Source: a bacterium (GTDB lineage Bacteria > UBA8248). From it: a stretch of 64,000 nucleotides of DNA. The stretch lies in assembly GCA_965219955.1 (NCBI GenBank), contig OZ244799.1, positions 1,952,001-2,016,000 on the forward strand, given 5' to 3'. The notes under the pieces are model-generated. The model saw only the letters and a program-made list of their open reading frames with translations, had not been told where the DNA came from and did no database searches. Position numbers and translations under genes: made by a program. Position 1 is the stretch's first letter, and every line of letters starts with the position of its first letter. Below are positions 1 through 64,000 of the stretch, one piece after another.

Positions 1-626
1 CAGAAGAGGTATTCATACCGCGTGCCCATCAGGAAATGCGCTCGCATGCGCCCGCGCTCGGCGGGGCCCGCCGTCGATGCGGCCTCATCGAACATTTCGC
101 GCAGCCAGCGGGCGAGCCCGGCGAACTCTTCGGACGCATAGGTCTCAATCCACTCGGCGTGGAGCGGCGCGTTTTCGGGTATGCCCCTGGCGGCGAGCAA
201 CTCGCCGATGATGGCGTAGTCCCACTGGCAGGGGAGCATGGCGGCGGCGACTTCTCCGAACGTGCCCGCATAGGCCGCCTCGAGCAGGAAGTCGGTGTAT
301 CCCTTGCACGTCGGCGCAGGCTTCGTCGCCTCGATCTCGTCCTCCGAGATGCCGAATTTCGCCGCGAACCCCCGGTGGAGTTCCATCTCGGTGTTCAGCG
401 TGGCGTTCAGCAGGTCGGCGAAACGCCCCATCTCCGCCAGTTCGGGGGCCTTTGCGACGGCCAGGGCGATGACGCGGCTGTATTCCTTCAAAAAAATGTA
501 GTCCTGACACATATAGAAGCGGAACTGCGCGAGCGGCAGGGTGCCGTCCCCGATGCCCCGGACGAAGGGGTGCTCGTGAATTTTTTCCCAAAGCGGCGCA
601 GCCTCCGCGCGGAGCGCATCGCTCAT
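1..626 (-). CDS. tenA: Thiaminase II / TenA family protein (runs off the window edge)
   Basis: Manual translation from ATG at 626: MSDALRAEAAPLWEKIHEHPFVRGIGDGTLPLAQFRFYMCQDYIFL...MLPCQWDY...WIETY, the TenA signature. Not in the ORF track because the stop lies outside the window. Confidence 0.9.
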   Translation of the reverse strand, partial: MSDALRAEAAPLWEKIHEHPFVRGIGDGTLPLAQFRFYMCQDYIFLKEYSRVIALAVAKAPELAEMGRFADLLNATLNTEMELHRGFAAKFGISEDEIEATKPAPTCKGYTDFLLEAAYAGTFGEVAAAMLPCQWDYAIIGELLAARGIPENAPLHAEWIETYASEEFAGLARWLREMFDEAASTAGPAERGRMRAHFLMGTRYEYLF

Positions 627-651
627 CCTCGTTTCCGGGTTCAAGATGGCC

Positions 652-984
652 TCACAGGTTATCGAGAATTTTTTTCGAGCGCCCCTTTTCCAGGGTTTCG
701 CCGAAAGAATCGCCCAGGTCGACACCCAGTTGCTGGGCGCGCTTCTGGGCCCAGAGCCCGATGTTGCGATCGTCCTTGTAGAAGGAGCTGTCCTGCGGCT
801 TCGAGGGGTCGAACGAATCGAGACGCTGGGCTTCCGTCTGATGCGAGGAGAAGCGCGACATGATTTTCCTGAGTTTCTTGTTCCCGCAGGAGCGGCAGGT
901 GAGTTTTCTCCTGTCCGATGGCTTCATCACCAGATGGCCGGAGACGAAGCCGCATTCCCTGCACTCGTATTCATAGATCGGCAT
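652..984 (-). CDS. FmdB-family zinc-ribbon protein
   Basis: MPIYEYECRECG...CRSCG...LRKIMSRF motif; start overlaps the aroA stop region. Confidence 0.85.
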   Translation of the reverse strand: MPIYEYECRECGFVSGHLVMKPSDRRKLTCRSCGNKKLRKIMSRFSSHQTEAQRLDSFDPSKPQDSSFYKDDRNIGLWAQKRAQQLGVDLGDSFGETLEKGRSKKILDNL

Positions 985-2260
985 CGGGTGAATCCCTCTT
1001 CTCCATCTCCGCGCCAAGTGACGCCATGCGCTCGCAAAAATCAGGGAATGTTACCGCCATCGCCTCCGCCGTGTCGACCGATACGCCCTCTTGCGCCGCG
1101 AGTCCGGCAACGGCGGCGGACATGACGATTCTGTGGTCGCCGAACCCGTGGGCCGCTCCGCCCCTGAGGCCGCCGCCCTGGACGATGATGCCGTCCGCCA
1201 GTTCTCTCGCTTCGCCGCCCAGCGATTCGATGACTTCGCGCATGGCGGAGATTCTGTCCGTCTCCTTGATGCGGGCCTGGGGCGTGTTGACGAGCCGGGT
1301 CTCTCCCTCCCCGAACGCGCCGAGCACGGCCATGACGGGCAGCAGATCGGGCGTGGCGTTCAGGTCGAATTCCCCTCCGCGCAGCGCATCGCCGCGGATT
1401 CGTACACCGTCCTCCGATACGAGAACCTCGGCCCCCATTTCCTCGACGAAGCGGAGAATCTCCTTGTCGCCCTGTGAGTCGTCGAGGTCCAGACCCTCGA
1501 GCGTCACGTCGCCGCCCGGCAAAGCGCCTGCGGCCACCAAAAAGGCGGCGGAACTCCAGTCGGCGGGCACGGTGACCTCGAATCCCGAAAGCGCCTGTCC
1601 GCCCGGAACGGTGAAACTGCGGTATTCATCGCGCTCGTATTCCAGGCCCAGACGGTCCAGCCACCATAGCGTCATCTCGACGTAGGGGCGCTCGTTCAAA
1701 TCAATCGGCTCGATGGTGGTCGTCTCCTCGCCGAAGGGCGCGTTCAGGAGCAAAGAAGACGTGAACTGGCTGGTCGTGCCGTCGACTTTCGTCCTGCCGC
1801 CGCGCCACGGGCCGCCGACAGCGACGGGCAGATATCCGTTATTGCTCGATTGCGCCCTTGCTCCCAGGTTCGAGAGCGCGTCCAGCAGCGGCCCCATCGG
1901 GCGTTTTCTGGTCTGGGCGTCGCCGTCGAATCGCGCTTCGCCCTCCCGCATCAAGGCGGCGGTGCCGAGCGCCATCCGGCAGGTGGTTCCTGAATTCCCC
2001 ACGTCGAGAATCCCTTGCGGGGCTTCGGGCCGGGCGCCGAAGCCCGCCACCGACCAGACGTCTTCCTCCTTGTTTATCCCGGCGCCGAAACTCCCGTAGA
2101 CGCTCGCCGCCGAGAGGCCGTCCGAAGAATCGAGGGGGTTCAGGATCACGCTTTTCCCGGAAGCCAGGGACGCGAACGCGACGGCGCGGATGGAGTGGGA
2201 TTTCGAGCCGGGAACGCCGGTGGTTCCCCTGGCGACGGATGGCCTGACCGAGAGTATCAT
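971..2260 (-). CDS. aroA: 3-phosphoshikimate 1-carboxyvinyltransferase (EPSP synthase)
   Basis: PGSKSHSIRA, GNSGTT, RPMGPL, KETDRI and DHRIVM motifs; 429 aa. Confidence 0.97.
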   Translation of the reverse strand: MILSVRPSVARGTTGVPGSKSHSIRAVAFASLASGKSVILNPLDSSDGLSAASVYGSFGAGINKEEDVWSVAGFGARPEAPQGILDVGNSGTTCRMALGTAALMREGEARFDGDAQTRKRPMGPLLDALSNLGARAQSSNNGYLPVAVGGPWRGGRTKVDGTTSQFTSSLLLNAPFGEETTTIEPIDLNERPYVEMTLWWLDRLGLEYERDEYRSFTVPGGQALSGFEVTVPADWSSAAFLVAAGALPGGDVTLEGLDLDDSQGDKEILRFVEEMGAEVLVSEDGVRIRGDALRGGEFDLNATPDLLPVMAVLGAFGEGETRLVNTPQARIKETDRISAMREVIESLGGEARELADGIIVQGGGLRGGAAHGFGDHRIVMSAAVAGLAAQEGVSVDTAEAMAVTFPDFCERMASLGAEMEKRDSPDADL

Positions 2261-2287
2261 GACGATGAGCGTGTCTGGCGGCGGTTG

Positions 2288-2650
2288 TTAGCGGTCATCG
2301 CTCAGGTAGCGGCCCAGCATGTCGCGGGAGTGTTCATCCTCGTGGCAATCCACGCACAGATTCTCCCAGTTGCTCCCGTCGGGAGGGTTGTTCTTGTGGT
2401 TGCCGTCGCGGTGGTGGACCGTCAGGACGTGGAGGTTGTTTTCATCGAAATCCCGGCCGCATTTCGCGCAGAACCAGCCGTGGATTTCGAGCGACTTTCG
2501 TCTGTAATCCTGCGCGCTCTTGCCCACGCTTGCCGAGGACTTGAGGCGCGCGGCGATTTGTTTCGCGCTTTCGCCGGTAGGAGCGGCCGGTTTGGGAGCG
2601 CTTCTTCTCCCCGGTCGGCGTCTGCTTGCGCTGAATCTCGTTCTGGCCAT
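2288..2650 (-). CDS. YajD-like small HNH nuclease
   Basis: CAKCGRDF...LTVHHRDGNHKNNPPDGSNWENLCVDCHEDEHSR. Confidence 0.85.
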   Translation of the reverse strand: MARTRFSASRRRPGRRSAPKPAAPTGESAKQIAARLKSSASVGKSAQDYRRKSLEIHGWFCAKCGRDFDENNLHVLTVHHRDGNHKNNPPDGSNWENLCVDCHEDEHSRDMLGRYLSDDR

Positions 2651-2784
2651 CGGATCAACCTCCCGTGTTCGGGAGCCATCCTAGCAAATCGCGCTATAAT
2701 GAGGAAGAGATGGATTGGACGACGATTGTCATCCTGGCGGATCAAAGAATGGAAAATGACATGCTTGCGCCGAGGAGAACCTGA

Positions 2785-3408
2785 ATGCGAAGCTCCCGGA
2801 GACGCTGGTGGCGGTGGCTGATCCTCCTCGTCTTGCTGTCCCCCCTCCTCGGGGTCGGCAGTCTGTACGGGATACGCGCCGTGGAGTCCTACGATCCGTT
2901 CTGTACGGTCTGCCACTTACAGGATCACCAGGATTATCTCGACGACGGGGCGCGCGCGGAGAACATGGTCAAGACGCTGGGCGGGTGGCACAAGAATGCG
3001 GGCGGCGTGAAGTGCATATCATGCCACGGGGAAGAGGGCATCACGGGGATGATCCGCACGACGATTCTGGCGAACAAGGACCTTTACAAATTCATCATCG
3101 GTGATTATGAGCAGCCCTCGCGCGTTTTCCATCCCATCCTCGATAAGGACTGTGTGAAGTGTCACGACGAGGAGCGTCTCCTGGAGTTGTCCGACGACGC
3201 GTTTCACGCCATCTCGGACCACGCGGAGCTCAAGGCGGACTGCGTGCAGTGCCATAATGGTCACCGCGTCGGGGGCGAGCGAGAAAAAGGGTTCATGGTG
3301 GCGGCCACGGCGCAGCCGCGTTGTGACGCCTGCCACGACGAACTGGAGCAAAAAGTGGATTTGAAGGATATTGAGCCGTTTCCCAGGAAGAGAGAATCTG
3401 ATAGTTAG
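2785..3408 (+). CDS. Membrane-anchored multiheme cytochrome c (NapC/NirT-like, 5 CxxCH)
   Basis: N-terminal TM helix followed by CTVCH, CISCH, CVKCH, CVQCH and CDACH. Confidence 0.85.
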   Translation: MRSSRRRWWRWLILLVLLSPLLGVGSLYGIRAVESYDPFCTVCHLQDHQDYLDDGARAENMVKTLGGWHKNAGGVKCISCHGEEGITGMIRTTILANKDLYKFIIGDYEQPSRVFHPILDKDCVKCHDEERLLELSDDAFHAISDHAELKADCVQCHNGHRVGGEREKGFMVAATAQPRCDACHDELEQKVDLKDIEPFPRKRESDS

Positions 3409-3483
3409 GGGCGTGTTTTCCCGGATTTCACCCGCCGCCTGATTCCCGGTATAGATCGGATTCACTGAAAGGACAGGCAGGAA

Positions 3484-4359
3484 TTGCGATTTTTCGTTTT
3501 GATCTTCACCGTCACCTTTCTGTGGGGTCTGAGCTTTCCGGCGGCCAAGATAGGCCTTCGCGGCGTGGAGCCTTTCACGTTCCTCTGGCTCAGGGGCATC
3601 ATCTCCTCGGCGAGCGTTTTCCTGATCATGTTCGCCCGAAAGATGCCGGTCCTGCCGCCGCGACCGTCCTGGAGAGGGGAGAGCCGCGATTTCTGGATCA
3701 ACGCCTGCCTGCACAACCTCATGTTCATCACCTATTATCACGGCGTGGACCACACCACCGCCGGGCGCGCCTCGCTGTTCCTCTACTCCCAGCCCCTGCT
3801 CCTGACGGCGCTCGCGGCGTGGATTCTGCCCCAGGAGAGGGTGGGCGTCCGCGCGGTTTCGGGCTTCATGGCGGCGAGCTTCGGCATGGTGCTCCTCTTC
3901 GGCGACAAGCTCTCATCAGCCGGCGGATCCACCTGGTACGGGGACGCCATCGTCGTCCTGGCGGCCGTGGTATGGGCGGTGCAGTCGATCTTTTTGAAAA
4001 TGCGCTTAAGGAGTTTCGACGCCTTCAGAATCACGGCCTGGACGCAGCTTCTGGCCGTGCTCCCGTTCTTCATCGTCGCCTCGTTTCTGGGCGAGCCCTG
4101 GCCCGACCTGACGGACGCGAACGTGCTCACCGGCGTGGGCTACAGCGGCCTCATCGGCACGGGGCTGGCCATGATCCCCTGGCTGTGGCTGCTGACGGAC
4201 TACCCGGCGAGCCGCGTGGGCGTGTTCATGTTCCTGACGCCCGTGTTCGGGGTCCTGACGGGCGCCTTGCTGCTCGCGGAACCTTTGACGATGCTTATGC
4301 TCGGAGGGGCCGTCCTCATCTCATTGGGCATATATTTTGTGAATTCCGATTCGAAATAA
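3484..4359 (+). CDS. DMT/EamA family transporter
   Basis: 291 aa, about 10 hydrophobic segments, LWGLSFPAAK and FLTPVFGV motifs; TTG start. Confidence 0.9.
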   Translation: MRFFVLIFTVTFLWGLSFPAAKIGLRGVEPFTFLWLRGIISSASVFLIMFARKMPVLPPRPSWRGESRDFWINACLHNLMFITYYHGVDHTTAGRASLFLYSQPLLLTALAAWILPQERVGVRAVSGFMAASFGMVLLFGDKLSSAGGSTWYGDAIVVLAAVVWAVQSIFLKMRLRSFDAFRITAWTQLLAVLPFFIVASFLGEPWPDLTDANVLTGVGYSGLIGTGLAMIPWLWLLTDYPASRVGVFMFLTPVFGVLTGALLLAEPLTMLMLGGAVLISLGIYFVNSDSK

Positions 4360-4523
4360 AACCGATAATTCTATTTATTTCAGTAATATATGAATTATAA
4401 TTAATGTTTTTTCTCGCTTGGCGAGTCTGTGCCGGCGTAGTACGGGTCGACGGAACCTGGACTGAGCCGGAGCGGACCGTCCTCCTCCAAATCGCTGCGG
4501 GCACGGGCAATTCGGGCATTTGT

Positions 4524-5570
4524 TCATCCTATCCGCCAAGCCGTCACGCCACCCTGCGCGTCGAGCGCGGCAAGCGCGCGCCCGTCCGGACGCCAATACA
4601 GCTTCGCCCCGATGCCCGCCAATACCGCGGTCCCGATCGGACGGCCATTTCCGTCTCTCTCGAGCGACCACACCACTACGGCGCCATCCCGTGCCGCCGA
4701 TGCCAGGCGCATCCCGCGGCGAGCGAAGGCAAGCGTCGTAACGGGTTGAACATGACGCTCCAGAACACCGGGCCGCGTGCCTTCGGGGCCATCTCCCTCG
4801 AAGCTCCAGACCGTCACCGCCTCCCCTCCGCCGGTGGCCAGAAGGGTGCCGGTATCATCGAAAGCCAGGGCCGATGGCTTGGCGGAATATCCTGACATCA
4901 TGGCGTCCTGCTCCGTGGAGCGACGCCAGAAGTGCACGGTGTTGTCCTGGCTGCCGCAGGCCACGATATCCCCGTCCGGGCTCAGCACCATCGACACCAG
5001 GGATCCCTGCCACTCCAGCTTCTGGCGAAGCTCGCCGGTGGGCGCGTCGAAGAACGTCACTCGGCCGTAACAGGCCGTCGCCAGCTCCCCTGCGCCCGAC
5101 CAGGCGATCGCGCTGACCGTGCTGGGTTGATCATCAGATCGCCAAACCTCCGCGCCGTCCACGCCATACGCGCGAACCTGCCGGGAGCAGGAGGCCGCCA
5201 ACCACTGGCCGTCCGGCGACCACGCCACGTTCTCCACCCAACCGCCCCCGATGTCGATAGCCTGTTGTACCTGACCTTCGGCGACACCCCAGATGAGGAC
5301 TCGTCCGTCCTGGCCGGCCGTAGCGAACGCGGTTCCGCTCGGGTGGATCGCCACCGCGAGCACACCGCCTTCATGAACCCCGCGCCGCTCCCAGGTGGTC
5401 GCGCCGGACTTGCCGTCGAATGCGTAAACGCCGCCCGCAGCGTCACCGACCATCAGCGCCTCACCACGCAGGCTCCAGCCACCGGCAATAGCGTAGTCGC
5501 CAACCGCCGCAGACCAGCCCCGGCGAAGAACACCCCTTGGGCCGTCGTCATTTTGAAGTGCCGCCGACAT
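4524..5570 (-). CDS. WD40-repeat beta-propeller protein
   Basis: Repeated units such as HEGGVLAVAIHPSGTAFATAGQDGRVLIW, SPDGDIVACGSQDNTVHFW and HVQPVTTLAF...ASAARDGAVVVW; start taken at ATG 5570. Confidence 0.9.
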   Translation of the reverse strand: MSAALQNDDGPRGVLRRGWSAAVGDYAIAGGWSLRGEALMVGDAAGGVYAFDGKSGATTWERRGVHEGGVLAVAIHPSGTAFATAGQDGRVLIWGVAEGQVQQAIDIGGGWVENVAWSPDGQWLAASCSRQVRAYGVDGAEVWRSDDQPSTVSAIAWSGAGELATACYGRVTFFDAPTGELRQKLEWQGSLVSMVLSPDGDIVACGSQDNTVHFWRRSTEQDAMMSGYSAKPSALAFDDTGTLLATGGGEAVTVWSFEGDGPEGTRPGVLERHVQPVTTLAFARRGMRLASAARDGAVVVWSLERDGNGRPIGTAVLAGIGAKLYWRPDGRALAALDAQGGVTAWRIG

Positions 5571-5571
5571 C

Positions 5572-5799
5572 TCAATCAGCCTCGGCAGCCGCAATCGCTG
5601 CGATGTTGGCCAACAGCCATGCGGATGCAGCAAACAACTGCAACCAATCCCCACCGGACCTGATCCCGTAAGTCAGCATGCTGCCAATCCAGCAAAGGCT
5701 GGCAGCCGTTTGTCCGAGCCATTCGATGCTCCGCACCCTGGCTAGTCGGCTTCGCCTCGCGCCAGACGCGACGGCCCCTTCGTCGTTTCCCGTCAACAT
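5572..5799 (-). CDS. Small two-helix membrane protein of unknown function
   Basis: 75 aa with two hydrophobic segments; start overlaps the upstream stop and the stop lies 1 nt from the WD40 start (tight operon packing). Confidence 0.65.
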   Translation of the reverse strand: MLTGNDEGAVASGARRSRLARVRSIEWLGQTAASLCWIGSMLTYGIRSGGDWLQLFAASAWLLANIAAIAAAEAD

Positions 5800-6923
5800 A
5801 CGCAATCCGCCCCACAATAGGAGAGGTCATCGAGATACATGCCCCAGTTGCGGTACTCTTTCAAGTCTTCCGCCGGCAGCCCCAACGAGGTCGCAATTGC
5901 TTTGGCGACAACGGCGAATCGTTGTCGATACTTGTAGATAAAGCAGAAGACGTGATTGTCATGGCGAACTGCGGGGCCGCAGAGAAATACTCCCGGTACG
6001 ATGGTTGATTCATCGTGTTCGCTCAGAAGCGGAAAGCCATCGTCGCGTCGCTCAAACAAATCCGCGATGAACTTGTGACTCCCCTCAAATCCGCCCGCCC
6101 ATAGTGGCGGCACGCGGGTTTCAAACCGATGCCCGTCTCGAGCCGTAACTTCATACATGGCGTTTACGCGAGTGACCGATTCGATAGGTGTGTGCGGAAA
6201 CAGCTCCACTTGCTCGACAAACCAGTCTTCACGCATCCGTTCGAGCGTAAACGGGGAAAGCGCGACACTGGGATCGGAACTCTCTTCCTCCCACGGACAA
6301 TCCTTGTCGAACAACCGCACTCGTTTGTCGCGACACGCCAGATGGTAGGCCACGTCGACACCACTTTCGTAGCCGCCCACAACGATGAAGTCGTCACCGT
6401 CAAGCTCTCCATAACTGGCGATGGTCGCGGTGTGACGACACAATTGGCTGCCGACAAACCCATTCAAGCGTGGGTATTGGAACTCGCCAGCGGCCCAAAT
6501 GACATGCCTGGCTTGCAAGGTCTCGTCGGCCGTATCAATACGAAAGCCGTCGCCAACCTTTGCTATCTGCATCACGTCGGTATCCTGGCGTACAGGTAAC
6601 TCAAAGAAATGTGCGACTGCACGCAAATATATCGCGTACTCTTCACCCGTCGGATGCTCAACCTCCAAACTGAAAGCGGGTGAAGTTCCAATCGCGATCG
6701 AGTTCAAATCGAGCATGCCAATCGAATTGGTTGGGTACGAGGGCGTGATGAAGCGAGTCTCGGCCGGCCATGAGGCGAACGATGCGCCGACCGTGTGACG
6801 ATCGAGAACTACGAAGTTCTCGATGCCGGCATGCCTGAGAGCCACCGCGGCGCCCACGCCTGCGGCGCCGGCGCCGACGATCGCTACGTCATAGCAGGTT
6901 TTACTGCTCTCGGCGCCGATCAT
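5793..6923 (-). CDS. FAD/NAD(P)-dependent oxidoreductase (CzcO/TrkA-like) with C-terminal Cys motif
   Basis: VAIVGAGAAG FAD motif, VVGGYESG second dinucleotide motif, C-terminus DDLSYCGADCVC. Confidence 0.85.
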   Translation of the reverse strand: MIGAESSKTCYDVAIVGAGAAGVGAAVALRHAGIENFVVLDRHTVGASFASWPAETRFITPSYPTNSIGMLDLNSIAIGTSPAFSLEVEHPTGEEYAIYLRAVAHFFELPVRQDTDVMQIAKVGDGFRIDTADETLQARHVIWAAGEFQYPRLNGFVGSQLCRHTATIASYGELDGDDFIVVGGYESGVDVAYHLACRDKRVRLFDKDCPWEEESSDPSVALSPFTLERMREDWFVEQVELFPHTPIESVTRVNAMYEVTARDGHRFETRVPPLWAGGFEGSHKFIADLFERRDDGFPLLSEHDESTIVPGVFLCGPAVRHDNHVFCFIYKYRQRFAVVAKAIATSLGLPAEDLKEYRNWGMYLDDLSYCGADCVC

Positions 6924-7371
6924 GCAGATACCTCCTGTCGATATTCAAACCAGACATGCCTCGAATCCCTGCCGCATGCTCTGTTCATCGAGGTCGCGGC
7001 CGATGAAGACGAGCTGATTGCGCCGGGGCGAGTCTCCCCATGGAGAATCCGGCTGGCTGTCTATGAGCATGTGAACCCCCTGGAAGACGAAGCGACGCGA
7101 CTCACCCGCGAGGCTGATGGAGCCCTTCATTCGGAAGATGTCCACCCCGCGCTCACGGAGCAGTTCGCCAATCCAGGCGTCGAGCTTTTCGGGATCGACG
7201 TCACCGTCCCTCTCGATCGCGATCGAGCCCACCTCGTCGTCGTGTTCGTGCTGTGCGACCCAGGTGCGCTCGGCCTCTGGCCTGATTGCCGCTCCTTCCG
7301 CGTTCCTCAGTTGGAGATCGAACTCATCCGCGCCGTGCTCGGCGTAGAGGGCAACCCGCACCTGCGTGTCG

Positions 7372-7643
7372 TATATGGACGCCCACGAGAATGCAAGCGG
7401 TTTTTGGGGAGGGTTCGGCGCAAAGCGGTTCGGCTCAGTCGTATATCCGGCCTCTTCGTTGCGGCGCTTTACTCTGGCCGCGGGCCCGTATGGAGATAGG
7501 TGGACCGGGTCCAAATCGACCTGGTGAGCTCGGTGGCTCTGGACATATATCTGGTTTTCCCGGTCCCGTCTCGATGACCGTTTGCCCTTACCCTTCCTCC
7601 GGCCTGCTCACATTCCTCCCGGCTCTATCCGTGCGCCCGCCGC
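7372..7643 (-). ncRNA. Putative bridge/seekRNA region of the IS1111-group element
   Basis: 8-bp stem GGACCGGG/CCCGGTCC (7566-7559 / 7509-7502) encloses AGGTCGA, matching the target. A second stem (GCGGC/GCCGC within GGCC...GGCC) is followed by ATATACGA, matching the donor junction. Exact RNA ends unknown. Confidence 0.7.
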
Positions 7644-8669
7644 TCAGGCGAGGGGCGCCGGCTCCCTGTAGACATCCTTGTTCCGCATCAGCGCCCACGC
7701 GATGCGCGCCATCCGGTTCGCCAGCGCCACCGCCACCACCTTCCTCGGCTTGCGCGCCAGCATCCGCGCCAGCCACGGACACGGCGGCTTCCGGCGACGC
7801 CCCGCCCAGCGTATCTCCGACATCGCGCCCGATATCAACAGACGCCTCACGTCGCGCTGGCCCATCTTCGACATGCCCCCCAGACGGGGCTTGCCCCCCG
7901 TGGAGTGCTGCCGGGGAACCAGACCCAGCCAGGCCGAGAAGTCACGGCCCCGACGGAAGTTCTCCACCGGCGGCGCGAACGCCCGGATCGCCGACGCCGT
8001 AATCGGACCAACACCCGGGATGCTCATCAGACGCCGCGCCTCCTCGTCCGCGTATGCGCTCGCCCGGAGCCGTCCGGTCAACTCCCGGACCTTCGCATCG
8101 AGGCCGCCAATCTGGGCGAGCAGAATCCCGCCCAACTCGCGGACCTCCTCGGGCAGGCCCGATTCCGCTCCCCGAACCGCCGCCGCCAGCCGTGTGAGGC
8201 CCACGGGCCCTTGCCGCTCGACGACCCCGAACTCCGCCAGGTGGCTGCGCAGCGCGTTGCGCGCCTGCGTGCGCTGACCCACCAGCAAATCCCGCGTGCG
8301 GTACTCCATCCCACACCCCTGCTGCGCTTCGCTCTTCACCGCCACGAAGCGCATCGTCGCCCGGGTGGCCGCCTCGCAAATGGCCTCCGCATCCGCCGCG
8401 TCGTTCTTGTGGCGCTTCACGTAGGGCTTCACGTAGACCGGCGGCATGAGCCGAACCTCATGGCCGAGCTTGCCGACCTCGCGCCCCCAGTAGTGCGCGC
8501 TCGCGCACGCCTCCATCGCCACCACGCATCGAGGCTGCGACGACAGAAACTCCAGCACCTTCGCCCGCGTCAGCTTCTTGCGGAACGCGACCCGCCCGTC
8601 CGCCCACGCGCCGTGGAGTTGAAAACTGTGTTTCGCCAAGTCGACCCCGATGATGTAGACTCCTCCCAT
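7644..8669 (-). CDS. IS110-family transposase/recombinase (DEDD RuvC-like + Tnp20)
   Basis: IIGVDLAK, VAMEACA, KNDAADAEAI, SIPGVGP and GLVPRQHSTGGK; AAGGAG RBS before ATG 8669. Confidence 0.96.
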   Translation of the reverse strand: MGGVYIIGVDLAKHSFQLHGAWADGRVAFRKKLTRAKVLEFLSSQPRCVVAMEACASAHYWGREVGKLGHEVRLMPPVYVKPYVKRHKNDAADAEAICEAATRATMRFVAVKSEAQQGCGMEYRTRDLLVGQRTQARNALRSHLAEFGVVERQGPVGLTRLAAAVRGAESGLPEEVRELGGILLAQIGGLDAKVRELTGRLRASAYADEEARRLMSIPGVGPITASAIRAFAPPVENFRRGRDFSAWLGLVPRQHSTGGKPRLGGMSKMGQRDVRRLLISGAMSEIRWAGRRRKPPCPWLARMLARKPRKVVAVALANRMARIAWALMRNKDVYREPAPLA

Positions 8670-9911
8670 GGTCGTCTCCTTCCGGGCGGTGTGTGACGTC
8701 GTCTCGCCACATTCTAATCCGCCGGAAGGAGGCGTCCACCCCATCGACCTCCAGGAAGAACGATTTGCGCCCCGGGGAATCGAGTAAGAGGTTCACATGC
8801 TTTCCGAGGGGAATCTCTTCCCCCGGGCGAATGAGCTCCGCAGGTTCGGCGTACTGCCGCACACACCACTCCGCACCCTCACGGAGGGCAGCGTCATCCG
8901 TCCCCTGGTCGGACACGACGACGAGCGACATCGCCGGATCAGGTCCATCGGCGAGGCCGAGTTCGTAGCGGCCGATATCGAGCGAATAGACTCCGGTCCA
9001 TTCGAACGGATACTCCGGCTCGAGGAAGGTGGGACGACGCTCGAGCACCTGGTCCAGGTCGAAGGCGCCGAGGTTGAGGACCGTGTCGACCGAGACGTTC
9101 GCCCGCTCGCTGCGCACGACGCGCGCCATTCGGTTCATGTCCCGGAGCCGGGCTTCGAGACTGTCGAGCGCCTCGCCGTTGACGAGGTCCGTCTTGTTGA
9201 GCACCAGGACGTCCGCGAACGCGATTTGCTCGGTGCTTTCGTCGCTTCGGCCGAGTTGTTGCTCGATGTGGGCTGCATCGACGAGCGTGACGATCCCGTC
9301 AAGCGCGAACTCCGCGCGAATCTCGTCGTCCATGAAGAAGGTCTGAGCGACCGGGCCGGGATCGGCGAGCCCTGTGGTCTCCACCAACACATAGTCGAAC
9401 TTGTCGCGGCGCTTCATGAGATTGCCGAGCACGCGAATCAGGTCTCCGCGCACCGTGCAACAGATGCAGCCGTTCGCCATCTCGAAGATCTCTTCGTCAG
9501 CGTTGATGACGAGCGCCTGATCGATGCCGACCTCCCCGTACTCGTTCTCGATCACGGCGATGCGCTTGCCGTGCTCTTCACTCAATATCCGGTTGAGCAG
9601 GGTCGTTTTGCCAGAGCCGAGGAAACCGGTGAGGATGGAAACAGGTACTTTTCGCGGCGTGTTCATTTAGTTCTCCTGGAGCAGAGGTATGGGTATTGGA
9701 ATTTGGACGTCGAACGTCCGCGTGATGGCCCAATGGGCTCTCATGCAACGTCGCGCGAAGCTCTGGATAGATTTGAATCCGGCTCGACTCTCTCGCGGCT
9801 CACGCGGAGAGCCGGGCGCCCTGCAGGACGCGCGCATGTGAGATGCGGATGACCGAGAGGCGCCACGAGATGCCGGTGACCCTTTCGCCAAAACGGACGA
9901 GACAGTTGCGG

Positions 9912-11126
9912 TCATGCCGGCTCCTCGTCCATGAGAAGCTCCGGAAACGGGTTCCGGAGCTCTGCCCAGGCCTTGCTGTCAGCGGAGGCGAGGCGCTCGT
10001 CGAGCAGGCACGCGTCGAGGCGGGCGCGTATCTCCGCCTCGTGCATCTGCTGGCCGATGAAGACGAGCTGCTGCGTGCGGTCGCCGAAGCGAGGATGCCA
10101 GTCCGGCTGCTGGTCAGGTCGCTGATCCTCGGGGTGCTCCCAGTGTTCGCGAGGCAAGGCCGCCCACCACATCCCGGCGGGGCTCACGTCGCTGACGCCG
10201 CCGGCCAGAGCCCACTCGTAGGCGATCCGATGGTCAGCGGCGACCCAGAAAAAGCCCTTCGAGCGGAGCACGCCGCTCCAGTTCTCGTCGTCGTGCAGGA
10301 ACGCCCACAGCTTCTCGGCGTCGAAGGGCTGCGGCGTCCGATAGGTGAAGCTCGAGATCCCGTATTCCTCGGTCTCCGGCGTGTGCTCACCCTGAAGCTC
10401 TCGAATCCAGCCAGCGGAGCTCTCCGCCTTCTCGTAGTCGAACAGGCCCGTGTCGAGCACGCATTCGAGCGGGACCTGTCCGCGCGTCGCCATGAGGATC
10501 TTCGCGCCGGGGTTGAGCGCTTTCACGATAGCCTCGACCTCGCGAGCCTGGTCGTTGCTCACGAGATCGATCTTGTTGAGCACGATGACGTCGGCGAACT
10601 CGATCTGGTCGATGAGCAGGTCGGTCACCGTCCGTTGATCTTCTTCGCCCAGCGACTCACCGCGGTCCTGGAGCGCTTCGGCGGCGTTGTAGTCCCTCAG
10701 GAAGCTCTCCGCGTCCACGATCGTGACCATCGTGTCGAGGCGCGAAACCTGACCCAGGCTCACACCGTTCTCGTCCTCGAAGGTGAAGGTCTGCGCGACG
10801 GGAATGGGCTCGGAGATCCCGGTGGACTCGATGAGCAGGTAGTCGAAGCGTCCCTCCTGCGCGAGTCGTGAGACCTCGGCGAGCAGGTCGTCTCGCAGCG
10901 TACAGCAGATGCAGCCGTTCGACATCTCGACCAGTTTCTCCTCGGTCCGCGAGAGTTCCGCACCGCCGCGCTCAACGAGCGCCGCGTCGATGTTGACCTC
11001 GCTCATATCGTTGACGATGACCGCGACGCGCATGCCCTCGCGGTTTTTGAGCACGTTGTTGAGAAGAGTGGTCTTGCCTGCGCCGAGAAAGCCGGACAGG
11101 ACAGTAACGGGAAGTCTCTCTGGCAT
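9912..11126 (-). CDS. COG0523 zinc metallochaperone GTPase (ZigA/YciC-like)
   Basis: [57 protein letters not shown] and LRSKGFFW. Confidence 0.95.
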
Positions 11127-11146
11127 GGGCACTTTGGTTCCCTCAC

Positions 11147-11524
11147 TCAAAGGGTGATGACGAGGTCGGGCGCGGCGGGGGCGAGCGCGGCGTAGAACTG
11201 CGGGAAGCAGCCGGCGCCCACGCCGGCCACCAGGCCCTTCGCCTTGACGTCGCCGGAGCCGCACTGTTCGAACGTGCCCTCGGCGAGGTTGCGCCGCACG
11301 GCGCACTGATCGCAGACCATGAGGAGGATGTTCTGCTCCGCGGCGACCTTGGCCAGGCGCTCGCCCACCTCGTCGCCCTCGCGCAGGCAGAACAGGTTGT
11401 CGTCGAAGAAGAACATGCCGACGACGTTCACCCCGTGGTTGCCCGCTTCGAGTTGCGGGAGGATCATGGTGCCCAGCTTGTAGGTCGCCGACATGTCGGT
11501 GGCGAAAACGTATGCGATGTTCAT
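11147..11524 (-). CDS. DsrE-fold protein (SaoD-like)
   Basis: [34 protein letters not shown] and PDLVITL; GGAGG RBS. Confidence 0.75.
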
Positions 11525-11697
11525 CCTTCAGGTTCCTCCTGGATTGCGTCTTTCAAACGGTGGATGATGACTCTGCTACCCCTGTTTTTCAGCGAATACC
11601 ACGCCCGGCTTTGTGCGGCCGGGGCACACCTGCTGCCGCCCTGCGCCGAATTGCGGGGAACCTCCTTTCCGCAGGGTCCGCCCGTACCTGGCGCCGG

Positions 11698-12834
11698 CTA
11701 AAATTCGGCGGCCAACTGGACGGTGAAGTTGTCGGTGTGCTCGCCGCTTCCGCCTTCATCGGCGCCGTAGTCCGTATCACGCGCCCATTCGACGCCGAGT
11801 GAAAGCCCGTCCATCACCTCGGACGAAAGACCGATCAGCATTCGTTTTTTCGGCAACTCAAGCGCCAGCGCCTCATCCGTCGTCTGGTAGCTCGCGGCCA
11901 GCGTCGCCTCCTTGCCTGCCAGCTCGAACCCGTAGGCCACCTCGACCATCCAGGCAGAGGGTTTCGCGCCGTAGTCGCCGAACGCAACATAGTCCGCGCC
12001 GAACGTATCCATCGCTCCCAGATACTCGCCGAGCACCGAGATGCTTCCAATCGTCAGCATCGCGCTCGCCGAAATGCCCGCAACGCGGTCGTAGCCTTCC
12101 GCACCTTCGACCTCCAGACCGTCCGAATCACCCAGGTCGTTGGTGTAGGAGAGATTTAGCCCGAGCTCGAAGCTGTCCGTCTCGACCGAATAGCCCGCCG
12201 CGAAGCCGAAGCCCTGGATGAGGTTGTCGCCGTCTTCCATGTTGTCGCCCTTGAAGACGAATACCGACCCGCTCAGGGCGCCGGCCGAGCCGTCGAGTTG
12301 GAAGGCGGTCTGTCTCGTCTCGCCGATGTCGAGCGTCAGGGGATCGGAGATCAGGTTCGTCTCGAACACGCCGAAGGGGATGTAGAGTTGACCGCCCGTG
12401 AGGGACCATGCGCCCTCGGGCGGGCCGATCGTCACCGTCGCGGTATCCACGTCCACGGGACCTTCGCCCTGTTCCCAGAGGAGCACGACCTCTCCTTTCA
12501 CCCAGTCGCTCACCTCCACGCCTATGCCGAGTTCAACCGTGCCCACGGCCAAATCCGCTTCGGTATCTCCCTCGGGGGGTTTTGTCACGGTTCCTTCGAT
12601 TTCGATGGCGCCGCCAATCTCCACGGCTTCGAACCACTTGTCTCCACCGGTGAGTTTGGCTATTTGCTTGTCTTTCTCGACAATGACTTTATCCTGCGCG
12701 GAGACGCGCTCTTCCAACTGCCTGATGCGCTTTTCCATGTTGAGGAGGCGTTCCTCGACGGACTGTTGAGCCAGGGCGGGCGCGTTCCAGAAAAGCGCGG
12801 CCGCGGCGGCCAATAACAAAACTCTTGCTTTCAC
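11698..12834 (-). CDS. Outer-membrane porin, LbtU-like
   Basis: Signal peptide, N-terminal coiled coil, TVELGI, GQLYIPFGVFETNLISDPLTLDIGETR, beta-barrel C-terminus TVQLAAEF; AAGGAG RBS before GTG. Confidence 0.8.
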   Translation of the reverse strand: MKARVLLLAAAAALFWNAPALAQQSVEERLLNMEKRIRQLEERVSAQDKVIVEKDKQIAKLTGGDKWFEAVEIGGAIEIEGTVTKPPEGDTEADLAVGTVELGIGVEVSDWVKGEVVLLWEQGEGPVDVDTATVTIGPPEGAWSLTGGQLYIPFGVFETNLISDPLTLDIGETRQTAFQLDGSAGALSGSVFVFKGDNMEDGDNLIQGFGFAAGYSVETDSFELGLNLSYTNDLGDSDGLEVEGAEGYDRVAGISASAMLTIGSISVLGEYLGAMDTFGADYVAFGDYGAKPSAWMVEVAYGFELAGKEATLAASYQTTDEALALELPKKRMLIGLSSEVMDGLSLGVEWARDTDYGADEGGSGEHTDNFTVQLAAEF

Positions 12835-13078
12835 CGATTTCTCCTTTCCCTTTCAGACTTCCCGTTCACGATGCGCCATGAAGCGCTGGAGCGGTTCGCT
12901 TGCTTGACCGACCACACAGGTCTCCGGACAGACTCCTGCCCCTGTCCGGCTACAGAACCTCCGAAACTCCCTCTCCCTTCGGTTCCGTACGCCGCTACGA
13001 AAATTGCGGGCGGCTCCCGGGGATATGCGAGGGGAATAGAGCGTGCTGGTTCATATCCCCGGGAAGCGCCGCCTCAAA

Positions 13079-14275
13079 TTATTTCCGCGAAAGACACGTA
13101 TTGAGAGATTTCGCCATGTTGCGCAGGAGGGTGAAATACGCGTCCTCACCGGCGGGAATATCCGCGCCCAGGGGGTCGAGCACGCCGGTTCCGGCGCCCG
13201 TTCCCTCCATGACGACCCTCACCAGTTTCGGCTGGAACTGCGGCTCGCTGAACACGCAGATCGATTTCGTATCCTTGATCTTCTTGCGAATCTCGACGAG
13301 GCGCGCCGCGCCCGGCTTTTTCTCGGGCGAGAGGGTCACCGAACCGATGGCGTTCAGCCCGTAGCGTTTCTCAAAGTATTGATACGCATCGTGAAAAACG
13401 ATGTAGGGCGCGCCTTTCAGAGGCGCGAGCGTGCCTTTCAATTCCTCATGCAGGGCGTCTAACCGGGTCATCAGCCTCTTTTCGTTCGCCTCGTATTTTG
13501 CCTTGTTCGCAGGGTCCGCCTCTTCGAGCTCATGCGTGATTTCATGCACCCACTTCTTGGCGTACATGGGGTCGAGCCAGGCGTGCTCGTCGAGACCGCC
13601 GTGATGATGCCCGTGATGACCCCCGGCCTTCTCGTCGTGATGATCATCCTTGGCTTTCTCGTGTTTATGATCATCGTGGTGATCGTCTTTTCCCTTGGCG
13701 TGTTTGTGATCATCGTCGTGATGGTCGTCTTTTTTGGCCTTGGCGTGTTTATGATCGTCGTGGTGGTCGGCGTCTTTGCCTTTTTCGTGCTTATGATCGT
13801 CGTGATGGTCGTCTTTTTTGGCCATGCCGTGCTTATGCTCATCGTGGTGGTCGCCTTTTTCGTCCTCACCGTGATGATCGTCGTGCCCTTCCCACAAGCC
13901 GCCTTCCCTGAGCTTCAACAGTTTCAGACCCTTTATCTCCGTCATGGCGACGACTTCCGCCCGTTTCGGCAGAACTTCGAGGGGCCGCTTGAGGCTCGGG
14001 GCGAGCAGCTCACCCACCCAGAAAATCACGCGCGCCCGCTCAATCTCTCTGGCGTCGGAGGGTTTGAGCGAAAACGTATGCGGCGAAGCGGCGCCTTTTA
14101 TCAGCAGATAAGGTTCGCCGATCCCCTTCATGACGCCCGAGACCAGCGCATGAAGCGGCTTGATGGAGGCCACCACCTTGGGCGCGGCCGATGCGGGGGC
14201 GGCCAGGCGCGCAATAAGCGTCATTGCCAGGGCCGCAGTGAACAACATATATTTCATGGATTCGCTCCTATTCAT
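13079..14275 (-). CDS. znuA: Zinc ABC transporter substrate-binding protein with very long His-rich loop
   Basis: VVASIKPL, SPHTFSLKPSD, DEHAWLDP, VFHDAYQYFE, FSEPQF and LDPLG. Confidence 0.95.
   Translation of the reverse strand: MNRSESMKYMLFTAALAMTLIARLAAPASAAPKVVASIKPLHALVSGVMKGIGEPYLLIKGAASPHTFSLKPSDAREIERARVIFWVGELLAPSLKRPLEVLPKRAEVVAMTEIKGLKLLKLREGGLWEGHDDHHGEDEKGDHHDEHKHGMAKKDDHHDDHKHEKGKDADHHDDHKHAKAKKDDHHDDDHKHAKGKDDHHDDHKHEKAKDDHHDEKAGGHHGHHHGGLDEHAWLDPMYAKKWVHEITHELEEADPANKAKYEANEKRLMTRLDALHEELKGTLAPLKGAPYIVFHDAYQYFEKRYGLNAIGSVTLSPEKKPGAARLVEIRKKIKDTKSICVFSEPQFQPKLVRVVMEGTGAGTGVLDPLGADIPAGEDAYFTLLRNMAKSLNTCLSRK
13601..13885 (-). repeat. Imperfect tandem repeats encoding DHHDDHKHxKxK(K) units inside znuA
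   Basis: About six units of 39-45 nt; about 30 His counted in about 97 aa. Confidence 0.9.
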
Positions 14276-14322
14276 GAATTCTTTCCTTTCGGTGTGAAAT
14301 GGGATTGAAATAGTTTTCTATT

Positions 14323-14337
14323 TGTTATATTATAACA
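14323..14337. promoter_or_regulatory. Zur box
   Basis: Perfect palindrome TGTTATA-T-TATAACA between divergent znuA and zur; matches the core of the proteobacterial Zur consensus. Confidence 0.92.
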
Positions 14338-14366
14338 TTACTATTTTGCTCGTCAAGGAATTATGG

Positions 14367-14855
14367 ATGACATCGATGAAAAAGAATTTTCCCGGCAGGG
14401 ATCACGACCAAGGGGCCTGCGTCGAGAACGCCCTGGAACAGGCCGAAGCGCTTTGCAGGGAGCGCGGCGCGAGGCTCACGCCGCTCAGGAGGCGGGTGCT
14501 GGAGATCATCTGGGAGAGCCACGCGCCCCTGGGCGCCTATGACGTACTCCAGCGCATGAACGCGGAAGGGGGGCGAAACGCCCCGCCCACGGTCTACCGG
14601 GCGCTGGATTTCCTCTTGAAGCACGGCCTCATCCACCGCATCGAGAGTCAAAAGGCGTTCGTGGGCTGCGCCACACCGGAAAACGCCCACAAGGCGCAGT
14701 TCTTCATTTGCCGCGATTGCGGAAACGTGGCCGAGACGCACAGCGAGGAAATCGGCGAGGCCATCGAGGCAAGCGCCACCCGGGCCGGTTTTCTGGTGGA
14801 GACGCCCGTCATGGAAATCAGCGGCAGGTGCAAGGAGTGTCATGACGATGAATGA
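14367..14855 (+). CDS. zur: Zinc uptake regulator (Fur family)
   Basis: RLTPLRRRVL, PPTVYRALDFL, HRIES, CRDC and CKEC; adjacent to znuABC. Confidence 0.93.
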   Translation: MTSMKKNFPGRDHDQGACVENALEQAEALCRERGARLTPLRRRVLEIIWESHAPLGAYDVLQRMNAEGGRNAPPTVYRALDFLLKHGLIHRIESQKAFVGCATPENAHKAQFFICRDCGNVAETHSEEIGEAIEASATRAGFLVETPVMEISGRCKECHDDE

Positions 14856-15633
14856 CGCGCGGCGCTCTCTCGTCACCGCCGCGAACCTCCATCTCCGAAT
14901 CGGCGGAACGACGATACTCCACAATGTGGGCCTCGACATTTCGGCGGGTGAAATACTGACCCTCATCGGCCCGAACGGCGCGGGCAAGACCACGCTCGTC
15001 CGCGTGGTGCTCGGCCTGCTCAAGCCCGATTCGGGAGAAGTCCGCCGGAAAGAGGGACTCTCGGTCGGCTACCTGCCCCAGTCCTTCGAGGTGGACCACT
15101 CGCTACCGCTGACCGTACGCAGATTGCTGCGCCTCACGCAGAAGGCATCTACCGAGGAGATGGAGGAGGGCCTCGAGGAAGTCGGCGCCGGAGACCTGCT
15201 GGATCATCCCGTCCAGAGCCTCTCCGGCGGGGAGCGCCAGCGCGTGCTGCTGGCCCGCGCCCTGCTGCGCAACCCCGAACTGCTCGTTCTCGACGAACCC
15301 ATCCAGAACGTGGACGTCAACGGGCAGAGCGAACTCTACCGCCTGATCGCGAAGATCAGGGCAGACAGGGGCTGCGGCGTCATCCTGATCTCGCACGACC
15401 TCCACCTCGTCATGGCGTTCACCGACCGCGTGGTGTGCCTCAACAGGCACATCTGCTGCACGGGGCATCCCGAAGCCGTGAGCAAAAACCCCGAATACCT
15501 CGCCCTGTTCGGCAAGCATGCGGCCGAGAGCCTCGCCGTCTACACCCACAAGCACGACCACGTTCACGGCTCGGAAGGAGAAATACTTCCCAACGAAGTC
15601 GAAGAAACCCACCATCATCACGGAGGCGCGTGA
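14842..15633 (+). CDS. znuC: Zinc ABC transporter ATP-binding protein
   Basis: GPNGAGKT, LSGGERQR, LDEP, SHDLHLVM and a His-rich tail. Confidence 0.95.
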   Translation: MTMNDARRSLVTAANLHLRIGGTTILHNVGLDISAGEILTLIGPNGAGKTTLVRVVLGLLKPDSGEVRRKEGLSVGYLPQSFEVDHSLPLTVRRLLRLTQKASTEEMEEGLEEVGAGDLLDHPVQSLSGGERQRVLLARALLRNPELLVLDEPIQNVDVNGQSELYRLIAKIRADRGCGVILISHDLHLVMAFTDRVVCLNRHICCTGHPEAVSKNPEYLALFGKHAAESLAVYTHKHDHVHGSEGEILPNEVEETHHHHGGA

Positions 15634-16427
15634 TGGAGGATTTCATGCTCAGGGGGCTCATGGGCGGGGTGGGCGTCGCCCTGGTGACGGGCCCGGTGGG
15701 TTGTTTCATCGTCTGGCGCAAGATGGCCTACTTTGGAAACTCCATGGCCCACACGGCGCTCCTCGGCGTGGCGATAGGCTTCGCCTTCGGGATCGACCTG
15801 CGGCTCGGCATCCTCATCTCCTGCATGAGCCTCACGATCATCCTGGTCTTTCTACAGAGCCGGAAAACACTCTCCACCGACACGCTGCTCGGCATCCTGG
15901 CCCACATGGCGCTTGCGGTGGGCTTCATCGCCGTCAGCGTGCTGGATACGCTCCGGGTGGACCTGATGGGCTATCTCTTCGGGGATATCCTGGCGGTCGG
16001 GGCGCTTGATTTGTGGTGGATATATCTCGGCGGGGCGGCGGCGCTGGGCGTGCTCGCGTGGCTGTGGCGGGGGCTTCTCGCCGTCACGGTGAACGAGGAA
16101 CTGGCGAGCGCCGAGGGGGTCCCGACCTTCCGCGTGAAACTCGTCTTCATGCTCCTGATCGCCTTCATCATCGCCGTCGCCATGAAGCTGATCGGGATTC
16201 TGCTCATCATCTCGATGCTCATCATACCGCCGGCGGCGGCGCGGCGTTTCTCCAAAACGCCCGAGCAGATGGCGGCGCTCGCCGTTCTGGCGGGGGTCGT
16301 CTCCGTCGCGGTCGGCCTCTGGGCCTCTTTGGAGTGGGACGCGCCCGCCGGGCCCTGTGTCGTCGTGGCGGCGTCGGCGCTGTTCCTCCTCAGCTACACA
16401 TGGGAAATGCTGACTGGCAGGGGATAG
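15633..16427 (+). CDS. znuB: Zinc ABC transporter permease
   Basis: GCFIVWRKMAYFG, DLMGYLFGDIL and ELASAEG; TGATG coupling with znuC. Confidence 0.95.
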   Translation: MEDFMLRGLMGGVGVALVTGPVGCFIVWRKMAYFGNSMAHTALLGVAIGFAFGIDLRLGILISCMSLTIILVFLQSRKTLSTDTLLGILAHMALAVGFIAVSVLDTLRVDLMGYLFGDILAVGALDLWWIYLGGAAALGVLAWLWRGLLAVTVNEELASAEGVPTFRVKLVFMLLIAFIIAVAMKLIGILLIISMLIIPPAAARRFSKTPEQMAALAVLAGVVSVAVGLWASLEWDAPAGPCVVVAASALFLLSYTWEMLTGRG

Positions 16428-16537
16428 GGAATGCAGGTCTCTTGCTCATGGCGCACTCTGCTCGAGCGTGACGGACGACCCTGTCGCAACCCCGTAATGA
16501 CAAAAGCAATCAAACCCGAACCCGAACAAACCACTTT

Positions 16538-16581
16538 CCTTGCTATTATGCAAAAGCAAGGCATATTTATAATCAGCAAGG
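16538..16581. promoter_or_regulatory. Putative antitoxin operator/promoter (CCTTGCT...AGCAAGG...TATAAT..AGCAAGG)
   Basis: Inverted and direct AGCAAGG repeats around a TATAAT immediately upstream of the AbrB gene. Confidence 0.45.
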
Positions 16582-16599
16582 CAACGAGGAGATCGCAAG

Positions 16600-16836
16600 A
16601 TGTTCGAATCCACGATTACCTCGAAGGGCCGGACGACGCTGCCCAAGCCGGTGCGCGAAGCCCTCGGCGTGCGGCCGGGCGACCGCGTGCGTTATATCAT
16701 CACCGGCGATGAGGTGCGCATCATCCCGGTGCGGCCCCTCGCCCGGCTGTTCGGCGCGCTGAAAGGCACGGTGACGATCCCGAAGGATACGGACCTGACT
16801 TCACCCGCCGAAGCGGATTGGGACGCCGAGCGATAG
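16600..16836 (+). CDS. AbrB/MazE-family antitoxin, orphan copy
   Basis: STITSKGRTTLPKPVREALG; near-duplicate of 17656-17889 over the first ~53 codons; no toxin downstream. Confidence 0.8.
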   Translation: MFESTITSKGRTTLPKPVREALGVRPGDRVRYIITGDEVRIIPVRPLARLFGALKGTVTIPKDTDLTSPAEADWDAER

Positions 16837-17099
16837 TCCTCGCCGCCTTCACATATCCTCAAGTCCCGTCTCTCGAACAACAGACCGTCATAAAGAAAAG
16901 CGCTGCGGATAACCTCGCAGTCGCGTTCGCTCACGCAGACGCGGCGCATCGTCGTGAACCATGAGGCGCGCACCGTATCGACGATACGCGAGAAGATGGC
17001 CCCGGCCTCATCCGCGCCGAGGAGAAAACTGCCCGCCGTCACGAACTCCGTCTCACCGGACAGGACGATTTTGACGAAGCACTCGCCCTCAGAAGTCAT
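16837..17099 (-). pseudogene. HipA-family toxin remnant with large internal deletion
   Basis: Starts overlapping the Xre stop with MTSEGECFVKIVLSGETEFVTAG, then jumps to a HipA-like C-terminus (..VRASW..MRRVCVSERDCEVIRSAFLYDG). No kinase core. Family assignment from recall. Confidence 0.55.
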
Positions 17100-17448
17100 T
17101 GTCGAGTCTCCTGCGGCGCGGCGCGGACTTCGGGCTTCTGGCGCTTTCGAGCGTCTTGCCCTCCTCATCCCTGTCGGGATCAGCCACCTCGCTCATGCCC
17201 TCAAGCAGGCCGAGCGCCCACAGCGCCCCGGCATAGGCGGCCATCGACGCGCCCGGCTTGCCCTTCTCGACGTCCGCGACCGTGAAGCGCGAAGCGCCGA
17301 TGCTATTCGCCACGTCTTCGATGCGCAGCCTCCGGCGCAGGCGCGCCGTGCGGATGTTCCGGCCCAGACGCCGAATGGCCTCCTCGACGGCGGCCGGCTG
17401 TGTCCGTGTAATCCTGCTTTTCTTCGACATGTTGTAAATATCCATCAC
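17089..17448 (-). CDS. Xre/HipB-like HTH antitoxin
   Basis: LGRNIRTARLRRRL...ASRFTVADVEKGKPG...YAGALWALGL...LDNDF. Confidence 0.85.
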   Translation of the reverse strand: MMDIYNMSKKSRITRTQPAAVEEAIRRLGRNIRTARLRRRLRIEDVANSIGASRFTVADVEKGKPGASMAAYAGALWALGLLEGMSEVADPDRDEEGKTLESARSPKSAPRRRRLDNDF

Positions 17449-17655
17449 ATAAGAGTTATATGTTGATTATAACCATCATAAAAGATACGAGAATTGCGTT
17501 TCCCCCGTCAAGCGAATAGGGATTATGCGTTTCTTAGCGACATTATATGGAATTTATAAACCGGCTAAATTCAGTATAAACGAGCTAGTTTTATCCTTGA
17601 TTTAACTCAAAAAGTAATGCATTATTCTATAAAGTAAGGAACAGGAGGGTTCCCC

Positions 17656-17889
17656 ATGGTCGAATCCACAATTACCTCGAAAGGCCAGACGACGCTGCCA
17701 AAGCCGGTACGCGATGCCCTCGGCGTAGGGCCGGGCGACCGCGTGCGCTATATCATCATTGACGATGAGGTGCGCATCATCCCGATGCGGCCCATCGCCC
17801 GGCTGTTCGGCATGCTCAAATACGAAGGTCCCCCGAAAACGCTCGAAGATATGGAGCGCGCTATCGCCGAGGGGGCGAGTGAGGAGTGA
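17656..17889 (+). CDS. AbrB-family antitoxin (VapB)
   Basis: STITSKGQTTLPK...TLEDMERAIAEGA; GTGA overlap with the PIN toxin. Confidence 0.9.
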   Translation: MVESTITSKGQTTLPKPVRDALGVGPGDRVRYIIIDDEVRIIPMRPIARLFGMLKYEGPPKTLEDMERAIAEGASEE

Positions 17890-18293
17890 TCGCGCTCGAC
17901 ACGAACGTCCTCGTCCGATATCTGGTCGAGGATGATGCGGCCCAGACCGAAGCGGCCCGAGGTCTGATGGCGGGGCTGACTGCCGAGCGGCCCGGCTTTA
18001 TTTGCCGCGAGGTGACTGTCGAACTCGTCTGGGTGCTCGAGCGAACCTATCGGTTATCCCGTGAACGAATCGCAGAAGTGTTGGATGAACTCATCGCCAG
18101 CGTGGAACTCGAAATCGAATCGGCGGACGACGTGGCCCGCGCCGCTTTCCATTACCGAAGCGGCGGGGCCGGTTTTTCCGACCTCATGATCGCAGCCGCC
18201 GCGAACCGAAGCGGCGCGCATCCTCTCTATACCTTCGACAGACGAGCAGCGCAGATAGAGGGGGTGGAGTTGGTGGGGGAGTATTCCGGCTGA
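17886..18293 (+). CDS. vapC: VapC PIN-domain toxin
   Basis: MIALDTNVLVRYL, ELVWVL, FSDLMI and YTFDRRA. Confidence 0.9.
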   Translation: MIALDTNVLVRYLVEDDAAQTEAARGLMAGLTAERPGFICREVTVELVWVLERTYRLSRERIAEVLDELIASVELEIESADDVARAAFHYRSGGAGFSDLMIAAAANRSGAHPLYTFDRRAAQIEGVELVGEYSG

Positions 18294-18652
18294 GGAAGAA
18301 CTGGGTCGCGCTCTACGCGAATACGGCGAGAAAGGGCCATGCGCGGGTGATGGGGTGTTGAGGGGGGAAAATGAGAGCCGTCGTGATTTATGGCGATCGA
18401 GTTAAGACAGGGACAAGCGCATCAGCCACCCTCGCCTCCTTGCAATAAGCAGGAAATTATTAAAGACTAAAAGCAAACACGAGGATTCTTAAAGACCCGA
18501 ATCCACGGTTACATCATTGGGGCAAACGATTTTGCCCAAGCCCGTTGGGTAGGCGCTCGGCTTGCGTCCAAATATCGCGTCACCTACCTCTCCTTGGGAG
18601 ATGAGGTGCGAAATACGCCGGTGCGGCCCATTGTCGATGCGACATTTGAGGA

Positions 18653-19579
18653 ATGAAGATGGGCATTAAATTCGTGCTCGCCCTCACGGATAAAGACTGG
18701 TTTGAGACACTTCGGCGGCATCCTAGTCTGGATGAGGTCAATTTTTGGGCCCCCTCACCAACGAATTTCCGCGCGCTCCAACCAGGTGAACTATTCTTGT
18801 TCAAATTGCATTCACCTCACAATGTGATCGTAGGCGGTGGCGTCTTCGCCTATGCAAACTCACTACCATGTTCTCTGGCCTGGGAGGCTTTCGGTGAGAC
18901 CAATGGTGCACGATCTGCACGGGAAATGCGCACCCGAATTGCCAGGTATCGAAGGCAAGAGCCAAACGATCCGAGCGATTTTGAAATCGGTTGTCGAATC
19001 CTAACCCAGCCTTTCTTTTTCGACGAAGCGGATTGGATTCCTCAGCCAGCAAGTTGGAGTCCGAATATCGTCTCCCTCAAAACCTACAACACAGATAACG
19101 TCGAGGGTCTGCAGCTTTGGGAGGATGTAAATGACCGTCTGAGCAGACAACCTGGAAATGAATTGGCAGAAGAACTCGAGCGATATGGGAAGCCACAACG
19201 CATTCGGCCCCGACTTGGGCAAGGCGCTTTTCGCGTACTTGTGACTGACATTTACGGAAGGCGGTGTGCAGTTACACAAGAGCGGACTTTGCCTGCTCTG
19301 GAAGCAGCTCATATCCGTCCCTATGGTTGCGGTGGTACGCATGATGCACAAAATGGGCTCCTCTTGCGACGTGATATTCACAGCCTATTCGATTCCGGCT
19401 ATGTCACCGTAACACCCGATCTCAACTTCGAAGTCAGCCGACGTATTCGTGAAGAGTATGAAAATGGCAGACACTACTACGCCCTACATGGAAAGCGAAT
19501 TAACGCGCCCGACTTGCTCGACGAACGCCCTGACCATGCTGCTTTGACCTGGCACAACGAACATTGTTTCAAAGGATAA
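18653..19579 (+). CDS. HNH endonuclease with N-terminal putative DNA-recognition domain (COG3440-like)
   Basis: RLGQGAFR, CAVT, LEAAHIRPY, NGLLLRRDIHSLFD; N-terminal VNFWAP...FLFKLHSP. Confidence 0.85.
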   Translation: MKMGIKFVLALTDKDWFETLRRHPSLDEVNFWAPSPTNFRALQPGELFLFKLHSPHNVIVGGGVFAYANSLPCSLAWEAFGETNGARSAREMRTRIARYRRQEPNDPSDFEIGCRILTQPFFFDEADWIPQPASWSPNIVSLKTYNTDNVEGLQLWEDVNDRLSRQPGNELAEELERYGKPQRIRPRLGQGAFRVLVTDIYGRRCAVTQERTLPALEAAHIRPYGCGGTHDAQNGLLLRRDIHSLFDSGYVTVTPDLNFEVSRRIREEYENGRHYYALHGKRINAPDLLDERPDHAALTWHNEHCFKG

Positions 19580-19582
19580 ACG

Positions 19583-20518
19583 GTGGCCTTGATTCCTGAT
19601 AACGACCAAGATACGCAGATGAGAATGGCCGCTTTCGATCGCGTTCGGGAATTACAGGAAATACATGATCACCTGACTGCAAATGAGTTAAGTCCGGGTT
19701 TTACTTTCGAGGGCAAACGCTTCCCGCTCGTCAATCCGCAACGCGGCATTTTCAAACCCCGACAAATGCGATTCTTGCTTTCGATCAGGACTGTATTTCC
19801 GGCGCCGGGCGGAAGAATCTGGTATGACGATCAGCGCGAAGTTCACCGCCAGATATATGAGGGCGACGAAACGGTTGATTACGCGTTCATGGGGGAAAAC
19901 CCGGAAGCTGCCGACAATCGTTGGCTGCGCGAGGCATTCGAGAACAAAGTGCCGGTGATCTATTTCCTCGGCGTTGCCCCGAGGAGGTACCAGGCCATCC
20001 TCCCGGTTTTCATCACAGGATGGGACGCCGGAGCATTGAAGGCGCAAGTTGCGTTTGGAGCGCCGGGCCAAGAGATACTCGCACCGCCGAATAATGTCGT
20101 GGAGCGTCGTTATGCTCTGCGTTCGGTGAAACATCGGCTGCATCAAACATCGTTTCGAGAGGCCGTCATCACTGCCTATAACGGCCGTTGCGCGCTGTCG
20201 GGAATACCCGAACCACGTCTGTTGGATGCAGCGCACATTATTTCAGATAGGGATGAACGGCTCGGCCAACCGGTAATCCCCAACGGCATCCCGTTGTCGA
20301 AAACCCATCATGCCGCCTTCGATAAACATCTGATCGGGATCGACCCGGACTACCGTGTGCATGTCTCCGACCAACTGCTTGGCAAGCATGATGGCCCCAT
20401 GCTCGAAGCGCTGAAGCAACTCGATGGTGGATCCATTCATCTCCCTAGACGCGTTAAGGACCAACCGGATCAAGACCGGCTTGCGCTGCGTTTCGAGCGC
20501 TTCAAGGCAACGGCGTAA
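19583..20518 (+). CDS. HNH endonuclease with N-terminal SRA-like domain (COG3440-like)
   Basis: RLHQTSFR, CALSG, LDAAHI, NGIPLSKTHHAAFD; N-terminal RGIFKP...WYDD...DNRWLREA...VIYFLGV. Confidence 0.85.
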   Translation: MALIPDNDQDTQMRMAAFDRVRELQEIHDHLTANELSPGFTFEGKRFPLVNPQRGIFKPRQMRFLLSIRTVFPAPGGRIWYDDQREVHRQIYEGDETVDYAFMGENPEAADNRWLREAFENKVPVIYFLGVAPRRYQAILPVFITGWDAGALKAQVAFGAPGQEILAPPNNVVERRYALRSVKHRLHQTSFREAVITAYNGRCALSGIPEPRLLDAAHIISDRDERLGQPVIPNGIPLSKTHHAAFDKHLIGIDPDYRVHVSDQLLGKHDGPMLEALKQLDGGSIHLPRRVKDQPDQDRLALRFERFKATA

Positions 20519-20674
20519 GACATTCTATTACGTGATACTTCAGAATCGATTATCTCGGGACACAAACGATATGCTTTGGTAGGAACGCGTCTCATATGTT
20601 CAGAACGTAAACTTCCTTGATAAATTTAAGTGATATAGTTTCTGAGATGAGAACGTTTATTTCCATTCTCAACC

Positions 20675-21304
20675 CTACCTCCTCATCTCCCGCGTCTCAA
20701 TCTCCCCGCCCTCTTCCCTCTCACCACCCGTCATGCCCTGGAGCTTCTCCTTCACCGCGCCGACGCCCTCTTTGGCCGAGTCGAGTTTGTCGCCGAGTTT
20801 CTCTTTGGCGGCGTTCATGCCTTCCTCGATATCCGCCTTGTCGAACGCCTGGATGTAGGCGCTCACCTCCCGCACATACGGGAGGAGCCTGTCCCCGCCG
20901 CCTGTGGGCAAAAAGCCGGACGCATGGGGTTCGAAAGCCGCCAGCCCCAGGGCGATGAAGAAAACGCCCTTGGCGCACCCGATGAGGCCGCCGCCGAGCC
21001 TGGAGAACAACCCGGGCGTGGCGATCGACAAGACGCCGAACATCATACGGAAGAACCAGGCGGCGAGCACCCATACGCTAAAGAAGAGAAGCGGCTTGAC
21101 GAACGAATCGAGCCGGCCCGCCTCGCCCAGGAGGTAGGCGAGGTAGGAACGCGTAAGGTCGGTGAACTGCATGGTGACGAGAACCGCGATTCCCAGCGCG
21201 ACCACGGAGAATGTTTCGCGGAAAAAACCACGCACGCAGCCGCGGATGAGGAACGCGCCGACGAATACGGCGATGACGATGTCGGGAAACGTGAAGGAAA
21301 TCAT
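20675..21304 (-). CDS. cvpA: CvpA (colicin V production) family membrane protein
   Basis: DIVI...RGCVRGFFRE and SRLGGGLIGCAKG. Confidence 0.85.
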   Translation of the reverse strand: MISFTFPDIVIAVFVGAFLIRGCVRGFFRETFSVVALGIAVLVTMQFTDLTRSYLAYLLGEAGRLDSFVKPLLFFSVWVLAAWFFRMMFGVLSIATPGLFSRLGGGLIGCAKGVFFIALGLAAFEPHASGFLPTGGGDRLLPYVREVSAYIQAFDKADIEEGMNAAKEKLGDKLDSAKEGVGAVKEKLQGMTGGEREEGGEIETREMRR

Positions 21305-21409
21305 ATAAATTTTGAGTCTCTACGGACGGAAACTGTACGGCCTCGTGATAGAGCGGGCTTAATCTAGAAAAATAACAATGCGTTTGTCACTTCAAATTCA
21401 AGCGCCTGC

Positions 21410-21883
21410 TCAAATTTTTTCCTTCCACATCACCAGGGCGTCTTCGCGGTTGTCGGGGTAATAGCGCGGGCGCATGGCCGCCGCCGTGAACCCCCACTTC
21501 TCATACAAGGCGATGGCGGCGGCGTTGCCGAGGCGCACCTCCAGGGTGGCGCGGAGGAGGCCCCTGCCCTTCGCATCTTCGAGAACCCTCCCCAGTAGAA
21601 CATCCGCCACCCCCTTGCGCCTGTGGGCGGGCGCGACGGCGAAATTCGTGATGTGGCACTCATCCACCACCTCCCACCAGCAGGCGTAGCCCATGACGCC
21701 GGCGCCCGAAGTTTCGGGTATACCGGGGGCATCTTCATCCTCCGTCACGACCAGGAGACGGGAATTGTCGATCTCGCGAATCTCGCGGAGAAAACTCTCC
21801 CTGGACCACGGAAGCGGAAAGGAGAGGCGTTCGATGGCGTGCACCTGCTCTACGTCTTCGACTCTCATGGGCCTGGTATTCAC
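21410..21883 (-). CDS. rimI: Ribosomal protein S18 alanine N-acetyltransferase
   Basis: IERLSFPLPWS, HITNFAV, RRKGVA, TLEVR, RYYPDNREDALVM; GTG start. Confidence 0.92.
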   Translation of the reverse strand: MNTRPMRVEDVEQVHAIERLSFPLPWSRESFLREIREIDNSRLLVVTEDEDAPGIPETSGAGVMGYACWWEVVDECHITNFAVAPAHRRKGVADVLLGRVLEDAKGRGLLRATLEVRLGNAAAIALYEKWGFTAAAMRPRYYPDNREDALVMWKEKI

Positions 21884-22072
21884 GGCTTTTCATCCTCTCA
21901 CGCAGCCGGAAACGGCGAATGAAGCGAATTCCCCTGAAACTCTTTCGCCCCGAAGTTTTCGGGACTATAATGCGCCGACCGAACTTCAGAACATTTGAAC
22001 ACAAACCGACGCCGCAAACGTAGCGCGTTCGCGGTCGAGCGAAAACCCAAGAAACCGATACGGAGGATCATC

Positions 22073-22783
22073 ATGGGCGCAACTCTTACTTATCTGGGAC
22101 ATTCCACTTTCGTCGGTCAGTCAGGCGGGGGCAAGACCTTCTACATCGATCCCTGGCTCGAAGGGAACCCGCGCTGCCCCGAAGGCCACACCAGCCCGCA
22201 GAAAGCGGACCTGATCGCCCTCACCCACGGCCATTTCGATCACATCGCCGCCGTCATGGACGTCTACGGCCAGGGCGGATGCCCCGTCGCGGGCCCCTAC
22301 GAACTGGTGAACCTCATCGCCCAGAACGAGGGCTTTGCGGAAGAGCACGCGGGCGCGATGGGCAAGGGCGGCACGGTGGATTTCGGCGGCATCGGCGTCA
22401 CCCTCACCCACGCCATGCACAGCTCCAGCTACAACGATCCGGGCGTCTACGCAGGCGAGCCCGCCGGCCTCGTCATGACCTTCGAGGACGGAAAGCGCGT
22501 CTACCACGCGGGGGATACCGCCGTTTTCGGCGACATGAAGATCATCGGCGAGTTGTATCAGCCCGATCTCTGCCTCCTGCCCATCGGCAGCCGGTTCACG
22601 ATGGACCCGCGCGAGGCGGCCCTCGCCGTCGAGCTTCTGGGCGCGAGCCGGGTCGTGCCCATCCACCACTCGACCTTCCCGCCGCTCACGGGCACGCCCG
22701 AGCAGTTCGCGGAAGAAGTCGCGGCGCGGGGTCTCTCGCCCGAGATCACCGTGATGGAGCCGGGCGATTCCATCAGCGTGTAA
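22073..22783 (+). CDS. UPF0173 metal-dependent hydrolase (MBL fold)
   Basis: YLGHS, IDPWL, THGHFDH, YHAGDT and LPIG. Confidence 0.9.
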   Translation: MGATLTYLGHSTFVGQSGGGKTFYIDPWLEGNPRCPEGHTSPQKADLIALTHGHFDHIAAVMDVYGQGGCPVAGPYELVNLIAQNEGFAEEHAGAMGKGGTVDFGGIGVTLTHAMHSSSYNDPGVYAGEPAGLVMTFEDGKRVYHAGDTAVFGDMKIIGELYQPDLCLLPIGSRFTMDPREAALAVELLGASRVVPIHHSTFPPLTGTPEQFAEEVAARGLSPEITVMEPGDSISV

Positions 22784-22801
22784 ACGCAGGGGAATGATAT
22801 A

Positions 22802-23070
22802 TAACCCGACAGCGGGTTCCGGGTTCGGGGTTGGAAAGCCCGACCCTTGAGGGTTTTGCCATCCAAGGAGGAGGAGAAATCGACTCCCCCCTTGAGGGGG
22901 AGTCGAAGAAGCCTTTGTCATAGGAGCAACCCCCCCTACCCCCCCTTGTCAGGGGGGTAAAAAAAGGCGACACCAACCGCCGGTTGAGGGGCTTTTGTTT
23001 TTTCTTGCCCCCCTGTTAAGGGGGGGTAGGGGGGGTTGCCTTTATCCCCTGACAAGGGGGACTTTTTCAT
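22802..23070. repeat. Cluster of short palindromic repeats (ACTCCCCCCTTGAGGGGGAGT; CCCCCTTGTCAGGGGG; CCCCCCTGTTAAGGGGGG)
   Basis: The same hairpin families recur at ~25330, ~31101, ~50092, ~51260 and ~62250. Confidence 0.8.
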
Positions 23071-23206
23071 TGACCTTCAAAGAGGAATAGCAAAACCCGG
23101 GCGGAAAGAAGTAGCCCCCAACTGAAGCATATAACTCTCAAACGCAGGCGCCGAAGAAACGGAAAAACAGGAATTCGTTATCAACGCCAAAAGAAAGGAA
23201 CCACGC

Positions 23207-24976
23207 ATGAGTGAGGCCCCCCAAGTCAACGCGAGAACGGAAGACCGCGACGGAATGCGGATCACCTGGCACCAGCCCATCGAGATGGACGACGGCCTCG
23301 TGCTCCGCGCCGACGTGTTCCGGCCCATCGAGGAAGGGAAATACCCCGTCATCCTGACCTACGGCATCTACGCCAAGGGGGTGGCCTACCAGGAGGGCTA
23401 TCACCACCAGTGGAACAAGATGGTGGCGGATTATCCCGAAATTCTCGAGATGTCCACCAACAAGTACCAGAACTGGGAGGTCACGGACCCCGAGTGCTGG
23501 ATTCCGCACGGCTACGTCTGCATCCGCGTGGACTCGCGCGGGGCGGGCTGGTCGCCCGGCTTCATGGCGCCCAACTCCCCTCGGGAGATCGACGACCTCT
23601 ACGAGTGCATCGAATGGGCGGGCGTACAGGAGTGGAGCAACGGGAAGGTGGGGATGCTGGGCATCTCCTATTACGCGCGCAACCAGTGGCGCATCGCGGG
23701 CAGAAAGCCCCCGCACCTGACCGCCATCATCCCCTGGGAGGGCGGGAACGACACGTACCGCGATTCGGGCTACCACGGGGGAATCCTAAGCCAGTTCCAG
23801 GAGCAGTGGTCGAAGGTGCAGGTGATGAACGTCCAGTACGGACGCGGCGAGAACGCGCGGAAACACCCCGTGACGGGAGAGTCCGTCGCGGGCCCCATCA
23901 CGCTGACCGAAGAGCAACTCGCCCAGAACCGCGTGAACGCCTTCGAGGAACTCAAGAAACACCCCTTCGACGGCCCGTGGCACCGGGACCGCTCAGGCGA
24001 CCTCTCGAAAGTCACCCTCCCGCTCCTCACCTGCGCCAACTGGGGCGGACAGGGCATCCACCCGCGCGGGAATTTCAACGGCTACATCGAATCGCCCTCG
24101 GAACAGAAATGGCTGGAAGCGCACGGCGATTCGCACTGGTCGCTGTTTTCGAGCGCGTACGGGCTGGACCTCCAGAAGCGCTTTTTCGACCATTTCCTGA
24201 AAGGGATCGACAACGGCTGGGAGAAGACCCCGCGCGTGGCCCTCAACGTCCGCCACCCGGGGCCGAAATTCGTCCACCGCTACGAGAACGAGTGGCCCCT
24301 GGCGCGCACGCAGTGGACGAAGTTCTATCTCGATCTCGAGAACAAGGCGCTCAGCACCGAACCCGTTGCCGGGGAGGCGAGCCTCGAATACGACGGCATG
24401 GGAGACGGCGTGACGTTCTGGATGCCGCCGATGGAGGAGGCAACCGAGATTACGGGGCCGATGGCGGCGAAGCTGTTCGTCTCCTCATCCACCGAGGATG
24501 CGGACCTCTTCCTCATCGTGCGCGTGTTCGACCCGGAGGGCAAGGAACTCACCTTCATGGGCTCCACCGACCCGCACACGCCGATTGCGAACGGCTGGCT
24601 GCGCGTCTCGCACCGCGCCCTGGACCCCGAGAAGAGCACCTTCTACCGGCCCTACCATCCCCACGACAAGGCGGAGAAGCTCACGCCGGGCGAGGCGTAC
24701 GAGTGCGACGTGGAGATCGTCACCTCCTGCATCGTCGTGCCCGCCGGCTGGCAGGTGGCGTTCACCGTGCGCGGAAAGGACTACGAGTACACGGGCGAGC
24801 TCAGCGAGTTCGGCAAGCAGTTCCACTACTCCACGAAAGGCACGGGCGGCATGACGCACAACGACCCCGACGACAGGCCGCCCGCGGTCTTCGACAACAA
24901 GGTGACTCTCCACGCCGGCGGCGGGCGCGACCCCTACCTGCTCCTGCCCATCATCCCGCCGAAAGAGGGGGAGTAG
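23207..24976 (+). CDS. CocE/NonD family serine hydrolase (peptidase S15)
   Basis: DGLVLRADVFRP, VDSRGAG, WSNGKVGMLGISYY nucleophile elbow, C-terminal jelly-roll. Confidence 0.92.
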   Translation: MSEAPQVNARTEDRDGMRITWHQPIEMDDGLVLRADVFRPIEEGKYPVILTYGIYAKGVAYQEGYHHQWNKMVADYPEILEMSTNKYQNWEVTDPECWIPHGYVCIRVDSRGAGWSPGFMAPNSPREIDDLYECIEWAGVQEWSNGKVGMLGISYYARNQWRIAGRKPPHLTAIIPWEGGNDTYRDSGYHGGILSQFQEQWSKVQVMNVQYGRGENARKHPVTGESVAGPITLTEEQLAQNRVNAFEELKKHPFDGPWHRDRSGDLSKVTLPLLTCANWGGQGIHPRGNFNGYIESPSEQKWLEAHGDSHWSLFSSAYGLDLQKRFFDHFLKGIDNGWEKTPRVALNVRHPGPKFVHRYENEWPLARTQWTKFYLDLENKALSTEPVAGEASLEYDGMGDGVTFWMPPMEEATEITGPMAAKLFVSSSTEDADLFLIVRVFDPEGKELTFMGSTDPHTPIANGWLRVSHRALDPEKSTFYRPYHPHDKAEKLTPGEAYECDVEIVTSCIVVPAGWQVAFTVRGKDYEYTGELSEFGKQFHYSTKGTGGMTHNDPDDRPPAVFDNKVTLHAGGGRDPYLLLPIIPPKEGE

Positions 24977-25031
24977 GCGAAATCCTGATTTCGTGATTTG
25001 GCGTATGGGGCCGACCGGGGAGGGGGGGTCC

Positions 25032-25318
25032 GTAAGGACAGGCACGGGGGCCTGTCCCTACATTCTCGTTTATCGACCGAGCAAAGGCATCGTCATTCCG
25101 GCGAAAGCCGGAATCCATTCTCAAGCAGTATGACTATGCTCCGGCTTTTTATCTCCTCGTCATTGGCGAGAACCAATCAGAAAATAAAAACCAAAGGCAA
25201 AAAATGGATTCCGGCTTTCGCCGGAATGACGAACCAGGGTGAGAGCCACATTTTTCCGTAGGGGTCGTTCGCGAACGACCCTTGCCGGAGGAACGGGCGC
25301 TTCACGAAGCGCCCCTAC
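25032..25318. repeat. REP-like hairpins: GTAG-type REPs plus a GTCATTCCGGCGAAAGCCGGAATCC inverted doublet
   Basis: GGACAGGCACGGGGGCCTGTCCCTAC; doublet at 25091-25119 / 25203-25231; GTAGGGGTCGTTCGCGAACGACCC; GGGCGCTTCACGAAGCGCCCCTAC. Confidence 0.85.
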
Positions 25319-25340
25319 GGAACTTCTACCCCCCTTGTCA

Positions 25341-25543
25341 GGGTTGTTGAAAAAGCCTCGATGAACGAGGGATGGCGAATTATGGCCGCGCTCGCCGCGG
25401 ATGAAAATTTCAACCGTAGGGGCGGGCCTCTGTGCCCGCCCGTATCGGGAATGTCCATGCCCGTAAGAGACCTCGGACAGGCACGGAGGCCTGTCCCTAC
25501 GGCGAACAATCTCGAAGGTCGGATAGGGGTTTTTCAACAACCC
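25341..25543. mobile_element. MITE-like element with 14-bp TIRs inserted in a hairpin loop
   Basis: GGGTTGTTGAAAAA...TTTTTCAACAACCC flanked by a direct repeat CTTGTCA (25334-25340 / 25544-25550), the loop of CCCCC-TTGTCA-GGGGG; contains two GTAG-type REPs. Confidence 0.8.
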
Positions 25544-25596
25544 CTTGTCAGGGGGACTTTTTCAACGGCCCCCTCCGGGAGGGGGAAACATCAACA

Positions 25597-26367
25597 TCAC
25601 CCCGCGGCGCCGCGGCCGCCGTCCACGACGATGTGCTGTCCGGTGAGATAATCCGAAGCCGAAGAGCACAGAAAAAGCGCCGCTCCCGTCAGATCCTCAG
25701 GAACCCCCGCGCGGCCTGCGGGCGTGCGCGCGTGGACTTCCGCCATTTTCTCTTGATTGGCGAACAGGCCTCCCGTCATCGGCGTCTTGGTGAGTTGCGG
25801 CCCCAGGGCGTTCACCTGGATGTCGTGCGGCGCCCATTCGAGCGCCAGCGCGCGCGTCAGGGAGACGACCGCGCCCTTGGTGGCGACGTAGACGGCCTGG
25901 TTGGGGACTGCGCGCTCGGCCACCATGGAGGTCAGGAGAACGATTTTCCCGCCGCCCTGATCGACCATGACTTTGGCGGCCTCCTGCGCGCAGAGAAACG
26001 CGCCGCGCACGTTCGAGGCCAGGAGCGCGTCCACGTCTTCGGGCGCGTGGTCGAGCGCGGGCTTCACGATGTTGATCGCCGCGCTGTTCACCATGACGTT
26101 CAGCCCGCCGTGGCTCGATATGACCTCTCCCACCATCGCGGAGACGGAGTCTGCGTCCCCGACGTCGCAGGCGAGAAACTGCGCATCGAGACCATCCGCC
26201 CGGAGGGCTTCAAGCGCCTCGTCTCCCCGCTCCTTCGAGCGGCCCGCGATGACGACCCTGGCGCCCGCATCCGCGAGCGCCTTCGCAATCGCCAGGCCGA
26301 TGCCCGAGGTGCCGCCCGTAACGAGGGCGACGCGGCCGTCCATCCTGAATTGTTTTATCATCGCCAC
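25597..26367 (-). CDS. SDR family oxidoreductase
   Basis: TGGTSGIG, NSAA and YVATK. Confidence 0.93.
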   Translation of the reverse strand: MAMIKQFRMDGRVALVTGGTSGIGLAIAKALADAGARVVIAGRSKERGDEALEALRADGLDAQFLACDVGDADSVSAMVGEVISSHGGLNVMVNSAAINIVKPALDHAPEDVDALLASNVRGAFLCAQEAAKVMVDQGGGKIVLLTSMVAERAVPNQAVYVATKGAVVSLTRALALEWAPHDIQVNALGPQLTKTPMTGGLFANQEKMAEVHARTPAGRAGVPEDLTGAALFLCSSASDYLTGQHIVVDGGRGAAG

Positions 26368-26386
26368 ACCTCCGAAAGGCTGCTAC

Positions 26387-27196
26387 TCACAGGCGCGGCC
26401 TCAGATATTCGATCGTCTTGGTCGCCGCCGTCTCGAAGTCGGGCTTCTGGGCGAGTTGGGCCGAGAGAAAGCCCGCATAGCCCACCTCCTTGAGCGCGCC
26501 GATGATCTCATCGAAGGGAATGTGGCCCGAACCCGGGTAGGTGCGCATGTTGTCGGCGATGTGGAAATAATCGATCCTGTCGCCCGCCTCTCGTATCGCG
26601 CCCCCGAACGAGGCGTCCTCGATGTTCATGTGGAAGCTGTCGATCAGGAAACCCACCGCCTCGTGATTCATCTCGTCCAGAAAATCCAGGCCCTCTCTCG
26701 TGGAGCGCACGAAGTTCGTGTTGAAGCGGTGGTGCGGCTCGAAGAGCATTTTGATGCCGCGCTCCCCCGCCCTGTCGGCGCCCGCACGCAGTCCATCCCA
26801 CATCCACGCTTCGGACTCGGCCCTCCGCTCGTCTTCCAGAAAATTCCCCCGGAAGCGGCCGATGTTCACCGGACAGCCCAACTCGCCCCCGAAGTCGATG
26901 TGGCCGAAAAGGCGCTCGATGGCCTTCGCGCGAACGTCGGCGTCTGCGTGGCAGATTTCGATCTCGTCCTGATAGGAGATCGGCGCCGTACCGATGAGGG
27001 AGACTTCGAGACCGGTTTCCTCGATCGTGCGGCGCAGCTCATCCTTGTCGAAAGCGCCCGTGTCGCGCGTCGCGAGTTCCACGCCGTCGAAACCCAGATC
27101 CCTCAAAAACATGAGATTGTCCCGGAACGCGCCGCGCACCGCGGGCATGAGCGGCGTCGTCACGTCGGGCGTTGCAACCACATATCCGATTTTCAT
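26387..27196 (-). CDS. Sugar phosphate isomerase/epimerase (TIM barrel, IolO/tagatose-epimerase-like)
   Basis: GFDGVEL, FEPHHRF, DSFHMNIED, HIADN.R.YPGSGH and GYAG. Confidence 0.85.
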   Translation of the reverse strand: MKIGYVVATPDVTTPLMPAVRGAFRDNLMFLRDLGFDGVELATRDTGAFDKDELRRTIEETGLEVSLIGTAPISYQDEIEICHADADVRAKAIERLFGHIDFGGELGCPVNIGRFRGNFLEDERRAESEAWMWDGLRAGADRAGERGIKMLFEPHHRFNTNFVRSTREGLDFLDEMNHEAVGFLIDSFHMNIEDASFGGAIREAGDRIDYFHIADNMRTYPGSGHIPFDEIIGALKEVGYAGFLSAQLAQKPDFETAATKTIEYLRPRL

Positions 27197-27387
27197 CCTG
27201 CCCTGCTCCTTTCACGCAATCGTTTCACCAAATTTCAATACGCATACGGTTCTCGTTTTCCTGCGGGTGCGGCGACACTATAGCCGCAAGGGCGCCGGGG
27301 CGAAAGAGGAAGATGCGTTGCCCGAACGGCGGCGATTCTGTAGCTTTAACAGGTACCCGACACCACACAAAACCCGAAAGGAACGGC

Positions 27388-28335
27388 ATGAGAGAAGACC
27401 AGAGGCTGCTGCACGGCGCAATCGACACCCACATCCACGCATCGCCCAGCCTGTTCCCGCGCGTATGCGACCACATCGAGTGCGCGCGCGGGGCGGCTTC
27501 GGTCGGGATGCGCGGCGTGGTGTTCAAGGTTCACCACGGCGACACGTCGGGCCGCATCCCCATCGTGCGCGAGGTGATGGGCGACGCCATCGAGATATAC
27601 GGGGGGGTCACGCTGAACAGCCCGGTGGGCGGGTTCAACCCCTTCGCCGTGGACACCGCCATCAAGATGGGGGCGAAGATGGTGTGGATGCCCACCATCA
27701 GTTCGCTGAACCACCTGGAAAAGCTGGGCGCGCCCCATTTCCCGGGCATGAAGCAGACCAGCGGCGTGAACCTGAAGGAAGAGGGCCTCACCATCTTCGC
27801 GGATGAGAAGCGCACCAAGATTCATCCGGAAGTGAGAACCATCTGCAAGCTCATCGCCGATGCGGGCATCTGCCTGAGCACGGGGCACCTGGACGTGGAC
27901 GAGGTGCGCGTGCTCATCCCCCTCGCGAAGGAAGAGGGGGTGAAGCACATCATCGTCCAGCACCCCGAATACATCGTGGACGCGTCCATCGAGGAGCAGG
28001 TGGAATTCGCAAAGATGGGGGCCTACATCGAGCATCTGGCGATCTTCTGCTTCACCCACTGGGGCGCGTATCCGACCGATGAGAACGCGCCGCCCATATC
28101 CGTCAGGGAACAAGCCAAGATGGTGAAGGCCGTGGGCGCGGCGAAGACGATCCTCTCCACCGACCTCGGCCAGCTCCACAACGCGCCCCCCTGGGAGGGC
28201 CTGCGCGTGTTCGTTCAGCTCTTGCTCGAAAACGGAATCAAACCCCGCGAGATCGAGACGATGCTCCACAAAAACCCCGCCCGCGTCCTGGGTCTGCCCT
28301 TGAAGGCGCCGAAGAGAGAGGTGGAATCAACCTAA
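27388..28335 (+). CDS. Amidohydrolase-superfamily protein (DUF6282-like)
   Basis: GAIDTHIHASP, VGGFNP, VWMPT, TGHL, QHPE and LSTDLGQ. Confidence 0.8.
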   Translation: MREDQRLLHGAIDTHIHASPSLFPRVCDHIECARGAASVGMRGVVFKVHHGDTSGRIPIVREVMGDAIEIYGGVTLNSPVGGFNPFAVDTAIKMGAKMVWMPTISSLNHLEKLGAPHFPGMKQTSGVNLKEEGLTIFADEKRTKIHPEVRTICKLIADAGICLSTGHLDVDEVRVLIPLAKEEGVKHIIVQHPEYIVDASIEEQVEFAKMGAYIEHLAIFCFTHWGAYPTDENAPPISVREQAKMVKAVGAAKTILSTDLGQLHNAPPWEGLRVFVQLLLENGIKPREIETMLHKNPARVLGLPLKAPKREVEST

Positions 28336-28338
28336 AGC

Positions 28339-28771
28339 GCAGGGGCGGTTCGCGAACCGCCCCTACAGTCATAAAATCGAAGGTGTCGGACGGAGAAGAT
28401 GCCACCCAGGTTGTAGAGGTCGCATTCGGGGTTGTTGAAAAACCCCGCACAGGACCCTGCGAATAGAAGGCTTGTAGGGACAGGCCTCCGTGCCTGTCCC
28501 TGTGAAGCGTAGCCACGGGGATGAACATATACCGTCCACAGGGGGCCGCCCCTACGGGTGAATGTGTTTTTGATCGTTATTCCGGCGAAAGCCGGAATCC
28601 ATTTGTTTCGTCTTTGTTTTTTATTTCTTGATTGCATCCCCCAATGACGAGGAGATGAAAAGCCAGCGCATTGTCATTCTGCTGGAGAATGGATTCCGGC
28701 TTTCGCCGGAATGACGGCGATGGCGAATTCGGAGCGAGCGACCTCGGACAGGCACGGAGGCCTGTCCCTAC
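28339..28771. repeat. REP-like hairpin cluster with a lone GGGGTTGTTGAAAAA end and an inverted copy of the 25091-25231 doublet
   Basis: GCAGGGGCGGTTCGCGAACCGCCCCTAC, GTAGGGACAGGCCTCCGTGCCTGTCC, ATTCCGGCGAAAGCCGGAATCC...GGATTCCGGCTTTCGCCGGAATGAC. Confidence 0.85.
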
Positions 28772-28792
28772 TTCAGTTCTCGATTCCGCCTC

Positions 28793-30082
28793 TTACAACC
28801 TATACCCCGCATCCTGGACGAATCTCGCGAGACTCGCCTTCGTCTCATCGCCAAAACGCTCGAACATCTCGAGGGTGGCCTGCTTGCTGCCCTCGACGGC
28901 CGGCTGATCGAAAGGGTTCACCCCGCGCAGCAGGCCGCCGTACACCGCCGCCCACTGCCAGAGCGCGATGAGGCCGCACACGTCGGCTACGGCCAGGGAA
29001 TCGAGCGTGAGTACCATGTGGGGCGTCCCCCTGCTCTCGGCTTCGGCGACGACGCCCGCGTGCTCCAGGTGCAAAAACTCCGTGCAGGTGACTCCTCCCG
29101 CCAGATTCTCATCCTCCTGAAATCTGCCGGCGCACAGCGACAGCCCCGCGACGTTCTCCCGCCCCCCGAAATACCGCTGGTTCGTGTGGTGCTGGCTCTC
29201 GGGCGCGCCTGCTGCGAGGATCGTCTGCCCGCACCCGGCCTTGCAGTAGCTCTCATGCACCAGTTGCACGATGAGTTCGCCCGCGCCTGAGAGCGCATGG
29301 GCGTAAATCGGCATGAAGACCTCCGTGCAGCCGGCCCGCTCCGCCCGCCAGAGTTCGAGGGCGAGGGTCTTCGCCATGTTCTCGCTCAAGGGCGCGTCGG
29401 CTCCGAGCTTTTTATGGGCCTCAGCGAAGGCGGCGTCAATCTCCCCGGCCAGCTTCGTATCCCCCTCCAGCATCGCCAGGGGCAGGAGCGCGTTGTTCTG
29501 CGCGGCGGTGAAGCGCCCGCCCACATCGTCCGGATGCGGGAAAGTGTCGAGATTCGCCTCGGCGACCATCGCGGCCAGCTTGCTCGGGCCCGAGGAGGTG
29601 ATCGCCAGCGCCGGATAGCCGCGCTCCATCAGGAGGGCGGTCTCCTGAATCACGTTTTCGGTATTGCCCGACTTGCTCACCGGAACGATGAGCGTGTTCT
29701 CGGGGTTGAACGCGTCGCCTTCGCGCAGCAACTCTCCGAGCAGTCCGCTCATGTCCGTGCCGTCGAGCAGGTGCAGCTTCCGGGCGAATCCACGACCTGA
29801 GAGCGCCAGATAGAGCGCCCACACGTTTCGTATCGAGCCCCCGTTCCCGATGACGACGACGTGCTCTTTTCCCTCCGCCGCCCCGAGTTTCGCCGCCATG
29901 CCGGAGACGTCGGCGCGCTCGGTGGCAAAATACGGCTCTCCCGGCCCGTCCTGATACCCTGCAATCAACTCTGCGCACTTTGCTGCGTCGTCGAGAAGAG
30001 CGCTCTTCTCGCGCCAGAGGTCGTCTTTACCCCTCTCGCCGAGCGGCGTCTCGAAACTCCTCACATACAGGTGCAGGCTCAA
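28793..30082 (-). CDS. pgi: Glucose-6-phosphate isomerase (short, divergent type)
   Basis: IGNGGS, VSKSGNTE, VGGRFT and NPFDQPAVEGSK; TTG start. Confidence 0.8.
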   Translation of the reverse strand: MSLHLYVRSFETPLGERGKDDLWREKSALLDDAAKCAELIAGYQDGPGEPYFATERADVSGMAAKLGAAEGKEHVVVIGNGGSIRNVWALYLALSGRGFARKLHLLDGTDMSGLLGELLREGDAFNPENTLIVPVSKSGNTENVIQETALLMERGYPALAITSSGPSKLAAMVAEANLDTFPHPDDVGGRFTAAQNNALLPLAMLEGDTKLAGEIDAAFAEAHKKLGADAPLSENMAKTLALELWRAERAGCTEVFMPIYAHALSGAGELIVQLVHESYCKAGCGQTILAAGAPESQHHTNQRYFGGRENVAGLSLCAGRFQEDENLAGGVTCTEFLHLEHAGVVAEAESRGTPHMVLTLDSLAVADVCGLIALWQWAAVYGGLLRGVNPFDQPAVEGSKQATLEMFERFGDETKASLARFVQDAGYRL

Positions 30083-30126
30083 AGCCGGACTCCTCGTATC
30101 TCAAGTGGTGGACAATTCTTCGCCAA

Positions 30127-30984
30127 TTATATCGGCCCCTCGTCCAGATGGGCCTTCATGCTGCGCAGGACGATGGGGATGAGACCCGCGCGCGGGAGAT
30201 CAAGGCGCTCGAAAACGAACGCAGCCGCCTCCTGGGGCGAAACGTCACCTCCCTTTTGAGACAAAACCTCCTGAATCAGCCCGTCGATTTCTCTCAAATA
30301 ACCCACCCCGCTCTTGATATGGCTTGCGACTGCCTCATCGCGTGAGACGGCCCGGCTCATGGCGGAGAGCAGGACGTTCACTCCATCGAGGGCCTTCAAC
30401 CTCTCCAGGCTCGCCAGCGTGTCCCCCACGCTCTCATAAATCGGCAGCGTGCCCGGTTCGGGCAGCACGTCGCCTGAGATGAGCGCGCCGTCTTCCGGCA
30501 CAAAGAAAGAAAGGCTCCCCGCCGAATGGCCCGGCGTGTGGATCACTCGGACTTTGACGCCTCCAGGGGATATCTCATCGCCTTCCGCGAGAAAACCGGC
30601 GAGCTTAACGGGGCCGGACACCGCATCGCGCATCCTCCCCACCGGGCGGACGCTGTGCTGATAGTCCAGATCCTCTATCATCCGCCTCTCGGCTTCGGGG
30701 CCCAGAAACTCAGGGTTTGCCCGCCCGGCGATCAGGCCGTTTCCGCCGATGTGATCGAAATGGGAGTGCGTGAGCAGGACGTGCGCTATCTCTTCGGGCT
30801 TCCTGCCGATGGATTCGATGTAGGCGAAAATGTCCGGCGCTGTTGAGGCGACGCCCGTATCGATCAGGGTGAGCGTATCGCCCGCGAGGATATAGGACGT
30901 GACGAACCGGGGAATCCGTTCGCCCTGCGGCGTCTTGATCTCGAATTCCAGCCAGAGGCAATGCACGCGCGGCGTGATCTGCAT
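30127..30984 (-). CDS. MBL-fold metallo-hydrolase
   Basis: LIDTG, THSHFDHIGG, HTPGHS and ISGD; start may be 31032. Confidence 0.9.
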   Translation of the reverse strand: MQITPRVHCLWLEFEIKTPQGERIPRFVTSYILAGDTLTLIDTGVASTAPDIFAYIESIGRKPEEIAHVLLTHSHFDHIGGNGLIAGRANPEFLGPEAERRMIEDLDYQHSVRPVGRMRDAVSGPVKLAGFLAEGDEISPGGVKVRVIHTPGHSAGSLSFFVPEDGALISGDVLPEPGTLPIYESVGDTLASLERLKALDGVNVLLSAMSRAVSRDEAVASHIKSGVGYLREIDGLIQEVLSQKGGDVSPQEAAAFVFERLDLPRAGLIPIVLRSMKAHLDEGPI

Positions 30985-31066
30985 GGAATCATCCTTGACG
31001 ATGGGGGAAAGGCGTATCGGTTCACCCGACACCGGGAATCTACCAAAAGCGCAAGCCGCGCGAAAC

Positions 31067-31575
31067 GGGGTTGTTGAAAAAGTCTGGAAGGAAATAAATC
31101 ACTCCCCCCTTGAGGGGCTTGTTGATAAACCCCGAGAAGAAAATTTGTTTGTGTGTAGGGGTCGCATATATGCGACCCTGATTTTTTTGCCCACTACAAG
31201 GGCCGCATATATGCGGCCCCTACAATCCCTTCGGCAAGGCGGTATCCCATTGCCGACATTGCAGGGTTTTTCAACAGCCCCTTGAGAGGGTCGTTGAAAA
31301 AGCCTGGTCTGCTCCTCCGCTAACCGCCAACGCCTCTTTCCTCACCCTGAGTAGCCGCCGAAGGCGGCGTATCGAAGGGCGCAGGGAGTCGAACGCCTCG
31401 CGCCGGGCGAGAGGGCATCCTTCGATACGCGGCTCCGCCGCTACTCAGGATGAGGCGGAGAGGGGGGTTTTTAAACAGCCCCTTGAGGGAGTGGTTGGTT
31501 CACGCTCTGCAAGCGAGGAGTAAAGTTTCATCCCTCCATGACCGGCTCCATAAGTGGAATCACAAAATCACGAAA
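31067..31575. mobile_element. Nested MITE-like structure: two TIR-bounded elements inserted in tandem into the loop of an ACTCCCCC-TTGA-GGGAGT hairpin, inside an outer element
   Basis: TTGA at 31110, 31282 and 31483 separates element 1 (31114-31281) and element 2 (31286-31482); outer TIR at 31067; tail 31493-31575 is homologous to 50253-50330. Confidence 0.75.
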
Positions 31576-31699
31576 TCCTCATCTTTTCCTCGTCCCTATC
31601 TTGCTGTATAAAGCCGCTTTGCGGCGCGTCGGCCAAAAAACTCGGCCTTCGAGCGAACAGCCCGCCGCGTGCGGAGAACATTTTCTCAGGGAGTTCATC

Positions 31700-32122
31700 A
31701 TGAACACGACCGCCTTGGGGCTGACCCTGCTCGCCGTCCTGTGCTTCGGCGTCTGGGGGTTCTTCATGAAGCTGGGCCAGGAGCGCCTGGGCGCCATGCC
31801 CCACCTGATGGGCATGGGCGTCACGACCGCGGTCGTCGTGGTCATCGCCGTCTTGAGCAGGCAGTTCCCGCTCCCGCCGATGCGCGCGGAGGTCATGTGG
31901 CTGCCCGTGGTCGCCACGGTGGCCACCCTGCTCGCCATGCTCTTTCTCGTGCTGGCGCTGTCGAAGGCGCAGGGCCAGACGGCGGGCGTGGTCGCGCTCT
32001 CGGCGCTTTATCCGGGCGTCACGGCGATTCTGGCGGCGATGTTTCTGGGCGAGGGCTTCACGCCCGCCAAGGTGGGCGGGCTCGTCTGCGCCGCTCTGGC
32101 CGCATTCCTGTTCACGCGCTAG
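31700..32122 (+). CDS. Single-domain EamA family membrane protein
   Basis: FGVWGFFMK, VVALSALYPGVT and FLGE; 140 aa. Confidence 0.85.
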   Translation: MNTTALGLTLLAVLCFGVWGFFMKLGQERLGAMPHLMGMGVTTAVVVVIAVLSRQFPLPPMRAEVMWLPVVATVATLLAMLFLVLALSKAQGQTAGVVALSALYPGVTAILAAMFLGEGFTPAKVGGLVCAALAAFLFTR

Positions 32123-32139
32123 GTGGATACGCTTAAACC

Positions 32140-34287
32140 ATGACGACCAAACGCGGACTTCGCATCGGCATCGACACGGGCGGCACGTTCACCGACGTGG
32201 TCGGCGTGCGCTCGGACACCGGCGAGGTCTTCACCACCAAGACGCCGACGACGCCCGCCGATTTCAGCGAGGGGCTGATCCAGGGCATCCGGAAAATTCT
32301 CTCCGAGACCAAGATCCGCCCCGCCATGGTGAACGGCGTCTTCCACGGCACGACGGTGGCGACGAACGCGATCCTGGAGCGCCGCTTCGAGGACCTGGGC
32401 TTCATCGTCACGGGCGGTTTCCGCCACCTGCTGGAGATTGGCGGCGCGAACGGCGCGGGGAAGGCCAATTACGCCGCTCCCCTGCTCGCAAAGCCACGCG
32501 ACGCGCTGGTCCGCCCCGAACGGGTCCGGGAAGCCAAAGAGAGAGTCTCCGCATCCGGCGAAGTTCTCGAGTCCCTGAACGAACAGGACGCCCTCAAGCT
32601 CGCCAGATGGTTCAAGGGGCAGAAGATCGGCTCCGTGGGGGTCTGCCTGCTCCACGCCTACGCCAACCCGGCGCACGAGGAGTTGATATTAGAGGCCTTC
32701 GAGCGCGAATACCCGGAATGTTTCGTGAGCATATCGAGCGAGGTGATACCCGAACCCGGCGAGTACGAGCGCGCCATCACAACGCTTCTCGATGCGTGCA
32801 TCAAACCGCGCATCAAGGCGTATGTCGAGAACGCTTCGAAGAAAATCGAGGATACGCTCGGCGGCGCGCCCTTCATGATCATGAAGAGCAACGGCGGCGT
32901 CTCCACCGCGCGCGAGATCGCCAAACGGCCGATAAGCACCGTGCTGTCGGGGCCGGCCGCGGGCGCGCTCTCCGCCGCTTTCCTGGGGCAACTCTCGGGG
33001 CATGAGCAGCTCATCACCCTGGACGGGGGCGGCACCTCGACCGACATCGCCGTGGTCGAGGGCGGCGAGGCGAAGCGCGCCACGCGGCATCAGTTGGATG
33101 AGTTTTACTTGAGGATGCCGATGATCGACGTCGTCACCATCGGCACGGGCGGCGGGTCGGTCGCGTGGCGAAGCCCCGAGGGGCGGCTCCGCGTGGGCCC
33201 CAGGAGCGCGGGCGCGGACCCGGGCCCCATCTGCTACGGCAAGGGCGGGGAGGAACCCACCCTCACCGACGCGAACCTGCTCCTCGCACGCAGCCCGCTC
33301 CACCTGGCGGGCGGCGAGGTGAAGCTCAACAAGGCCCTCGCCATGAAGGCCATGCGCGGTCTGGCGCGCGAATTCGACATGAACCCCCACGAGATGGCCT
33401 CGGGCGTGGTCGAGATCGCCGCCTGGAACCAGACCCATGCCGTGCGCCGCGCGACGGTGCAGCGGGGGATTTCTCCCAAGAACTTCGCCCTGATGGCCTT
33501 CGGCGGCTCCGGCCCCCTGACGGCCGGCCTCGTGGCCGAACTGCTCGAGATCGACACCGTCATCGTGCCGCCCTTCGCGGGCATGACGAGCGCGTTCGGG
33601 CTGGAGGTCGTCGACCTGGTGAACGACCACGCGGCGGCGCACTATCAATCCGAAGAAAACGTCCGGCCCGACGCCCTGGGCGACGCGTATGAGAGACTCG
33701 AAGCCCAGGCGGCGGCGGGCCTCGAAAGCGAGGGGGTTCCCGCCCACCGGCGGATGATGCGGCGCACCGCCGAGATGCGCTACCAGGGAGAGGCCACCGA
33801 GATAGAAGTCGACGTGCCCGGCGGCTACCTCACCCCGCCGGTTCTGGCGGAGGCCTTCGAGCGCTTCCACACCCTCTACCAGCGCCGCTACACCTACAAC
33901 CACAAAGGCAGCCGCCCGGTCGAGATCGTGCACCTGCGCGTGACGGGTATCGGCATGACGGAGCCGCCGAACCTGCCCCTCATCTCCGCGGGCGATGACA
34001 GCCCCGAGGAGGCCTACAAGGGCGCGCGCCTCGTCTGGTTCAAGGAGTTGGGCGGATTCCACGACACGCCGGTCTATTACCGGGAAAGACTACTCGAGGG
34101 CAACTACATCCCGGGGCCCGCCATCGTCGAGAGTTTCGGCAGCACCACGGCCATCTTCCCGAGGCAGGAAGCCCGCGTGGACAGGTACGGAAACCTGGTG
34201 ATGCGCTTCCGAGCGCAAGTCTTCGAGCGCGACGAGCGCGCCGGCAGGCCGACGGGCGATCACGGCGTGGGAGCGGCCTGGGGATGA
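32140..34287 (+). CDS. Hydantoinase A/oxoprolinase family ATP-dependent subunit
   Basis: IGIDTGGTFTD, HGTTVATNA, SGPAAG, DGGGTSTD, GPRSAGADPGP and FGGSG. Confidence 0.93.
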   Translation: MTTKRGLRIGIDTGGTFTDVVGVRSDTGEVFTTKTPTTPADFSEGLIQGIRKILSETKIRPAMVNGVFHGTTVATNAILERRFEDLGFIVTGGFRHLLEIGGANGAGKANYAAPLLAKPRDALVRPERVREAKERVSASGEVLESLNEQDALKLARWFKGQKIGSVGVCLLHAYANPAHEELILEAFEREYPECFVSISSEVIPEPGEYERAITTLLDACIKPRIKAYVENASKKIEDTLGGAPFMIMKSNGGVSTAREIAKRPISTVLSGPAAGALSAAFLGQLSGHEQLITLDGGGTSTDIAVVEGGEAKRATRHQLDEFYLRMPMIDVVTIGTGGGSVAWRSPEGRLRVGPRSAGADPGPICYGKGGEEPTLTDANLLLARSPLHLAGGEVKLNKALAMKAMRGLAREFDMNPHEMASGVVEIAAWNQTHAVRRATVQRGISPKNFALMAFGGSGPLTAGLVAELLEIDTVIVPPFAGMTSAFGLEVVDLVNDHAAAHYQSEENVRPDALGDAYERLEAQAAAGLESEGVPAHRRMMRRTAEMRYQGEATEIEVDVPGGYLTPPVLAEAFERFHTLYQRRYTYNHKGSRPVEIVHLRVTGIGMTEPPNLPLISAGDDSPEEAYKGARLVWFKELGGFHDTPVYYRERLLEGNYIPGPAIVESFGSTTAIFPRQEARVDRYGNLVMRFRAQVFERDERAGRPTGDHGVGAAWG

Positions 34288-35996
34288 ACGCGAACCCGAT
34301 AGTGAGTGAAATTCTCGCGGGCGCGCTGCGCGCCATCGAAGAAGAGGTCGAGGACCTCCTCGCGCGCATCTGGCGAAGCCCCTCGCTGCGCGACGCAGGC
34401 GATTTTTCCGTCTGCCTGTTCGACCGCTTCGGACGCGCGCTCACCGGGCGGGTGCTCGCCACCGGCCCCGCGCCCGTCATCCGCGCGTATCCCGAGATGG
34501 ACGAGGGCGACGTTTTCCTCCACAACGACCCCTACATGCCCCCCGCGGGTCTGGGAGAAGCCGCTGAGCTCTGCCTCACCCGCCCCCTGTTCGCGGATGG
34601 CGCGCTCATCGCCTTCTTGCAGGTCAGAGGACGCCACGACGACCTGGGCGGCGCGCTGCCCGGCGGGGCGAGCGTCGGCTCGCGCGAGAGCTATCACGAA
34701 GGGGTCCTCATACCGCCGGTGCGGGTCGCGTGTGGGGATGAGACGGTCGAGGACATCAAGACGCTGCTCCTCAGGAACAGCCGCCAGGCCCATCTGTTGG
34801 GTGACGACATCGACGCCCAACTCGGCGCGCTCCGCGTCGGCGCCGCACGCCTTAAAGAGCTGACGAGGCGATACGGGGCGGAGAACCTGACGGCGTGCTT
34901 CGCCGATCTGCTGAGAGAGTGCGAACTCGCGTTCCGCGGCCATCTCATCCCGGAACTCCCCGAAAAAAGCTGGACGGCGCACGCCGCCGTCGAAACAGAC
35001 GGCTTGAACGGCCCCCACGAACTCACGCTCACCCTCACGCGGCGCAAAGACACCCTGCGTATCGGACTGGACGCAGCCCCCCAGGCGCGCGGCCCCATCA
35101 ACTGTCCTCTGGAGGGAGAAGGCGCGCAGTTCCTCACCCGTCTCCTCGCTCCCATGCTCCTCCACCTGCAGGACGATATGAATGAGACTCCCCTGAACGA
35201 CGGGGCCTTGCGGGCATTCCAGGTGCAACTGCCGGAACCGGGCACGATTCTCACCCCCCGCTTCCCGGCGCCGACGGGCCTGAGGGCGCTCACGCTCGCC
35301 AAACTGCTCTCGGCGTTCGGCGAAGCGCTCTTCGAGGCCTCGGGGGGCCGCACGCCCACCGGTTTCGACAACCTGAGGACGCTCAGCTTCTGGGGACACG
35401 ACGAGAAAGGCGGCTTCCACCTGCTGAGAGAAGCCCTGGGCGCAGGCGCGGGCGCGCACACGACGGGAGACGGGGCATCCGCCGTTCCCCCGCTCGGCGC
35501 GACCGGCGGCATGCCCGTCGAGGTGATGGAGGCGCGCTATCCGGTGCGGGTCGAGTCGATGGGATTGGCGCAGGATTCGGGCGGCGCGGGCGCGCGGCGC
35601 GGCGGCCTGGGCGTTTTTCGGGAATACCGCATGCTCATCGACGGCGTTTCGGCGAGCGCGGCGGGAAGCGCCGAAGCCGGCCCCGCAGGCGGCCCGGGCG
35701 CATCGGCCGGAAAGCCCTACGAGATTCGCCATCGCTCGGGAAAAAAGAGCGCGCAGGCTCCAGCAGTCGGCGCGTCAACCGCGTTCTCAAAAGGCGATTC
35801 GATTCGCGTCTCCACTCCCGGCGGCGGCGGATGGGGCGACCCCGGGGAGCGCGACCCCGAGGAAGTGCGGGCCGACGTTCTGCGCGGATTCGTCTCCGCA
35901 AAGGCGGCGGAGGCGGCCTACGGCGTGGTTCTGGGCGGCGCGCCGGGCTTCAAGATCGACGAGGATGCGACCCGAAAGCGCAGGCAGGGAAAATAA
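34284..35996 (+). CDS. Hydantoinase B/oxoprolinase family subunit
   Basis: HNDPY, DLGG, EGVLIPP, PVEVME, DSGGAGARRGGLG and TPGGGGWGDP; ATGA overlap with subunit A. Confidence 0.9.
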   Translation: MNANPIVSEILAGALRAIEEEVEDLLARIWRSPSLRDAGDFSVCLFDRFGRALTGRVLATGPAPVIRAYPEMDEGDVFLHNDPYMPPAGLGEAAELCLTRPLFADGALIAFLQVRGRHDDLGGALPGGASVGSRESYHEGVLIPPVRVACGDETVEDIKTLLLRNSRQAHLLGDDIDAQLGALRVGAARLKELTRRYGAENLTACFADLLRECELAFRGHLIPELPEKSWTAHAAVETDGLNGPHELTLTLTRRKDTLRIGLDAAPQARGPINCPLEGEGAQFLTRLLAPMLLHLQDDMNETPLNDGALRAFQVQLPEPGTILTPRFPAPTGLRALTLAKLLSAFGEALFEASGGRTPTGFDNLRTLSFWGHDEKGGFHLLREALGAGAGAHTTGDGASAVPPLGATGGMPVEVMEARYPVRVESMGLAQDSGGAGARRGGLGVFREYRMLIDGVSASAAGSAEAGPAGGPGASAGKPYEIRHRSGKKSAQAPAVGASTAFSKGDSIRVSTPGGGGWGDPGERDPEEVRADVLRGFVSAKAAEAAYGVVLGGAPGFKIDEDATRKRRQGK

Positions 35997-36149
35997 TTTC
36001 GCACTTTTTCCCCGATGTAGTGGATTCAAGGCGCAAAGGAGGATAAAAACCCTCTGCCGCACTTGGAGCCGCCTATCGTATCGGGTAGAATCCGCCCGCG
36101 CAGGAATCAATGAGCGCACGCAAGGCCTGAGCAAACAATTTTCCCCTAA

Positions 36150-37181
<1,032 letters not shown>

Positions 37182-37195
37182 GAGGCTTCAAGGCA

Positions 37196-38419
37196 ATGGC
37201 GACGATCACGAGCAACATCGAAAACGGCGACCCGAAACTCGGCGTCGAGGACGTCGACGTCGCGGGAAAGCGGGTTTTCCTGCGCGTCGATTTCAACGTG
37301 CCGCTCGACGACCAGGGGCACATCACCGACGATACCCGCATCAGGGCGGCCCTGCCCACCATCAACTATCTTCTGGATGAGGGCGCGCGGGTCGTCATCG
37401 GCTCCCACATCGGCCAGCCGAAGGGGAGGGTCGACCCGAAAAATTCCTTCGCCCCGGTCGCAAAGCGCCTGGCCCGGCTTCTGGAGAAGGAATGCCCCCT
37501 CGCGCCCACTCCCACGGGAGCGGAAACCAGGAGCATGGCGGAGGAGATGAGACCCGGACAGGTGCTCCTGCTGGAGAACCTCCGGTTCCATCCGGGTGAG
37601 GAGAAAAACGACGATAAATTCGCCCGCGATCTCGCCTCGCTGGCGGATATCTACATCGGCGATGCGTTCGGCAACGCCCACCGCAAGCACGCCTCGATGT
37701 CGGCAATCACGAAATTCCTGAACCCCGCCGTCGCCGGTTTTCTGATGATCAAGGAAGTGAGCTACTTGAGCGGCGCGGTGAACAACCCGATGCGCCCCGT
37801 GGTGGCGATTGTCGGGGGCGCGAAGGCGAGCGCCAAAATCGGCATCGTCGAGCGGATACTTCCGAAAATGGACAAGATCATCATCGGGGGCGGCATGGCG
37901 GGTACTTTCCACCGCGCGCTGGGCTACGAGATGGGCAACAGCCTGGTCGAGGAGCACATGATGGAAACGGCGCGCTCGATCATGAACAAGGCGCACGAGC
38001 TGGAGGTGAAGTTCTACCTCCCCAGCGACTACGTGATCGCGGACAAATTCGAGGCTTCGGCCGAAACCAAGGTGGTGCCCGCCCAGGAAGTGCCCGAGGA
38101 GTGGTATGCGCTCGACATCGGCCCCGCCAGCACCACCTTGTTCGGAGAGGTGCTCCAGGACGCGAAAACCATCATCTGGAACGGCCCGATGGGCGTGTTC
38201 GAGGTCGACGCCTTCTCGCGCGGAACGTACGCCATGGTGAACCATGTGGCGAATTCCTATGCGCTGACGATAGTGGGCGGCGGCGATACGGACGTGGCGG
38301 TTCACGCCGCGGGCGAATCTCGCCGCATCTCCTACATCAGCACGGGCGGCGGCGCCTTCCTGGAACTGCTCGAGGGGAAAGAGCTCCCCGGCCTCGCCTC
38401 TCTGACGGACAAAAACTAA
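37196..38419 (+). CDS. pgk: Phosphoglycerate kinase
   Basis: RVDFNVP, LENLRF, WNGPMGVFE and STGGGA. Confidence 0.98.
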   Translation: MATITSNIENGDPKLGVEDVDVAGKRVFLRVDFNVPLDDQGHITDDTRIRAALPTINYLLDEGARVVIGSHIGQPKGRVDPKNSFAPVAKRLARLLEKECPLAPTPTGAETRSMAEEMRPGQVLLLENLRFHPGEEKNDDKFARDLASLADIYIGDAFGNAHRKHASMSAITKFLNPAVAGFLMIKEVSYLSGAVNNPMRPVVAIVGGAKASAKIGIVERILPKMDKIIIGGGMAGTFHRALGYEMGNSLVEEHMMETARSIMNKAHELEVKFYLPSDYVIADKFEASAETKVVPAQEVPEEWYALDIGPASTTLFGEVLQDAKTIIWNGPMGVFEVDAFSRGTYAMVNHVANSYALTIVGGGDTDVAVHAAGESRRISYISTGGGAFLELLEGKELPGLASLTDKN

Positions 38420-38449
38420 GACACGAAAAAAGAAAAAGAGGAACTCGCG

Positions 38450-39232
38450 ATGCGGCGCGCCCTCGTGGCCGGCAACTGGAAGATGAACAAGACGATCGAC
38501 GAGGCGCGAACCCTTGCGCGCGAAGTGGCCCAAGGCATCGCGGGAGAGAACCCATCCGGCGTTGACGTCCTGCTGGGACCTCCCTATCTCGCCCTCACGG
38601 CGGTGGCGGAAGCGGTCTCGGGGAGCGCGATTGGCGTCGCCGGACAAAACTGTTCCCATCACCCGGACGGCGCATACACCGGCGAGGTGAGCGTCTCGAT
38701 GCTCCGGGACGCGGGCGCCACCCACGTTATCCTCGGACACAGCGAGAGGCGCGAGTTGATGGGAGAAGGCGACGGCCTCATCGCCCGCAAGGCGCGGGCC
38801 GCGAGCGCGGGCGGCCTCACGCCCATCATCTGCCTGGGCGAGCCGTTTACAACGAGAAAAGCCGGAAAGACGCTCGAGCGCATCGCCCACCAGGTGGAGC
38901 ACTCGATTCAGGGCGCGTTCAAATCTCCTCCCCCGGGGGGTTTCATCGTCGCGTACGAACCCGTTTGGGCCATCGGAACGGGCCTCACCGCCACGCCCGA
39001 GCAGGCCCAGGAGGCGCACGCCTTCATCCGCGAGCGGCTCGAGGCGATTTTTGGCTTGGAATGCGCGCAGGAAACGCGTATCTTATACGGAGGCAGCGTG
39101 AAACCGGATAATGCCGCGGAGTTGTTCGCCGGGCCCGACATCGACGGCGGCCTCATCGGCGGGGCGAGCCTGAACAGCGGAGATTTCCTGGAAATCATCC
39201 GCGCCGCGCGGACGGATTCCGCATCGACATGA
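38450..39232 (+). CDS. tpiA: Triosephosphate isomerase
   Basis: AGNWKMN, GHSERR, AYEPVWAIGTG and YGGSVKP. Confidence 0.98.
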   Translation: MRRALVAGNWKMNKTIDEARTLAREVAQGIAGENPSGVDVLLGPPYLALTAVAEAVSGSAIGVAGQNCSHHPDGAYTGEVSVSMLRDAGATHVILGHSERRELMGEGDGLIARKARAASAGGLTPIICLGEPFTTRKAGKTLERIAHQVEHSIQGAFKSPPPGGFIVAYEPVWAIGTGLTATPEQAQEAHAFIRERLEAIFGLECAQETRILYGGSVKPDNAAELFAGPDIDGGLIGGASLNSGDFLEIIRAARTDSAST

Positions 39233-39245
39233 AAAGAGTGAGAAA

Positions 39246-39554
39246 ATGACGATAGTTTTGACCGTTTTGCATGTGGCCGTGGCGATTTGCCTGATCCTCT
39301 CCGTGCTTCTCCAGGCGGGCAAGGGCGGCGGCATGGGCGCCGCCTTCGGCGGGTCGAGCGACACGATGTTCGGCACGCGGGGGCCGGTGAACTTCCTGAG
39401 CAAGGTCACGACCGGCGCCGCCGTCCTCTTCATGGTGACCTCGCTTCTGCTCACCTACATCGGCTCGCACAACGCCAACCAGGGCGGTTCGATAGTGCCC
39501 AACACACCGCTACAAGCCGCACCCGCAACACCTGCCGCCCCGGAAAAGAAATAG
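39246..39554 (+). CDS. secG: Preprotein translocase subunit SecG
   Basis: VLLQAGKGGGMGAAFGG and FLSKVT; follows tpiA. Confidence 0.95.
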   Translation: MTIVLTVLHVAVAICLILSVLLQAGKGGGMGAAFGGSSDTMFGTRGPVNFLSKVTTGAAVLFMVTSLLLTYIGSHNANQGGSIVPNTPLQAAPATPAAPEKK

Positions 39555-39596
39555 AGCGAGGCCGACTCCTCTATTCCAGCGTTCTGAGGGCCGACG

Positions 39597-41675
39597 ATGC
39601 TGATCAAGCGCATCCTGCTGCTGCTCCCCATTCTCATCGCGGCCGTGTTGTTCCAGTCCTACTTCTGGGTGCCGACGTTCTCCGACCAGACCAAGGGGGG
39701 CAGCGACGAGCGCCTCCGCCAGTTCATCACCGGCTCCATCGGCGACGCGCAAATCCTGAACCCCATCCTCCACGCCGACACGGCGAGCGGGGCCATCGTC
39801 GATCAGATATTCGAGGGCCTCATCGACAGGGACCGCGACCTCTCCTACCGGGGCCGTCTGGCCGCCTCGTGGAAAATCTACGAAGAGGCGTTCTTCGTGC
39901 CCCATCCCGAGGGGCCGGGAGCGGAGGCCCTGGCGGCGCGCATCGAGCGGGCGCGCGCCGAAGACGGGGCGCAGTGGCTGAAAAACATCGAAAAAATCGA
40001 AGCCGTCGCTCCCGCGGAGCAGAAAACCACCATCCGCACCCCGCCGCCCAAGGGTAAGAAGCAGCCCGGCAAAAAAGAGGTCGTCATCGCCTATCCCGAG
40101 CGGGTGAAGGTGACGCTCAAGAGCGTGGATCAGGACCTCTTCAAGCATCTCGATAAGCTGCTGGGCGAGAGATGGGTCGCCAGGGACCCGGCTGCCCTCA
40201 TCAAGACCAGGCTGCCCGAGAAGCTGCTCCCACTCGCCGCGCGGCGCGTCAAGCTCACCGAGCACAACCCGATCATCATCTTCAAGATCAGGCGCGGCGT
40301 GCGCTTTCACGACGGGCACGAGTTCGACTCCGGCGACGTGCGCTTCACCTACGAAGCCATCCTGAATCCCAAGAACCTCTCCCCCCGGGTGCCGGACTAC
40401 GAACCCGTCAAGCGCGTGGAGACGCCTGACAAGTTCACCGTGAAGATCACCTACAAGCGGCTCTACTCCCCCGCTTTCGGCTCCTGGGGCATGGGGATGC
40501 TGCCCGAACACCTGCTGAACGAGAAAAAACTCGCCGAAGAAGCGAAGCAAAAGGGCAAGGACCCCAAGAAATTCAGCATGCGAGACAGCGCGTTCAACCG
40601 AAAGCCCGTCGGCACCGGGCCGTTCGTCTTCAAGGAATGGCGCTCGGACGAACTTATCCGCCTCGGGCGGAACGAGGGCTACTGGGAGGGGCCGCCCGAG
40701 TACCACGAATACGTCTACAGAATCCTGCCGGACCCCCTCACGCAGGAGATCACCTTCTACGCGGGCACGGTGGACCGCTACGGGGCGGGCGCGCATCAGG
40801 TCGAGCGCCTCAAGAAGGACCCGAGGTTCCAGGTGTTCTCGGGCCTCGGCTTCGGCTACACCTATGTCGGCTACAACATGCGGCGCTGGCCGTTTCAGGA
40901 CGCGCGCGTGCGCCGCGCACTCGGCATGGCGGTGAACACCAAAGAAATTCACCGCTACGTGCTGAATGGCGAGGCCGAGGACATCACGGGGCCCTTCGTG
41001 AAGCAAAGCCCACATTACAACAAAAAAATCAAACTCGTGCCCTACGACCCCAAAGGGGCGGTGCGCCTGCTCCACGAGGCGGGGTTCCGGAAAAAAGACG
41101 GAATCCTGATGAAAGACGGAAAGCCCCTCGCCTTTAACCTCATGACGAACCACGGCAACGAGATCAGGCGCGCCGTCGGCACCGTCGTGCAGGACGCCTG
41201 GAAGAAGATCGGCGTCAAGATCACCTTCTCGCAGGTCGAGTGGGCGGTGTTCATCCGAAAGCACGTCAACCAGCTCAATTTCGACGCGGTCGTCTTAGGC
41301 TGGAGCATGGGCCTGGACCCGGACCTCTACCAGATCTGGCACTCGAGCCAGACGAACAAGGGCCAGCTCAACTTCGTGGGCTATAAAAACCCCAAAGCCG
41401 ACGACCTCATCATCAAGATCCGCCAGGAATACGACCTGGCGAAACAGGTCCGCTACGCGCACGCGCTACACAGCATCATCGCGGCGGATCAGCCCTACAC
41501 GTTCCTCTACGTCGGCAAGTGGACGGCGCTGCTCGACAGGAAAATCGCCATCGCCAGGCGTCTCAGGAGCGGCAAATTACGGCCCGAAAAAATCCGCCCC
41601 ACCATCACGGGGAGCTATTCGTTCGACTTCAACGAGTGGCTCAAATTCCCCCAAATCCCCCGGTTCGAGAACTAA
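39597..41675 (+). CDS. Peptide ABC transporter substrate-binding protein (family 5) with an inserted domain
   Basis: LNPIL, FHDGHEFDSGDVRFTY, PVGTGPF and DARVRRAL; N-terminal TM anchor. Confidence 0.92.
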   Translation: MLIKRILLLLPILIAAVLFQSYFWVPTFSDQTKGGSDERLRQFITGSIGDAQILNPILHADTASGAIVDQIFEGLIDRDRDLSYRGRLAASWKIYEEAFFVPHPEGPGAEALAARIERARAEDGAQWLKNIEKIEAVAPAEQKTTIRTPPPKGKKQPGKKEVVIAYPERVKVTLKSVDQDLFKHLDKLLGERWVARDPAALIKTRLPEKLLPLAARRVKLTEHNPIIIFKIRRGVRFHDGHEFDSGDVRFTYEAILNPKNLSPRVPDYEPVKRVETPDKFTVKITYKRLYSPAFGSWGMGMLPEHLLNEKKLAEEAKQKGKDPKKFSMRDSAFNRKPVGTGPFVFKEWRSDELIRLGRNEGYWEGPPEYHEYVYRILPDPLTQEITFYAGTVDRYGAGAHQVERLKKDPRFQVFSGLGFGYTYVGYNMRRWPFQDARVRRALGMAVNTKEIHRYVLNGEAEDITGPFVKQSPHYNKKIKLVPYDPKGAVRLLHEAGFRKKDGILMKDGKPLAFNLMTNHGNEIRRAVGTVVQDAWKKIGVKITFSQVEWAVFIRKHVNQLNFDAVVLGWSMGLDPDLYQIWHSSQTNKGQLNFVGYKNPKADDLIIKIRQEYDLAKQVRYAHALHSIIAADQPYTFLYVGKWTALLDRKIAIARRLRSGKLRPEKIRPTITGSYSFDFNEWLKFPQIPRFEN

Positions 41676-41676
41676 C

Positions 41677-42672
41677 GTGGGCGCCTACATCATCCGTACG
41701 AGCCTGTTCAAGCTGGCGACGCTTTTCATCATCTCGGTCGTGAGCTTCCTGATCATCCATCTCGCGCCCGGCGAACCGAGCCAGATCGACCCCCTGAACC
41801 CGCGCTTCACGCAGGAAGACCTCGCGCGCTACCGCGCCGCCTTCGACCTCGACAAGCCGCTTCCGGTGCAATACTGGCGCTTCTACAAGAAATTCTTCAC
41901 CGGCGAACTCACGAGCTTGAAGGACAACCAGCCGGTTTTCGGAAAGATATGGCGGCGCTTCCTCATCAGCCTGCCCCTGTTCATCGTGGGCACCATCATC
42001 ACCTGGTGCCTCTCGTTCCCGCTGGGAATCGCGGGCGCGCTGCGGCGCTACAGCGTTTTCGACCGCTCCACCACCTTCATGAGCTACCTCATGATCTCGA
42101 TGCCGAGCTTCTTCCTGGCCTACATCCTCATCATCGCCGTCGTCCAGGGGTTCACGCTGCCCTTCACCGACTTCCGCGTGCCGGGCCTAGAAGTCTCCGT
42201 CCTGGGAATCGAGACCTTCGGACGCGGCGAGGTTTCTCCCCTGTTCCGGATCAACGACCGCGTATGGCACCTGGTGCTGCCCAGCCTCGTGGGCGCAGTC
42301 GGGGGCATCGCCGTGCTCTCGCGCTACGTGCGCGGCCAGATGATAGAGGTGGTGGATTCGGACTTCATCCGCACGGCCCACTCCAAGGGCCTGGATGAGG
42401 ACACCGTGAACTACGTGCACGTCCTGAGGAACGCGGCCCTTCCCTTCGTCACCATGTTCGGCCTCATCCTGCCGGGGCTGATCGGCGGCTCGGTCATCAT
42501 CGAGAACATCTTCGCGTGGCCCGGCATGGGCCGGCTGGGCTTCGAGGCCGTGCTGGCGCGGGACTACCCGGTGATCCTGAGTCTCAACTTCATCTCCGCC
42601 ATCCTGGTCGTCATCGGCACATTCATCTCGGACGTCCTGCTCGTCGTCGTCGACCCGAGGATCCGCCTATGA
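41677..42672 (+). CDS. Peptide ABC transporter permease (OppB/DppB)
   Basis: LDKPLPVQY, DFIRTAHSKGL, HVLRNA, IFAWPGMG, RDYP and DPRI. Confidence 0.95.
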   Translation: MGAYIIRTSLFKLATLFIISVVSFLIIHLAPGEPSQIDPLNPRFTQEDLARYRAAFDLDKPLPVQYWRFYKKFFTGELTSLKDNQPVFGKIWRRFLISLPLFIVGTIITWCLSFPLGIAGALRRYSVFDRSTTFMSYLMISMPSFFLAYILIIAVVQGFTLPFTDFRVPGLEVSVLGIETFGRGEVSPLFRINDRVWHLVLPSLVGAVGGIAVLSRYVRGQMIEVVDSDFIRTAHSKGLDEDTVNYVHVLRNAALPFVTMFGLILPGLIGGSVIIENIFAWPGMGRLGFEAVLARDYPVILSLNFISAILVVIGTFISDVLLVVVDPRIRL

Positions 42673-44171
42673 ACGAAACGCTCGATATGCGCGAGATGAT
42701 CGAGGAGATGGGGGAAGAACTCACCCCCGGCCAGCGCGTTTGGCGGCATCTGCAGAAAAACCGCATGGCGATGGTGGGCGGCGTCGTGCTGGTGCTGTTC
42801 TTCGCCCTGGCGGCGATCGGCTTCGTCAATTCCGCCCTCATGAGCGAGCCGATGTTCGACGCGAACGTCGTGCGCCTGCCGGACAAGCTCATGGCCCCCT
42901 TCTCCGCCCCGAACGAAAACCAGGTGCCCAGGGAAAACCTCCCGCGCCTGGGGATTTACGTGTTCGGCACCGACGATCTGGGCCGCGACGTTTTCGCCAG
43001 GATGCTGGAGGGCACCTTCATCTCGATGTCGGTGGGCTTCGTGGCCATCGGCATCGCCACCCTGCTGGGGGTCGCGATAGGCGGAATCGCAGGCTTTTAT
43101 GGAGAAATCAAACCGAGCGGCGCGCCCCTGTTCGGCTTCATCGGAGCGGGCCTCACCGGCTACGCCGCCTGGAACGAGCTGGGATTCCTGGCTCTCCTGT
43201 TCGCCATGGCGGGCGCAGGCCTGGGGTTACTGGTGCGCCGCGACGGGCGCTCCCTGTTCCTGGAGGGCATGATCTTCGGCGCGCTTCTGGGCCTGGCGCT
43301 CGGCCCGTTCGAGCCGTTCGGGTTCAGCGGCTTCACCTCCGACTCAGGCCTCAGCGTGCGCACGCCCTACTGGCGCGAGGGGTTCCTGGGCGCGGCCTGC
43401 CTCGTAGCACTCGCCTCCTTCGGCGGGGCGCAGGGCGCGAACGCGGAGGAAAGCGCGGCGGACGGCGTCTCCCTGAGCGCGGTGTTCGGCGGAGGCCTCA
43501 CCTATTTCCTCTTGTTCCTCGCAGGCCTCTACCTCGCCTATCCGGGCCAAACGGCGCACCTGTGGACGAGCGTCGCGGGGGCGGTGGCCTTTGTCTATCT
43601 CTACCAGAGATTCGAGGTCACAGAGCTTCTTCAAAGATTCCGGCTGCCCAAGGTGGACATCATCTACACCACTATCGTGGACGTGCAGCTTTCGTTCCCC
43701 TCGTTTTTCGTGCTCCTGACCATCCTCGCCCTCGTGACGCCCAACATCTGGATCATCATGGTGGTCATCGGCGTCCTGGGCTGGGTGGGGCCCGCGCGTT
43801 TCGTGCGCGCGGAGATCCTCTCGCTGAGGGAGCAGCCCTTCGTGGAGTCCGCGCGCGCCTCGGGCGGCTCGGACAGGCTCATCATCTTCCGCTACCTGAT
43901 CCCCAATTCGCTGGCGCCCGTCCTTGTATCGGCCACCATCGGCATCGCGGGCGCGATCCTGACGGAAGCGAGCCTGAGCTTTCTGGGCTTCGGCGTTCCG
44001 CCGCCCCAGGCGAGCTGGGGGAACATCTTCTCGGACGGGAAGAAATACATCTTCGACGCCCCCTGGCTCACCTTCATACCGGGTTCGGCGATACTCGTCG
44101 TCATGCTCGCCTTCAACCTCTTCGGCGAGGGCCTGCGCGACGCCATGAACCCCAGGGCGAACAGCAGGTAG
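42669..44171 (+). CDS. Peptide ABC transporter permease (OppC/DppC) with a large hydrophobic insertion
   Basis: FGTDDLGRD, FVESARASG, EASLSFLG and FNLFGEGLRDA. Confidence 0.92.
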   Translation: MNETLDMREMIEEMGEELTPGQRVWRHLQKNRMAMVGGVVLVLFFALAAIGFVNSALMSEPMFDANVVRLPDKLMAPFSAPNENQVPRENLPRLGIYVFGTDDLGRDVFARMLEGTFISMSVGFVAIGIATLLGVAIGGIAGFYGEIKPSGAPLFGFIGAGLTGYAAWNELGFLALLFAMAGAGLGLLVRRDGRSLFLEGMIFGALLGLALGPFEPFGFSGFTSDSGLSVRTPYWREGFLGAACLVALASFGGAQGANAEESAADGVSLSAVFGGGLTYFLLFLAGLYLAYPGQTAHLWTSVAGAVAFVYLYQRFEVTELLQRFRLPKVDIIYTTIVDVQLSFPSFFVLLTILALVTPNIWIIMVVIGVLGWVGPARFVRAEILSLREQPFVESARASGGSDRLIIFRYLIPNSLAPVLVSATIGIAGAILTEASLSFLGFGVPPPQASWGNIFSDGKKYIFDAPWLTFIPGSAILVVMLAFNLFGEGLRDAMNPRANSR

Positions 44172-44202
44172 CGGTAACGGGAATTGTCTGGAACGGGAGG
44201 CG

Positions 44203-44232
44203 TTGACAGCGCGGCATACGCAACGCTATATA
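44203..44232 (+). promoter_or_regulatory. Putative sigma70 promoter for tRNA-Leu
   Basis: TTGACA (44203) with CTATAT/TATATA 17-18 nt downstream. Confidence 0.6.
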
Positions 44233-44279
44233 GCCTCTTGGCCTGAGCGTTGCCCCGGATGAAAATTCTCAGGCTTCAT

Positions 44280-44366
44280 GCCCAAGTGGTGGAATTGGTA
44301 GACACGCTAGCTTGAGGGGCTAGTGGGGGCAACCCCGTGTCGGTTCGAGTCCGGCCTTGGGCACCA
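44280..44366 (+). tRNA. tRNA-Leu(GAG)
   Basis: Acceptor stem GCCCAAG/CTTGGGC, anticodon arm CTAGC-TTGAGGG-GCTAG, long variable arm, GTTCGAGTC T-loop, encoded CCA. Confidence 0.97.
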
Positions 44367-44549
44367 AACAATTTTCGCGGCATGCACGACCCGGACGAAC
44401 CCGCCCGAGTCGCTTCTCCTTCTTCAAAACCCCAACAGAAAACAATCCGCGCCTTTTCTGTGGCGAAAACTTCGCCCTGAGACCTATATTGAGAATACAG
44501 GTGAGCGATAAATCTCTCGCGCGAGCCGGAGCCGCCGAAGGAGATCGGC

Positions 44550-44756
44550 ATGAGCCGATACATCTGGATTTGCCCGAAATGCCTGCACCAGTTTCAGGGA
44601 CACGTGTTCGATGAGGGCACCTACGGAAGCGGCCCCATCTGCAACGCCTGCTGCGTGGAACTGGAATTCGTGCCCGGAGAGGACGCGGCGGATGAACCCG
44701 CGTTCAAGGAACAACGGCGTGAGGCGGAGGTTCGCGCGTCTGACCCCGCCGCCTAG
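44550..44756 (+). CDS. Small zinc-ribbon-like protein (CPKC...CNAC)
   Basis: 68 aa, AAGGAG RBS, two CxxC pairs. Confidence 0.6.
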   Translation: MSRYIWICPKCLHQFQGHVFDEGTYGSGPICNACCVELEFVPGEDAADEPAFKEQRREAEVRASDPAA

Positions 44757-44956
44757 GGCCGCAGGGCGTGATGCCCCCGGCATTCCTCACCGAAGCAAAG
44801 CGCCGGGAAATCCCGCATTCTGTCGAAAATACGAATAATCCGTCATTCAGCCAGTTTTTTGTAAAGCGGCGCAAACCTCTCGTGGCTCGCCTGATAGGCC
44901 GCTATGACGCGGGCGCGCGGCCTGCTCCCCCTGCGCTTCTCGATCAAGTCGGCCAG
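44756..44956 (-). pseudogene. Degenerate duplicate of the Doc TA locus: antitoxin 3' half retained, toxin deleted
   Basis: 44839-44956 is highly similar to 46767-46884 and 44756-44815 resembles 46291-46350; the intervening doc gene is absent. Confidence 0.75.
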
Positions 44957-45280
44957 CGGCGCGGCAGGCTTGATGAATCCGGCGCGGCCTCGATGGGTGG
45001 CGGGGAAAGGGAACCGACTACGCGGCGGGGAGAAAATTTTTTTCCGCTCCCCTTCATCGGGGGAAATCGGAAAAACAGGGCTTCATGCTCCATGCCGAAA
45101 GCGGAAAGGGATTTTTTTATGCGCGCCGTCAATTTCATTTCATGGCCGGGCGGGCATGATATGATCTCGCCCGGATGATAACGGCGCATGGGCCGCTGAT
45201 GGCACCGCCGCCGCTTGCCGATAGGGCACACTTCGGAGGGGTGATCGACGAACTACGCAGACAAATTGGAGGCACAAAAA

Positions 45281-46039
45281 ATGTCGCAACATCTAATAGT
45301 TGATGTGGATAGTTGGCCAACCCATAAAGGAAACGAGAAACCGTATCTGGATGTTGCAATTCCTTCTGTCTTGGAGTCTGTCTTCTGCGCGATGGTAGGT
45401 GCTTTCGGTAAGTTACCTGACGAACGAATTGAAGTCTCTTGGTGGAAAGATTTATCCAGAGTCCTTTCAGATTCCTGTTCTTATCAAATCCGTATTAATG
45501 CTCAAAATAGGAATTGGTGCGAATACGTCTATCAGTTCTCGCACAAACTGTGCCATGTAATGACGAACTACAATCCCAACAAAGTAAATCGCCATACTTG
45601 GTTTGAGGAAAGTCTTTGCGAAATGGCGTCATTGTTCGTTTTGTCTAGATTATCGGAGACCTGGAAAACCAACCCGCCTGTGAATGTCCGTGGAGCTGCC
45701 GAATTTGCACCTAGCCACGCAAAATACTGTGAGGATTTCGCAGACAAACACCTGACACCAGAACGCAAAAACTTACCAGGATGGTTATCATTAAATCTTG
45801 AGGATATGCAAAACAATCCTTATCTTCGCTGCCGCAATGCAGTTGTAGCCCTTGCCCTCCTGGATCATTTTCGGAGTGACCCTTCTCTTTGGGCGGACTG
45901 CGGATTTATAAATTACTGGAATGTTGAAAACGACAAAACTTTTGAAGACTATTTGAATTCATGGGAAAAGTGTTTGAAATGCAATGACTCTGATTCGGTT
46001 CGAGTACCTGCCCTCGTTAGAAAAATGTTTTACGAGTAG
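45281..46039 (+). CDS. Low-GC hypothetical protein, gluzincin-like motif variant (YQFSHKLCH...WFEESLCE)
   Basis: GGAGG RBS before ATG 45281; visibly AT-richer than its flanks. Confidence 0.7.
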   Translation: MSQHLIVDVDSWPTHKGNEKPYLDVAIPSVLESVFCAMVGAFGKLPDERIEVSWWKDLSRVLSDSCSYQIRINAQNRNWCEYVYQFSHKLCHVMTNYNPNKVNRHTWFEESLCEMASLFVLSRLSETWKTNPPVNVRGAAEFAPSHAKYCEDFADKHLTPERKNLPGWLSLNLEDMQNNPYLRCRNAVVALALLDHFRSDPSLWADCGFINYWNVENDKTFEDYLNSWEKCLKCNDSDSVRVPALVRKMFYE

Positions 46040-46390
46040 CAAGTCGTGAAGATAAACCAGTTGATCGCAAGTCTTGAATCCGCGCCCGTGGGCGACGGCG
46101 ATCTTATGGACGAGCCGTTCCTGTGATAGCCATATTAGCGTCGCCCCCTTCATGCTGCTCTTGCACCCTGGTATTGTGTACGGGCCTTTCCCTTGATGTG
46201 ATGGCGTGAAGTCCGGGTTTGGACAAGCCCTGTGCCTAGACATCGTGTGAGCCCGAGCGTGGACCGGGTGCTCTACTCGGCCTCTTCTTTGGGCCGCGGC
46301 GCGTGATGCCTGCGGTATTCCTCCCCGAAGCAAAGAGAAGCGAAATCCCCCATCCCATCCAAGCCGCTCGGCCCGCCTGAGTAATCGTAA

Positions 46391-46774
46391 TCATTCCGGA
46401 GCATCAAGCCGGACGTTCATTCTGAGCCAATCTCTCAATCGCTCGAAGATGAATGAATCGGTTTCATACAGGCCGATGATGAAGTTATAGGTATTTTCGG
46501 CGTCCGCCGTAATCCACACCCCGTTGATCGCGAGAAACGTATAGGTGACGGCGAAAGCCGTGCGCTTGTTCCCGTCGACGAACGGGTGATTACTCTCCAT
46601 ACTCTCCCAGAGCGCGGCGGCCTCCTCAATCAGATCGGCGTAGTAGCCCGTCTGTGGACGAAACAGTGCGGCTTCAAGCAGACCCGCATCACGCACGCCT
46701 TCGTCCCCGCCGTATCGCTCAATCTGGTCTTGGTGGATTGCAAGAACTTCAACGAGGGTCGGATAGTCCGTCAT
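46391..46774 (-). CDS. doc: Doc/Fic-family toxin
   Basis: GVRDAGLLEAAL.RP and NHPFVDGNKRTAF. Confidence 0.92.
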   Translation of the reverse strand: MTDYPTLVEVLAIHQDQIERYGGDEGVRDAGLLEAALFRPQTGYYADLIEEAAALWESMESNHPFVDGNKRTAFAVTYTFLAINGVWITADAENTYNFIIGLYETDSFIFERLRDWLRMNVRLDAPE

Positions 46775-47001
46775 TCAGCGAGTTTTTTGTAAAGCGGCGC
46801 AAACCTTTCATGGCTCGCCTGATAGACCGCCATGATGTGGGCGCGCGGCCTGCTCCCCTTGCGCTTCTCGATCAGGTCGGCCAGAGCCTCATCCACCAGG
46901 GTCTGAAGCTGCCGCCCCTCGCTCCGCGCAAGGCTGCGGACGGCGGCCAGAATTTCCGAATTCACCTGGGTTGCGAATTTCTCTCGCTCTAGGGTCGCCA
47001 T
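46771..47001 (-). CDS. Putative ribbon-helix-helix antitoxin
   Basis: REKFATQV...EGRQLQTLVDEAL; ATGA overlap with doc; GGAGG RBS. Confidence 0.85.
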   Translation of the reverse strand: MATLEREKFATQVNSEILAAVRSLARSEGRQLQTLVDEALADLIEKRKGSRPRAHIMAVYQASHERFAPLYKKLAE

Positions 47002-47024
47002 AGGGCACCTCCATTCTTAGGCGA

Positions 47025-47054
47025 AATTTATCATGAAATATCATGAATTGTCAA
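47025..47054 (-). promoter_or_regulatory. TA promoter with two TCATGA palindromes in the spacer
   Basis: Minus strand TTGACA-N18-TAAATT with an extended TG; TCATGA at 47031-47036 and 47041-47046. Confidence 0.65.
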
Positions 47055-47095
47055 GAAAACAGACGAATGGCCTCTTTGACTTTCGTCTCAACCAC

Positions 47096-47665
47096 TCAGG
47101 GTCGGGCTTTCTTGATGCGCCACTGCTTGAGCTTCGCCTCGGTGGACGCGCACGCCGCGAGCGCGAGATCGCGCGACATGAACGGCCCGGCCGACCTGCT
47201 TGCGGCGCCCGCGACGAGGCAAAGCGTCGGGTCTCCGCCGGGGCGGAACTCCATCGCCGCAGAGTCGTAATCGAAGTCTTGGCCTGTGGCGTTCTTCGCG
47301 CAATCCAACAGCCCAATCGTTACCCCGGCTGCGGCCGGCGCCAGAAGCGCCGCGCATTTCCCGGAAAATGTGGCCGAAGCGATCCGCCGCGCCGCCTCCT
47401 CGTAGCGGAACTGAACGTCGCCGCCCCTCGGCTTGCACGAGTGCGTATGCAGCCTATCGCTGAATCCTCGTCCTCGGGTATCGATGCACCAGCCAAGCTT
47501 GTCCTGTTCGTCCAGATTGTCCGCCAGGTAGATGACCGGGGCGGGCGTCCTAAGGTCGGGCGGCGCCGCATACGCTGCTTTCGGGAGAACCAACAGCAGG
47601 AGAAGAACCAGGTGCGCGAGCGTCTTGACGGCCGAGTGGGCGCCTGTAGCTGCGGTCATCGTCAT
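47096..47665 (-). CDS. Secreted ricin-B/beta-trefoil-like protein
   Basis: Signal peptide (..PKAAYA), three Cys pairs with C-x-D/QF/QW patterns; start uncertain. Confidence 0.65.
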   Translation of the reverse strand: MTMTAATGAHSAVKTLAHLVLLLLLVLPKAAYAAPPDLRTPAPVIYLADNLDEQDKLGWCIDTRGRGFSDRLHTHSCKPRGGDVQFRYEEAARRIASATFSGKCAALLAPAAAGVTIGLLDCAKNATGQDFDYDSAAMEFRPGGDPTLCLVAGAASRSAGPFMSRDLALAACASTEAKLKQWRIKKARP

Positions 47666-47753
47666 TTCCGGATTCCTCCTGCATTCCATGACTCACCGTA
47701 TCGGCCATGCCGATGCGGGAGAAAACCAAGCTGACCTGCTTCGCCTGCCCCCC

Positions 47754-48281
47754 TCAATCCTCTTTCGGCCTCGGGGCGTGGTATCTGCGATATTCCTCGC
47801 CGAAGCAGAGCGTCGAGAAATCGCGCATCCTGTCGATGAATATCAATCCATCGAGATGGTCGTATTCATGCTGGCACACGCGCGCGGCGAAGCCCTCGAG
47901 CTCCTCCGCATAGACGTTCCCCTCATGGTCCTGCGCTTCCAGCCGCACGCGGTCGTTGCGCGGCACGCGGCCGTGGATATCGGGGACGCTGAGACAACCC
48001 TCCCATTCCTCCCAACCCTCGTTCCCCAAGGGCGTGAGCTTCGGGTTCACGGCAAAACGCAGCGTTTCCTCATCGTCGGGGTCGAACTGCATGACGAACA
48101 GCCTGATCCCCAAGTGCACCTGGGGAGCGGCGAGGCCAACGCCCGCATATTCCACCATCGTCTCGAACATGTCCTCGATGATTTCCGCAAGTTCGGGACC
48201 CCCAAGATACTCGGGCTCGACCTCGCTCGCCTTCCGGCGCAGGACGGGGTGGCCCATGCGGGCGACCTTTAATATGGGCAT
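47754..48281 (-). CDS. def: Peptide deformylase
   Basis: GVGLAAPQV, EGCLS and QHEYDHL. Confidence 0.97.
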   Translation of the reverse strand: MPILKVARMGHPVLRRKASEVEPEYLGGPELAEIIEDMFETMVEYAGVGLAAPQVHLGIRLFVMQFDPDDEETLRFAVNPKLTPLGNEGWEEWEGCLSVPDIHGRVPRNDRVRLEAQDHEGNVYAEELEGFAARVCQHEYDHLDGLIFIDRMRDFSTLCFGEEYRRYHAPRPKED

Positions 48282-48290
48282 CTCCCTCTC

Positions 48291-49007
48291 CTATCCGCTT
48301 GGAGACGTCATTGGCGGCAGGGCGGCGAACCAGGCGGCCAGACCGCCCGGATCGACGGTCTCCTCGAGCGAGTCCACGACGCGGTCGGCCTCGGTGAGTT
48401 TTTCGGCGGGGTAGCTCGTCGTCACCGCGAGCGTCCTCATGCCTGCGGCGCCTCCCGAGCGTACGCCCGCCACGGAATCCTCCACCACGAGACACGACGC
48501 CCCCGGAATCGGCTCGGCCCGGCTCTCGTTTATCCGCGCAAGCGCCGTCAGGAAACTCTCGGGGTCTGGCTTTCCCCGGCTCACCATCTCCGCCGTTACG
48601 ATGATCGGGAAACAATCGATCAGGCCCACCCTTTCGAGCACGGGCCGCACCTCGTGGCCCAGCGCCCCGCTCGCAATGGCGAGGGGCCAGTGCGCGGCCG
48701 CCGCGCGAATCATCTCCGCGGCGCCGGGCAGAATCTGCGGCGCCAGCGCGATTTCCTGGTAGCGCGCCTCTTTCATCTCCAGAAGCTGCTCGAAGCGGTC
48801 GGGTTCTACGCCCACGCCGCGATCGTTCAGAACGTGGGTGAACAGGAGCCTGTCGTCGAAGGCGAGGTAGCGCTCGGCGTATTCCTCCTCCGTCAAGTCC
48901 AGGTCCAGTTCTTCCGAGAGCACCGCCTGGAACGCCGCCAGATGGAGCGGCTCGCTATCCGCAATGGTGCCGTCGAAATCAAAAATGATCGCTTGTAATT
49001 CCGGCAT
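48291..49007 (-). CDS. HAD-family phosphatase (beta-PGM-like)
   Basis: FDFDGTIADSE, GKPDPE and VEDSVAG. Confidence 0.92.
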   Translation of the reverse strand: MPELQAIIFDFDGTIADSEPLHLAAFQAVLSEELDLDLTEEEYAERYLAFDDRLLFTHVLNDRGVGVEPDRFEQLLEMKEARYQEIALAPQILPGAAEMIRAAAAHWPLAIASGALGHEVRPVLERVGLIDCFPIIVTAEMVSRGKPDPESFLTALARINESRAEPIPGASCLVVEDSVAGVRSGGAAGMRTLAVTTSYPAEKLTEADRVVDSLEETVDPGGLAAWFAALPPMTSPSG

Positions 49008-49095
49008 TCCCTCTCTCCATATCCATGGCCGCCACGCCCCGATGGAAGCCTCCGCCTCGCCGCCGAACGCTATCCGCCATCGTTTTTCTCGGGCC

Positions 49096-49860
49096 TTACA
49101 GCCACCCGCCCCCGTCTTCGAATATACTCTCGCCCGTGATGTAGGCCGATGCGTCGGACGCGAGAAAAACCGCGAGACCCACGATGTCTTCCGGCTCGCC
49201 CACGCGGCCGAGTATCGTCCTCTCGTTCAAACCCTCTTCCACTTCGGGGTCTGCGAGCGCGGGCGCCAGCATGGGCGTTCTGTGCACGCCCGGGCAGATG
49301 CAGTTCACGCGAACGCCCCGCCCGCCCCACTCCATCGCGAGCGATTTCGTCAGGCCCACCACGCCGTATTTGCTCGCGTTATACGCCGCGCGCGCGGGCC
49401 TGTGCCCCCGTTCGCCCAGGAACGTGCCGATGTTCACGATGCTGCCGGAGCCTCGCGCGAGCATCCCGCGGCCTGCGGCCTGCGCGCAGAGAAAAGCGCC
49501 CGTCAGGTTCACGTCGAGGACGAAGCGGAAATCCTCAGGCTTTACCTCCACGCTCGGGTCGGCGTTTATCACGCCCGCTCCGTTTATCAGGATGTCGACC
49601 CCGCCCAGGGCCTCTTCGGTACGCTCCACGGCGCGGGCCACCTCGTCCGCTTTCGTCACGTCCGCTCCGATGGCCAGCGCGCGGCGGCCCGTTTCCTCGA
49701 TTCGGCGGGCCGTCTCGGCCACCAGGTTCTCTCTCCTGCCCAGAACGGCCACGTCCGCACCCGCCTCGGCCAGACCCAGCGCCATCGCCGCGCCCAGGCC
49801 CGTGCCCGCGCCCGTCACCAGGGCCGCCTTTCCGTCCAGACGAAATTTATCGAGTATCAA
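49096..49860 (-). CDS. SDR family oxidoreductase (KduD/gluconate-5-dehydrogenase-like)
   Basis: TGAGTGLG, NGAG, YNASK and DGG; TTG start. Confidence 0.92.
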   Translation of the reverse strand: MILDKFRLDGKAALVTGAGTGLGAAMALGLAEAGADVAVLGRRENLVAETARRIEETGRRALAIGADVTKADEVARAVERTEEALGGVDILINGAGVINADPSVEVKPEDFRFVLDVNLTGAFLCAQAAGRGMLARGSGSIVNIGTFLGERGHRPARAAYNASKYGVVGLTKSLAMEWGGRGVRVNCICPGVHRTPMLAPALADPEVEEGLNERTILGRVGEPEDIVGLAVFLASDASAYITGESIFEDGGGWL

Positions 49861-50034
49861 GACCGTATTCCTTGCAGATGATGAGACATATATCGGCGAT
49901 GCGCGCCGCTCCCGTAAAAGCGCCCCAAGCTAGGGGATGGCGCATGGGGGTGTCAATACGAGGGGCCGTATTTTGAGCCAACGCGAGAGCATGGTGGAAC
50001 GCATCTCGTCGTGGGTTAGTAAAGCCCCCTGCCG

Positions 50035-50350
50035 GGGGTTGTTGAAAAAGCCCCGTGGAGTGATTTTGGTTGAGCGCACGCTTTTGAAGTTCACTCCCCC
50101 CTTGAGGGGGAGTCGAAGAGCTGAGGGCGTAAGCCCGAAAGCGATTCGGTGGGGGGTATAATTCGGACTGGCGATAAAACGCACTTTACCCCCCACCGAT
50201 TCAGCCTTCGCACAAACCGCTCGGCTTCATCGACTCCCCCTCAAGGGGGGAGTGGTTGGCTGGCGCTTAGCAAAGGAGGAGTAAAGTTTCATCCCTCCAT
50301 GGTCGACTCCATATCTGGAATCACGAAATCAGGATTTTTTCAACAACACC
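50035..50350. mobile_element. MITE-like element (GGGGTTGTTGAAAAA...TTTTTCAACAACACC) carrying a 163-bp structured repeat
   Basis: TIRs present; sits in the centre of an AAAGCCCCCT...AGGGGGGCTTT palindrome; internal 50092-50254 repeated at 51260-51422. Confidence 0.8.
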
Positions 50351-50464
50351 GGATAAGGGGGGCTTTTCCATCAACCACGTTGTTGAGGGCATACATAAAG
50401 ATTACACTTTTCCCGATGTGTCTGATCCCTGCAAAACGCCCCCACCCCAGGATGGGCTATCCAC

Positions 50465-51148
50465 ATGGCCGGTACCCGACCGGAACACTCGCTGGACGAG
50501 AAACATGAAACCTGCCCCCTGTGCGGGGCGGACGAGGCCGCGCTTTATCTTCATGCCGACGGGAGGGACTATTTTCAGTGTCCCCTCTGCCGCCTCATTT
50601 TCGTGCCGCCGGAGTTCTGGCCCGCACCCCAAATCGAGAAAGAGAGATACGAGCAACACCAGAATTCAGGCTCCGATGCGGGCTACGTCGCCTTTCTCAA
50701 GCAATTGAGCGAGCCTCTGGCTACAATGCTGCCAGAAGGCGCGCGGGGTCTTGATTTCGGCGCGGGGCCTGCGTCGGACGGGCGCCCCGTTCTGTGCGAG
50801 TTGTTCCGGGGCGAGGGCTTCGAGTGCCTGCCCTACGATCCGTTTTTCTTCCCGGAAATGCCGGACGGCCCTTTTGATTTCATCGCCGCCAGCGAGACGT
50901 TCGAGCATCTGAGGCATCCTGTGGAGGAGATCGAGAAAATTCATGAAAACCTCAGAACGGGCGGTCTTCTCGGCGTGATGACGGCGTTCTGGAAGGAGGC
51001 GCTATTCATGAACAACTGGCACTACAGGCGCGACTTCACCCATCTTTGCTTCTACCGGATGGAGAGTTTCGCGTGGATTCAGGAGCATTTCGGCTTCGCC
51101 TGCCGCTGGACGGATGAGCGCCGCGTCATCATTCTGGAGAAACTTTAA
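50465..51148 (+). CDS. Class I SAM-dependent methyltransferase with N-terminal zinc ribbon
   Basis: CPLC...CPLC, LDFGAG, YDPFF, ETFEHL and WHYRRDFTH. Confidence 0.88.
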   Translation: MAGTRPEHSLDEKHETCPLCGADEAALYLHADGRDYFQCPLCRLIFVPPEFWPAPQIEKERYEQHQNSGSDAGYVAFLKQLSEPLATMLPEGARGLDFGAGPASDGRPVLCELFRGEGFECLPYDPFFFPEMPDGPFDFIAASETFEHLRHPVEEIEKIHENLRTGGLLGVMTAFWKEALFMNNWHYRRDFTHLCFYRMESFAWIQEHFGFACRWTDERRVIILEKL

Positions 51149-51194
51149 TAGGGCTCGGCTCTCATTGTTCTCTCGTAATCTGGGGCGGGACGAA

Positions 51195-51455
51195 CGGGGT
51201 TGTTGAAAAACCGGAACTCTGGATTTGTCGTATGTAACCGACCGACGAGAGAGTCAAATCACTCCCCCCTTGAGGGGGAGTCGAAGAGCTAAGGGCGTAA
51301 GCCCGAGAGCGATTCGGTGGGGGGTATAATTCGGACTGGCGATAAAACGCATTTTACCCCCCACCGATTCAGCCTTCGCACAAACCGCTCGGCTTCATCG
51401 ACTCCCCCTCAAGGGGGGAGTGATTCCTCTCTCCTCGGGCCTTTTTCAACAACAC
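51195..51455. mobile_element. MITE-like element, second copy carrying the 163-bp repeat
   Basis: Same TIRs; CGAA at 51191-51194 and 51456-51459 is the duplicated loop of GGCGG(G)A-CGAA-TCCGCC. Confidence 0.8.
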
Positions 51456-51602
51456 CGAATCCGCCGCCTGTGATAAAAATTTTAATGCGCATAGCTCACG
51501 CACCCTGTTTTCAAGATTGCTTGTTCACGCTCATCCGCTGTGGCATTCTTGGCGCGTGAAATAAACGCTTGATTCATGTGGGGAAACGCTCTCTTGCGCA
51601 CG

Positions 51603-53327
51603 ATGAAAACGGACATTCTCATCCTGGGTTCGGGCGGCGCGGGCCTGCTGGCCGCGCTCGCCGCGCACACGAAAAACCCGGCCCTCGACATCACCGTGGC
51701 GGTCAAGGGTTTATTTGGGAAAAGCGGCTGCACGCGCATGGTGCAGGGCGGCTACAACGTCGCGCTCGCCGAGACCGACTCGGTGGAGAACCACTTTCTC
51801 GACACCTTACAGGGCGGGGCGTGGATTAACGATCAGGAACTCGCCTGGACGCTCGTGAGCCGCGCGCCCGGCTGCGTGGAGCGGCTCGAAACCGTGTGCG
51901 GGTGCTTTTTCGACCGAAACGAGGACGGCACGATCCACCAGAAAGCCTTCGCGGGCCAGAGCTTCGACCGCACGGTGCACAAGGGCGACTTGACGGGCAT
52001 CGAGATCACCAACCGCGTGGCGGAACAACTCGTCAGGCGCGGGGTGGACGTTCTGGAGGAAACGCGCGCCGTGGCCCTCCTGCCGGCAAGAAGGGAGCCG
52101 GAGCGGGTGGCGGGCGCGCTACTCCTCGACATCCAAAGCGGGGAATTCATCGCCGTGAACGCGAAGTGCACCCTCCTCGCCACGGGCGGCGGCCCCACGC
52201 TCTATAAAATCTCCGCCTGTGCGCAGGAACTCGCCACCGACGGCATGGCAATCGCCTGGGAGGCGGGCGCATCGTTCTGCGACATGGAGATGGTGCAGTT
52301 CCACCCCACGGGCATCCTGACGGGAGACGGCCTCCAGATAACCGGCACGCTGCTCGAAGAAGGCCTGCGCGGCGCGGGCGGGCATCTGAAAAACGCGGCG
52401 GGCGAGCGCTACATGGAGCGCTACGACCCCGAGCGCATGGAGCGCGCCACACGCGACGTGGTATCGCGCGCGGGCTACACCGAGATCATCGAGGGCCGGG
52501 GCACCGAGCGCGGCGGCGTGTTCATCGACGTGAGCCACCTGGGAAAGTCCTTCGTGCGCAAGAACTTCAAGGGCATGGTCGAGCGCTGCGCCGATCTGGG
52601 CTACGACCTGGTCGGCGGCCCCGTGGAGGTGACCCCCACCGCGCACTACATGATGGGCGGCGTGAAGATAGACACCGCGTGCCGCACGAATTTATCGGGT
52701 CTTTACGCCGCGGGCGAGGACGCGGGCGGCACGCACGGCGCGAACCGCCTGGGCGGGAACGGGGTGGCGAACGCCACGGTGTTCGGCGAGATTGCGGGGG
52801 AAGCCATGGCCGAAGAGGCGGCGGACTCCCCCCTCCTCCCCTATGACGCGGAGGCGCTATCGAGTGCTGAGGAGAAAACGCTGGACGCGCTGGGCGAAGG
52901 CGAACCGCCCTACCCGATCCGGGCGGAACTGAAAGACACCATGTGGAACAAGGTGGGGCTGAGAAGAAACGGCGCGGACATCCAGAGCGGGGTCCGCCTC
53001 CTGCACGATCTGAAGAGACGCGCGGCCGAGGCCCGCGCGGGAGGCGGGCGCGCCTACAACCTCGCCTGGCAGCACGCGCTCGACGTGAGAAACCAGGTTG
53101 CGGTCGCGGAACTCATCGCCTTCTCCGCGCTCGAGCGCGACGAGAGCCGGGGGAGCCACTACCGAGACGATTGCCCCGATACGGGGGATGAGGACCTCTA
53201 CAACGTCTATATCAAAAAAGAGGGCGATGCGGCGGTCATCGAGCGGAAACCCGTCGCGTTTCCCCGCCTGAGCCCGAAAGCGGAGCCGGCCGCACTGGCG
53301 GAGCCCGACCCCAATTTCATCGACTGA
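51603..53327 (+). CDS. Succinate dehydrogenase/fumarate reductase-family flavoprotein (non-canonical)
   Basis: ILGSGGAG, DMEMVQFHPT, TRDVVSR, PTAHYMMGG, HGANRLGGN and ESRGSHYR; lacks the FAD-linking His (GCTRMVQGG). Confidence 0.9.
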   Translation: MKTDILILGSGGAGLLAALAAHTKNPALDITVAVKGLFGKSGCTRMVQGGYNVALAETDSVENHFLDTLQGGAWINDQELAWTLVSRAPGCVERLETVCGCFFDRNEDGTIHQKAFAGQSFDRTVHKGDLTGIEITNRVAEQLVRRGVDVLEETRAVALLPARREPERVAGALLLDIQSGEFIAVNAKCTLLATGGGPTLYKISACAQELATDGMAIAWEAGASFCDMEMVQFHPTGILTGDGLQITGTLLEEGLRGAGGHLKNAAGERYMERYDPERMERATRDVVSRAGYTEIIEGRGTERGGVFIDVSHLGKSFVRKNFKGMVERCADLGYDLVGGPVEVTPTAHYMMGGVKIDTACRTNLSGLYAAGEDAGGTHGANRLGGNGVANATVFGEIAGEAMAEEAADSPLLPYDAEALSSAEEKTLDALGEGEPPYPIRAELKDTMWNKVGLRRNGADIQSGVRLLHDLKRRAAEARAGGGRAYNLAWQHALDVRNQVAVAELIAFSALERDESRGSHYRDDCPDTGDEDLYNVYIKKEGDAAVIERKPVAFPRLSPKAEPAALAEPDPNFID

Positions 53328-53352
53328 CGACAATGCGGAGCGAGACCCGAGA

Positions 53353-53706
53353 ATGACGAGCACAAAAGAGCCTCCGGCCACCAACAAACCACCCGTCTGG
53401 AAGGTCAGCGCCTGGCGCTCGATGTATCCCGGCATGTGGTCCTGGGTACTGCAGAGGCTCTCCGCCCTCGCGCTCATCGTCCTGTTCCCGATCCACGTGA
53501 TGAACCCCTACATCGATTCGGTGCGGATCACGATGCTGCTGCTCGTCGTATGGCACGCCATGCACGGCATAAAAGTGATTCTGACCGATTTCGGCTTTCC
53601 GGACCGCCACCAGCGGAAACTCTTCTGGGTGCTGTGCGTAGTGGGCGTCGCCGCGTTTTTCTGGCTGGCCTACATGCATACCGAATACTGGAGGTTCATG
53701 GCGTGA
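53353..53706 (+). CDS. SdhC/D-like membrane anchor
   Basis: Three TM helices, WVLQRLS and WHAMHGIKVILTD. Confidence 0.8.
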   Translation: MTSTKEPPATNKPPVWKVSAWRSMYPGMWSWVLQRLSALALIVLFPIHVMNPYIDSVRITMLLLVVWHAMHGIKVILTDFGFPDRHQRKLFWVLCVVGVAAFFWLAYMHTEYWRFMA

Positions 53707-54554
53707 ACGAAGACGCGCGAATCACCGAAGGAGCGCCGGATAAGGCGACGCCGGAAGAGCCTGCTCCTGAGAAAGAGGCGAAAGAAGATAAGGAGCAAGA
53801 GCGCCCGAGCGTACGCGTCAGAATCCGCCGGGGCGGCGCTGCGGACGATCCCGAAGCGCGCTTCGATACATACGAAATCGAGACCGGCCCGCGCATGACG
53901 GTGCTCGACGCCCTGGTCGCCGTCCAGAGCGCGCAGGAGCCCGCGCTTTCGTTCCGCTACTCCTGCCGGGTGGGCATGTGCGGCACCTGTGCGCTGCGCG
54001 TCAACGGGCGCCCCGCATGGGCCTGCAGAACAAGGCTCGAAGGCTTGGGGGAAGAAATCACGCTCGAGCCGCTCACCAATTTCCCGGTTCTCCGCGACCT
54101 GGCGGTCGACATGTCGCCGTTCTTCGCGAAGATGAAACGCGCGCGCGGCTGGCTCGAACCCACCAGCGCGGCGGAGAAGGCCCCTGCGCTCATCGCGCCG
54201 AATTCACGCGAGCGCAAGCGCATCGAGCCGCACATCGAGTGCATCACGTGCGGAATCTGCTATGCTTCCTGCTCCATTGTAGGGCATGATAGTGACTACC
54301 TGGGGCCTGCGGCGCTGAACCGCGCCTACACGCTCGTGAACGACAGCCGCGACGCCCTGGGACTGGAGAGATTGTTGGAAGTTTGCAACGAGGACGGCGC
54401 CTGGCGCTGCCACTCGCAATACAACTGCACGGAGAGCTGCCCCAAGGGCATCAGCCCCACGGGCGCCATCAAGGGACTCAAGCGACGCGCCGCAGCGGGC
54501 GGCGTCAAACGATTCGCCGCATCCATCTTCCGGGGCCGCGCGCCCGGCGGGTGA
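53703..54554 (+). CDS. SdhB/FrdB-like iron-sulfur subunit
   Basis: SCRVGMCGTC, CITCGICYASC and CHSQYNCTESCP; GTG start overlapping the upstream stop. Confidence 0.92.
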   Translation: MNEDARITEGAPDKATPEEPAPEKEAKEDKEQERPSVRVRIRRGGAADDPEARFDTYEIETGPRMTVLDALVAVQSAQEPALSFRYSCRVGMCGTCALRVNGRPAWACRTRLEGLGEEITLEPLTNFPVLRDLAVDMSPFFAKMKRARGWLEPTSAAEKAPALIAPNSRERKRIEPHIECITCGICYASCSIVGHDSDYLGPAALNRAYTLVNDSRDALGLERLLEVCNEDGAWRCHSQYNCTESCPKGISPTGAIKGLKRRAAAGGVKRFAASIFRGRAPGG

Positions 54555-54573
54555 GAGCGGGGAGGACATCAAA

Positions 54574-55524
54574 ATGCCGACTGTCGATACACAAGCCATC
54601 AGCAGCGAACTGATCAGAGAGGTTGCTTTCGAGCTCAACCGCCGCGCCGCCATCGGAATACCGAAGGACGTGGGCGATTCCATCGCCGACATGGCCGAGC
54701 GCGAGACCCAGAAGCTCTCGAAGTTCGTCTTGCTGGAAATCGTCAACAACTACAAGGTCGCCGTGGACGAGCAGCGCCCCATGTGCGCCGACACGGGGCT
54801 TCCGCGCTTCTACGCTAAAATCGGGAACGACGCGGCGATCGAGGGCGGCTTCGTGGCGCTCGAGCGCTCGGTCCGCCAGGGCACGGCGGACGCCACCGAG
54901 CGCGTGCCCCTGCGTCCGAACCGCGTGCATCCCATCACCCGGCACGACTACAACAACAACGTCGGCATCCACGCCCCCACGGTGGACTACTCCTGGGAGC
55001 CGGACGTCGACTGGATAGAGCTCACCAGCTTCCACAAGGGGGGCCTGTTCGGCGGGGACTACCGGATGCTCTTCCCCACCGACGGCATCGACGGCATCAA
55101 GCGCTTCTTCCTCGACGTGATCAGCGAGTTCTTCAAGCGCGGCCTCTCGTGCCAGCCCGCCATCGTGGGAATCGGCATCGGCGGCACGAAGGACACCTGC
55201 GTGCGCCTCGCCAAGGAGGCGGCCTGTCTCCGCGTGGTGGGGGACAGGAACCCGGACCCCCAGATCGCGGAATTAGAAGAGGATTTGAACGACCTGGGCA
55301 AAAGGACGAGCCTCGGCCCCATGGGCTTCAAGGGCGAGGGCGCGGTGATGGACACCCACATCGAGGTGGCCTACACCCACACCGGCGGCATGCCCATCTC
55401 GATCCACCACCAGTGCTTCGCGCTCCGGCGCGCCACCGCGCGAATCCACCCCGACGGACAGGTGGAATACCGCGAAAACCCCCTCTGGTTCACCGACTAC
55501 TACCGCCGCGACAGCGTCGCCTGA
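54574..55524 (+). CDS. Fe-S hydro-lyase alpha subunit (class I fumarase/L-tartrate dehydratase family)
   Basis: PMCADTG, CQPAIVGIGIGGT, GPMGFKG and HQCFALRR. Confidence 0.9.
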   Translation: MPTVDTQAISSELIREVAFELNRRAAIGIPKDVGDSIADMAERETQKLSKFVLLEIVNNYKVAVDEQRPMCADTGLPRFYAKIGNDAAIEGGFVALERSVRQGTADATERVPLRPNRVHPITRHDYNNNVGIHAPTVDYSWEPDVDWIELTSFHKGGLFGGDYRMLFPTDGIDGIKRFFLDVISEFFKRGLSCQPAIVGIGIGGTKDTCVRLAKEAACLRVVGDRNPDPQIAELEEDLNDLGKRTSLGPMGFKGEGAVMDTHIEVAYTHTGGMPISIHHQCFALRRATARIHPDGQVEYRENPLWFTDYYRRDSVA

Positions 55525-55546
55525 GCGGCTTGGGAGACTTTTGGAC

Positions 55547-56230
55547 ATGAGCGGCACCGCAGACCTGGAAATGAAGGAGCATCACCTCACCACACCCGCC
55601 ACGCCCGAGGATCTGGCGAAGCTCGAACTCGGCGACGTCGTCTATTTCGACGGCCTGGTATTCACCGGCAGAATCGGCCTCTACAAGAAATTATTTGATG
55701 AAAAAGCGCCGCCGCCGGTGGACATCGCCTCGCTCACGAACGTGACGTTCCACTGCTCGCCCGCCGTGGGGAAGAACGAATCGGGCGAGTGGGAGGTGGC
55801 CGCGGTCACGGCCACGGCGAGTTTTCGCTTCGAGAAGCACCTCCCCCTGCTCATGGACGGGCACGGGATACGCTGCGTCATCGGCAAGGGCGGCATGGCG
55901 CAGGAATTTTACGAGAAACACTTCAAGCGGCTGGGCGCGGTGTTCCTGAACACGGTGGGCTACGGCATCGGCGCGCAGTACGGGCGCGGCATCACCGGCG
56001 TCAAAGACGTCTACTGGCTCGACGAACTCGGCATCGCGCAGGCGATGTGGGTGTTCGAGGTGAAGAACTTCGGGCCGTTTCTCGTCGAATGCGACGCCCG
56101 CGGCAACAGCCTCTACCAGATGGCGCTCGCCGAGACGAACGTGGAGCTGAGCAAGCTCTACGAGGGGCTGCCGCTTCCAACGCTCAAGCGCATGGGCGAG
56201 GTGCACAACCCCGAGGACGAGGTTTTCTAG
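55547..56230 (+). CDS. Fe-S hydro-lyase beta subunit
   Basis: LELGDVVY, IGKGGM, ELGIAQAMW and FGPFLVECDARGNSL. Confidence 0.9.
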   Translation: MSGTADLEMKEHHLTTPATPEDLAKLELGDVVYFDGLVFTGRIGLYKKLFDEKAPPPVDIASLTNVTFHCSPAVGKNESGEWEVAAVTATASFRFEKHLPLLMDGHGIRCVIGKGGMAQEFYEKHFKRLGAVFLNTVGYGIGAQYGRGITGVKDVYWLDELGIAQAMWVFEVKNFGPFLVECDARGNSLYQMALAETNVELSKLYEGLPLPTLKRMGEVHNPEDEVF

Positions 56231-56278
56231 CAATATCCCCTGAAATACGAACCGGACCACCGACGAGAGGATAAGAAA

Positions 56279-57286
56279 TTGTCGAAAGGAATCGCCTGGG
56301 TCACCACCAGTTGGCTGAGCGGCCTCGAAGACCCGATGCGCCACTTCAAACGGCTTGAAACCGAGGCGGGTCTCGAAGTCAGAATCGAATCGAACGGGGT
56401 GGACAAGACCGAAGAAGAACTCATCGCCTCGCTTCCCGGCGTGGTCGTCACCTTCCCGAGCAACGACCCCTACAACGAGCGCACCCTGGCGGCGGGGACG
56501 CATCTCAAGCACATCGCCAGGACGGGCGTGGGCTTCAACTCCGTCGATCTGGACGCCGCCACGCGCCACGGGGTGGTCGTCACCAACGCGCCGGGCCAGA
56601 ACTCGGATTCCGTGGCCGAGCACGCCATCGGCCTCATGCTGTGCATCGCGCGGAATATCGCCTTATCCGACAAGAAGATGCGCGCGGGCGAGTGGGCGGA
56701 CCTTAGAGTCCCCATATCCCCGCTCCGGGGCAAGACGCTGGGGATCATCGGGCTCGGCAACATCGGCAAGCGCGTGGCGAGGCGCGCCGCCGCCTTCGGC
56801 ATGGAGGTCATCGCGCATGACATCGTGCGCGACGAGCGCTTCGCCGCCGAGGTGGGCGTATTCTTCGAGACGCGCGAGGAGGTGACGCGCAGGGCGGATT
56901 TCATCACCTGCCACGTGCCTCTCAACGATTCGACGCGCGGCATGGTGGACGAGAAGTTCCTCTCCTCGATGAAGCCGGGCGCCTATCTCATCAACACCTC
57001 GCGCGGTCCCGTGGTGGACCTGGACGCCGCCGCTAAGGCCCTGGAGCGCGGGATCATCCAGGGTGCTGCGCTGGACGTTTTCCCGAACGAGCCGGCCGAC
57101 CACCGCCACCGCATCTTCTCGCTCGACAACGTCGTCCTCACCCCGCACATCGCGGGCCTGGGCGAGGATGCGTGTGAGCAGTCGCTCGAATTCGCCGTCA
57201 CCGCAGCACTCGACGTCATCGCCGGGAGGCGTCCCGCCGGCCTGCTGAACCCCGGGGTGCTGGAAAAAGCGGGCATCGAGGACTAG
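56279..57286 (+). CDS. D-isomer-specific 2-hydroxyacid dehydrogenase (SerA-like, no ACT domain)
   Basis: SVAEH, GLGNIG, INTSRG, ALDVFPNEP and TPHIAG. Confidence 0.92.
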   Translation: MSKGIAWVTTSWLSGLEDPMRHFKRLETEAGLEVRIESNGVDKTEEELIASLPGVVVTFPSNDPYNERTLAAGTHLKHIARTGVGFNSVDLDAATRHGVVVTNAPGQNSDSVAEHAIGLMLCIARNIALSDKKMRAGEWADLRVPISPLRGKTLGIIGLGNIGKRVARRAAAFGMEVIAHDIVRDERFAAEVGVFFETREEVTRRADFITCHVPLNDSTRGMVDEKFLSSMKPGAYLINTSRGPVVDLDAAAKALERGIIQGAALDVFPNEPADHRHRIFSLDNVVLTPHIAGLGEDACEQSLEFAVTAALDVIAGRRPAGLLNPGVLEKAGIED

Positions 57287-57359
57287 AGTGAATCGCCGCC
57301 TTATCTCCGAGCCGCCGTTTCGGGATCATTAAATTCGCCGCCGCCACGAGGAAGAATTC

Positions 57360-58757
57360 ATGCGGAAAACCAACAAGCTGCGCGCGCTGCTGATCGGCGC
57401 CGGCCTCCTCCTTTTCTTCGCCGGAGGAGCCATCGCCGCAGACACCAGGGGGGATACCGCCCTGCGCGTTCCCTGGAACGTGACGGAGCACAGGATGAAG
57501 AACGGCATGCGCGCCCTCCTGCTGCCCGATAACAGCGCGCCCATGGTGGTCATGAAGGTCTGGTACGCCGTCGGCAGCCGCGACGAGCAGCCCGGCCTCA
57601 CGGGGGTCGCGCATTATCTCGAGCACATGATGTTCCGCGGCACGAAGAAATACGGCCCCAGGAAATTCAGCGAGATCATCAAGAAAAACGGCGGCTCCCA
57701 CAACGCGTTCACGAGCTTCGACTACACCGCGTACTACGAGCGCATCGCCGCGGACAGGCTCGAACTCATCATCGAACTCGAAGCCGACCGCATGGTGAAC
57801 ATGGTTCTCGAGAAGAAGGCCTTCGACGCGGAGAAGAACGTGGTGCACGAGGAAAGGCGCACCCGATACGACAGGCCGGTGGGCAAGTTCTGGGAGCAGC
57901 TTCGCGCCGTCGCCTACACGAACCACCCCTACAAGAACCCGATCATCGGCTGGCCCGAAGATATAGAAGCCATCACCATCAAGGACATGCAGGCGTTCTA
58001 CAGGCGCTACTACAGCCCCGAGAACGCCGTCGCCGTCCTGGTGGGCGATTTCAAGGCCGAAGAGGCCATCGCGCTTCTCGAAAAGCACTTCGGGAAAATC
58101 CCCAAATCCCCCACCTTCCGGAAAAGGCCCGATCTCGCCGAGTTCCCCCAGAAGTCGGAGCGCAGGGTGTACGTTCGCGCGGACGCCCAGCTCCCCTACG
58201 TGGCGATCGGCTATCACGCCCCCAACTGGAAGAGCGAGGACGCGCCCGCTCTCGTGATGCTCGAGGCCATCCTGGGCGGCGGGGAAACCTCGCGCCTCCA
58301 CCAGAGGCTCGTGCGCAAGGACACTCTCGCCTTAGGCGCGGGTTCTGATTACACCTACATCTCGGTGGACCCGATGATCTTCTATCTCTACGCGCGGGTG
58401 GCGCCCGGCAAAAAGGCCGCCGACGCCGAGAAAGCCCTGCTCGAGGAGGTGGAAAAACTCATCGAAAAAGGCGTGACGGACGAGGAGTTCCGCCGCGCGA
58501 TCAGGAACATCGAGGCGAAGATGGTTTTCGCCATGGACTCGCACTACTACCGGGCGAGGCTCCTCGGCTCGGCGGCCATAGCGGGCGACTGGCGGCTGCT
58601 CGAAGGCTACCTGCCCGCCCTGAGGAAGGTGACGCCCGCCGACGTGGTCCGCGTCGCCAGGAAATACCTGCGCCACAAGAACAAGACCACCGCCGAACTC
58701 ATACCGACAAAGAAGAGCCGCCGCGCGAACGCCGCCAAAAGCCGGGGAGGATACTAG
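57360..58757 (+). CDS. M16 zinc peptidase, catalytic subunit
   Basis: Signal peptide, AHYLEHMMF (HxxEH), NAFTS and EERR. Confidence 0.95.
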   Translation: MRKTNKLRALLIGAGLLLFFAGGAIAADTRGDTALRVPWNVTEHRMKNGMRALLLPDNSAPMVVMKVWYAVGSRDEQPGLTGVAHYLEHMMFRGTKKYGPRKFSEIIKKNGGSHNAFTSFDYTAYYERIAADRLELIIELEADRMVNMVLEKKAFDAEKNVVHEERRTRYDRPVGKFWEQLRAVAYTNHPYKNPIIGWPEDIEAITIKDMQAFYRRYYSPENAVAVLVGDFKAEEAIALLEKHFGKIPKSPTFRKRPDLAEFPQKSERRVYVRADAQLPYVAIGYHAPNWKSEDAPALVMLEAILGGGETSRLHQRLVRKDTLALGAGSDYTYISVDPMIFYLYARVAPGKKAADAEKALLEEVEKLIEKGVTDEEFRRAIRNIEAKMVFAMDSHYYRARLLGSAAIAGDWRLLEGYLPALRKVTPADVVRVARKYLRHKNKTTAELIPTKKSRRANAAKSRGGY

Positions 58758-58758
58758 C

Positions 58759-60087
58759 ATGAGGCTCCACCGCATCCTCTGGACACTGGCCGCCGCACTC
58801 CTGCTGCCCGCCCTGGCATGGGCGGACGTCATCACCTACGAGCGTGAGGAATTGCCCGGCGGCGGCGTATTGCTCGTCAAGCAGAGCAGGCAACTGCCCA
58901 TGGTGCGGGTCGCCGTCTCGATTCCGGCGGGCGCGCGCCATGAAGCGCCCGAACAGGCGGGACTCGCGAACCTGACCGCCGCACTCCTCACCCGGGGAAC
59001 AAAAACGAGAAGCGCTTCGGAGGTCGAGAAGCTGAACGACGCCCTGGGCGGCGGCGTGGGCATGGAGGCAGGCCGCGCGCGCGCAGGAGCCTCCATGCGC
59101 GTGCTCACGCGGGATCTGGAAGAGGGCCTATCACTTCTGAGCGACGTTCTCAGAAACCCCGTCTTTCCGGCGGAGGAGGTCGGCAAGACGAAGCGGCGCA
59201 TCGCGGGCGGCATGCGCAGGCAGCGCGAGCGTCCCGGCCATCTGGCGAACAAGGCGCTCCGGAAAAGCCTCTTTGGGGAAACGCCCTACGGCCGCCTGGT
59301 CGAGGGCACGGAGGCGTCGATCAGGAAACTGGGCAGGGAGGACATCGTCCGCTTCCACCGGAAATGGTACGGCATGAAGGGGACGATCTTCGTCTTCGTG
59401 GGCGACGTTTCACTCAAGCGCGCGAGAGAACTCGTTCTGGCCCGCTTCAAGGGCTGGCGGGCGGAGGGAGGAAAAATCCCGGAAACCGCCCCGCCCGAGA
59501 CGCCCACGAAGATGCAGGTGCTCAAGATCGACCGCCCCCTCACCCAGACCACGGTGATGCTGGGCAACCGCTCGCTCAAGCGCACGCATCCTGATTTCTA
59601 CGCCGCGCGCGTGATGAACTACATTCTGGGCGGCGGCGGGTTTTCGAGCAGAATCATGGACAACCTGAGAGAAGAAAAGGGTCTCGTTTACAGCGCCTAC
59701 AGCTATTTCGCCTCGGGCCGTCATGCGGGCCACTGGCGGCTCATGCTCCAGACGAAGAACAAGACAGCGAACGAGGCCATCAAAGAGGCAATCGCGGAGG
59801 TGAAGCGCATCAAGGAAAAAGGGGTGAGCGACAAGGAGCTTCAAGACGCCAGGGATTTCATTACCGGGAACTTCGCCACGCGCTTCGGCTCATCGAGCCG
59901 CATCGCGAATTACATTCTCGCCGTGGAGATTCTGGGCTTCTCCCCCGGCTACGCGGATGTATACCTGAAAAAAATCCGCGCCGTCACGAAGAAGCAAATT
60001 CAGGACGCCGCGAGAAAACACATCAAGCTCGACGAATCCATTCTCGCGGTGGTGGGAAACCTGAACGAGGCGAAACTGGCCTATTGA
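58759..60087 (+). CDS. M16 peptidase, non-catalytic partner subunit
   Basis: GLANLTAALLTRGT without HxxEH; ILGGGGFSSR...LREEKGLVYS. Confidence 0.92.
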   Translation: MRLHRILWTLAAALLLPALAWADVITYEREELPGGGVLLVKQSRQLPMVRVAVSIPAGARHEAPEQAGLANLTAALLTRGTKTRSASEVEKLNDALGGGVGMEAGRARAGASMRVLTRDLEEGLSLLSDVLRNPVFPAEEVGKTKRRIAGGMRRQRERPGHLANKALRKSLFGETPYGRLVEGTEASIRKLGREDIVRFHRKWYGMKGTIFVFVGDVSLKRARELVLARFKGWRAEGGKIPETAPPETPTKMQVLKIDRPLTQTTVMLGNRSLKRTHPDFYAARVMNYILGGGGFSSRIMDNLREEKGLVYSAYSYFASGRHAGHWRLMLQTKNKTANEAIKEAIAEVKRIKEKGVSDKELQDARDFITGNFATRFGSSSRIANYILAVEILGFSPGYADVYLKKIRAVTKKQIQDAARKHIKLDESILAVVGNLNEAKLAY

Positions 60088-60116
60088 GGCCCGGGGGCGG
60101 ATGAGGAGGAATAAAG

Positions 60117-60512
60117 ATGAAGCGCGAAACAGTAACGCCCGATGCGCTGGCCGCGCCCGCGGGGCATTTCTCGCACGGGGTCATCGCCGAGGGCGGGCGC
60201 ACGCTCTACGTGGCGGGCCAGACGCCGCTCGATGAGGACGGCAACATCGTCTGCCCAGGCGACCCGGAGGGACAGGCGCGCCAGTGCTACCGGAACATCC
60301 AGAAGGTGGTGGAGGCGGCCGGCGGACGCATGGCGGATACGGCCAAGATCCAGGTCTTCGTGACGAGTCTCGACTACAGGGCCGCCGTCGGCAAGGTGCG
60401 GGCCGAGTTCTTTCCGGATGACCCGCCGGTGAGCACGTTCCTGGTGATCTCGAGTCTGGCCGAGCCCGGTTTTCTGGTCGAAGTCGAGGCGATCGTCCCC
60501 CTGCCCGGATAA
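60117..60512 (+). CDS. RidA/YjgF family protein
   Basis: LYVAGQ, PPVSTF and LVEVEAI. Confidence 0.9.
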   Translation: MKRETVTPDALAAPAGHFSHGVIAEGGRTLYVAGQTPLDEDGNIVCPGDPEGQARQCYRNIQKVVEAAGGRMADTAKIQVFVTSLDYRAAVGKVRAEFFPDDPPVSTFLVISSLAEPGFLVEVEAIVPLPG

Positions 60513-60523
60513 AAGAGACAGCG

Positions 60524-60916
60524 GTGAGCGGAAAAACAACCCTGCGATGGGCGTTCGCGCTCGCATATATGGCGGGGATTCACCTCTGGACGGCGACGGG
60601 CGGGCGGAATCCCTCCACACCCATGCCGTTCGGGGTGGACAAAATCGTGCACCTCTGCGAGTTTGGGCTTCTCGCCCGGCTGCTCTGGCGGCCCTGGCGG
60701 GAAACGCTCCCCCACTGGGCCGAGGGGAAAACAGCCGCCTTCGTCTTGGTTCTCACGGCCTTGAACGGCCTGGGCGACGAGTTGCACCAGCTTTTCCTCC
60801 CCCACAGGACCGCCACGTGGGGAGACCTGGCGGCGGACATCGCGGGCGGCGGGGCCGCCGTCATGTGGTGTCTGCACCGCGAGAAGGGGAGGCCCTCTGC
60901 AGTGAGACCGCAATAG
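60524..60916 (+). CDS. VanZ-like membrane protein
   Basis: DKIVH, DELHQLFLPHR and DLAAD. Confidence 0.85.
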   Translation: MSGKTTLRWAFALAYMAGIHLWTATGGRNPSTPMPFGVDKIVHLCEFGLLARLLWRPWRETLPHWAEGKTAAFVLVLTALNGLGDELHQLFLPHRTATWGDLAADIAGGGAAVMWCLHREKGRPSAVRPQ

Positions 60917-60925
60917 GAGAACTCG

Positions 60926-61375
60926 ATGGCCGGCATCCGGGAGGCGCTCACCGAAGACATGAAGGCCGCCATGCGCGCCAGGGAGACGCTCCGGCTCTCC
61001 ACCATCCGGATGGTGCGCGCCGAGATTTTGAACAAGGACAAGGAAGGCGGTGAAGAAACATCGGAAGAAGATATTCTCAAACTACTCCAAAGTATGGTAA
61101 AGAAACGGGAGGAAGCCGCCGAGCAGTACGCAGCCGCAGGCCGCGAGGATATGGCCCGGCAGGAACGAGATGAAATCCGGATCATCGAGGGCTATCTACC
61201 AGCGCAGATGGGGGATGCGGAAATCGAATCCGCCGCCCGGGCGATCATCGAGGAAACCGGAGCCTCCTCGATGAAAGACATGGGCAAGGTAATGGGAATT
61301 CTCACTCGTGAACTGGCCGGGCGCGCTACGGGCGCCCGGGTTTCCCAGGCGGTCCGGAAACTCCTGGGCACTTAG
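60926..61375 (+). CDS. GatB/YqeY domain protein
   Basis: DMKAAMRA, KKREEA, YLPAQ and MKDMGKVMG. Confidence 0.93.
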   Translation: MAGIREALTEDMKAAMRARETLRLSTIRMVRAEILNKDKEGGEETSEEDILKLLQSMVKKREEAAEQYAAAGREDMARQERDEIRIIEGYLPAQMGDAEIESAARAIIEETGASSMKDMGKVMGILTRELAGRATGARVSQAVRKLLGT

Positions 61376-61394
61376 GTAAGAAGGAGGTCTCCAA

Positions 61395-61790
61395 ATGAAG
61401 AAGCCGACCTACCGCTTAGAAGACGTCGCCACAGCGTACCAATGCGAACCCGAGCAGGAGGAGATCATCTCTGCTCTGGCCGAGCGCGACTACCGTGTAT
61501 TCGAGGTCGAGCAGCCCGCCGGAGCCTTCGTGCCCTACCACACGCACGATGAGGAAGAAGCCGTGATCGTCATCGAGGGCCAGATGCAGTTCAACGTCGA
61601 GGAAGAACTCGTCCTCGTCCAGCAAGGCGAAGTGATCACCATCCGCGAGGAGGCGATACACAGCGCCGCCCAGATTGGAGAGGAGAAGGCAAAGCTCCTG
61701 CTCGCATTTCCGAATGACGGGAGCGACCCGCCGGTCATCGACCTCGACTGGGAGGGCGATGAGGAGGACGACAACCTCGGCTACGCCTGA
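61395..61790 (+). CDS. Cupin domain protein
   Basis: PYHTHDEEE...G...IHSA; AAGGAGG RBS. Confidence 0.85.
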   Translation: MKKPTYRLEDVATAYQCEPEQEEIISALAERDYRVFEVEQPAGAFVPYHTHDEEEAVIVIEGQMQFNVEEELVLVQQGEVITIREEAIHSAAQIGEEKAKLLLAFPNDGSDPPVIDLDWEGDEEDDNLGYA

Positions 61791-62235
61791 GTCCAACTAC
61801 TTCGCCTACGGGGCAAACCTGCACGTCGCGCAAATGAAGTCCCTCTGCCCCGGGAGCGAACCCGTATGTCCCGCGCGCCTTTTGGACTACCGCCTCACCA
61901 TCGCCCTGCCCGCGGCGTCACCCGGAAACCAGCCCGGCTGGGCGACCGTGACGCCCCATGAGGGCGCGCTGGTGCCGGGCGCGCTGTTCCGTCTCCACGA
62001 AGACGACCTGCCCGCGCTGGATCACTTCGAGGACTACCCGTCGCTGTACGGTCGTGAAGAAGTAGGAATCGTCACGGACGAAGGCCCGCTCCGGGCCATG
62101 ATCTACATCATGCGGCATCCGCTGAAAGCGGCACGCCCCGCGGCCCACTACGTCGAAACGCTCCGGCAGGGTTACAGTGATTTCGACCTGCCGATGGAGG
62201 TGCTCGAAAGCGTTCTGGGGGAGACCTTCTCTTGA
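61759..62235 (+). CDS. Gamma-glutamylcyclotransferase family protein
   Basis: YFAYGANL, LDHFEDYP.LY and QGY; start uncertain. Confidence 0.85.
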   Translation: MRRTTTSATPESNYFAYGANLHVAQMKSLCPGSEPVCPARLLDYRLTIALPAASPGNQPGWATVTPHEGALVPGALFRLHEDDLPALDHFEDYPSLYGREEVGIVTDEGPLRAMIYIMRHPLKAARPAAHYVETLRQGYSDFDLPMEVLESVLGETFS

Positions 62236-62236
62236 T

Positions 62237-62462
62237 GGGGTTGCTGCCCCTCCCCTGACAAAGGGGGACAGGGGGGTGGTCTCAACAAGTGAGGGGGCAA
62301 TCGAACCGACCGGGGAGGCGCCACCCCGTAGGGACAGGCCTCCGTGCCTGTCCTGATTCGAACCATCCTGCAAAAGGACAACCACGGAGGGCAGGACAAT
62401 CCCAAAGGGTTGTCCCTACTACAACCGCAACATCGATCGACGGGGGCTTTTTCAACAACTCC
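62237..62462. repeat. REP-like hairpin cluster ending in a TTTTTCAACAACTCC TIR-like end
   Basis: CCCCTGACAAAGGGG, GTAGGGACAGGCCTCCGTGCCTGTCC and GGACAATCCCAAAGGGTTGTCCCTAC. Confidence 0.8.
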
Positions 62463-62504
62463 ATCCGGAACCGACTTCGAAACGGACGTTCGAATGGTTG
62501 GACG

Positions 62505-62966
62505 TCAGTCGGCGGTTCTCTCGAGCAGACGGCGCAAGGCCAGCATCGTCGTCTCGCTTTGCCTCATCGTCGTCTCACTTTGCCTCATCGTCATCTCGCT
62601 CTGCTTCATCGTGATTTCGCTCTGCCTGAGCAGCGCGTCCGTTCGTTTCGTGGACTCTTCAAGCTGCTTGCTCATGGTATCCGCCATGATCTCCGTCCGC
62701 TTCATGGATTCTTCCTGCAACCTCGTCAGCGCGTCCGTCCGCTTCATGGACTCCTCATGCTGCTTGGCAAAGGCGTCCGCCATGAGTTCGATCTGCCTCA
62801 TCATGGCGTCGATCTGCCTGTCCGTCTGCCGGGCGCGCCTCTCGGAGGCATCGCTCATCCGTTTGATGCCGTAAAAGAACAAACCCGATTGCACCATGCC
62901 CACGAACAGGGCCACACCGGCCTGAACCCATCCCACGAGCAAGGTCGCCTGCTGGAATTCCGTCAT
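62505..62966 (-). CDS. Membrane-anchored coiled-coil protein with internal repeats
   Basis: N-terminal TM helix, EESMKRTDAL-like repeats, four RQSETTM heptads, C-terminus LRRLLERTAD. Confidence 0.75.
   Translation of the reverse strand: MTEFQQATLLVGWVQAGVALFVGMVQSGLFFYGIKRMSDASERRARQTDRQIDAMMRQIELMADAFAKQHEESMKRTDALTRLQEESMKRTEIMADTMSKQLEESTKRTDALLRQSEITMKQSEMTMRQSETTMRQSETTMLALRRLLERTAD
62544..62627. repeat. 4 x 21-bp tandem repeat (CATCGTCGTCTCGCTTTGCCT-like)
   Basis: Units start at 62544, 62565, 62586 and 62607. Confidence 0.9.
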
Positions 62967-63116
62967 TTCCCACTCTCCCACGCCTGAGAATAAATCAACA
63001 TACGAGACGTCATCAACTCGTCCCGTCCCGGGTGGGTCCTCTGTTGTCGGTTAGATCGTTAAGAAGTATAACATGAATCGAAACAATAACGAAAATACCG
63101 GGGTCAATCCGTTTTC

Positions 63117-63602
63117 CTAGAAATCGCCCTTTTCCTGCAGATACGGAATGAGACCGCCCGCCTCGATCATCGCCCAGAGGCCGTCCGGAAAAGGCGCGAA
63201 GGTGACGGTCTCATCGCCAACGCGGGCCTCGCCCGCCATGGGGTCGACCTCTATCTCATCGCCCGCCTCTATCGCGTCGGTATCGCACGCGATGACGGGG
63301 AGCCCCGAGTTGATGGCGTTCCGGTAGAACATGTGCCCAAAACTCCTGGCGAGCACACAGCTCACGCCGAGTTCCCTGAGCACGACGGCGGAATCCTGAC
63401 GGCTGCTGACGAGGCCGAAGTTCTCCCCCGCCACCACCACGTCGCCTTGCTGTACTCTCCCCGAGAAATCGGGGTCCAGTTCCCTGAAGGCGTCGCGCTT
63501 CAATTCTTCCAACGAGGTGCCCGGCGAGCGGTATTTGACCGACAGATGCACGTCGGTGCTGATGTCGTCGCCGAAGCGGTGGACGCGTCCCCTCATCGCC
63601 AC
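63117..63602 (-). CDS. 3-isopropylmalate dehydratase/homoaconitase-type small subunit
   Basis: FGDDISTD, AGENFG.VSSRQ, SFGHMFYRNAIN.GLP and AGGL. Confidence 0.9.
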   Translation of the reverse strand: MAMRGRVHRFGDDISTDVHLSVKYRSPGTSLEELKRDAFRELDPDFSGRVQQGDVVVAGENFGLVSSRQDSAVVLRELGVSCVLARSFGHMFYRNAINSGLPVIACDTDAIEAGDEIEVDPMAGEARVGDETVTFAPFPDGLWAMIEAGGLIPYLQEKGDF

Positions 63603-63623
63603 GATTTCATTCTCCTCATACGC

Positions 63624-64000
63624 CTAGAGAAACTCTCTGGGATCCGTGATACGGCCCGCCACCGCGCTCGCCGCCACCGTGGCGGGCGAGCCCAGATAAA
63701 TCTCGGCCTCCTTGCTGCCGAGCCTCCCCGGGAAATTGCGGTTCGCGGAGGATATGGCGCGCTCCCCGTCGGCGAGGCAGCCGTTTCCCGTCATCGAGGC
63801 ACAAGGCCCGCACGCGGCGGTGAGCACGGCGGCCCCCGCTTCGGCCAAAGCCCCGATGGCCCCGCTCGCGGCGGCGGCCTCGTAGATCTTCTTGCTCGTG
63901 GGCGCGACGTAGAAGCGAACACCCGGCGCAATCTTCCTGCCGCGCACGATCTTTGCGGCGATTTCGATATCCTCGAGCCTCCCGTTCGTGCACGTGCCCA
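63624..64000 (-). CDS. 3-isopropylmalate dehydratase/homoaconitase-type large subunit (3' part; start outside window)
   Basis: GTCTNGRLED, CGPC, SSANRNFPGR and SPATVAASA. Confidence 0.92.
   Translation of the reverse strand, partial: GTCTNGRLEDIEIAAKIVRGRKIAPGVRFYVAPTSKKIYEAAAASGAIGALAEAGAAVLTAACGPCASMTGNGCLADGERAISSANRNFPGRLGSKEAEIYLGSPATVAASAVAGRITDPREFL

Follow-up and report, generated by a model that had tools for sequence, protein, structure and literature searches.

The 64-kb stretch of bacterial DNA analyzed here (the window) contains a real zinc-starvation gene cluster, which as a whole is probably best explained as a mosaic joining two evolutionary units, a mosaic assembly that comparison with the DNA of relatives demonstrates. 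Unit 1, on the minus strand, comprises znuA and the genes of a porin of the LbtU family, a CxxC protein of the SaoD/DsrE family and a COG0523 GTPase of the ZigA type, and unit 2 comprises a YjiA-like COG0523 protein, a flavoprotein, a 75-aa two-helix membrane (2-TM) protein and a WD40 protein. The flavoprotein and its 2-TM partner appear to constitute the durable functional core of the locus.

Composition of the locus

The first-pass annotation had described eight co-oriented genes, the last four of them tightly packed. All eight were found, on the minus strand (Table 1), but COG0523 no. 2 is split by an IS110-family element, whose transposase constitutes a ninth co-oriented ORF, one gene among the nine being broken. 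Tight packing holds for unit 2 outside this element: 21 nt separate COG0523 no. 2 from the flavoprotein gene, the latter overlaps the 2-TM gene by 7 nt, and a single nucleotide lies between the 2-TM stop and the WD40 ATG. Further upstream, the SaoD/DsrE and ZigA genes are 20 nt apart, and the other gaps measure 244, 173 and 245 nt; these three could harbor further promoters or terminators.

ZnuA contains a His/Asp-rich loop of ~100 aa made of 42-nt repeats (13667-13876), unusually long and repeat-built in comparison with the usual ZnuABC-Zur locus. The hairpin directly 3' of znuA was found in both the MFE and the centroid folds, with a non-significant z-score of -0.55 for the whole gap, and was not called by a terminator scan; it is possibly a non-canonical attenuator or terminator. 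The porin sequence exhibits a signal peptide, a coiled-coil and a barrel.

Table 1. Features of the zinc-starvation locus (positions in the window)
Feature	Position	Strand	Basis
WD40 beta-propeller, cytoplasmic, 348 aa	4524..5570	-	Pfam WD40 E 1.8e-28, 4 stretches; PDB 2ymu E 1.5e-90
75-aa 2-TM protein	5572..5799	-	7-nt overlap with flavoprotein; profile search
NAD(P)H/FAD flavoprotein, 376 aa	5793..6923	-	Pfam Pyr_redox_3 318.8 bits; PDB 3d1c_A E 1.6e-73
COG0523 no. 2, C-terminal part (insert-domain end and CobW_C)	6945..7371	-	Pfam CobW_C E 2e-26
IS110-family element, ~1.37 kb	7372..8742	-	NCBIfam NF033542 301.8 bits (cut-off 140); Pfam DEDD_Tnp_IS110 and Transposase_20
COG0523 no. 2 (YjiA-like), N-terminal 308 codons	8743..9666	-	Pfam cobW E 2e-61; blastn vs L001, L002, L003, L005
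Gene remnant at unit 1/unit 2 junction	9667..9725	-	Translations; DNA alignment with relatives
COG0523 no. 1, ZigA-type zinc metallochaperone GTPase, 404 aa	9912..11126	-	NCBIfam ZigA equivalog 627.7 bits (cut-off 600); Pfam cobW and CobW_C
SaoD/DsrE-family protein, 125 aa, CDQC motif	11147..11524	-	NCBIfam NF040913 198.7 bits (cut-off 152); Pfam DsrE weak
Outer-membrane LbtU-family porin	11698..12834	-	NCBIfam NF033652 273.6 bits (cut-off 90)
Hairpin 3' of znuA	12999..13073	-	Stem 6+13 bp, 24-nt loop at 13073..13009; UUUU ~13002..12999
znuA, periplasmic zinc-binding protein	13079..14275	-	Pfam ZnuA E 9e-62; NCBIfam ZnuA equivalog 269.7 bits (cut-off 268)
Zur box	14323..14342	.	7-1-7 palindrome TGTTATA-T-TATAACA (14323-14337) inside 20-nt Zur motif; znuA/zur-znuCB intergenic region
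zur-znuC-znuB divergent operon	14367..16427	+	Pfam FUR, ABC_tran, ABC-3
zur	about 14367..14855	+	Pfam FUR; start codon read from sequence
znuC	14842..15633	+	Pfam ABC_tran; start codon read from sequence
znuB	about 15630..16427	+	Pfam ABC-3; start codon read from sequence

The Zur box and the divergent operon

The perfect Zur box noted earlier is borne out as the palindrome TGTTATATTATAACA at 14323-14337. The search for additional boxes, which had been suggested, returned no second match anywhere in the 64 kb, although up to three mismatches were allowed (at least one match occurred in 8 of 100 shuffles). It differs in one position from the 20-nt E. coli Zur motif given in a review (PMC6103462), and a scan with that motif matched this single site, on both strands (two matches in 3 of 100 shuffles). 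Promoter-like hexamers overlap the box in both directions: TTGACG-16-TATAAT on the minus strand (14356..14329, 11/12) and TTGAAA-17-TATTAT on the plus strand (14305..14333). We regard it as a genuine Zur-type box located on overlapping, predicted divergent promoters of znuA and zur-znuCB, in good agreement with the initial description of a zinc-starvation locus. The product of zur scores 125 bits with the NCBIfam Zur model, under the cut-off of 167. The arrangement, in which znuA and zur-znuCB diverge from a common promoter region bearing a single Zur box, is that of the ZnuABC-Zur locus, which the window extends by the porin, SaoD/DsrE, two COG0523 genes and the remaining genes of unit 2.

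Mosaic structure and the IS110 insertion

The single continuous cluster postulated by the first-pass annotation turned out to be two joined units. Between zigA and COG0523 no. 2 there is a remnant of a gene that in relatives encodes 102 aa and precedes COG0523 no. 2; just its final ~55 nt are left, and they visibly mark a recombination junction. Binatia relatives exhibit the order HupE/UreJ-DUF1636-small gene-COG0523-flavoprotein-2TM-WD40 (according to Pfam), with TTGACA and TGTAATA-N7-TATTACA upstream of this whole array. The latter site is exact in 5 of the best 80 of at least 542 relatives' loci, L004 and L008 carry close variants of it, and it is absent from the window, where the sole match, at 41867, has three mismatches, as was the case in 6 of 100 shuffles. 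These comparisons demonstrate that unit 2 of close relatives carries its own predicted promoter and palindromic operator, which are gone in the window. Since they are missing, expression from upstream is plausible, and unit 2 would most simply be transcribed from the Zur-controlled znuA promoter.

The boundaries of the IS110 element were defined by blastn against the intact COG0523 genes of loci L001, L002, L003 and L005. Its transposase (7644..8669, 341 aa) is preceded by 73 nt at the 5' end and followed by 272 nt at the 3' end, and the element is flanked by a repeat matching in 3 of 4 nt (CGAT/CGAC). The 402-aa ORF at 8458..9666 therefore has 308 genuine residues and then reads through into the element; the intact protein has 448 aa, some 136 of which form an insert. 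The same comparison establishes that COG0523 no. 2 was split by the element, apparently later than the joining of the two units. The insertion would kill the YjiA-like chaperone and may lower expression of the three genes 3' of it.

The flavoprotein/2-TM pair

Residues 11-376 of the flavoprotein align with PDB 3d1c_A, including the C-terminal tail, which in the window ends with LDDLSYCGADCVC (pattern CGxxCxC). Two Rossmann motifs and an ATG-like motif are visible in the alignment of the family, in which six Cys residues are invariant (C162, C315, C327, C370, C374 and C376). The structure 3d1c, named 'putative monooxygenase' by its depositors, has no assigned function. The ATG of the 2-TM gene overlaps the last Cys codon and the stop of the flavoprotein gene by 7 nt (gtATGtTGA). 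The 2-TM protein matched no Pfam or NCBIfam family; it has invariant polar residues within its helices (Q30, D51, Q54, N65), and a profile search revealed representatives with two or three tandem copies of the unit, a hint that it may form an oligomer.

At least 599 pattern matches in species-representative genomes yielded at least 542 confirmed flavoprotein relatives, of which the best 80 were analyzed. The 2-TM gene is directly downstream of the flavoprotein in 78 of these best 80 of at least 542 loci, and in 76 of them the 7-nt start/stop overlap is retained (67 ATG, 6 GTG, 3 TTG); the two genes are predicted to be translationally coupled. The same 80 loci fall into seven groups: 37 Planctomycetota, 21 Chloroflexota, 9 Binatia, 8 Nitrospirota, 3 Myxococcota, 1 Latescibacterota and 1 Thermodesulfobacteriota. 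Across phyla, amino acid identity is 68-82%, while third-codon-position identity drops to 35-71%, which indicates that purifying selection has acted and that recent transfer alone does not account for the similarity.

The link to zinc was sought in the neighborhoods of the pair in the best 80 of at least 542 loci. Of the 69 loci with at least 1.5 kb of upstream sequence, 34 have a co-oriented COG0523 gene immediately 5' of the pair, and 41 of 80 have one anywhere; 33 of 80, of which 13 span less than 10 kb, have no match to COG0523, Zur or ZnuA/B. ZigA-like genes 52-89% identical to that of the window accompany the pair in Planctomycetota, Nitrospirota and Myxococcota. Fur-family genes were found in L047 and L053, carbonic anhydrase in L042 and ZnuA in L024, and in Nitrospira (L010, L014) the pair is clustered with ALAD, PRA-CH and DHOase. 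In Dehalococcoidia it stands alone among unrelated genes, none of the 34 flanking ORFs of 16 loci being metal-related. The E. coli-type Zur box was found in none of the best 80 of at least 542 loci, and sites with up to three mismatches numbered 5, versus 12-19 in five mononucleotide shuffles; hence zinc control in the relatives rests on the neighbors and not on a recognized operator. These neighborhoods support the view that a module of COG0523, Cys-tailed flavoprotein and small membrane protein (here also with WD40) is tied to zinc genes in several phyla, as would befit the uncharacterized cytoplasmic module suspected at the outset, here extended to the membrane. The whole gene set did not recur in the best 80 of at least 542 loci; it is the core that does.

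Comparison with known systems

In S. aureus one zinc-starvation operon encodes both a GTPase of COG0523 and an oxidoreductase of the flavoprotein type, as yet uncharacterized (PMC5480029, PMC13586535), and a Zur box is located upstream of HG001_02621-02624; a 'putative iron transporter' is reported as part of the operon (PMC13586535). The gene order differs from that of the window, and the accessible text of both papers describes neither a WD40 protein nor a coupled 75-aa membrane partner.

The structure 3d1c, which we take to come from S. aureus and, judging from locus-tag numbering only, presumably represents NWMN_2483, has the same fold as the flavoprotein of the window and a C-terminal CCxxxCxC tail in common with it.

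In C. glutamicum, according to PMC2823685, Zur binds and represses cg0794 (COG0523) and cg0795 (oxidoreductase), a strongly derepressed pair for which the authors proposed a joint zinc insertase. The two genes are divergent, whereas those of the window are co-oriented, and Cg0795 is likened here by context, since the accessible text assigns it no family.

The expected clustering of some COG0523 genes with WD40 is confirmed by subfamily 5, which clusters with WD40 and znuABC, in some cases behind Zur sites (Haas et al. 2009, PMC2770081), and by the co-occurrence of YjiA-like COG0523 and WD40 in 11 of the 12 WD40-bearing loci among the best 80 of at least 542; the twelfth, L080, is cut off within the flavoprotein gene by the end of its contig. 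In L012, L014 and L021 WD40 lies directly 3' of the YjiA-like gene, apart from the flavoprotein. The likeness to subfamily 5 concerns the WD40 neighborhood and is not a subfamily assignment, and the 136-aa insert and the intervening flavoprotein and 2-TM genes are features of the window that the accessible text of PMC2770081 does not describe.

With YpdA/Bdr, CzcO and ArsO the flavoprotein shares the Pfam family and the two-Rossmann architecture, while its own family is distinguished by the Cys tail and by having a membrane partner. PDB chains of YpdA/Bdr are weak matches (E 5e-9 to 8e-8), and kinship with YpdA, the one thiol-disulfide reductase that the family resembles, is distant. Identification as YpdA or ArsO was rejected (81.8 bits vs a cut-off of 339.9, and 57.4 vs 425, respectively).

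Possible functions

We tentatively propose, as a somewhat unlikely reading in its details, that the pair is a membrane-bound redox and zinc-transfer system serving COG0523. The flavoprotein and the 2-TM protein would form a membrane-bound, NAD(P)H-driven oxidoreductase of thiols or metal-thiolates, in which FAD would hold the C-terminal Cys cluster reduced, and this cluster, on the cytoplasmic side of the membrane, would take up Zn2+ or pass it to COG0523 GTPases, with WD40 as a docking platform for the YjiA-like chaperone.

The eight-gene pathway of the first-pass annotation, a single Zur-controlled route from the porin via ZnuA to a redox/sulfur step by DsrE and flavoprotein, two chaperones and a WD40 scaffold, is not supported and we consider it improbable. 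It accords with the common strand, the single Zur box, the lack of any AT-rich stretch resembling a promoter from 14300 to 4420, the tight packing of the distal genes, and a preprint (10.1101/2022.07.06.499078) in which SaoD relatives outside SAO adjoin AztC/AztD/metal ABC genes. Against it, the best 80 of at least 542 flavoprotein-anchored loci contain the porin in none, a DsrE-like fragment of 44-51 residues in 2 and WD40 in 12 (porin- or DsrE-anchored loci lie outside this sample); moreover, a junction is visible, unit 2 of relatives sits behind other genes, COG0523 no. 2 is broken, and a hairpin with UUUU directly follows znuA. It is also quite improbable that unit 2 serves cobalt or nickel and stands behind zinc genes by accident: the HupE/UreJ and DUF1636 genes preceding it in Binatia have a classic link to Ni/Co and cobalamin, and the operator there is of 7-7-7 architecture, unlike the 7-1-7 Zur box of the window, but Planctomycetota, Nitrospirota and Myxococcota pair it with ZigA-like, Fur-family and zinc-paralogue-type genes, and the CobW model gives only 209 bits (cut-off 332) for intact COG0523 no. 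2.

COG0523 genes often adjoin genes of their clients, and the nitrile-hydratase activator and ZNG1 serve specific ones. By analogy, the flavoprotein could be a client whose candidate Cys-cluster metal site (Zn or Fe-S) is loaded by the adjacent COG0523 under zinc scarcity, which we deem rather unlikely: the upstream COG0523 genes and the six invariant Cys residues, with a tail kept even in the distant 3d1c, are consistent with it, but about half of the best 80 of at least 542 loci have no COG0523 nearby, and induction of a zinc-requiring protein during zinc starvation would be odd. Similarly doubtful is a redox role, for example as a membrane-located monooxygenase or NAD(P)H oxidoreductase, in which the pair substitutes for a zinc enzyme, or is unrelated to zinc trafficking and merely co-regulated with zinc genes in some lineages. 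The Nitrospira neighbors, which are of zinc-independent paralogue types, the stand-alone pair of Dehalococcoidia, the depositors' name for 3d1c and the ATG-like and Rossmann motifs agree with such an enzyme, yet we know of no zinc enzyme of matching activity, and such a role would explain neither why the Cys tail is invariant nor why a membrane protein is coupled to the enzyme. CzcO with CzcD and NAD-binding TrkA with TrkH are proposed precedents for flavoprotein-gated transport, and the 2-TM oligomer could conceivably be a small cation channel or transporter gated or energized by the flavoprotein. The tandem forms, the invariant polar residues, a 'CzcO family' cluster among Atlas neighbors (a lead only, without alignment or E-value), the label 'flavoprotein involved in K+ transport' that one source gives to a homologue and the putative iron transporter of the S. 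aureus operon point that way, but we find this distinctly unlikely.

Very widely conserved yet unstudied, the flavoprotein/2-TM pair appears to be a good uncharacterized lead.

Gene content of the locus

The locus occupies the minus strand, running from 14337 down to 4524. The listing of open reading frames (ORFs), combined with Pfam and NCBIfam scans, yielded all eight genes named in the first-pass annotation, in the order given there, with the exception that the second of the two COG0523 genes is broken by an IS110 element. We refer to the genes from znuA to zigA as unit 1, to those from COG0523 no. 2 to the WD40 gene as unit 2, and to the Cys-tailed flavoprotein (376 aa) together with the 75-aa two-helix membrane (2-TM) protein as the pair.

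Genes and regulatory sites of the zinc locus (window positions, unless a related locus is named)
Feature	Position	Strand	Basis
znuA	13079..14275	-	NCBIfam ZnuA equivalog, 269.7 bits vs cut-off 268, reached
LbtU-family porin	11698..12834	-	NCBIfam subfamily, 273.6 bits vs 90, profile 2-327 of 327
SaoD/DsrE-family protein, non-SAO branch	11147..11524	-	NF040913, 198.7 bits vs 152; CDQC as the CxxC motif
ZigA-type COG0523 GTPase (no. 1)	9912..11126	-	NF038288 equivalog, 627.7 bits vs 600, reached
YjiA-like COG0523 (no. 2)	cobW domain in 8743..9666, CobW_C domain in 6945..7371	-	Split gene
Pyr_redox_3 flavoprotein, C-terminal end LDDLSYCGADCVC	5793..6923	-	Pfam, 318.8 bits vs 30, profile 2-305 of 305
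Small membrane (2-TM) protein	5572..5799	-	Frame upheld in relatives
WD40 protein	4524..5570	-	ORF listing and family scan
zur-znuC-znuB	14367..16427	+	Divergent from znuA
EamA gene	3484..4359	+	Downstream, converging on the WD40 gene
Promoter with palindromes TGTAATA-N7-TATTACA and ATTATGCAATAAT	L002 6776-6814, L005 6860-6907, L004 9178-9222, equivalents in L006-L009		

By the family cut-off the porin is predicted to be an LbtU-family siderophore porin, an assignment that does not imply a substrate, and the DsrE-family protein falls below the cut-off of the model for SaoD proper (113.7 vs 169 bits). For the Zur protein, Pfam FUR is matched with E 2.7e-14; among NCBIfam models the best match is Zur, whose cut-off of 167 bits is not reached (125.4 bits). 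The cut-off of the cobalamin-related CobW model (TIGR02475, 332.1 bits) is missed both by COG0523 no. 1 (164.7 bits) and by intact no. 2 (209.4 bits); the latter, in the form found in L001, also misses the ZigA cut-off of 600 bits (205 bits). Likewise, the flavoprotein scores 81.8 bits with the model of the YpdA/Bdr bacillithiol disulfide reductases (TIGR04018), below its cut-off of 339.9. ZnuA carries a His/Asp-rich loop of ~100 aa (13471-13876), composed of 42-nt (14-aa) tandem repeats with an 84-nt register present four times; such a loop is unusually long for ZnuA. Elsewhere in the window we noted a gene for a NapC/NirT-type multihaem cytochrome c just past the EamA gene (2785-3408), direct repeats of 165-167 nt that are 89-98% identical (16600-16764 / 17656-17820 and 50091-50257 / 51259-51425), a pair of inverted 104-nt repeats with 3.4 kb between them (25091-25194 / 28613-28716) and a poly-C/poly-G hairpin (22926-23039).

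The cobW and CobW_C parts of COG0523 no. 2 are separated by an IS110-family element, which encodes a DEDD-type transposase of 341 aa (7644..8669; NCBIfam 301.8 bits vs 140) with both PF01548 and PF02371 present. Blastn comparison with the intact genes of four relatives places the insertion at 7372..8742, inside an otherwise collinear gene and with a 3-of-4-nt repeat in its flanks. The element is co-oriented with the operon, has non-coding ends of 73 nt (5', short) and 272 nt (3', long), and presents a promoter-like site, TGGACG-16-TAGAAT, at its left edge (8738..8711); the 64-kb window contains no second IS110 copy, and no Rfam family was matched within the element. The intact protein comprises 448 aa, with a YjiA-like GTPase domain (residues 7-214) and a C-terminal domain (residues 351-444; PDB 1nij, E 1.5e-63), and it is in the insert of ~136 aa between them, for which no PDB match was found, that the element is located. 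The best 120 database matches of this protein are 85-94% identical to it, and their source names are those of Nitrospinota, Chloroflexota, Gemmatimonadota and Gammaproteobacteria. Its cluster includes a WD40 gene, the neighbour described for COG0523 subfamily 5, to which the protein may belong.

Zur box and transcription

The Zur box TGTTATATTATAACA at 14323-14337 is a 7-1-7 palindrome, which agrees at 19 of 20 positions (1 mismatch) with the 20-nt E. coli Zur motif, as quoted in the review PMC6103462, and is overlapped on both strands by -10/-35 elements for both divergent transcripts, recognized as consensus matches alone. The perfect box announced by the first-pass annotation has been borne out. 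The search for additional boxes, proposed there as a check, returned this site as the sole match in the 64-kb window with up to three mismatches allowed, a level at which at least one match occurred in 8 of 100 shuffles. Among the 80 related loci described below, exact E. coli-type boxes are absent, and sites with up to three mismatches are fewer than in shuffled sequences.

Between 4000 and 16500 there are only two AT-rich stretches, one at the Zur box and one at the terminus beyond the WD40 gene, and because neither lies in front of unit 2, this unit is probably transcribed from upstream in the window. Such transcription would fit the 'extended operon' of the first-pass annotation, short of proof, given a 19-bp hairpin followed by UUUU directly after znuA (13073..13009) and three long gaps within the cluster (244, 173 and 245 nt). 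The terminator scan returned 8 sites against 8.6 in shuffles, i.e. no excess, and none of the z-scores obtained by folding the three gaps (-0.55, +0.49 and -1.25) is significant. Rfam models run over the whole window detected only a tRNA at 44280, and no riboswitch or bridge-RNA family.

Conservation of the gene neighbourhood

One genome per species was scanned with the flavoprotein alignment, which gave at least 599 pattern matches and at least 542 confirmed relatives. The 80 most similar of the latter were kept (L001-L080), and these loci are anchored on the flavoprotein only; they belong to Planctomycetota (37), Chloroflexota (21), Binatia (9), Nitrospirota (8), Myxococcota (3), Latescibacterota (1) and Thermodesulfobacteriota (1), the closest being L001, with 97% identity, which makes a member of the Binatia the probable source of the window. 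When all window proteins were compared by tblastn with these best 80 of at least 542 loci, the porin was found in none of them, DsrE in two (in both cases as fragments of 44-51 residues), WD40 in 12, Zur-like and ZnuA/B-like proteins in seven each, and any COG0523 protein in 41. Because of these counts for the porin, DsrE and WD40, the eight-gene set as a whole does not recur in these flavoprotein-anchored loci, and the single Zur-controlled zinc pathway of eight genes proposed at the outset is unsupported as a conserved unit, its full set being absent from all 80. The COG0523 neighbourhood itself is recurrent: of the 69 loci whose upstream sequence extends for at least 1.5 kb, 34 have a COG0523 gene directly upstream on the same strand. 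Even far from the flavoprotein (L012, L014 and L021) the YjiA-like COG0523 and WD40 genes are still adjacent, in agreement with the association of subfamily 5 with WD40 described by Haas et al. (PMC2770081).

Identification of neighbouring genes by Pfam revealed a zinc context in several other lineages. In Nitrospira (L010 and L014) two ZigA-like genes, the pair, ALAD and PRA-CH occur together, with DHOase and DUF3386 close by; ALAD, PRA-CH and DHOase are of the kinds that occur in Zur regulons as paralogues independent of zinc (PMC2770081). The order in Planctomycetota (L042, L047 and L058) is a Fur-family gene (seen in L047), ZigA, the pair, two ORFs and ZigA, with carbonic anhydrase beyond (L042); in Myxococcota (L053) it is Fur, ZigA, the pair and a further cobW-domain gene, and in Dehalococcoidia (L024) an ABC transporter, ZnuA and the pair. 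In contrast, none of the 34 flanking ORFs scanned in 16 further loci (15 without a COG0523 match, mostly Dehalococcoidia, plus L017) is metal-related. The two planctomycetal ORFs between the pair and the second ZigA-like gene are co-oriented and 200-260 aa long (L042 11268-12706, L047 11348-12635, L058 11414-12701), and in Nitrospira L010 one 232-aa ORF follows the pair (11336-12034); no Pfam or NCBIfam match was obtained for the ORFs of these two lineages where scanned, and they could be lineage-specific partners. In the Binatia locus L019, where a Zur-like gene on the opposite strand is followed by ZigA, the flavoprotein and the 2-TM gene, the pair is followed by another flavoprotein of a distinct kind (NAD_binding_9/Pyr_redox_3, 421 aa; 3641-4906).

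Mosaic origin of the cluster

In the Binatia loci L002 and L005 the gene order, as determined by Pfam, is HupE/UreJ, DUF1636, a gene of ~100 aa without a family, COG0523, flavoprotein, 2-TM and WD40. The operon of unit 2 is preceded in Binatia relatives by a conserved promoter (TTGACA) and the palindrome TGTAATA-N7-TATTACA, which is exact in 5 of the best 80 of at least 542 loci, has near copies in L004 and L008, and in L004 is located directly upstream of the flavoprotein. This operator, with its N7 spacer, differs in architecture from the 7-1-7 Zur box, and no TGTAATA-N7-TATTACA site is present in the window. The ~100-aa protein (…TELACLEEGCPPIETVV…LLQEN) is encoded directly before the YjiA-like COG0523 in L001 (8322-8630) and L002 (8115-8555), and a remnant of its gene persists in the window at 9667-9725, with only the last ~55 nt, or ~18 codons. 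Because the Binatia-type site is absent from the window and so little of the preceding gene is left there, the junction indicates that unit 2 was joined behind zigA by rearrangement. A zigA-COG0523 junction of a similar kind exists in L003, a MAG labelled as Latescibacterota, and unit 2 also stands behind other metal genes: in L001 it follows an ABC transporter, in L003 an ArsP permease together with ZigA. The unit 2 DNA of L003 is ~92% identical to that of the window, which suggests transfer or mis-binning. In the same locus (5296-8039) an inserted block, with a split Lgt gene and an antisense COG0523, is flanked by two copies of a segment that holds the terminal part of the flavoprotein gene and the 2-TM gene. 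The cluster of the window is a genuine zinc-starvation locus, mosaic and IS-damaged.

The flavoprotein and its membrane partner

Among the best 80 of at least 542 loci, a 2-TM frame follows directly after the flavoprotein in 78 (58-98% identity), and in 76 its start codon (67 ATG, 6 GTG, 3 TTG) overlaps the flavoprotein stop by 7 nt; the other four comprise two loci without overlap and two without a 2-TM match. In the window, where the overlap is also 7 nt, the 2-TM ATG takes its A from the third position of a flavoprotein Val codon and its TG from the start of the final Cys codon, and the WD40 ATG follows 1 nt after the 2-TM stop. The two genes of the pair are translationally coupled, and on this sequence evidence the COG0523-linked pair is a real, widespread module. 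An alternative small ORF (5576..5830) was rejected because the 2-TM frame scores higher in distant loci (e.g. 85 vs 32 bits in L023).

In the alignment of 34 2-TM sequences the N-terminus is basic and varies between members; two helices follow, and W27, Q30, W37, D51, Q54, W61 and N65 are invariant. The protein matches no Pfam or NCBIfam family, and in the Atlas it falls only into 'hypothetical' clusters, one of them with YrhK in 13% of its members. Its profile, compared with 1.84 billion representatives, retrieved 237 proteins at E <= 1e-3, 129 of them at E <= 1e-10; most are of 50-110 aa. A few matches of 147-249 aa contain two or three tandem copies, in several cases with poly-Q linkers (P0245, P0249, P0252, P0283, P0262, P0352), which suggests that the 2-TM unit acts as an oligomer; the poly-Q linkers have a eukaryotic look, and these forms may conceivably come from eukaryotes. 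A search for Rosetta-stone fusions among longer proteins with the 2-TM unit gave two matches among 8000 scored, and the 344-aa Pyr_redox_3 + 2-TM candidate was discarded as a likely frameshifted gene call.

The best 120 database matches of the flavoprotein have lengths of 345-385 aa and share 75-97% identity with it, and residues C162, C315, C327, C370, C374 and C376 are invariant in the family alignment. Because amino-acid identity across phyla holds at 68-82% while third-codon-position identity falls to 35-71%, the protein is under deep purifying selection. Third-codon positions of the Binatia-like loci are 86-95% identical, indicative of recent divergence or exchange. The flavoprotein and the 448-aa COG0523 are each 75-94% identical between different phyla, and third-codon-position identity suggests deep conservation together with a degree of recent exchange. 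Many of their source records carry isolate names resembling those of marine or sponge-associated MAGs. An AlphaFold2 model of the flavoprotein, built from an 18-row alignment, was discarded (mean pLDDT 52.4; residues 277-376, including the tail, below 50). Among solved structures the nearest is PDB 3d1c_A, a 'Flavin-containing putative monooxygenase' (E 1.6e-73), presumably from S. aureus, which aligns with the window flavoprotein to the last residue and ends in the tail CCEVSCTC.

Relation to known systems and possible function

Among the listed papers citing 3d1c, we found only methods papers. According to PMC2823685, Zur of C. glutamicum binds and represses the divergent genes cg0794 (COG0523) and cg0795 (oxidoreductase), the latter being up 45,500-fold in the zur mutant; the text of that paper does not state the family of Cg0795. 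In published work on zinc starvation in S. aureus and C. glutamicum, similarly annotated genes without assigned function rank with those induced most strongly, and their oxidoreductases may belong to the family of the window flavoprotein. A preprint (10.1101/2022.07.06.499078) reports that non-SAO SaoD relatives adjoin AztC, AztD and metal ABC genes. The WD40 protein was considered as an AztD-like periplasmic propeller and rejected, as the best 60 of its 412 PDB matches are ordinary WD40 proteins and no signal peptide is visible by eye. In the literature searched, we found no description of the coupled 2-TM partner or of a function for the pair, nothing relevant linking LbtU and zinc, and nothing relevant joining COG0523, an FAD-dependent oxidoreductase and zinc; the first 300,000 characters of a Chem Rev review (PMC11672702) mention neither a pyridine-nucleotide oxidoreductase nor WD40.

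We propose that Zur control would extend to unit 2 by read-through, and that the flavoprotein would dock on the cytoplasmic side of the 2-TM protein, whose N- and C-termini are both predicted to lie inside, given a basic N-terminus and two helices. FAD/NAD(P)H would hold the Cys tail reduced, allowing it to bind Zn2+ and pass it to the COG0523 chaperones, with the WD40 protein serving as a docking platform of the YjiA-like one. The pair would then be an undescribed, ancient membrane-associated redox component of zinc allocation, a physical partner or dedicated client of COG0523, conserved in the seven groups sampled, probably in Firmicutes (through 3d1c) and possibly in eukaryotic microbes (through the tandem poly-Q 2-TM forms); taken as a whole, we hold this reading to be doubtful. 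Alternatively, the flavoprotein may be simply a client of the COG0523 proteins beside which it is encoded, or a zinc-independent replacement enzyme, and the module may also represent a small gated channel or a part of a Co/Ni system.

COG0523 zinc chaperones occur in every kingdom, yet to our knowledge few of the clients they serve or of the proteins they work with have been identified. While the meaning for the window itself is more modest, namely that of a mosaic zinc locus damaged by an IS, a flavoprotein that recurs beside COG0523 is a concrete, testable candidate for a missing step in allotting scarce zinc.

What the first reader, a model, noticed from the sequence alone, without database searches (positions are those of the whole stretch)
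7372..7643. Bridge/seekRNA guides readable directly from the IS non-coding end
Seen (minus strand): GGACCGGG-AAAACCAG-ATATATGTCC-[GAGC hairpin]-CC-AGGTCGA-TTTGGA-CCCGGTCC forms an 8-bp-closed internal loop. AGGTCGA (7522-7516) equals the left half plus core of the actual target GG-AGGTCGA-CACG. TGTC on the opposite side partly matches the target bottom strand (CGTGTCG). A second arm carries ATATACGA (7446-7439), identical to the donor junction CC-ATATA|CGA, and CTCCATACG loosely matches the donor bottom strand CCCCATCG. Known: IS110/IS1111 recombinases use such RNAs to specify target and donor. Inference: a complete RNA-guided recombinase with core CGA, recombinase, guide, donor and target all in one window.
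Basis: partly seen in the sequence, partly recalled or inferred. Interest (0 to 1): 0.75.

Follow-up and report, generated by a model that had tools for sequence, protein, structure and literature searches.

The report
Bridge RNA of an IS1111-type element
The non-coding tail of a small jumping gene that has split a cobW gene encodes a guide RNA that reads both its landing site and its own ends, a kind of system described in 2024, and sister copies in the same genome carry retuned guides.

Summary
Window 8744..7370 (minus strand) is a 1375-bp IS110-family element of the IS1111 type inserted in a cobW/COG0523 gene. The intact gene, with the predicted empty site, is present in 3 related genomes.

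It carries four guide segments:
- RTG, 7550-7541.
- LTG, 7522-7517.
- RDG, about 7495-7487.
- LDG, 7446-7440.

Relatives with 56-81% transposase identity support the reading:
- The stems covary: 95.5% of cells paired against at most 45.6% when slid; 14 of 30 pairs show compensatory change.
- The LDG equals the 7 nt after the right subterminal repeat in 68 of 71 loci.
- LTG and RTG track each element's own flanks.

The genome holds 8 near-identical copies. Their usual targets are two REP palindrome families. The few differences among the youngest copies lie in the guides and match the REP variant occupied.

- The core is CG, not CGA.
- The window copy's own RTG fits its cobW site poorly (4 bp), while a sibling allele fits it with 8 bp. 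This points to guiding in trans or later conversion.

Verdict: a real, well-supported new member of a known kind, of moderate interest.

The parts
7370..8744 (-). IS110-family element of IS1111 type, 1375 bp counted with one copy of the CG core
   Evidence: 8 full-length copies at 98-100% identity in the genome. Junctions. Empty site in relatives. Environmental contigs join 7370 to 8747 (X18, X20, one other letter between) or 7366 to 8742 (X7), skipping 1375-1376 bases.
8745..8750 (-). Left target half AGGT plus core CG at the left junction
8731..8738 (-). Left subterminal inverted repeat TGGACGCC; it overlaps a promoter-like site (-35 TGGACG, 16 nt, -10 TAGAAT, 8738-8711)
   Evidence: Read. 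The reverse complement lies at 7383-7376. Promoter scan.
7644..8669 (-). Transposase gene, 341 aa
   Evidence: Pfam DEDD_Tnp_IS110 and Transposase_20. NCBIfam NF033542 'IS110 family RNA-guided transposase', 302 bits against a cut-off of 140. Translation.
7420..7593 (-). Conserved structured part of the 3' non-coding end: the bridge/seekRNA body. The true RNA ends are unknown.
   Evidence: Alignment A1 of 49 sequences. Pair counts.
7559..7567 (-). P1 5' strand, closing stem of the target-binding loop; pairs with 7509-7502
   Evidence: 8 pairs, 5 with compensatory changes, 95.6% of cells paired.
7551..7554 (-). P2 5' strand CCAG; pairs with TTGG 7514-7511, directly flanking the guide loop
   Evidence: C-G swaps to G-C in 8 sequences at one pair.
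7541..7550 (-). Right target guide (RTG) ATATATGTCC, complementary to the target top strand
   Evidence: 10 contiguous pairs with the REP-B target from core G rightward. Siblings carry GCG at 7548-7546 and sit in GGACACGCAG sites. Relatives.
7526..7539 (-). P3 hairpin inside the target loop (GAGC, 6-nt loop, GCTC)
   Evidence: the second pair shows changes on both sides in 22 of 49 sequences.
7517..7522 (-). Left target guide (LTG) AGGTCG, same sense as the target top strand (pairs with the bottom strand). It is followed by A7516 and T7515, which equal the first two IS bases.
   Evidence: L006 has T>G at 7519 and C>G at 7523 and a ..TTGGGCG left flank.
7487..7495 (-). Right donor guide (RDG) CTCCAT(A)CG, complementary to the IS left end ATGGGG with one G-U. 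The CG can pair with the core only if A7489 bulges.
   Evidence: at least 5 of 6 positions paired in 63 of 64 loci. The ends hardly vary, so the control is weak. One compensatory case (3 loci).
7449..7486 (-). P4/P5 hairpin between RDG and LDG (GGCC/GGCC and GCGGC/GCCGC)
   Evidence: 99.5% and 99.6% of cells paired. 3 of 5 P5 pairs show a compensatory change. P4 is nearly invariant.
7440..7446 (-). Left donor guide (LDG) ATATACG, identical to the IS right end plus core. A7439 also equals the first base of the left end.
   Evidence: identical 7-mer in 68 of 71 loci across 11 different 7-mers..
7426..7429 (-). P0 3' strand ACCG; pairs with CGGT 7580-7577. This long-range stem encloses both loops. 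It is weak in this copy and 5-6 bp in relatives.
   Evidence: helix 1: 89.8% of cells paired, 2 of 5 pairs with compensatory change.
7391..7396 (-). TTGCAT, a -35-like box in a nearly invariant CTTGC block. After 17 nt comes TA+CG, which joins AT of the left end only in the circle (junction promoter; inferred).
   Evidence: Invariant columns. Spacing read. Junction promoters of this family: PMC11187229 passages.
7376..7383 (-). Right subterminal inverted repeat GGCGTCCA
   Evidence: conserved in relatives.
7360..7369 (-). Right target half ACACGCAGGT in cobW
   Evidence: 8 contiguous pairs with the sibling GCG allele, 4 with this copy's own allele.
6945..9666 (-). cobW/COG0523 GTPase gene split by the insertion (N part 9666-8745, C part 7371-6945)
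   Evidence: Pfam cobW and CobW_C. Intact 448-aa frames in G002, G011 and G012.

Best explanation
The 3' non-coding end of this IS1111-type element encodes a bridge RNA (seekRNA). The RNA is probably read through from the transposase transcript.

Target-binding loop:
- It is closed by P1 and P2.
- Its 3' side (LTG, 7522-7517) pairs with the bottom strand to the left of and across the core.

Donor guides:
- A second pair of single-stranded segments flanks the P4/P5 hairpin.
- The RDG pairs with the IS left end and the LDG with the IS right end, as the two ends abut in the excised circle (..CCATATA-CG-ATGGGG..).

Reaction and targets:
- The DEDD/Ser-type recombinase bound to this RNA exchanges strands at the shared CG. 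The element enters without duplication beyond the core.
- The natural targets are REP palindromes: AGGT-CG-GACATATAT, and for retuned alleles GGG(T/C)-CG-GACACGCA.
- The cobW insertion in the window is an off-consensus event at a site that fits the sibling GCG allele.

Shown here: anatomy, stems, guide-flank and guide-end correspondence, the empty site.
Inferred: that the RNA is made, bound and used; strand polarity and cleavage positions (by analogy with IS621); trans use of a sibling's RNA.
For: Protein and layout:
- IS110-family RNA-guided transposase.
- Short 5' end, 272-nt 3' end, 8-bp subterminal repeats.

Structure:
- 30 pairs in 6 helices, 95.5% of cells paired against 26-46% for slid partners.
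- 14 pairs show changes on both sides.
- 0 of 500 shuffles reach the observed values.

Guides:
- LDG: equals the 7 nt after the right repeat in 68 of 71 loci.
- LTG: at least 6 of 8 identical to the element's own flank in 37 of 43 unique pairs, against 95 of 1756 cross pairs.
- RTG: complementary run of 6 or more with the element's own flank in 38 of 54 unique pairs, against 121 of 2780 cross pairs.

Within this genome:
- L001, L002 and L003 are identical.
- L004 and L005 differ from them only by three adjacent substitutions inside the RTG.
- L006 adds two substitutions beside or in the LTG and one G-C to G-U change in P1.
- 6 of 8 copies sit at the REP variant that their own RTG allele fits best.

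The cobW site:
- The G000 scan covers the present, IS-interrupted genome, which no longer holds the intact cobW site. Its scores (6 of 6 left match, right-half run of 8) come from the relatives' empty sites.
- Of the 3488 AGGTCG sites in G000, none has a right-half run of 8 or more with the GCG allele; the maximum is 7.
- So the intact cobW site would have ranked first.

Order of matches:
- The top-strand match lies 5' of the bottom-strand match, the order reported for IS1111 seekRNAs (PMC11187229, section 9 read in full).

RNA:
- RNA-library contigs of 3 runs from 2 studies cover 7370-7730.
Against: - No direct evidence that this RNA exists with defined ends. The RNA-library rows are assembled contigs, some reach into the flank, and DNA carry-over cannot be excluded.
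- No sigma-70-like promoter or intrinsic terminator was found inside 7300-7700.
- No Rfam family matches: one chance hit at E 0.5 outside the element.
- RDG support is weak. The left end barely varies, and 54 of 90 cross comparisons also reach 5 of 6.
- The base that should read the first core base does not covary.
- The window copy's own RTG pairs with only 4 contiguous bases of its site.
- In this lineage the RTG and LTG footprints share only the G of the core; A7540 faces the C.
- Three right junctions are irregular: L005 and L008 lack the C, and L102 lacks GA.
Confidence: 0.9

Rival explanations
1. Target-only seekRNA. The RNA reads the target, while the IS ends are recognised by the protein through the subterminal repeats. 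On this view the internal ATATACG is a DNA-level second end (like the A'/B' boxes of ISPpu9), not an RNA guide.
For: - An internal copy of an end would also stay identical to the true end. So the 68 of 71 identity does not by itself prove RNA-DNA pairing.
- L007 carries a second copy of the last 77 nt that starts exactly at the internal ATATACGA. The DNA site is therefore used as an end.
- ISPpu9 forms several circles from repeated end boxes (PMC12288879, abstract and passages).
- Siddiquee et al. leave end recognition in IS1111 open (PMC11187229, section 6).
Against: - The segment lies single-stranded beside a conserved hairpin. It mirrors the LTG position in the target loop, on the same strand sense and with the core at the same place.
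- A partner segment complementary to the other end sits across the hairpin.
- Durrant et al. report donor-complementary loops in IS1111 elements (PMC11208160 passages).
- Use of the guide-coding DNA as a pseudo-end is what a guide identical to the end predicts.
Confidence: 0.07
2. The cobW insertion was made with this copy's own RNA in a relaxed event that relied on the left guide alone, not with a sibling's RNA.
For: - The left half plus core matches 6 of 6, or 7 of 7 with the following A.
- Half-match recombination accounts for many IS621 off-target insertions (bioRxiv 10.64898/2026.08.31.748434, abstract only).
Against: - With the window copy's own allele, 73 of the 3488 AGGTCG sites in G000 pair over 4 or more right-half bases, as many as the cobW site does.
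- With the GCG allele, the cobW site's run of 8, measured on the relatives' empty site, exceeds every one of those 3488 sites (maximum 7).
- The 10 bases ACACGCAGGT are shared with the REP-A sites of L004 and L006.
Confidence: 0.1
3. The mismatch between copy and site (L001, L005, and L119 in G011) arose after insertion, by gene conversion of the guide segment between copies, not by trans use of RNA.
For: Both RTG alleles occur on two different backbones. GCG is on the L004 type and on the diverged L007. ATA is on the L001 type and on the diverged L008. L007 and L008 share two further substitutions. So exchange between copies has happened.
Against: - The non-coding end works in trans in plasmid assays of ISEc11 (PMC11187229 passages).
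- ISPpu9's relative ISPpu10 is called trans-acting in a section heading (outline only).
- Trans use therefore needs no extra event.
- The two readings cannot be told apart from sequence.
Confidence: 0.3
4. The matches are chance or reflect a 3' UTR or regulatory structure unrelated to recombination.
For: AGGTCGA alone is frequent in this GC-rich window: 23 copies.
Against: all go against it. The variable positions of the non-coding end are the ones that track each element's flanks and ends.
Confidence: 0.02

Closest known systems
IS1111-group seekRNA / bridge RNA elements (ISEc11, ISPa11, ISKpn4, ISPst6; Siddiquee et al. 2024, PMC11187229; Durrant et al. 2024, PMC11208160, Fig. 6 text)
   Same: - Long non-coding region downstream of tnp.
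- Subterminal inverted repeats.
- Transposase of 341 aa with a GL-P----(S/T)G motif.
- The top-strand match lies 5' of the bottom-strand match in the RNA.
- A site-specific target, here REP palindromes.
- A likely junction promoter in the circle.
   Different: - Sequence: no Rfam hit. I made no direct sequence comparison with those named elements.
- Here the two target guides overlap on only one base of the CG core.
- The donor guides appear to sit in the multiloop closed by a long-range stem (P0) plus P1, not in a separate stem-loop. I could not see the published figures, so this may not be a real difference.
IS621 bridge RNA (IS110 group; Durrant 2024; Hiraizumi 2024, PMC11208158)
   Same: - Two pairs of guides, each reading opposite strands on either side of a shared core.
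- A DEDD RuvC-like domain plus a Tnp domain.
- PDB sequence matches to IS621 (8wt6, E 4e-9) and ISCro4 (9t56, E 9e-10) over the C-terminal domain.
   Different: - The RNA is 3' of the gene, not 5'.
- The order of guides within each loop is reversed.
- The core is CG, not CT.
- Long subterminal repeats are present.
- I could not identify handshake guides in the IS621 positions.
REP-targeting IS110-family elements ISPpu9 / ISPpu10 (PMC12288879; bioRxiv 10.64898/2026.03.19.712850, abstract)
   Same: - Insertions in REP palindromes.
- Several copies per genome.
- Extra partial modules: non-coding-end fragments L010 and L012, and the tail duplication in L007.
- The target forms a stem-loop.
   Different: - Those elements belong to the IS110 group, with the RNA upstream.
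- Whether the REP hairpin is itself read here was not tested.

Membership tests
IS110 family (DEDD transposases) | N-terminal DEDD RuvC-like domain and C-terminal Transposase_20 domain | tested here: met
   PF01548 E 2e-13 and PF02371 E 1e-22. NF033542, 302 bits against a cut-off of 140.
IS1111 group | Subterminal inverted repeats of 7-17 bp (PMC11208160 passage) | tested here: met
   TGGACGCC 8738-8731 and GGCGTCCA 7383-7376: 8 bp, set in from the ends by 6 and 5 nt.
IS1111 group | Longer non-coding region downstream of tnp | tested here: met
   About 75 nt upstream and 272 nt downstream.
IS1111 group | Transposase of 330-350 aa with GL-P----S(t)G (PMC11187229, section 6) | tested here: met
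   341 aa; GLVPRQHSTG read in the translation.
IS1111 group | Transposase clusters with IS1111-group proteins in a tree | not tested
   No ISfinder reference proteins were available as tool output. No tree was built.
Bridge RNA / seekRNA | Structured RNA with an internal loop whose two sides match opposite strands of the target around the insertion point | tested here: met
Bridge RNA / seekRNA | Second pair of guides matching the two IS ends as joined in the circle | tested here: inconclusive
   LDG clearly met. RDG is consistent but hardly testable because the left end is nearly constant. The circle itself was not observed.
Bridge RNA / seekRNA | The RNA is expressed, bound by the transposase and required for movement | not testable with these tools
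   Only RNA-library contigs covering 7370-7730 in 3 runs of 2 studies. These show presence in the libraries and nothing about ends, binding or need.
Any Rfam family | Covariance-model match | tested here: not met
   Nothing on the element at E up to 1.

The most novel reading that the evidence does not exclude
One genome holds an allelic series of a single bridge RNA caught in the act of retargeting, and the RNAs are shared among copies.

The series:
- Copies that are otherwise identical over 1375 bp differ by a block of three adjacent substitutions in the right target guide. This switches the fit from the REP-B variant GGACATATAT to the REP-A variant GGACACGCA.
- One copy has then also changed its left guide (AGGTCG to AGGGCG) to fit the REP-A left arm.

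Sharing of RNAs:
- Two of eight copies sit at sites specified by a sibling's allele. One of them is the window copy that destroyed a cobW gene.

Further possibilities:
- The block substitution could be templated by the REP DNA itself.
- The one-base overlap of the two target guides could explain the irregular right junctions.
Probability: 0.4. Interest if true: 0.55.

Novelty: new member of a known kind. Interest (0 to 1): 0.4.

Why it matters
RNA-guided IS110/IS1111 recombinases are under active development as genome-writing tools. How their guides change in nature, and how faithful they are, is still known mostly from plasmid assays.

This locus offers a natural experiment:
- Eight copies carrying three guide alleles.
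- Two REP target families with occupied and empty sites.
- One gene-disrupting off-consensus insertion whose site can be assigned to one allele.

It gives ready-made, naturally validated guide-target pairs for an IS1111-type enzyme. It also gives a testable case of trans guiding and of stepwise retargeting. As a system it is not new.

Tried and rejected
- Rfam scan of 6800-9200 at E up to 1: only a chance HIV_FS2 hit at 8765-8832, outside the element.
- Single-sequence folding of the 272-nt end: z-score -1.5, not informative alone.
- RNAalifold's own long-range pairs (columns 10-12 with 242-244, 185-199 with 226-239) involve the IS terminus. I did not adopt them. I proposed P0 instead, and it holds in 89.8% of cells.
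- My first LDG script picked the wrong AGGCC in many loci and gave a meaningless result. It was redone with alignment-defined LDG columns and an independently located right repeat.
- Handshake guides at the IS621 positions (passages): I found no convincing equivalents.
- Left ends of the two closest foreign copies (G011) were sought to test a prediction about junction heteroduplexes. They are not in that assembly: 0 matches in G011, which is 93% complete.
- Models to derive the L005/L008 junction (missing C) from a single exchange with shifted cuts: none reproduced both junctions.
- RNA libraries: most bins of the transposase body (7760-8470) have no contig in X19 and X20, and only one low-depth contig in X18. 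Lack of cover in contigs proves nothing, and I draw no conclusion on relative RNA levels.

Full report
**What is at the coordinates**

On the minus strand the window holds a 1375-bp insertion sequence, 8744..7370, counted with one copy of the core.
- It encodes a 341-aa protein (8669..7644). Pfam finds DEDD_Tnp_IS110 and Transposase_20. NCBIfam NF033542, 'IS110 family RNA-guided transposase', scores 302 bits against a cut-off of 140.
- The closest solved structures by sequence are the ISCro4 and IS621 transposases, E about 1e-9 over the C-terminal domain.
- The 5' non-coding end is about 75 nt and the 3' end is 272 nt (7643..7372).
- An 8-bp inverted repeat lies a few bases inside each end: TGGACGCC 8738-8731 and GGCGTCCA 7383-7376.
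- The protein carries GLVPRQHSTG.

These are the features that Siddiquee et al. (PMC11187229, section 6 read) and Durrant et al. (PMC11208160, passages) give for the IS1111 group.

The element splits a cobW/COG0523 GTPase gene. Three of the 20 relatives searched hold the intact 448-aa gene. At the insertion point it reads ..GGAGGT-CG-ACACGCAGG.. Environmental contigs also join across the element, skipping 1375-1376 bases.

**The observation**

The stem GGACCGGG/CCCGGTCC closes a loop that holds ATATATGTCC, a small hairpin, and AGGTCGA.

By itself the AGGTCGA match is weak, because the heptamer occurs 23 times in the window. ATATACGA occurs only at the IS end and at 7446-7439.

**Copies and natural targets**

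The genome (one 4.28-Mb contig) has:
- 8 full-length copies at 98-100% identity (L001-L008; L001 is the window copy);
- one relative at 78% (L009);
- fragments of the non-coding end (L010, L011, L012).

All left junctions read ..CG followed by ATGGGG. Most right junctions read CCATATA-CG followed by flank. So the shared core is CG. The third base, A, is shared only at the cobW site.

Seven of the eight copies lie in REP-like palindromes. A scan for GGACA-N5-GTCC found 115 strand hits, falling mostly into two families:
- REP-B: ..GTAGGTC-GGACATATATGTCC-GAC... The exact 14-mer is at 6 loci, 4 of them occupied.
- REP-A: ..GGGC-GGACAC-NNN-GGTCC-GCCCCTAC... The variant GGACACGCAGGTCC is at 13 loci, 3 of them occupied.

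The consensus target is therefore AGGT-CG-GACATATAT. ATATATGTCC (7550-7541) is its perfect complement from the core G rightward, 10 bp. AGGTCG (7522-7517) equals its left half plus core. This is the strand logic of a bridge RNA (PMC11208160 passage). The order is the one reported for IS1111 seekRNAs: the top-strand match lies 5' of the bottom-strand match (PMC11187229, section 9).

**Relatives**

A protein-seeded scan returned 567 relatives. The best 80 loci (56-81% identity) were kept. Of these, 76 had at least 250 nt downstream and were aligned.

- LTG. In a fixed register, the 8 nt ending at the core G are identical to the element's own left flank at 6.47 of 8 positions on average. At least 6 of 8 match in 37 of 43 unique pairs. 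Against other elements' flanks the mean is 3.24, with at least 6 of 8 in 95 of 1756. That call used the 64 loci with a recognisable left end.
- RTG. The longest run complementary to the element's own core plus right flank averages 6.33, and is 6 or more in 38 of 54 unique pairs. Cross comparisons average 3.30, with 121 of 2780 reaching 6 (69 loci).
- LDG. It was defined by alignment columns. It equals the 7 nt that follow the independently located right repeat in 68 of 71 loci. Five loci were dropped for lack of a recognisable repeat. The 7-mer takes 11 different forms, with core CG, TG or AG.
- RDG. The RDG (CTCCAT) pairs with the first six bases of the left end at 5 or 6 positions in 63 of 64 loci. 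That end is nearly constant, so 54 of 90 cross comparisons do as well. The only clean compensatory case is ATGGCG with CGCCAT, in 3 loci.
- First core base. The base after CCATA-C varies without tracking the first core base. So the donor guide on that side is the least secure part.

**Structure**

Alignment A1 has 49 sequences: the window, 5 from this genome, and 43 of 60 unique relatives. I left out 17 that were near-duplicates or carry a 230-290-nt longer tail.

I counted six helices on it:
- 95.5% of 1468 cells form standard pairs.
- With partners slid by 1-3 columns the figure is 26-46%.
- 14 of 30 pairs have changes on both sides.
- 0 of 500 shuffles reach the observed values. Relatedness inflates the shuffle test, so the slid control is the fairer one.

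P1, P2 and P3 frame the target loop. P4/P5 is a nearly invariant hairpin between RDG and LDG. P0 is a long-range stem that encloses everything. It is only about 4 bp in this copy.

The donor guides thus appear to lie in the multiloop between P1, P4 and P0. This is my inference. I could not see the published figures of IS1111 bridge RNAs.

**Allele series in one genome**

Differences among the copies:
- L001, L002 and L003 are identical over the whole element.
- L004 and L005 differ from them only at 7548-7546 (ATA to GCG), inside the RTG.
- L006 has these changes plus C>G at 7523 and T>G at 7519 (beside and in the LTG) and C>T at 7563 (G-C to G-U in P1).
- So all 6 differences between the L001 type and L006 lie between 7563 and 7519.
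- L007 and L008 are older copies with 10-25 further substitutions.

The GCG allele is complementary to 9 bases of GGACACGCA (REP-A). The L006 left guide fits its ..GGGCG flank.

Six of 8 copies sit where their own RTG allele fits best: L002, L003 and L008 with ATA; L004, L006 and L007 with GCG. Two do not, L001 and L005. A close foreign copy, L119 in G011, also combines a GCG guide with an ATATAT site.

**The cobW insertion**

The window copy's own guide pairs with only 4 contiguous bases of the right half. The sibling GCG allele pairs with 8.

I scanned the present genome, in which the cobW site is already interrupted.
- Of the 3488 AGGTCG sites in G000, none has a right-half run of 8 or more for the GCG allele; the maximum is 7.
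- 73 of them have 4 or more for the ATA allele.
- The intact cobW site scores 6 of 6 and 8 on the relatives' empty sites. It would therefore have been the best full-left-match site for the GCG allele.

I conclude that the GCG-allele RNA chose this site.

Either it acted in trans on an ATA-allele donor, or the guide segment was later converted.
- For trans action: it is shown for ISEc11 in plasmid assays (PMC11187229 passages).
- For conversion: both alleles occur on two backbones, so exchange between copies does happen.
- Sequence alone cannot decide. I rate trans use somewhat more likely.

**RNA**

A consensus scan found no promoter or terminator within the non-coding end. It found one promoter-like site in the left end.

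By eye, TTGCAT (7396-7391) sits in an almost invariant CTTGC block. It lies 17 nt before TA-CG, which meets AT of the left end only in the circle. This fits the junction promoter known for this family, which 'would also transcribe the NCR' (PMC11187229 passage).

RNA-library contigs of three runs from two studies cover 7370-7730 at 93-98% identity. This shows presence in those libraries only.

Two of those runs (X18, X20) carry G instead of A at 7540. That would let the RTG also pair with the core C, for 11 bp.

**Unexplained**

- In this genome the two target guides overlap on one core base only.
- L005 and L008 lack the C at the right junction, although a paralogous empty site has it.
- L102 lacks GA.
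- L007 is followed by a second copy of the last 77 nt, beginning at the internal ATATACGA. That is recombination between the true end and the guide-coding DNA. It recalls modular circles of ISPpu9 and half-match recombination (abstract).

**Comparison and verdict**

The element works like, and meets the testable defining features of, an IS1111-group bridge/seekRNA element. Expression, binding and requirement of the RNA could not be tested.

It is a new member of a known kind.

My literature basis is three full-text searches and the passages named above. I make no claim that natural allele series or trans guiding in a wild genome are unpublished. Supplements of the two 2024 papers were not consulted. 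They may already list related elements.

Noticed in passing
G000:C1:4138591-4140037 (L007 plus L011; outside the window): Copy L007 ends with a tandem second copy of its last 77 nt. The repeat starts exactly at the internal ATATACGA that encodes the donor guide. The REP-A flank follows only after the second tail.
   Followed up: partly
L005 and L008 right junctions (G000:C1 about 694056 and 4205788); L102 about 1500 (G011): Irregular right junctions. The C of the CG core is missing in two copies, and GA is missing in a close foreign copy. The left junctions seen (L005, L008; L102's left end is not in its assembly) are regular.
   Followed up: partly
G000, genome-wide: Two REP-like palindrome families serve as IS targets. 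One is a GGGC-GGACAC-N3-GGTCC-GCCCCTAC family with dozens of copies. The other is a long AT-rich palindrome family around GGACATATATGTCC. One perfect REP-B target (about 450385) is unoccupied.
   Followed up: partly
L033, L034, L024 (Alphaproteobacteria MAG records): A related IS type has target guides that match the right end (GGGGGCG-TCCATAGACG) of another IS type of the same family. Its left flanks are indeed the tail of such an element, so one IS homes to another IS's end. L020, L021/L107 and L066 likewise have flanks inside other elements' non-coding ends.
   Followed up: no
L027-L032, L058 (Vicinamibacterales and Acidobacteria records): In these elements the left guide and the donor guide say the core is CG, but the left junction reads TG. 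Their 3' end is 230-290 nt longer than in the others.
   Followed up: no
L012 1389-1714 (G000:C1 about 3812300-3812630): A degenerate non-coding-end fragment without a transposase gene begins 12 nt after a tRNA-Ser(cga) gene. L010 is another fragment. It keeps guides that fit its own right flank at 8 of 10 positions.
   Followed up: partly
window 8765-8832: Weak Rfam hit to HIV_FS2 (20 bits, E 0.5) inside the cobW coding sequence. Taken as chance.
   Followed up: no
window 7300-8800 in runs X1-X20: The element, or close relatives of it, is held by marine and sponge metagenome runs of several studies. Contigs there also carry the uninterrupted cobW site with a synonymous variant next to the core.
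   Followed up: no
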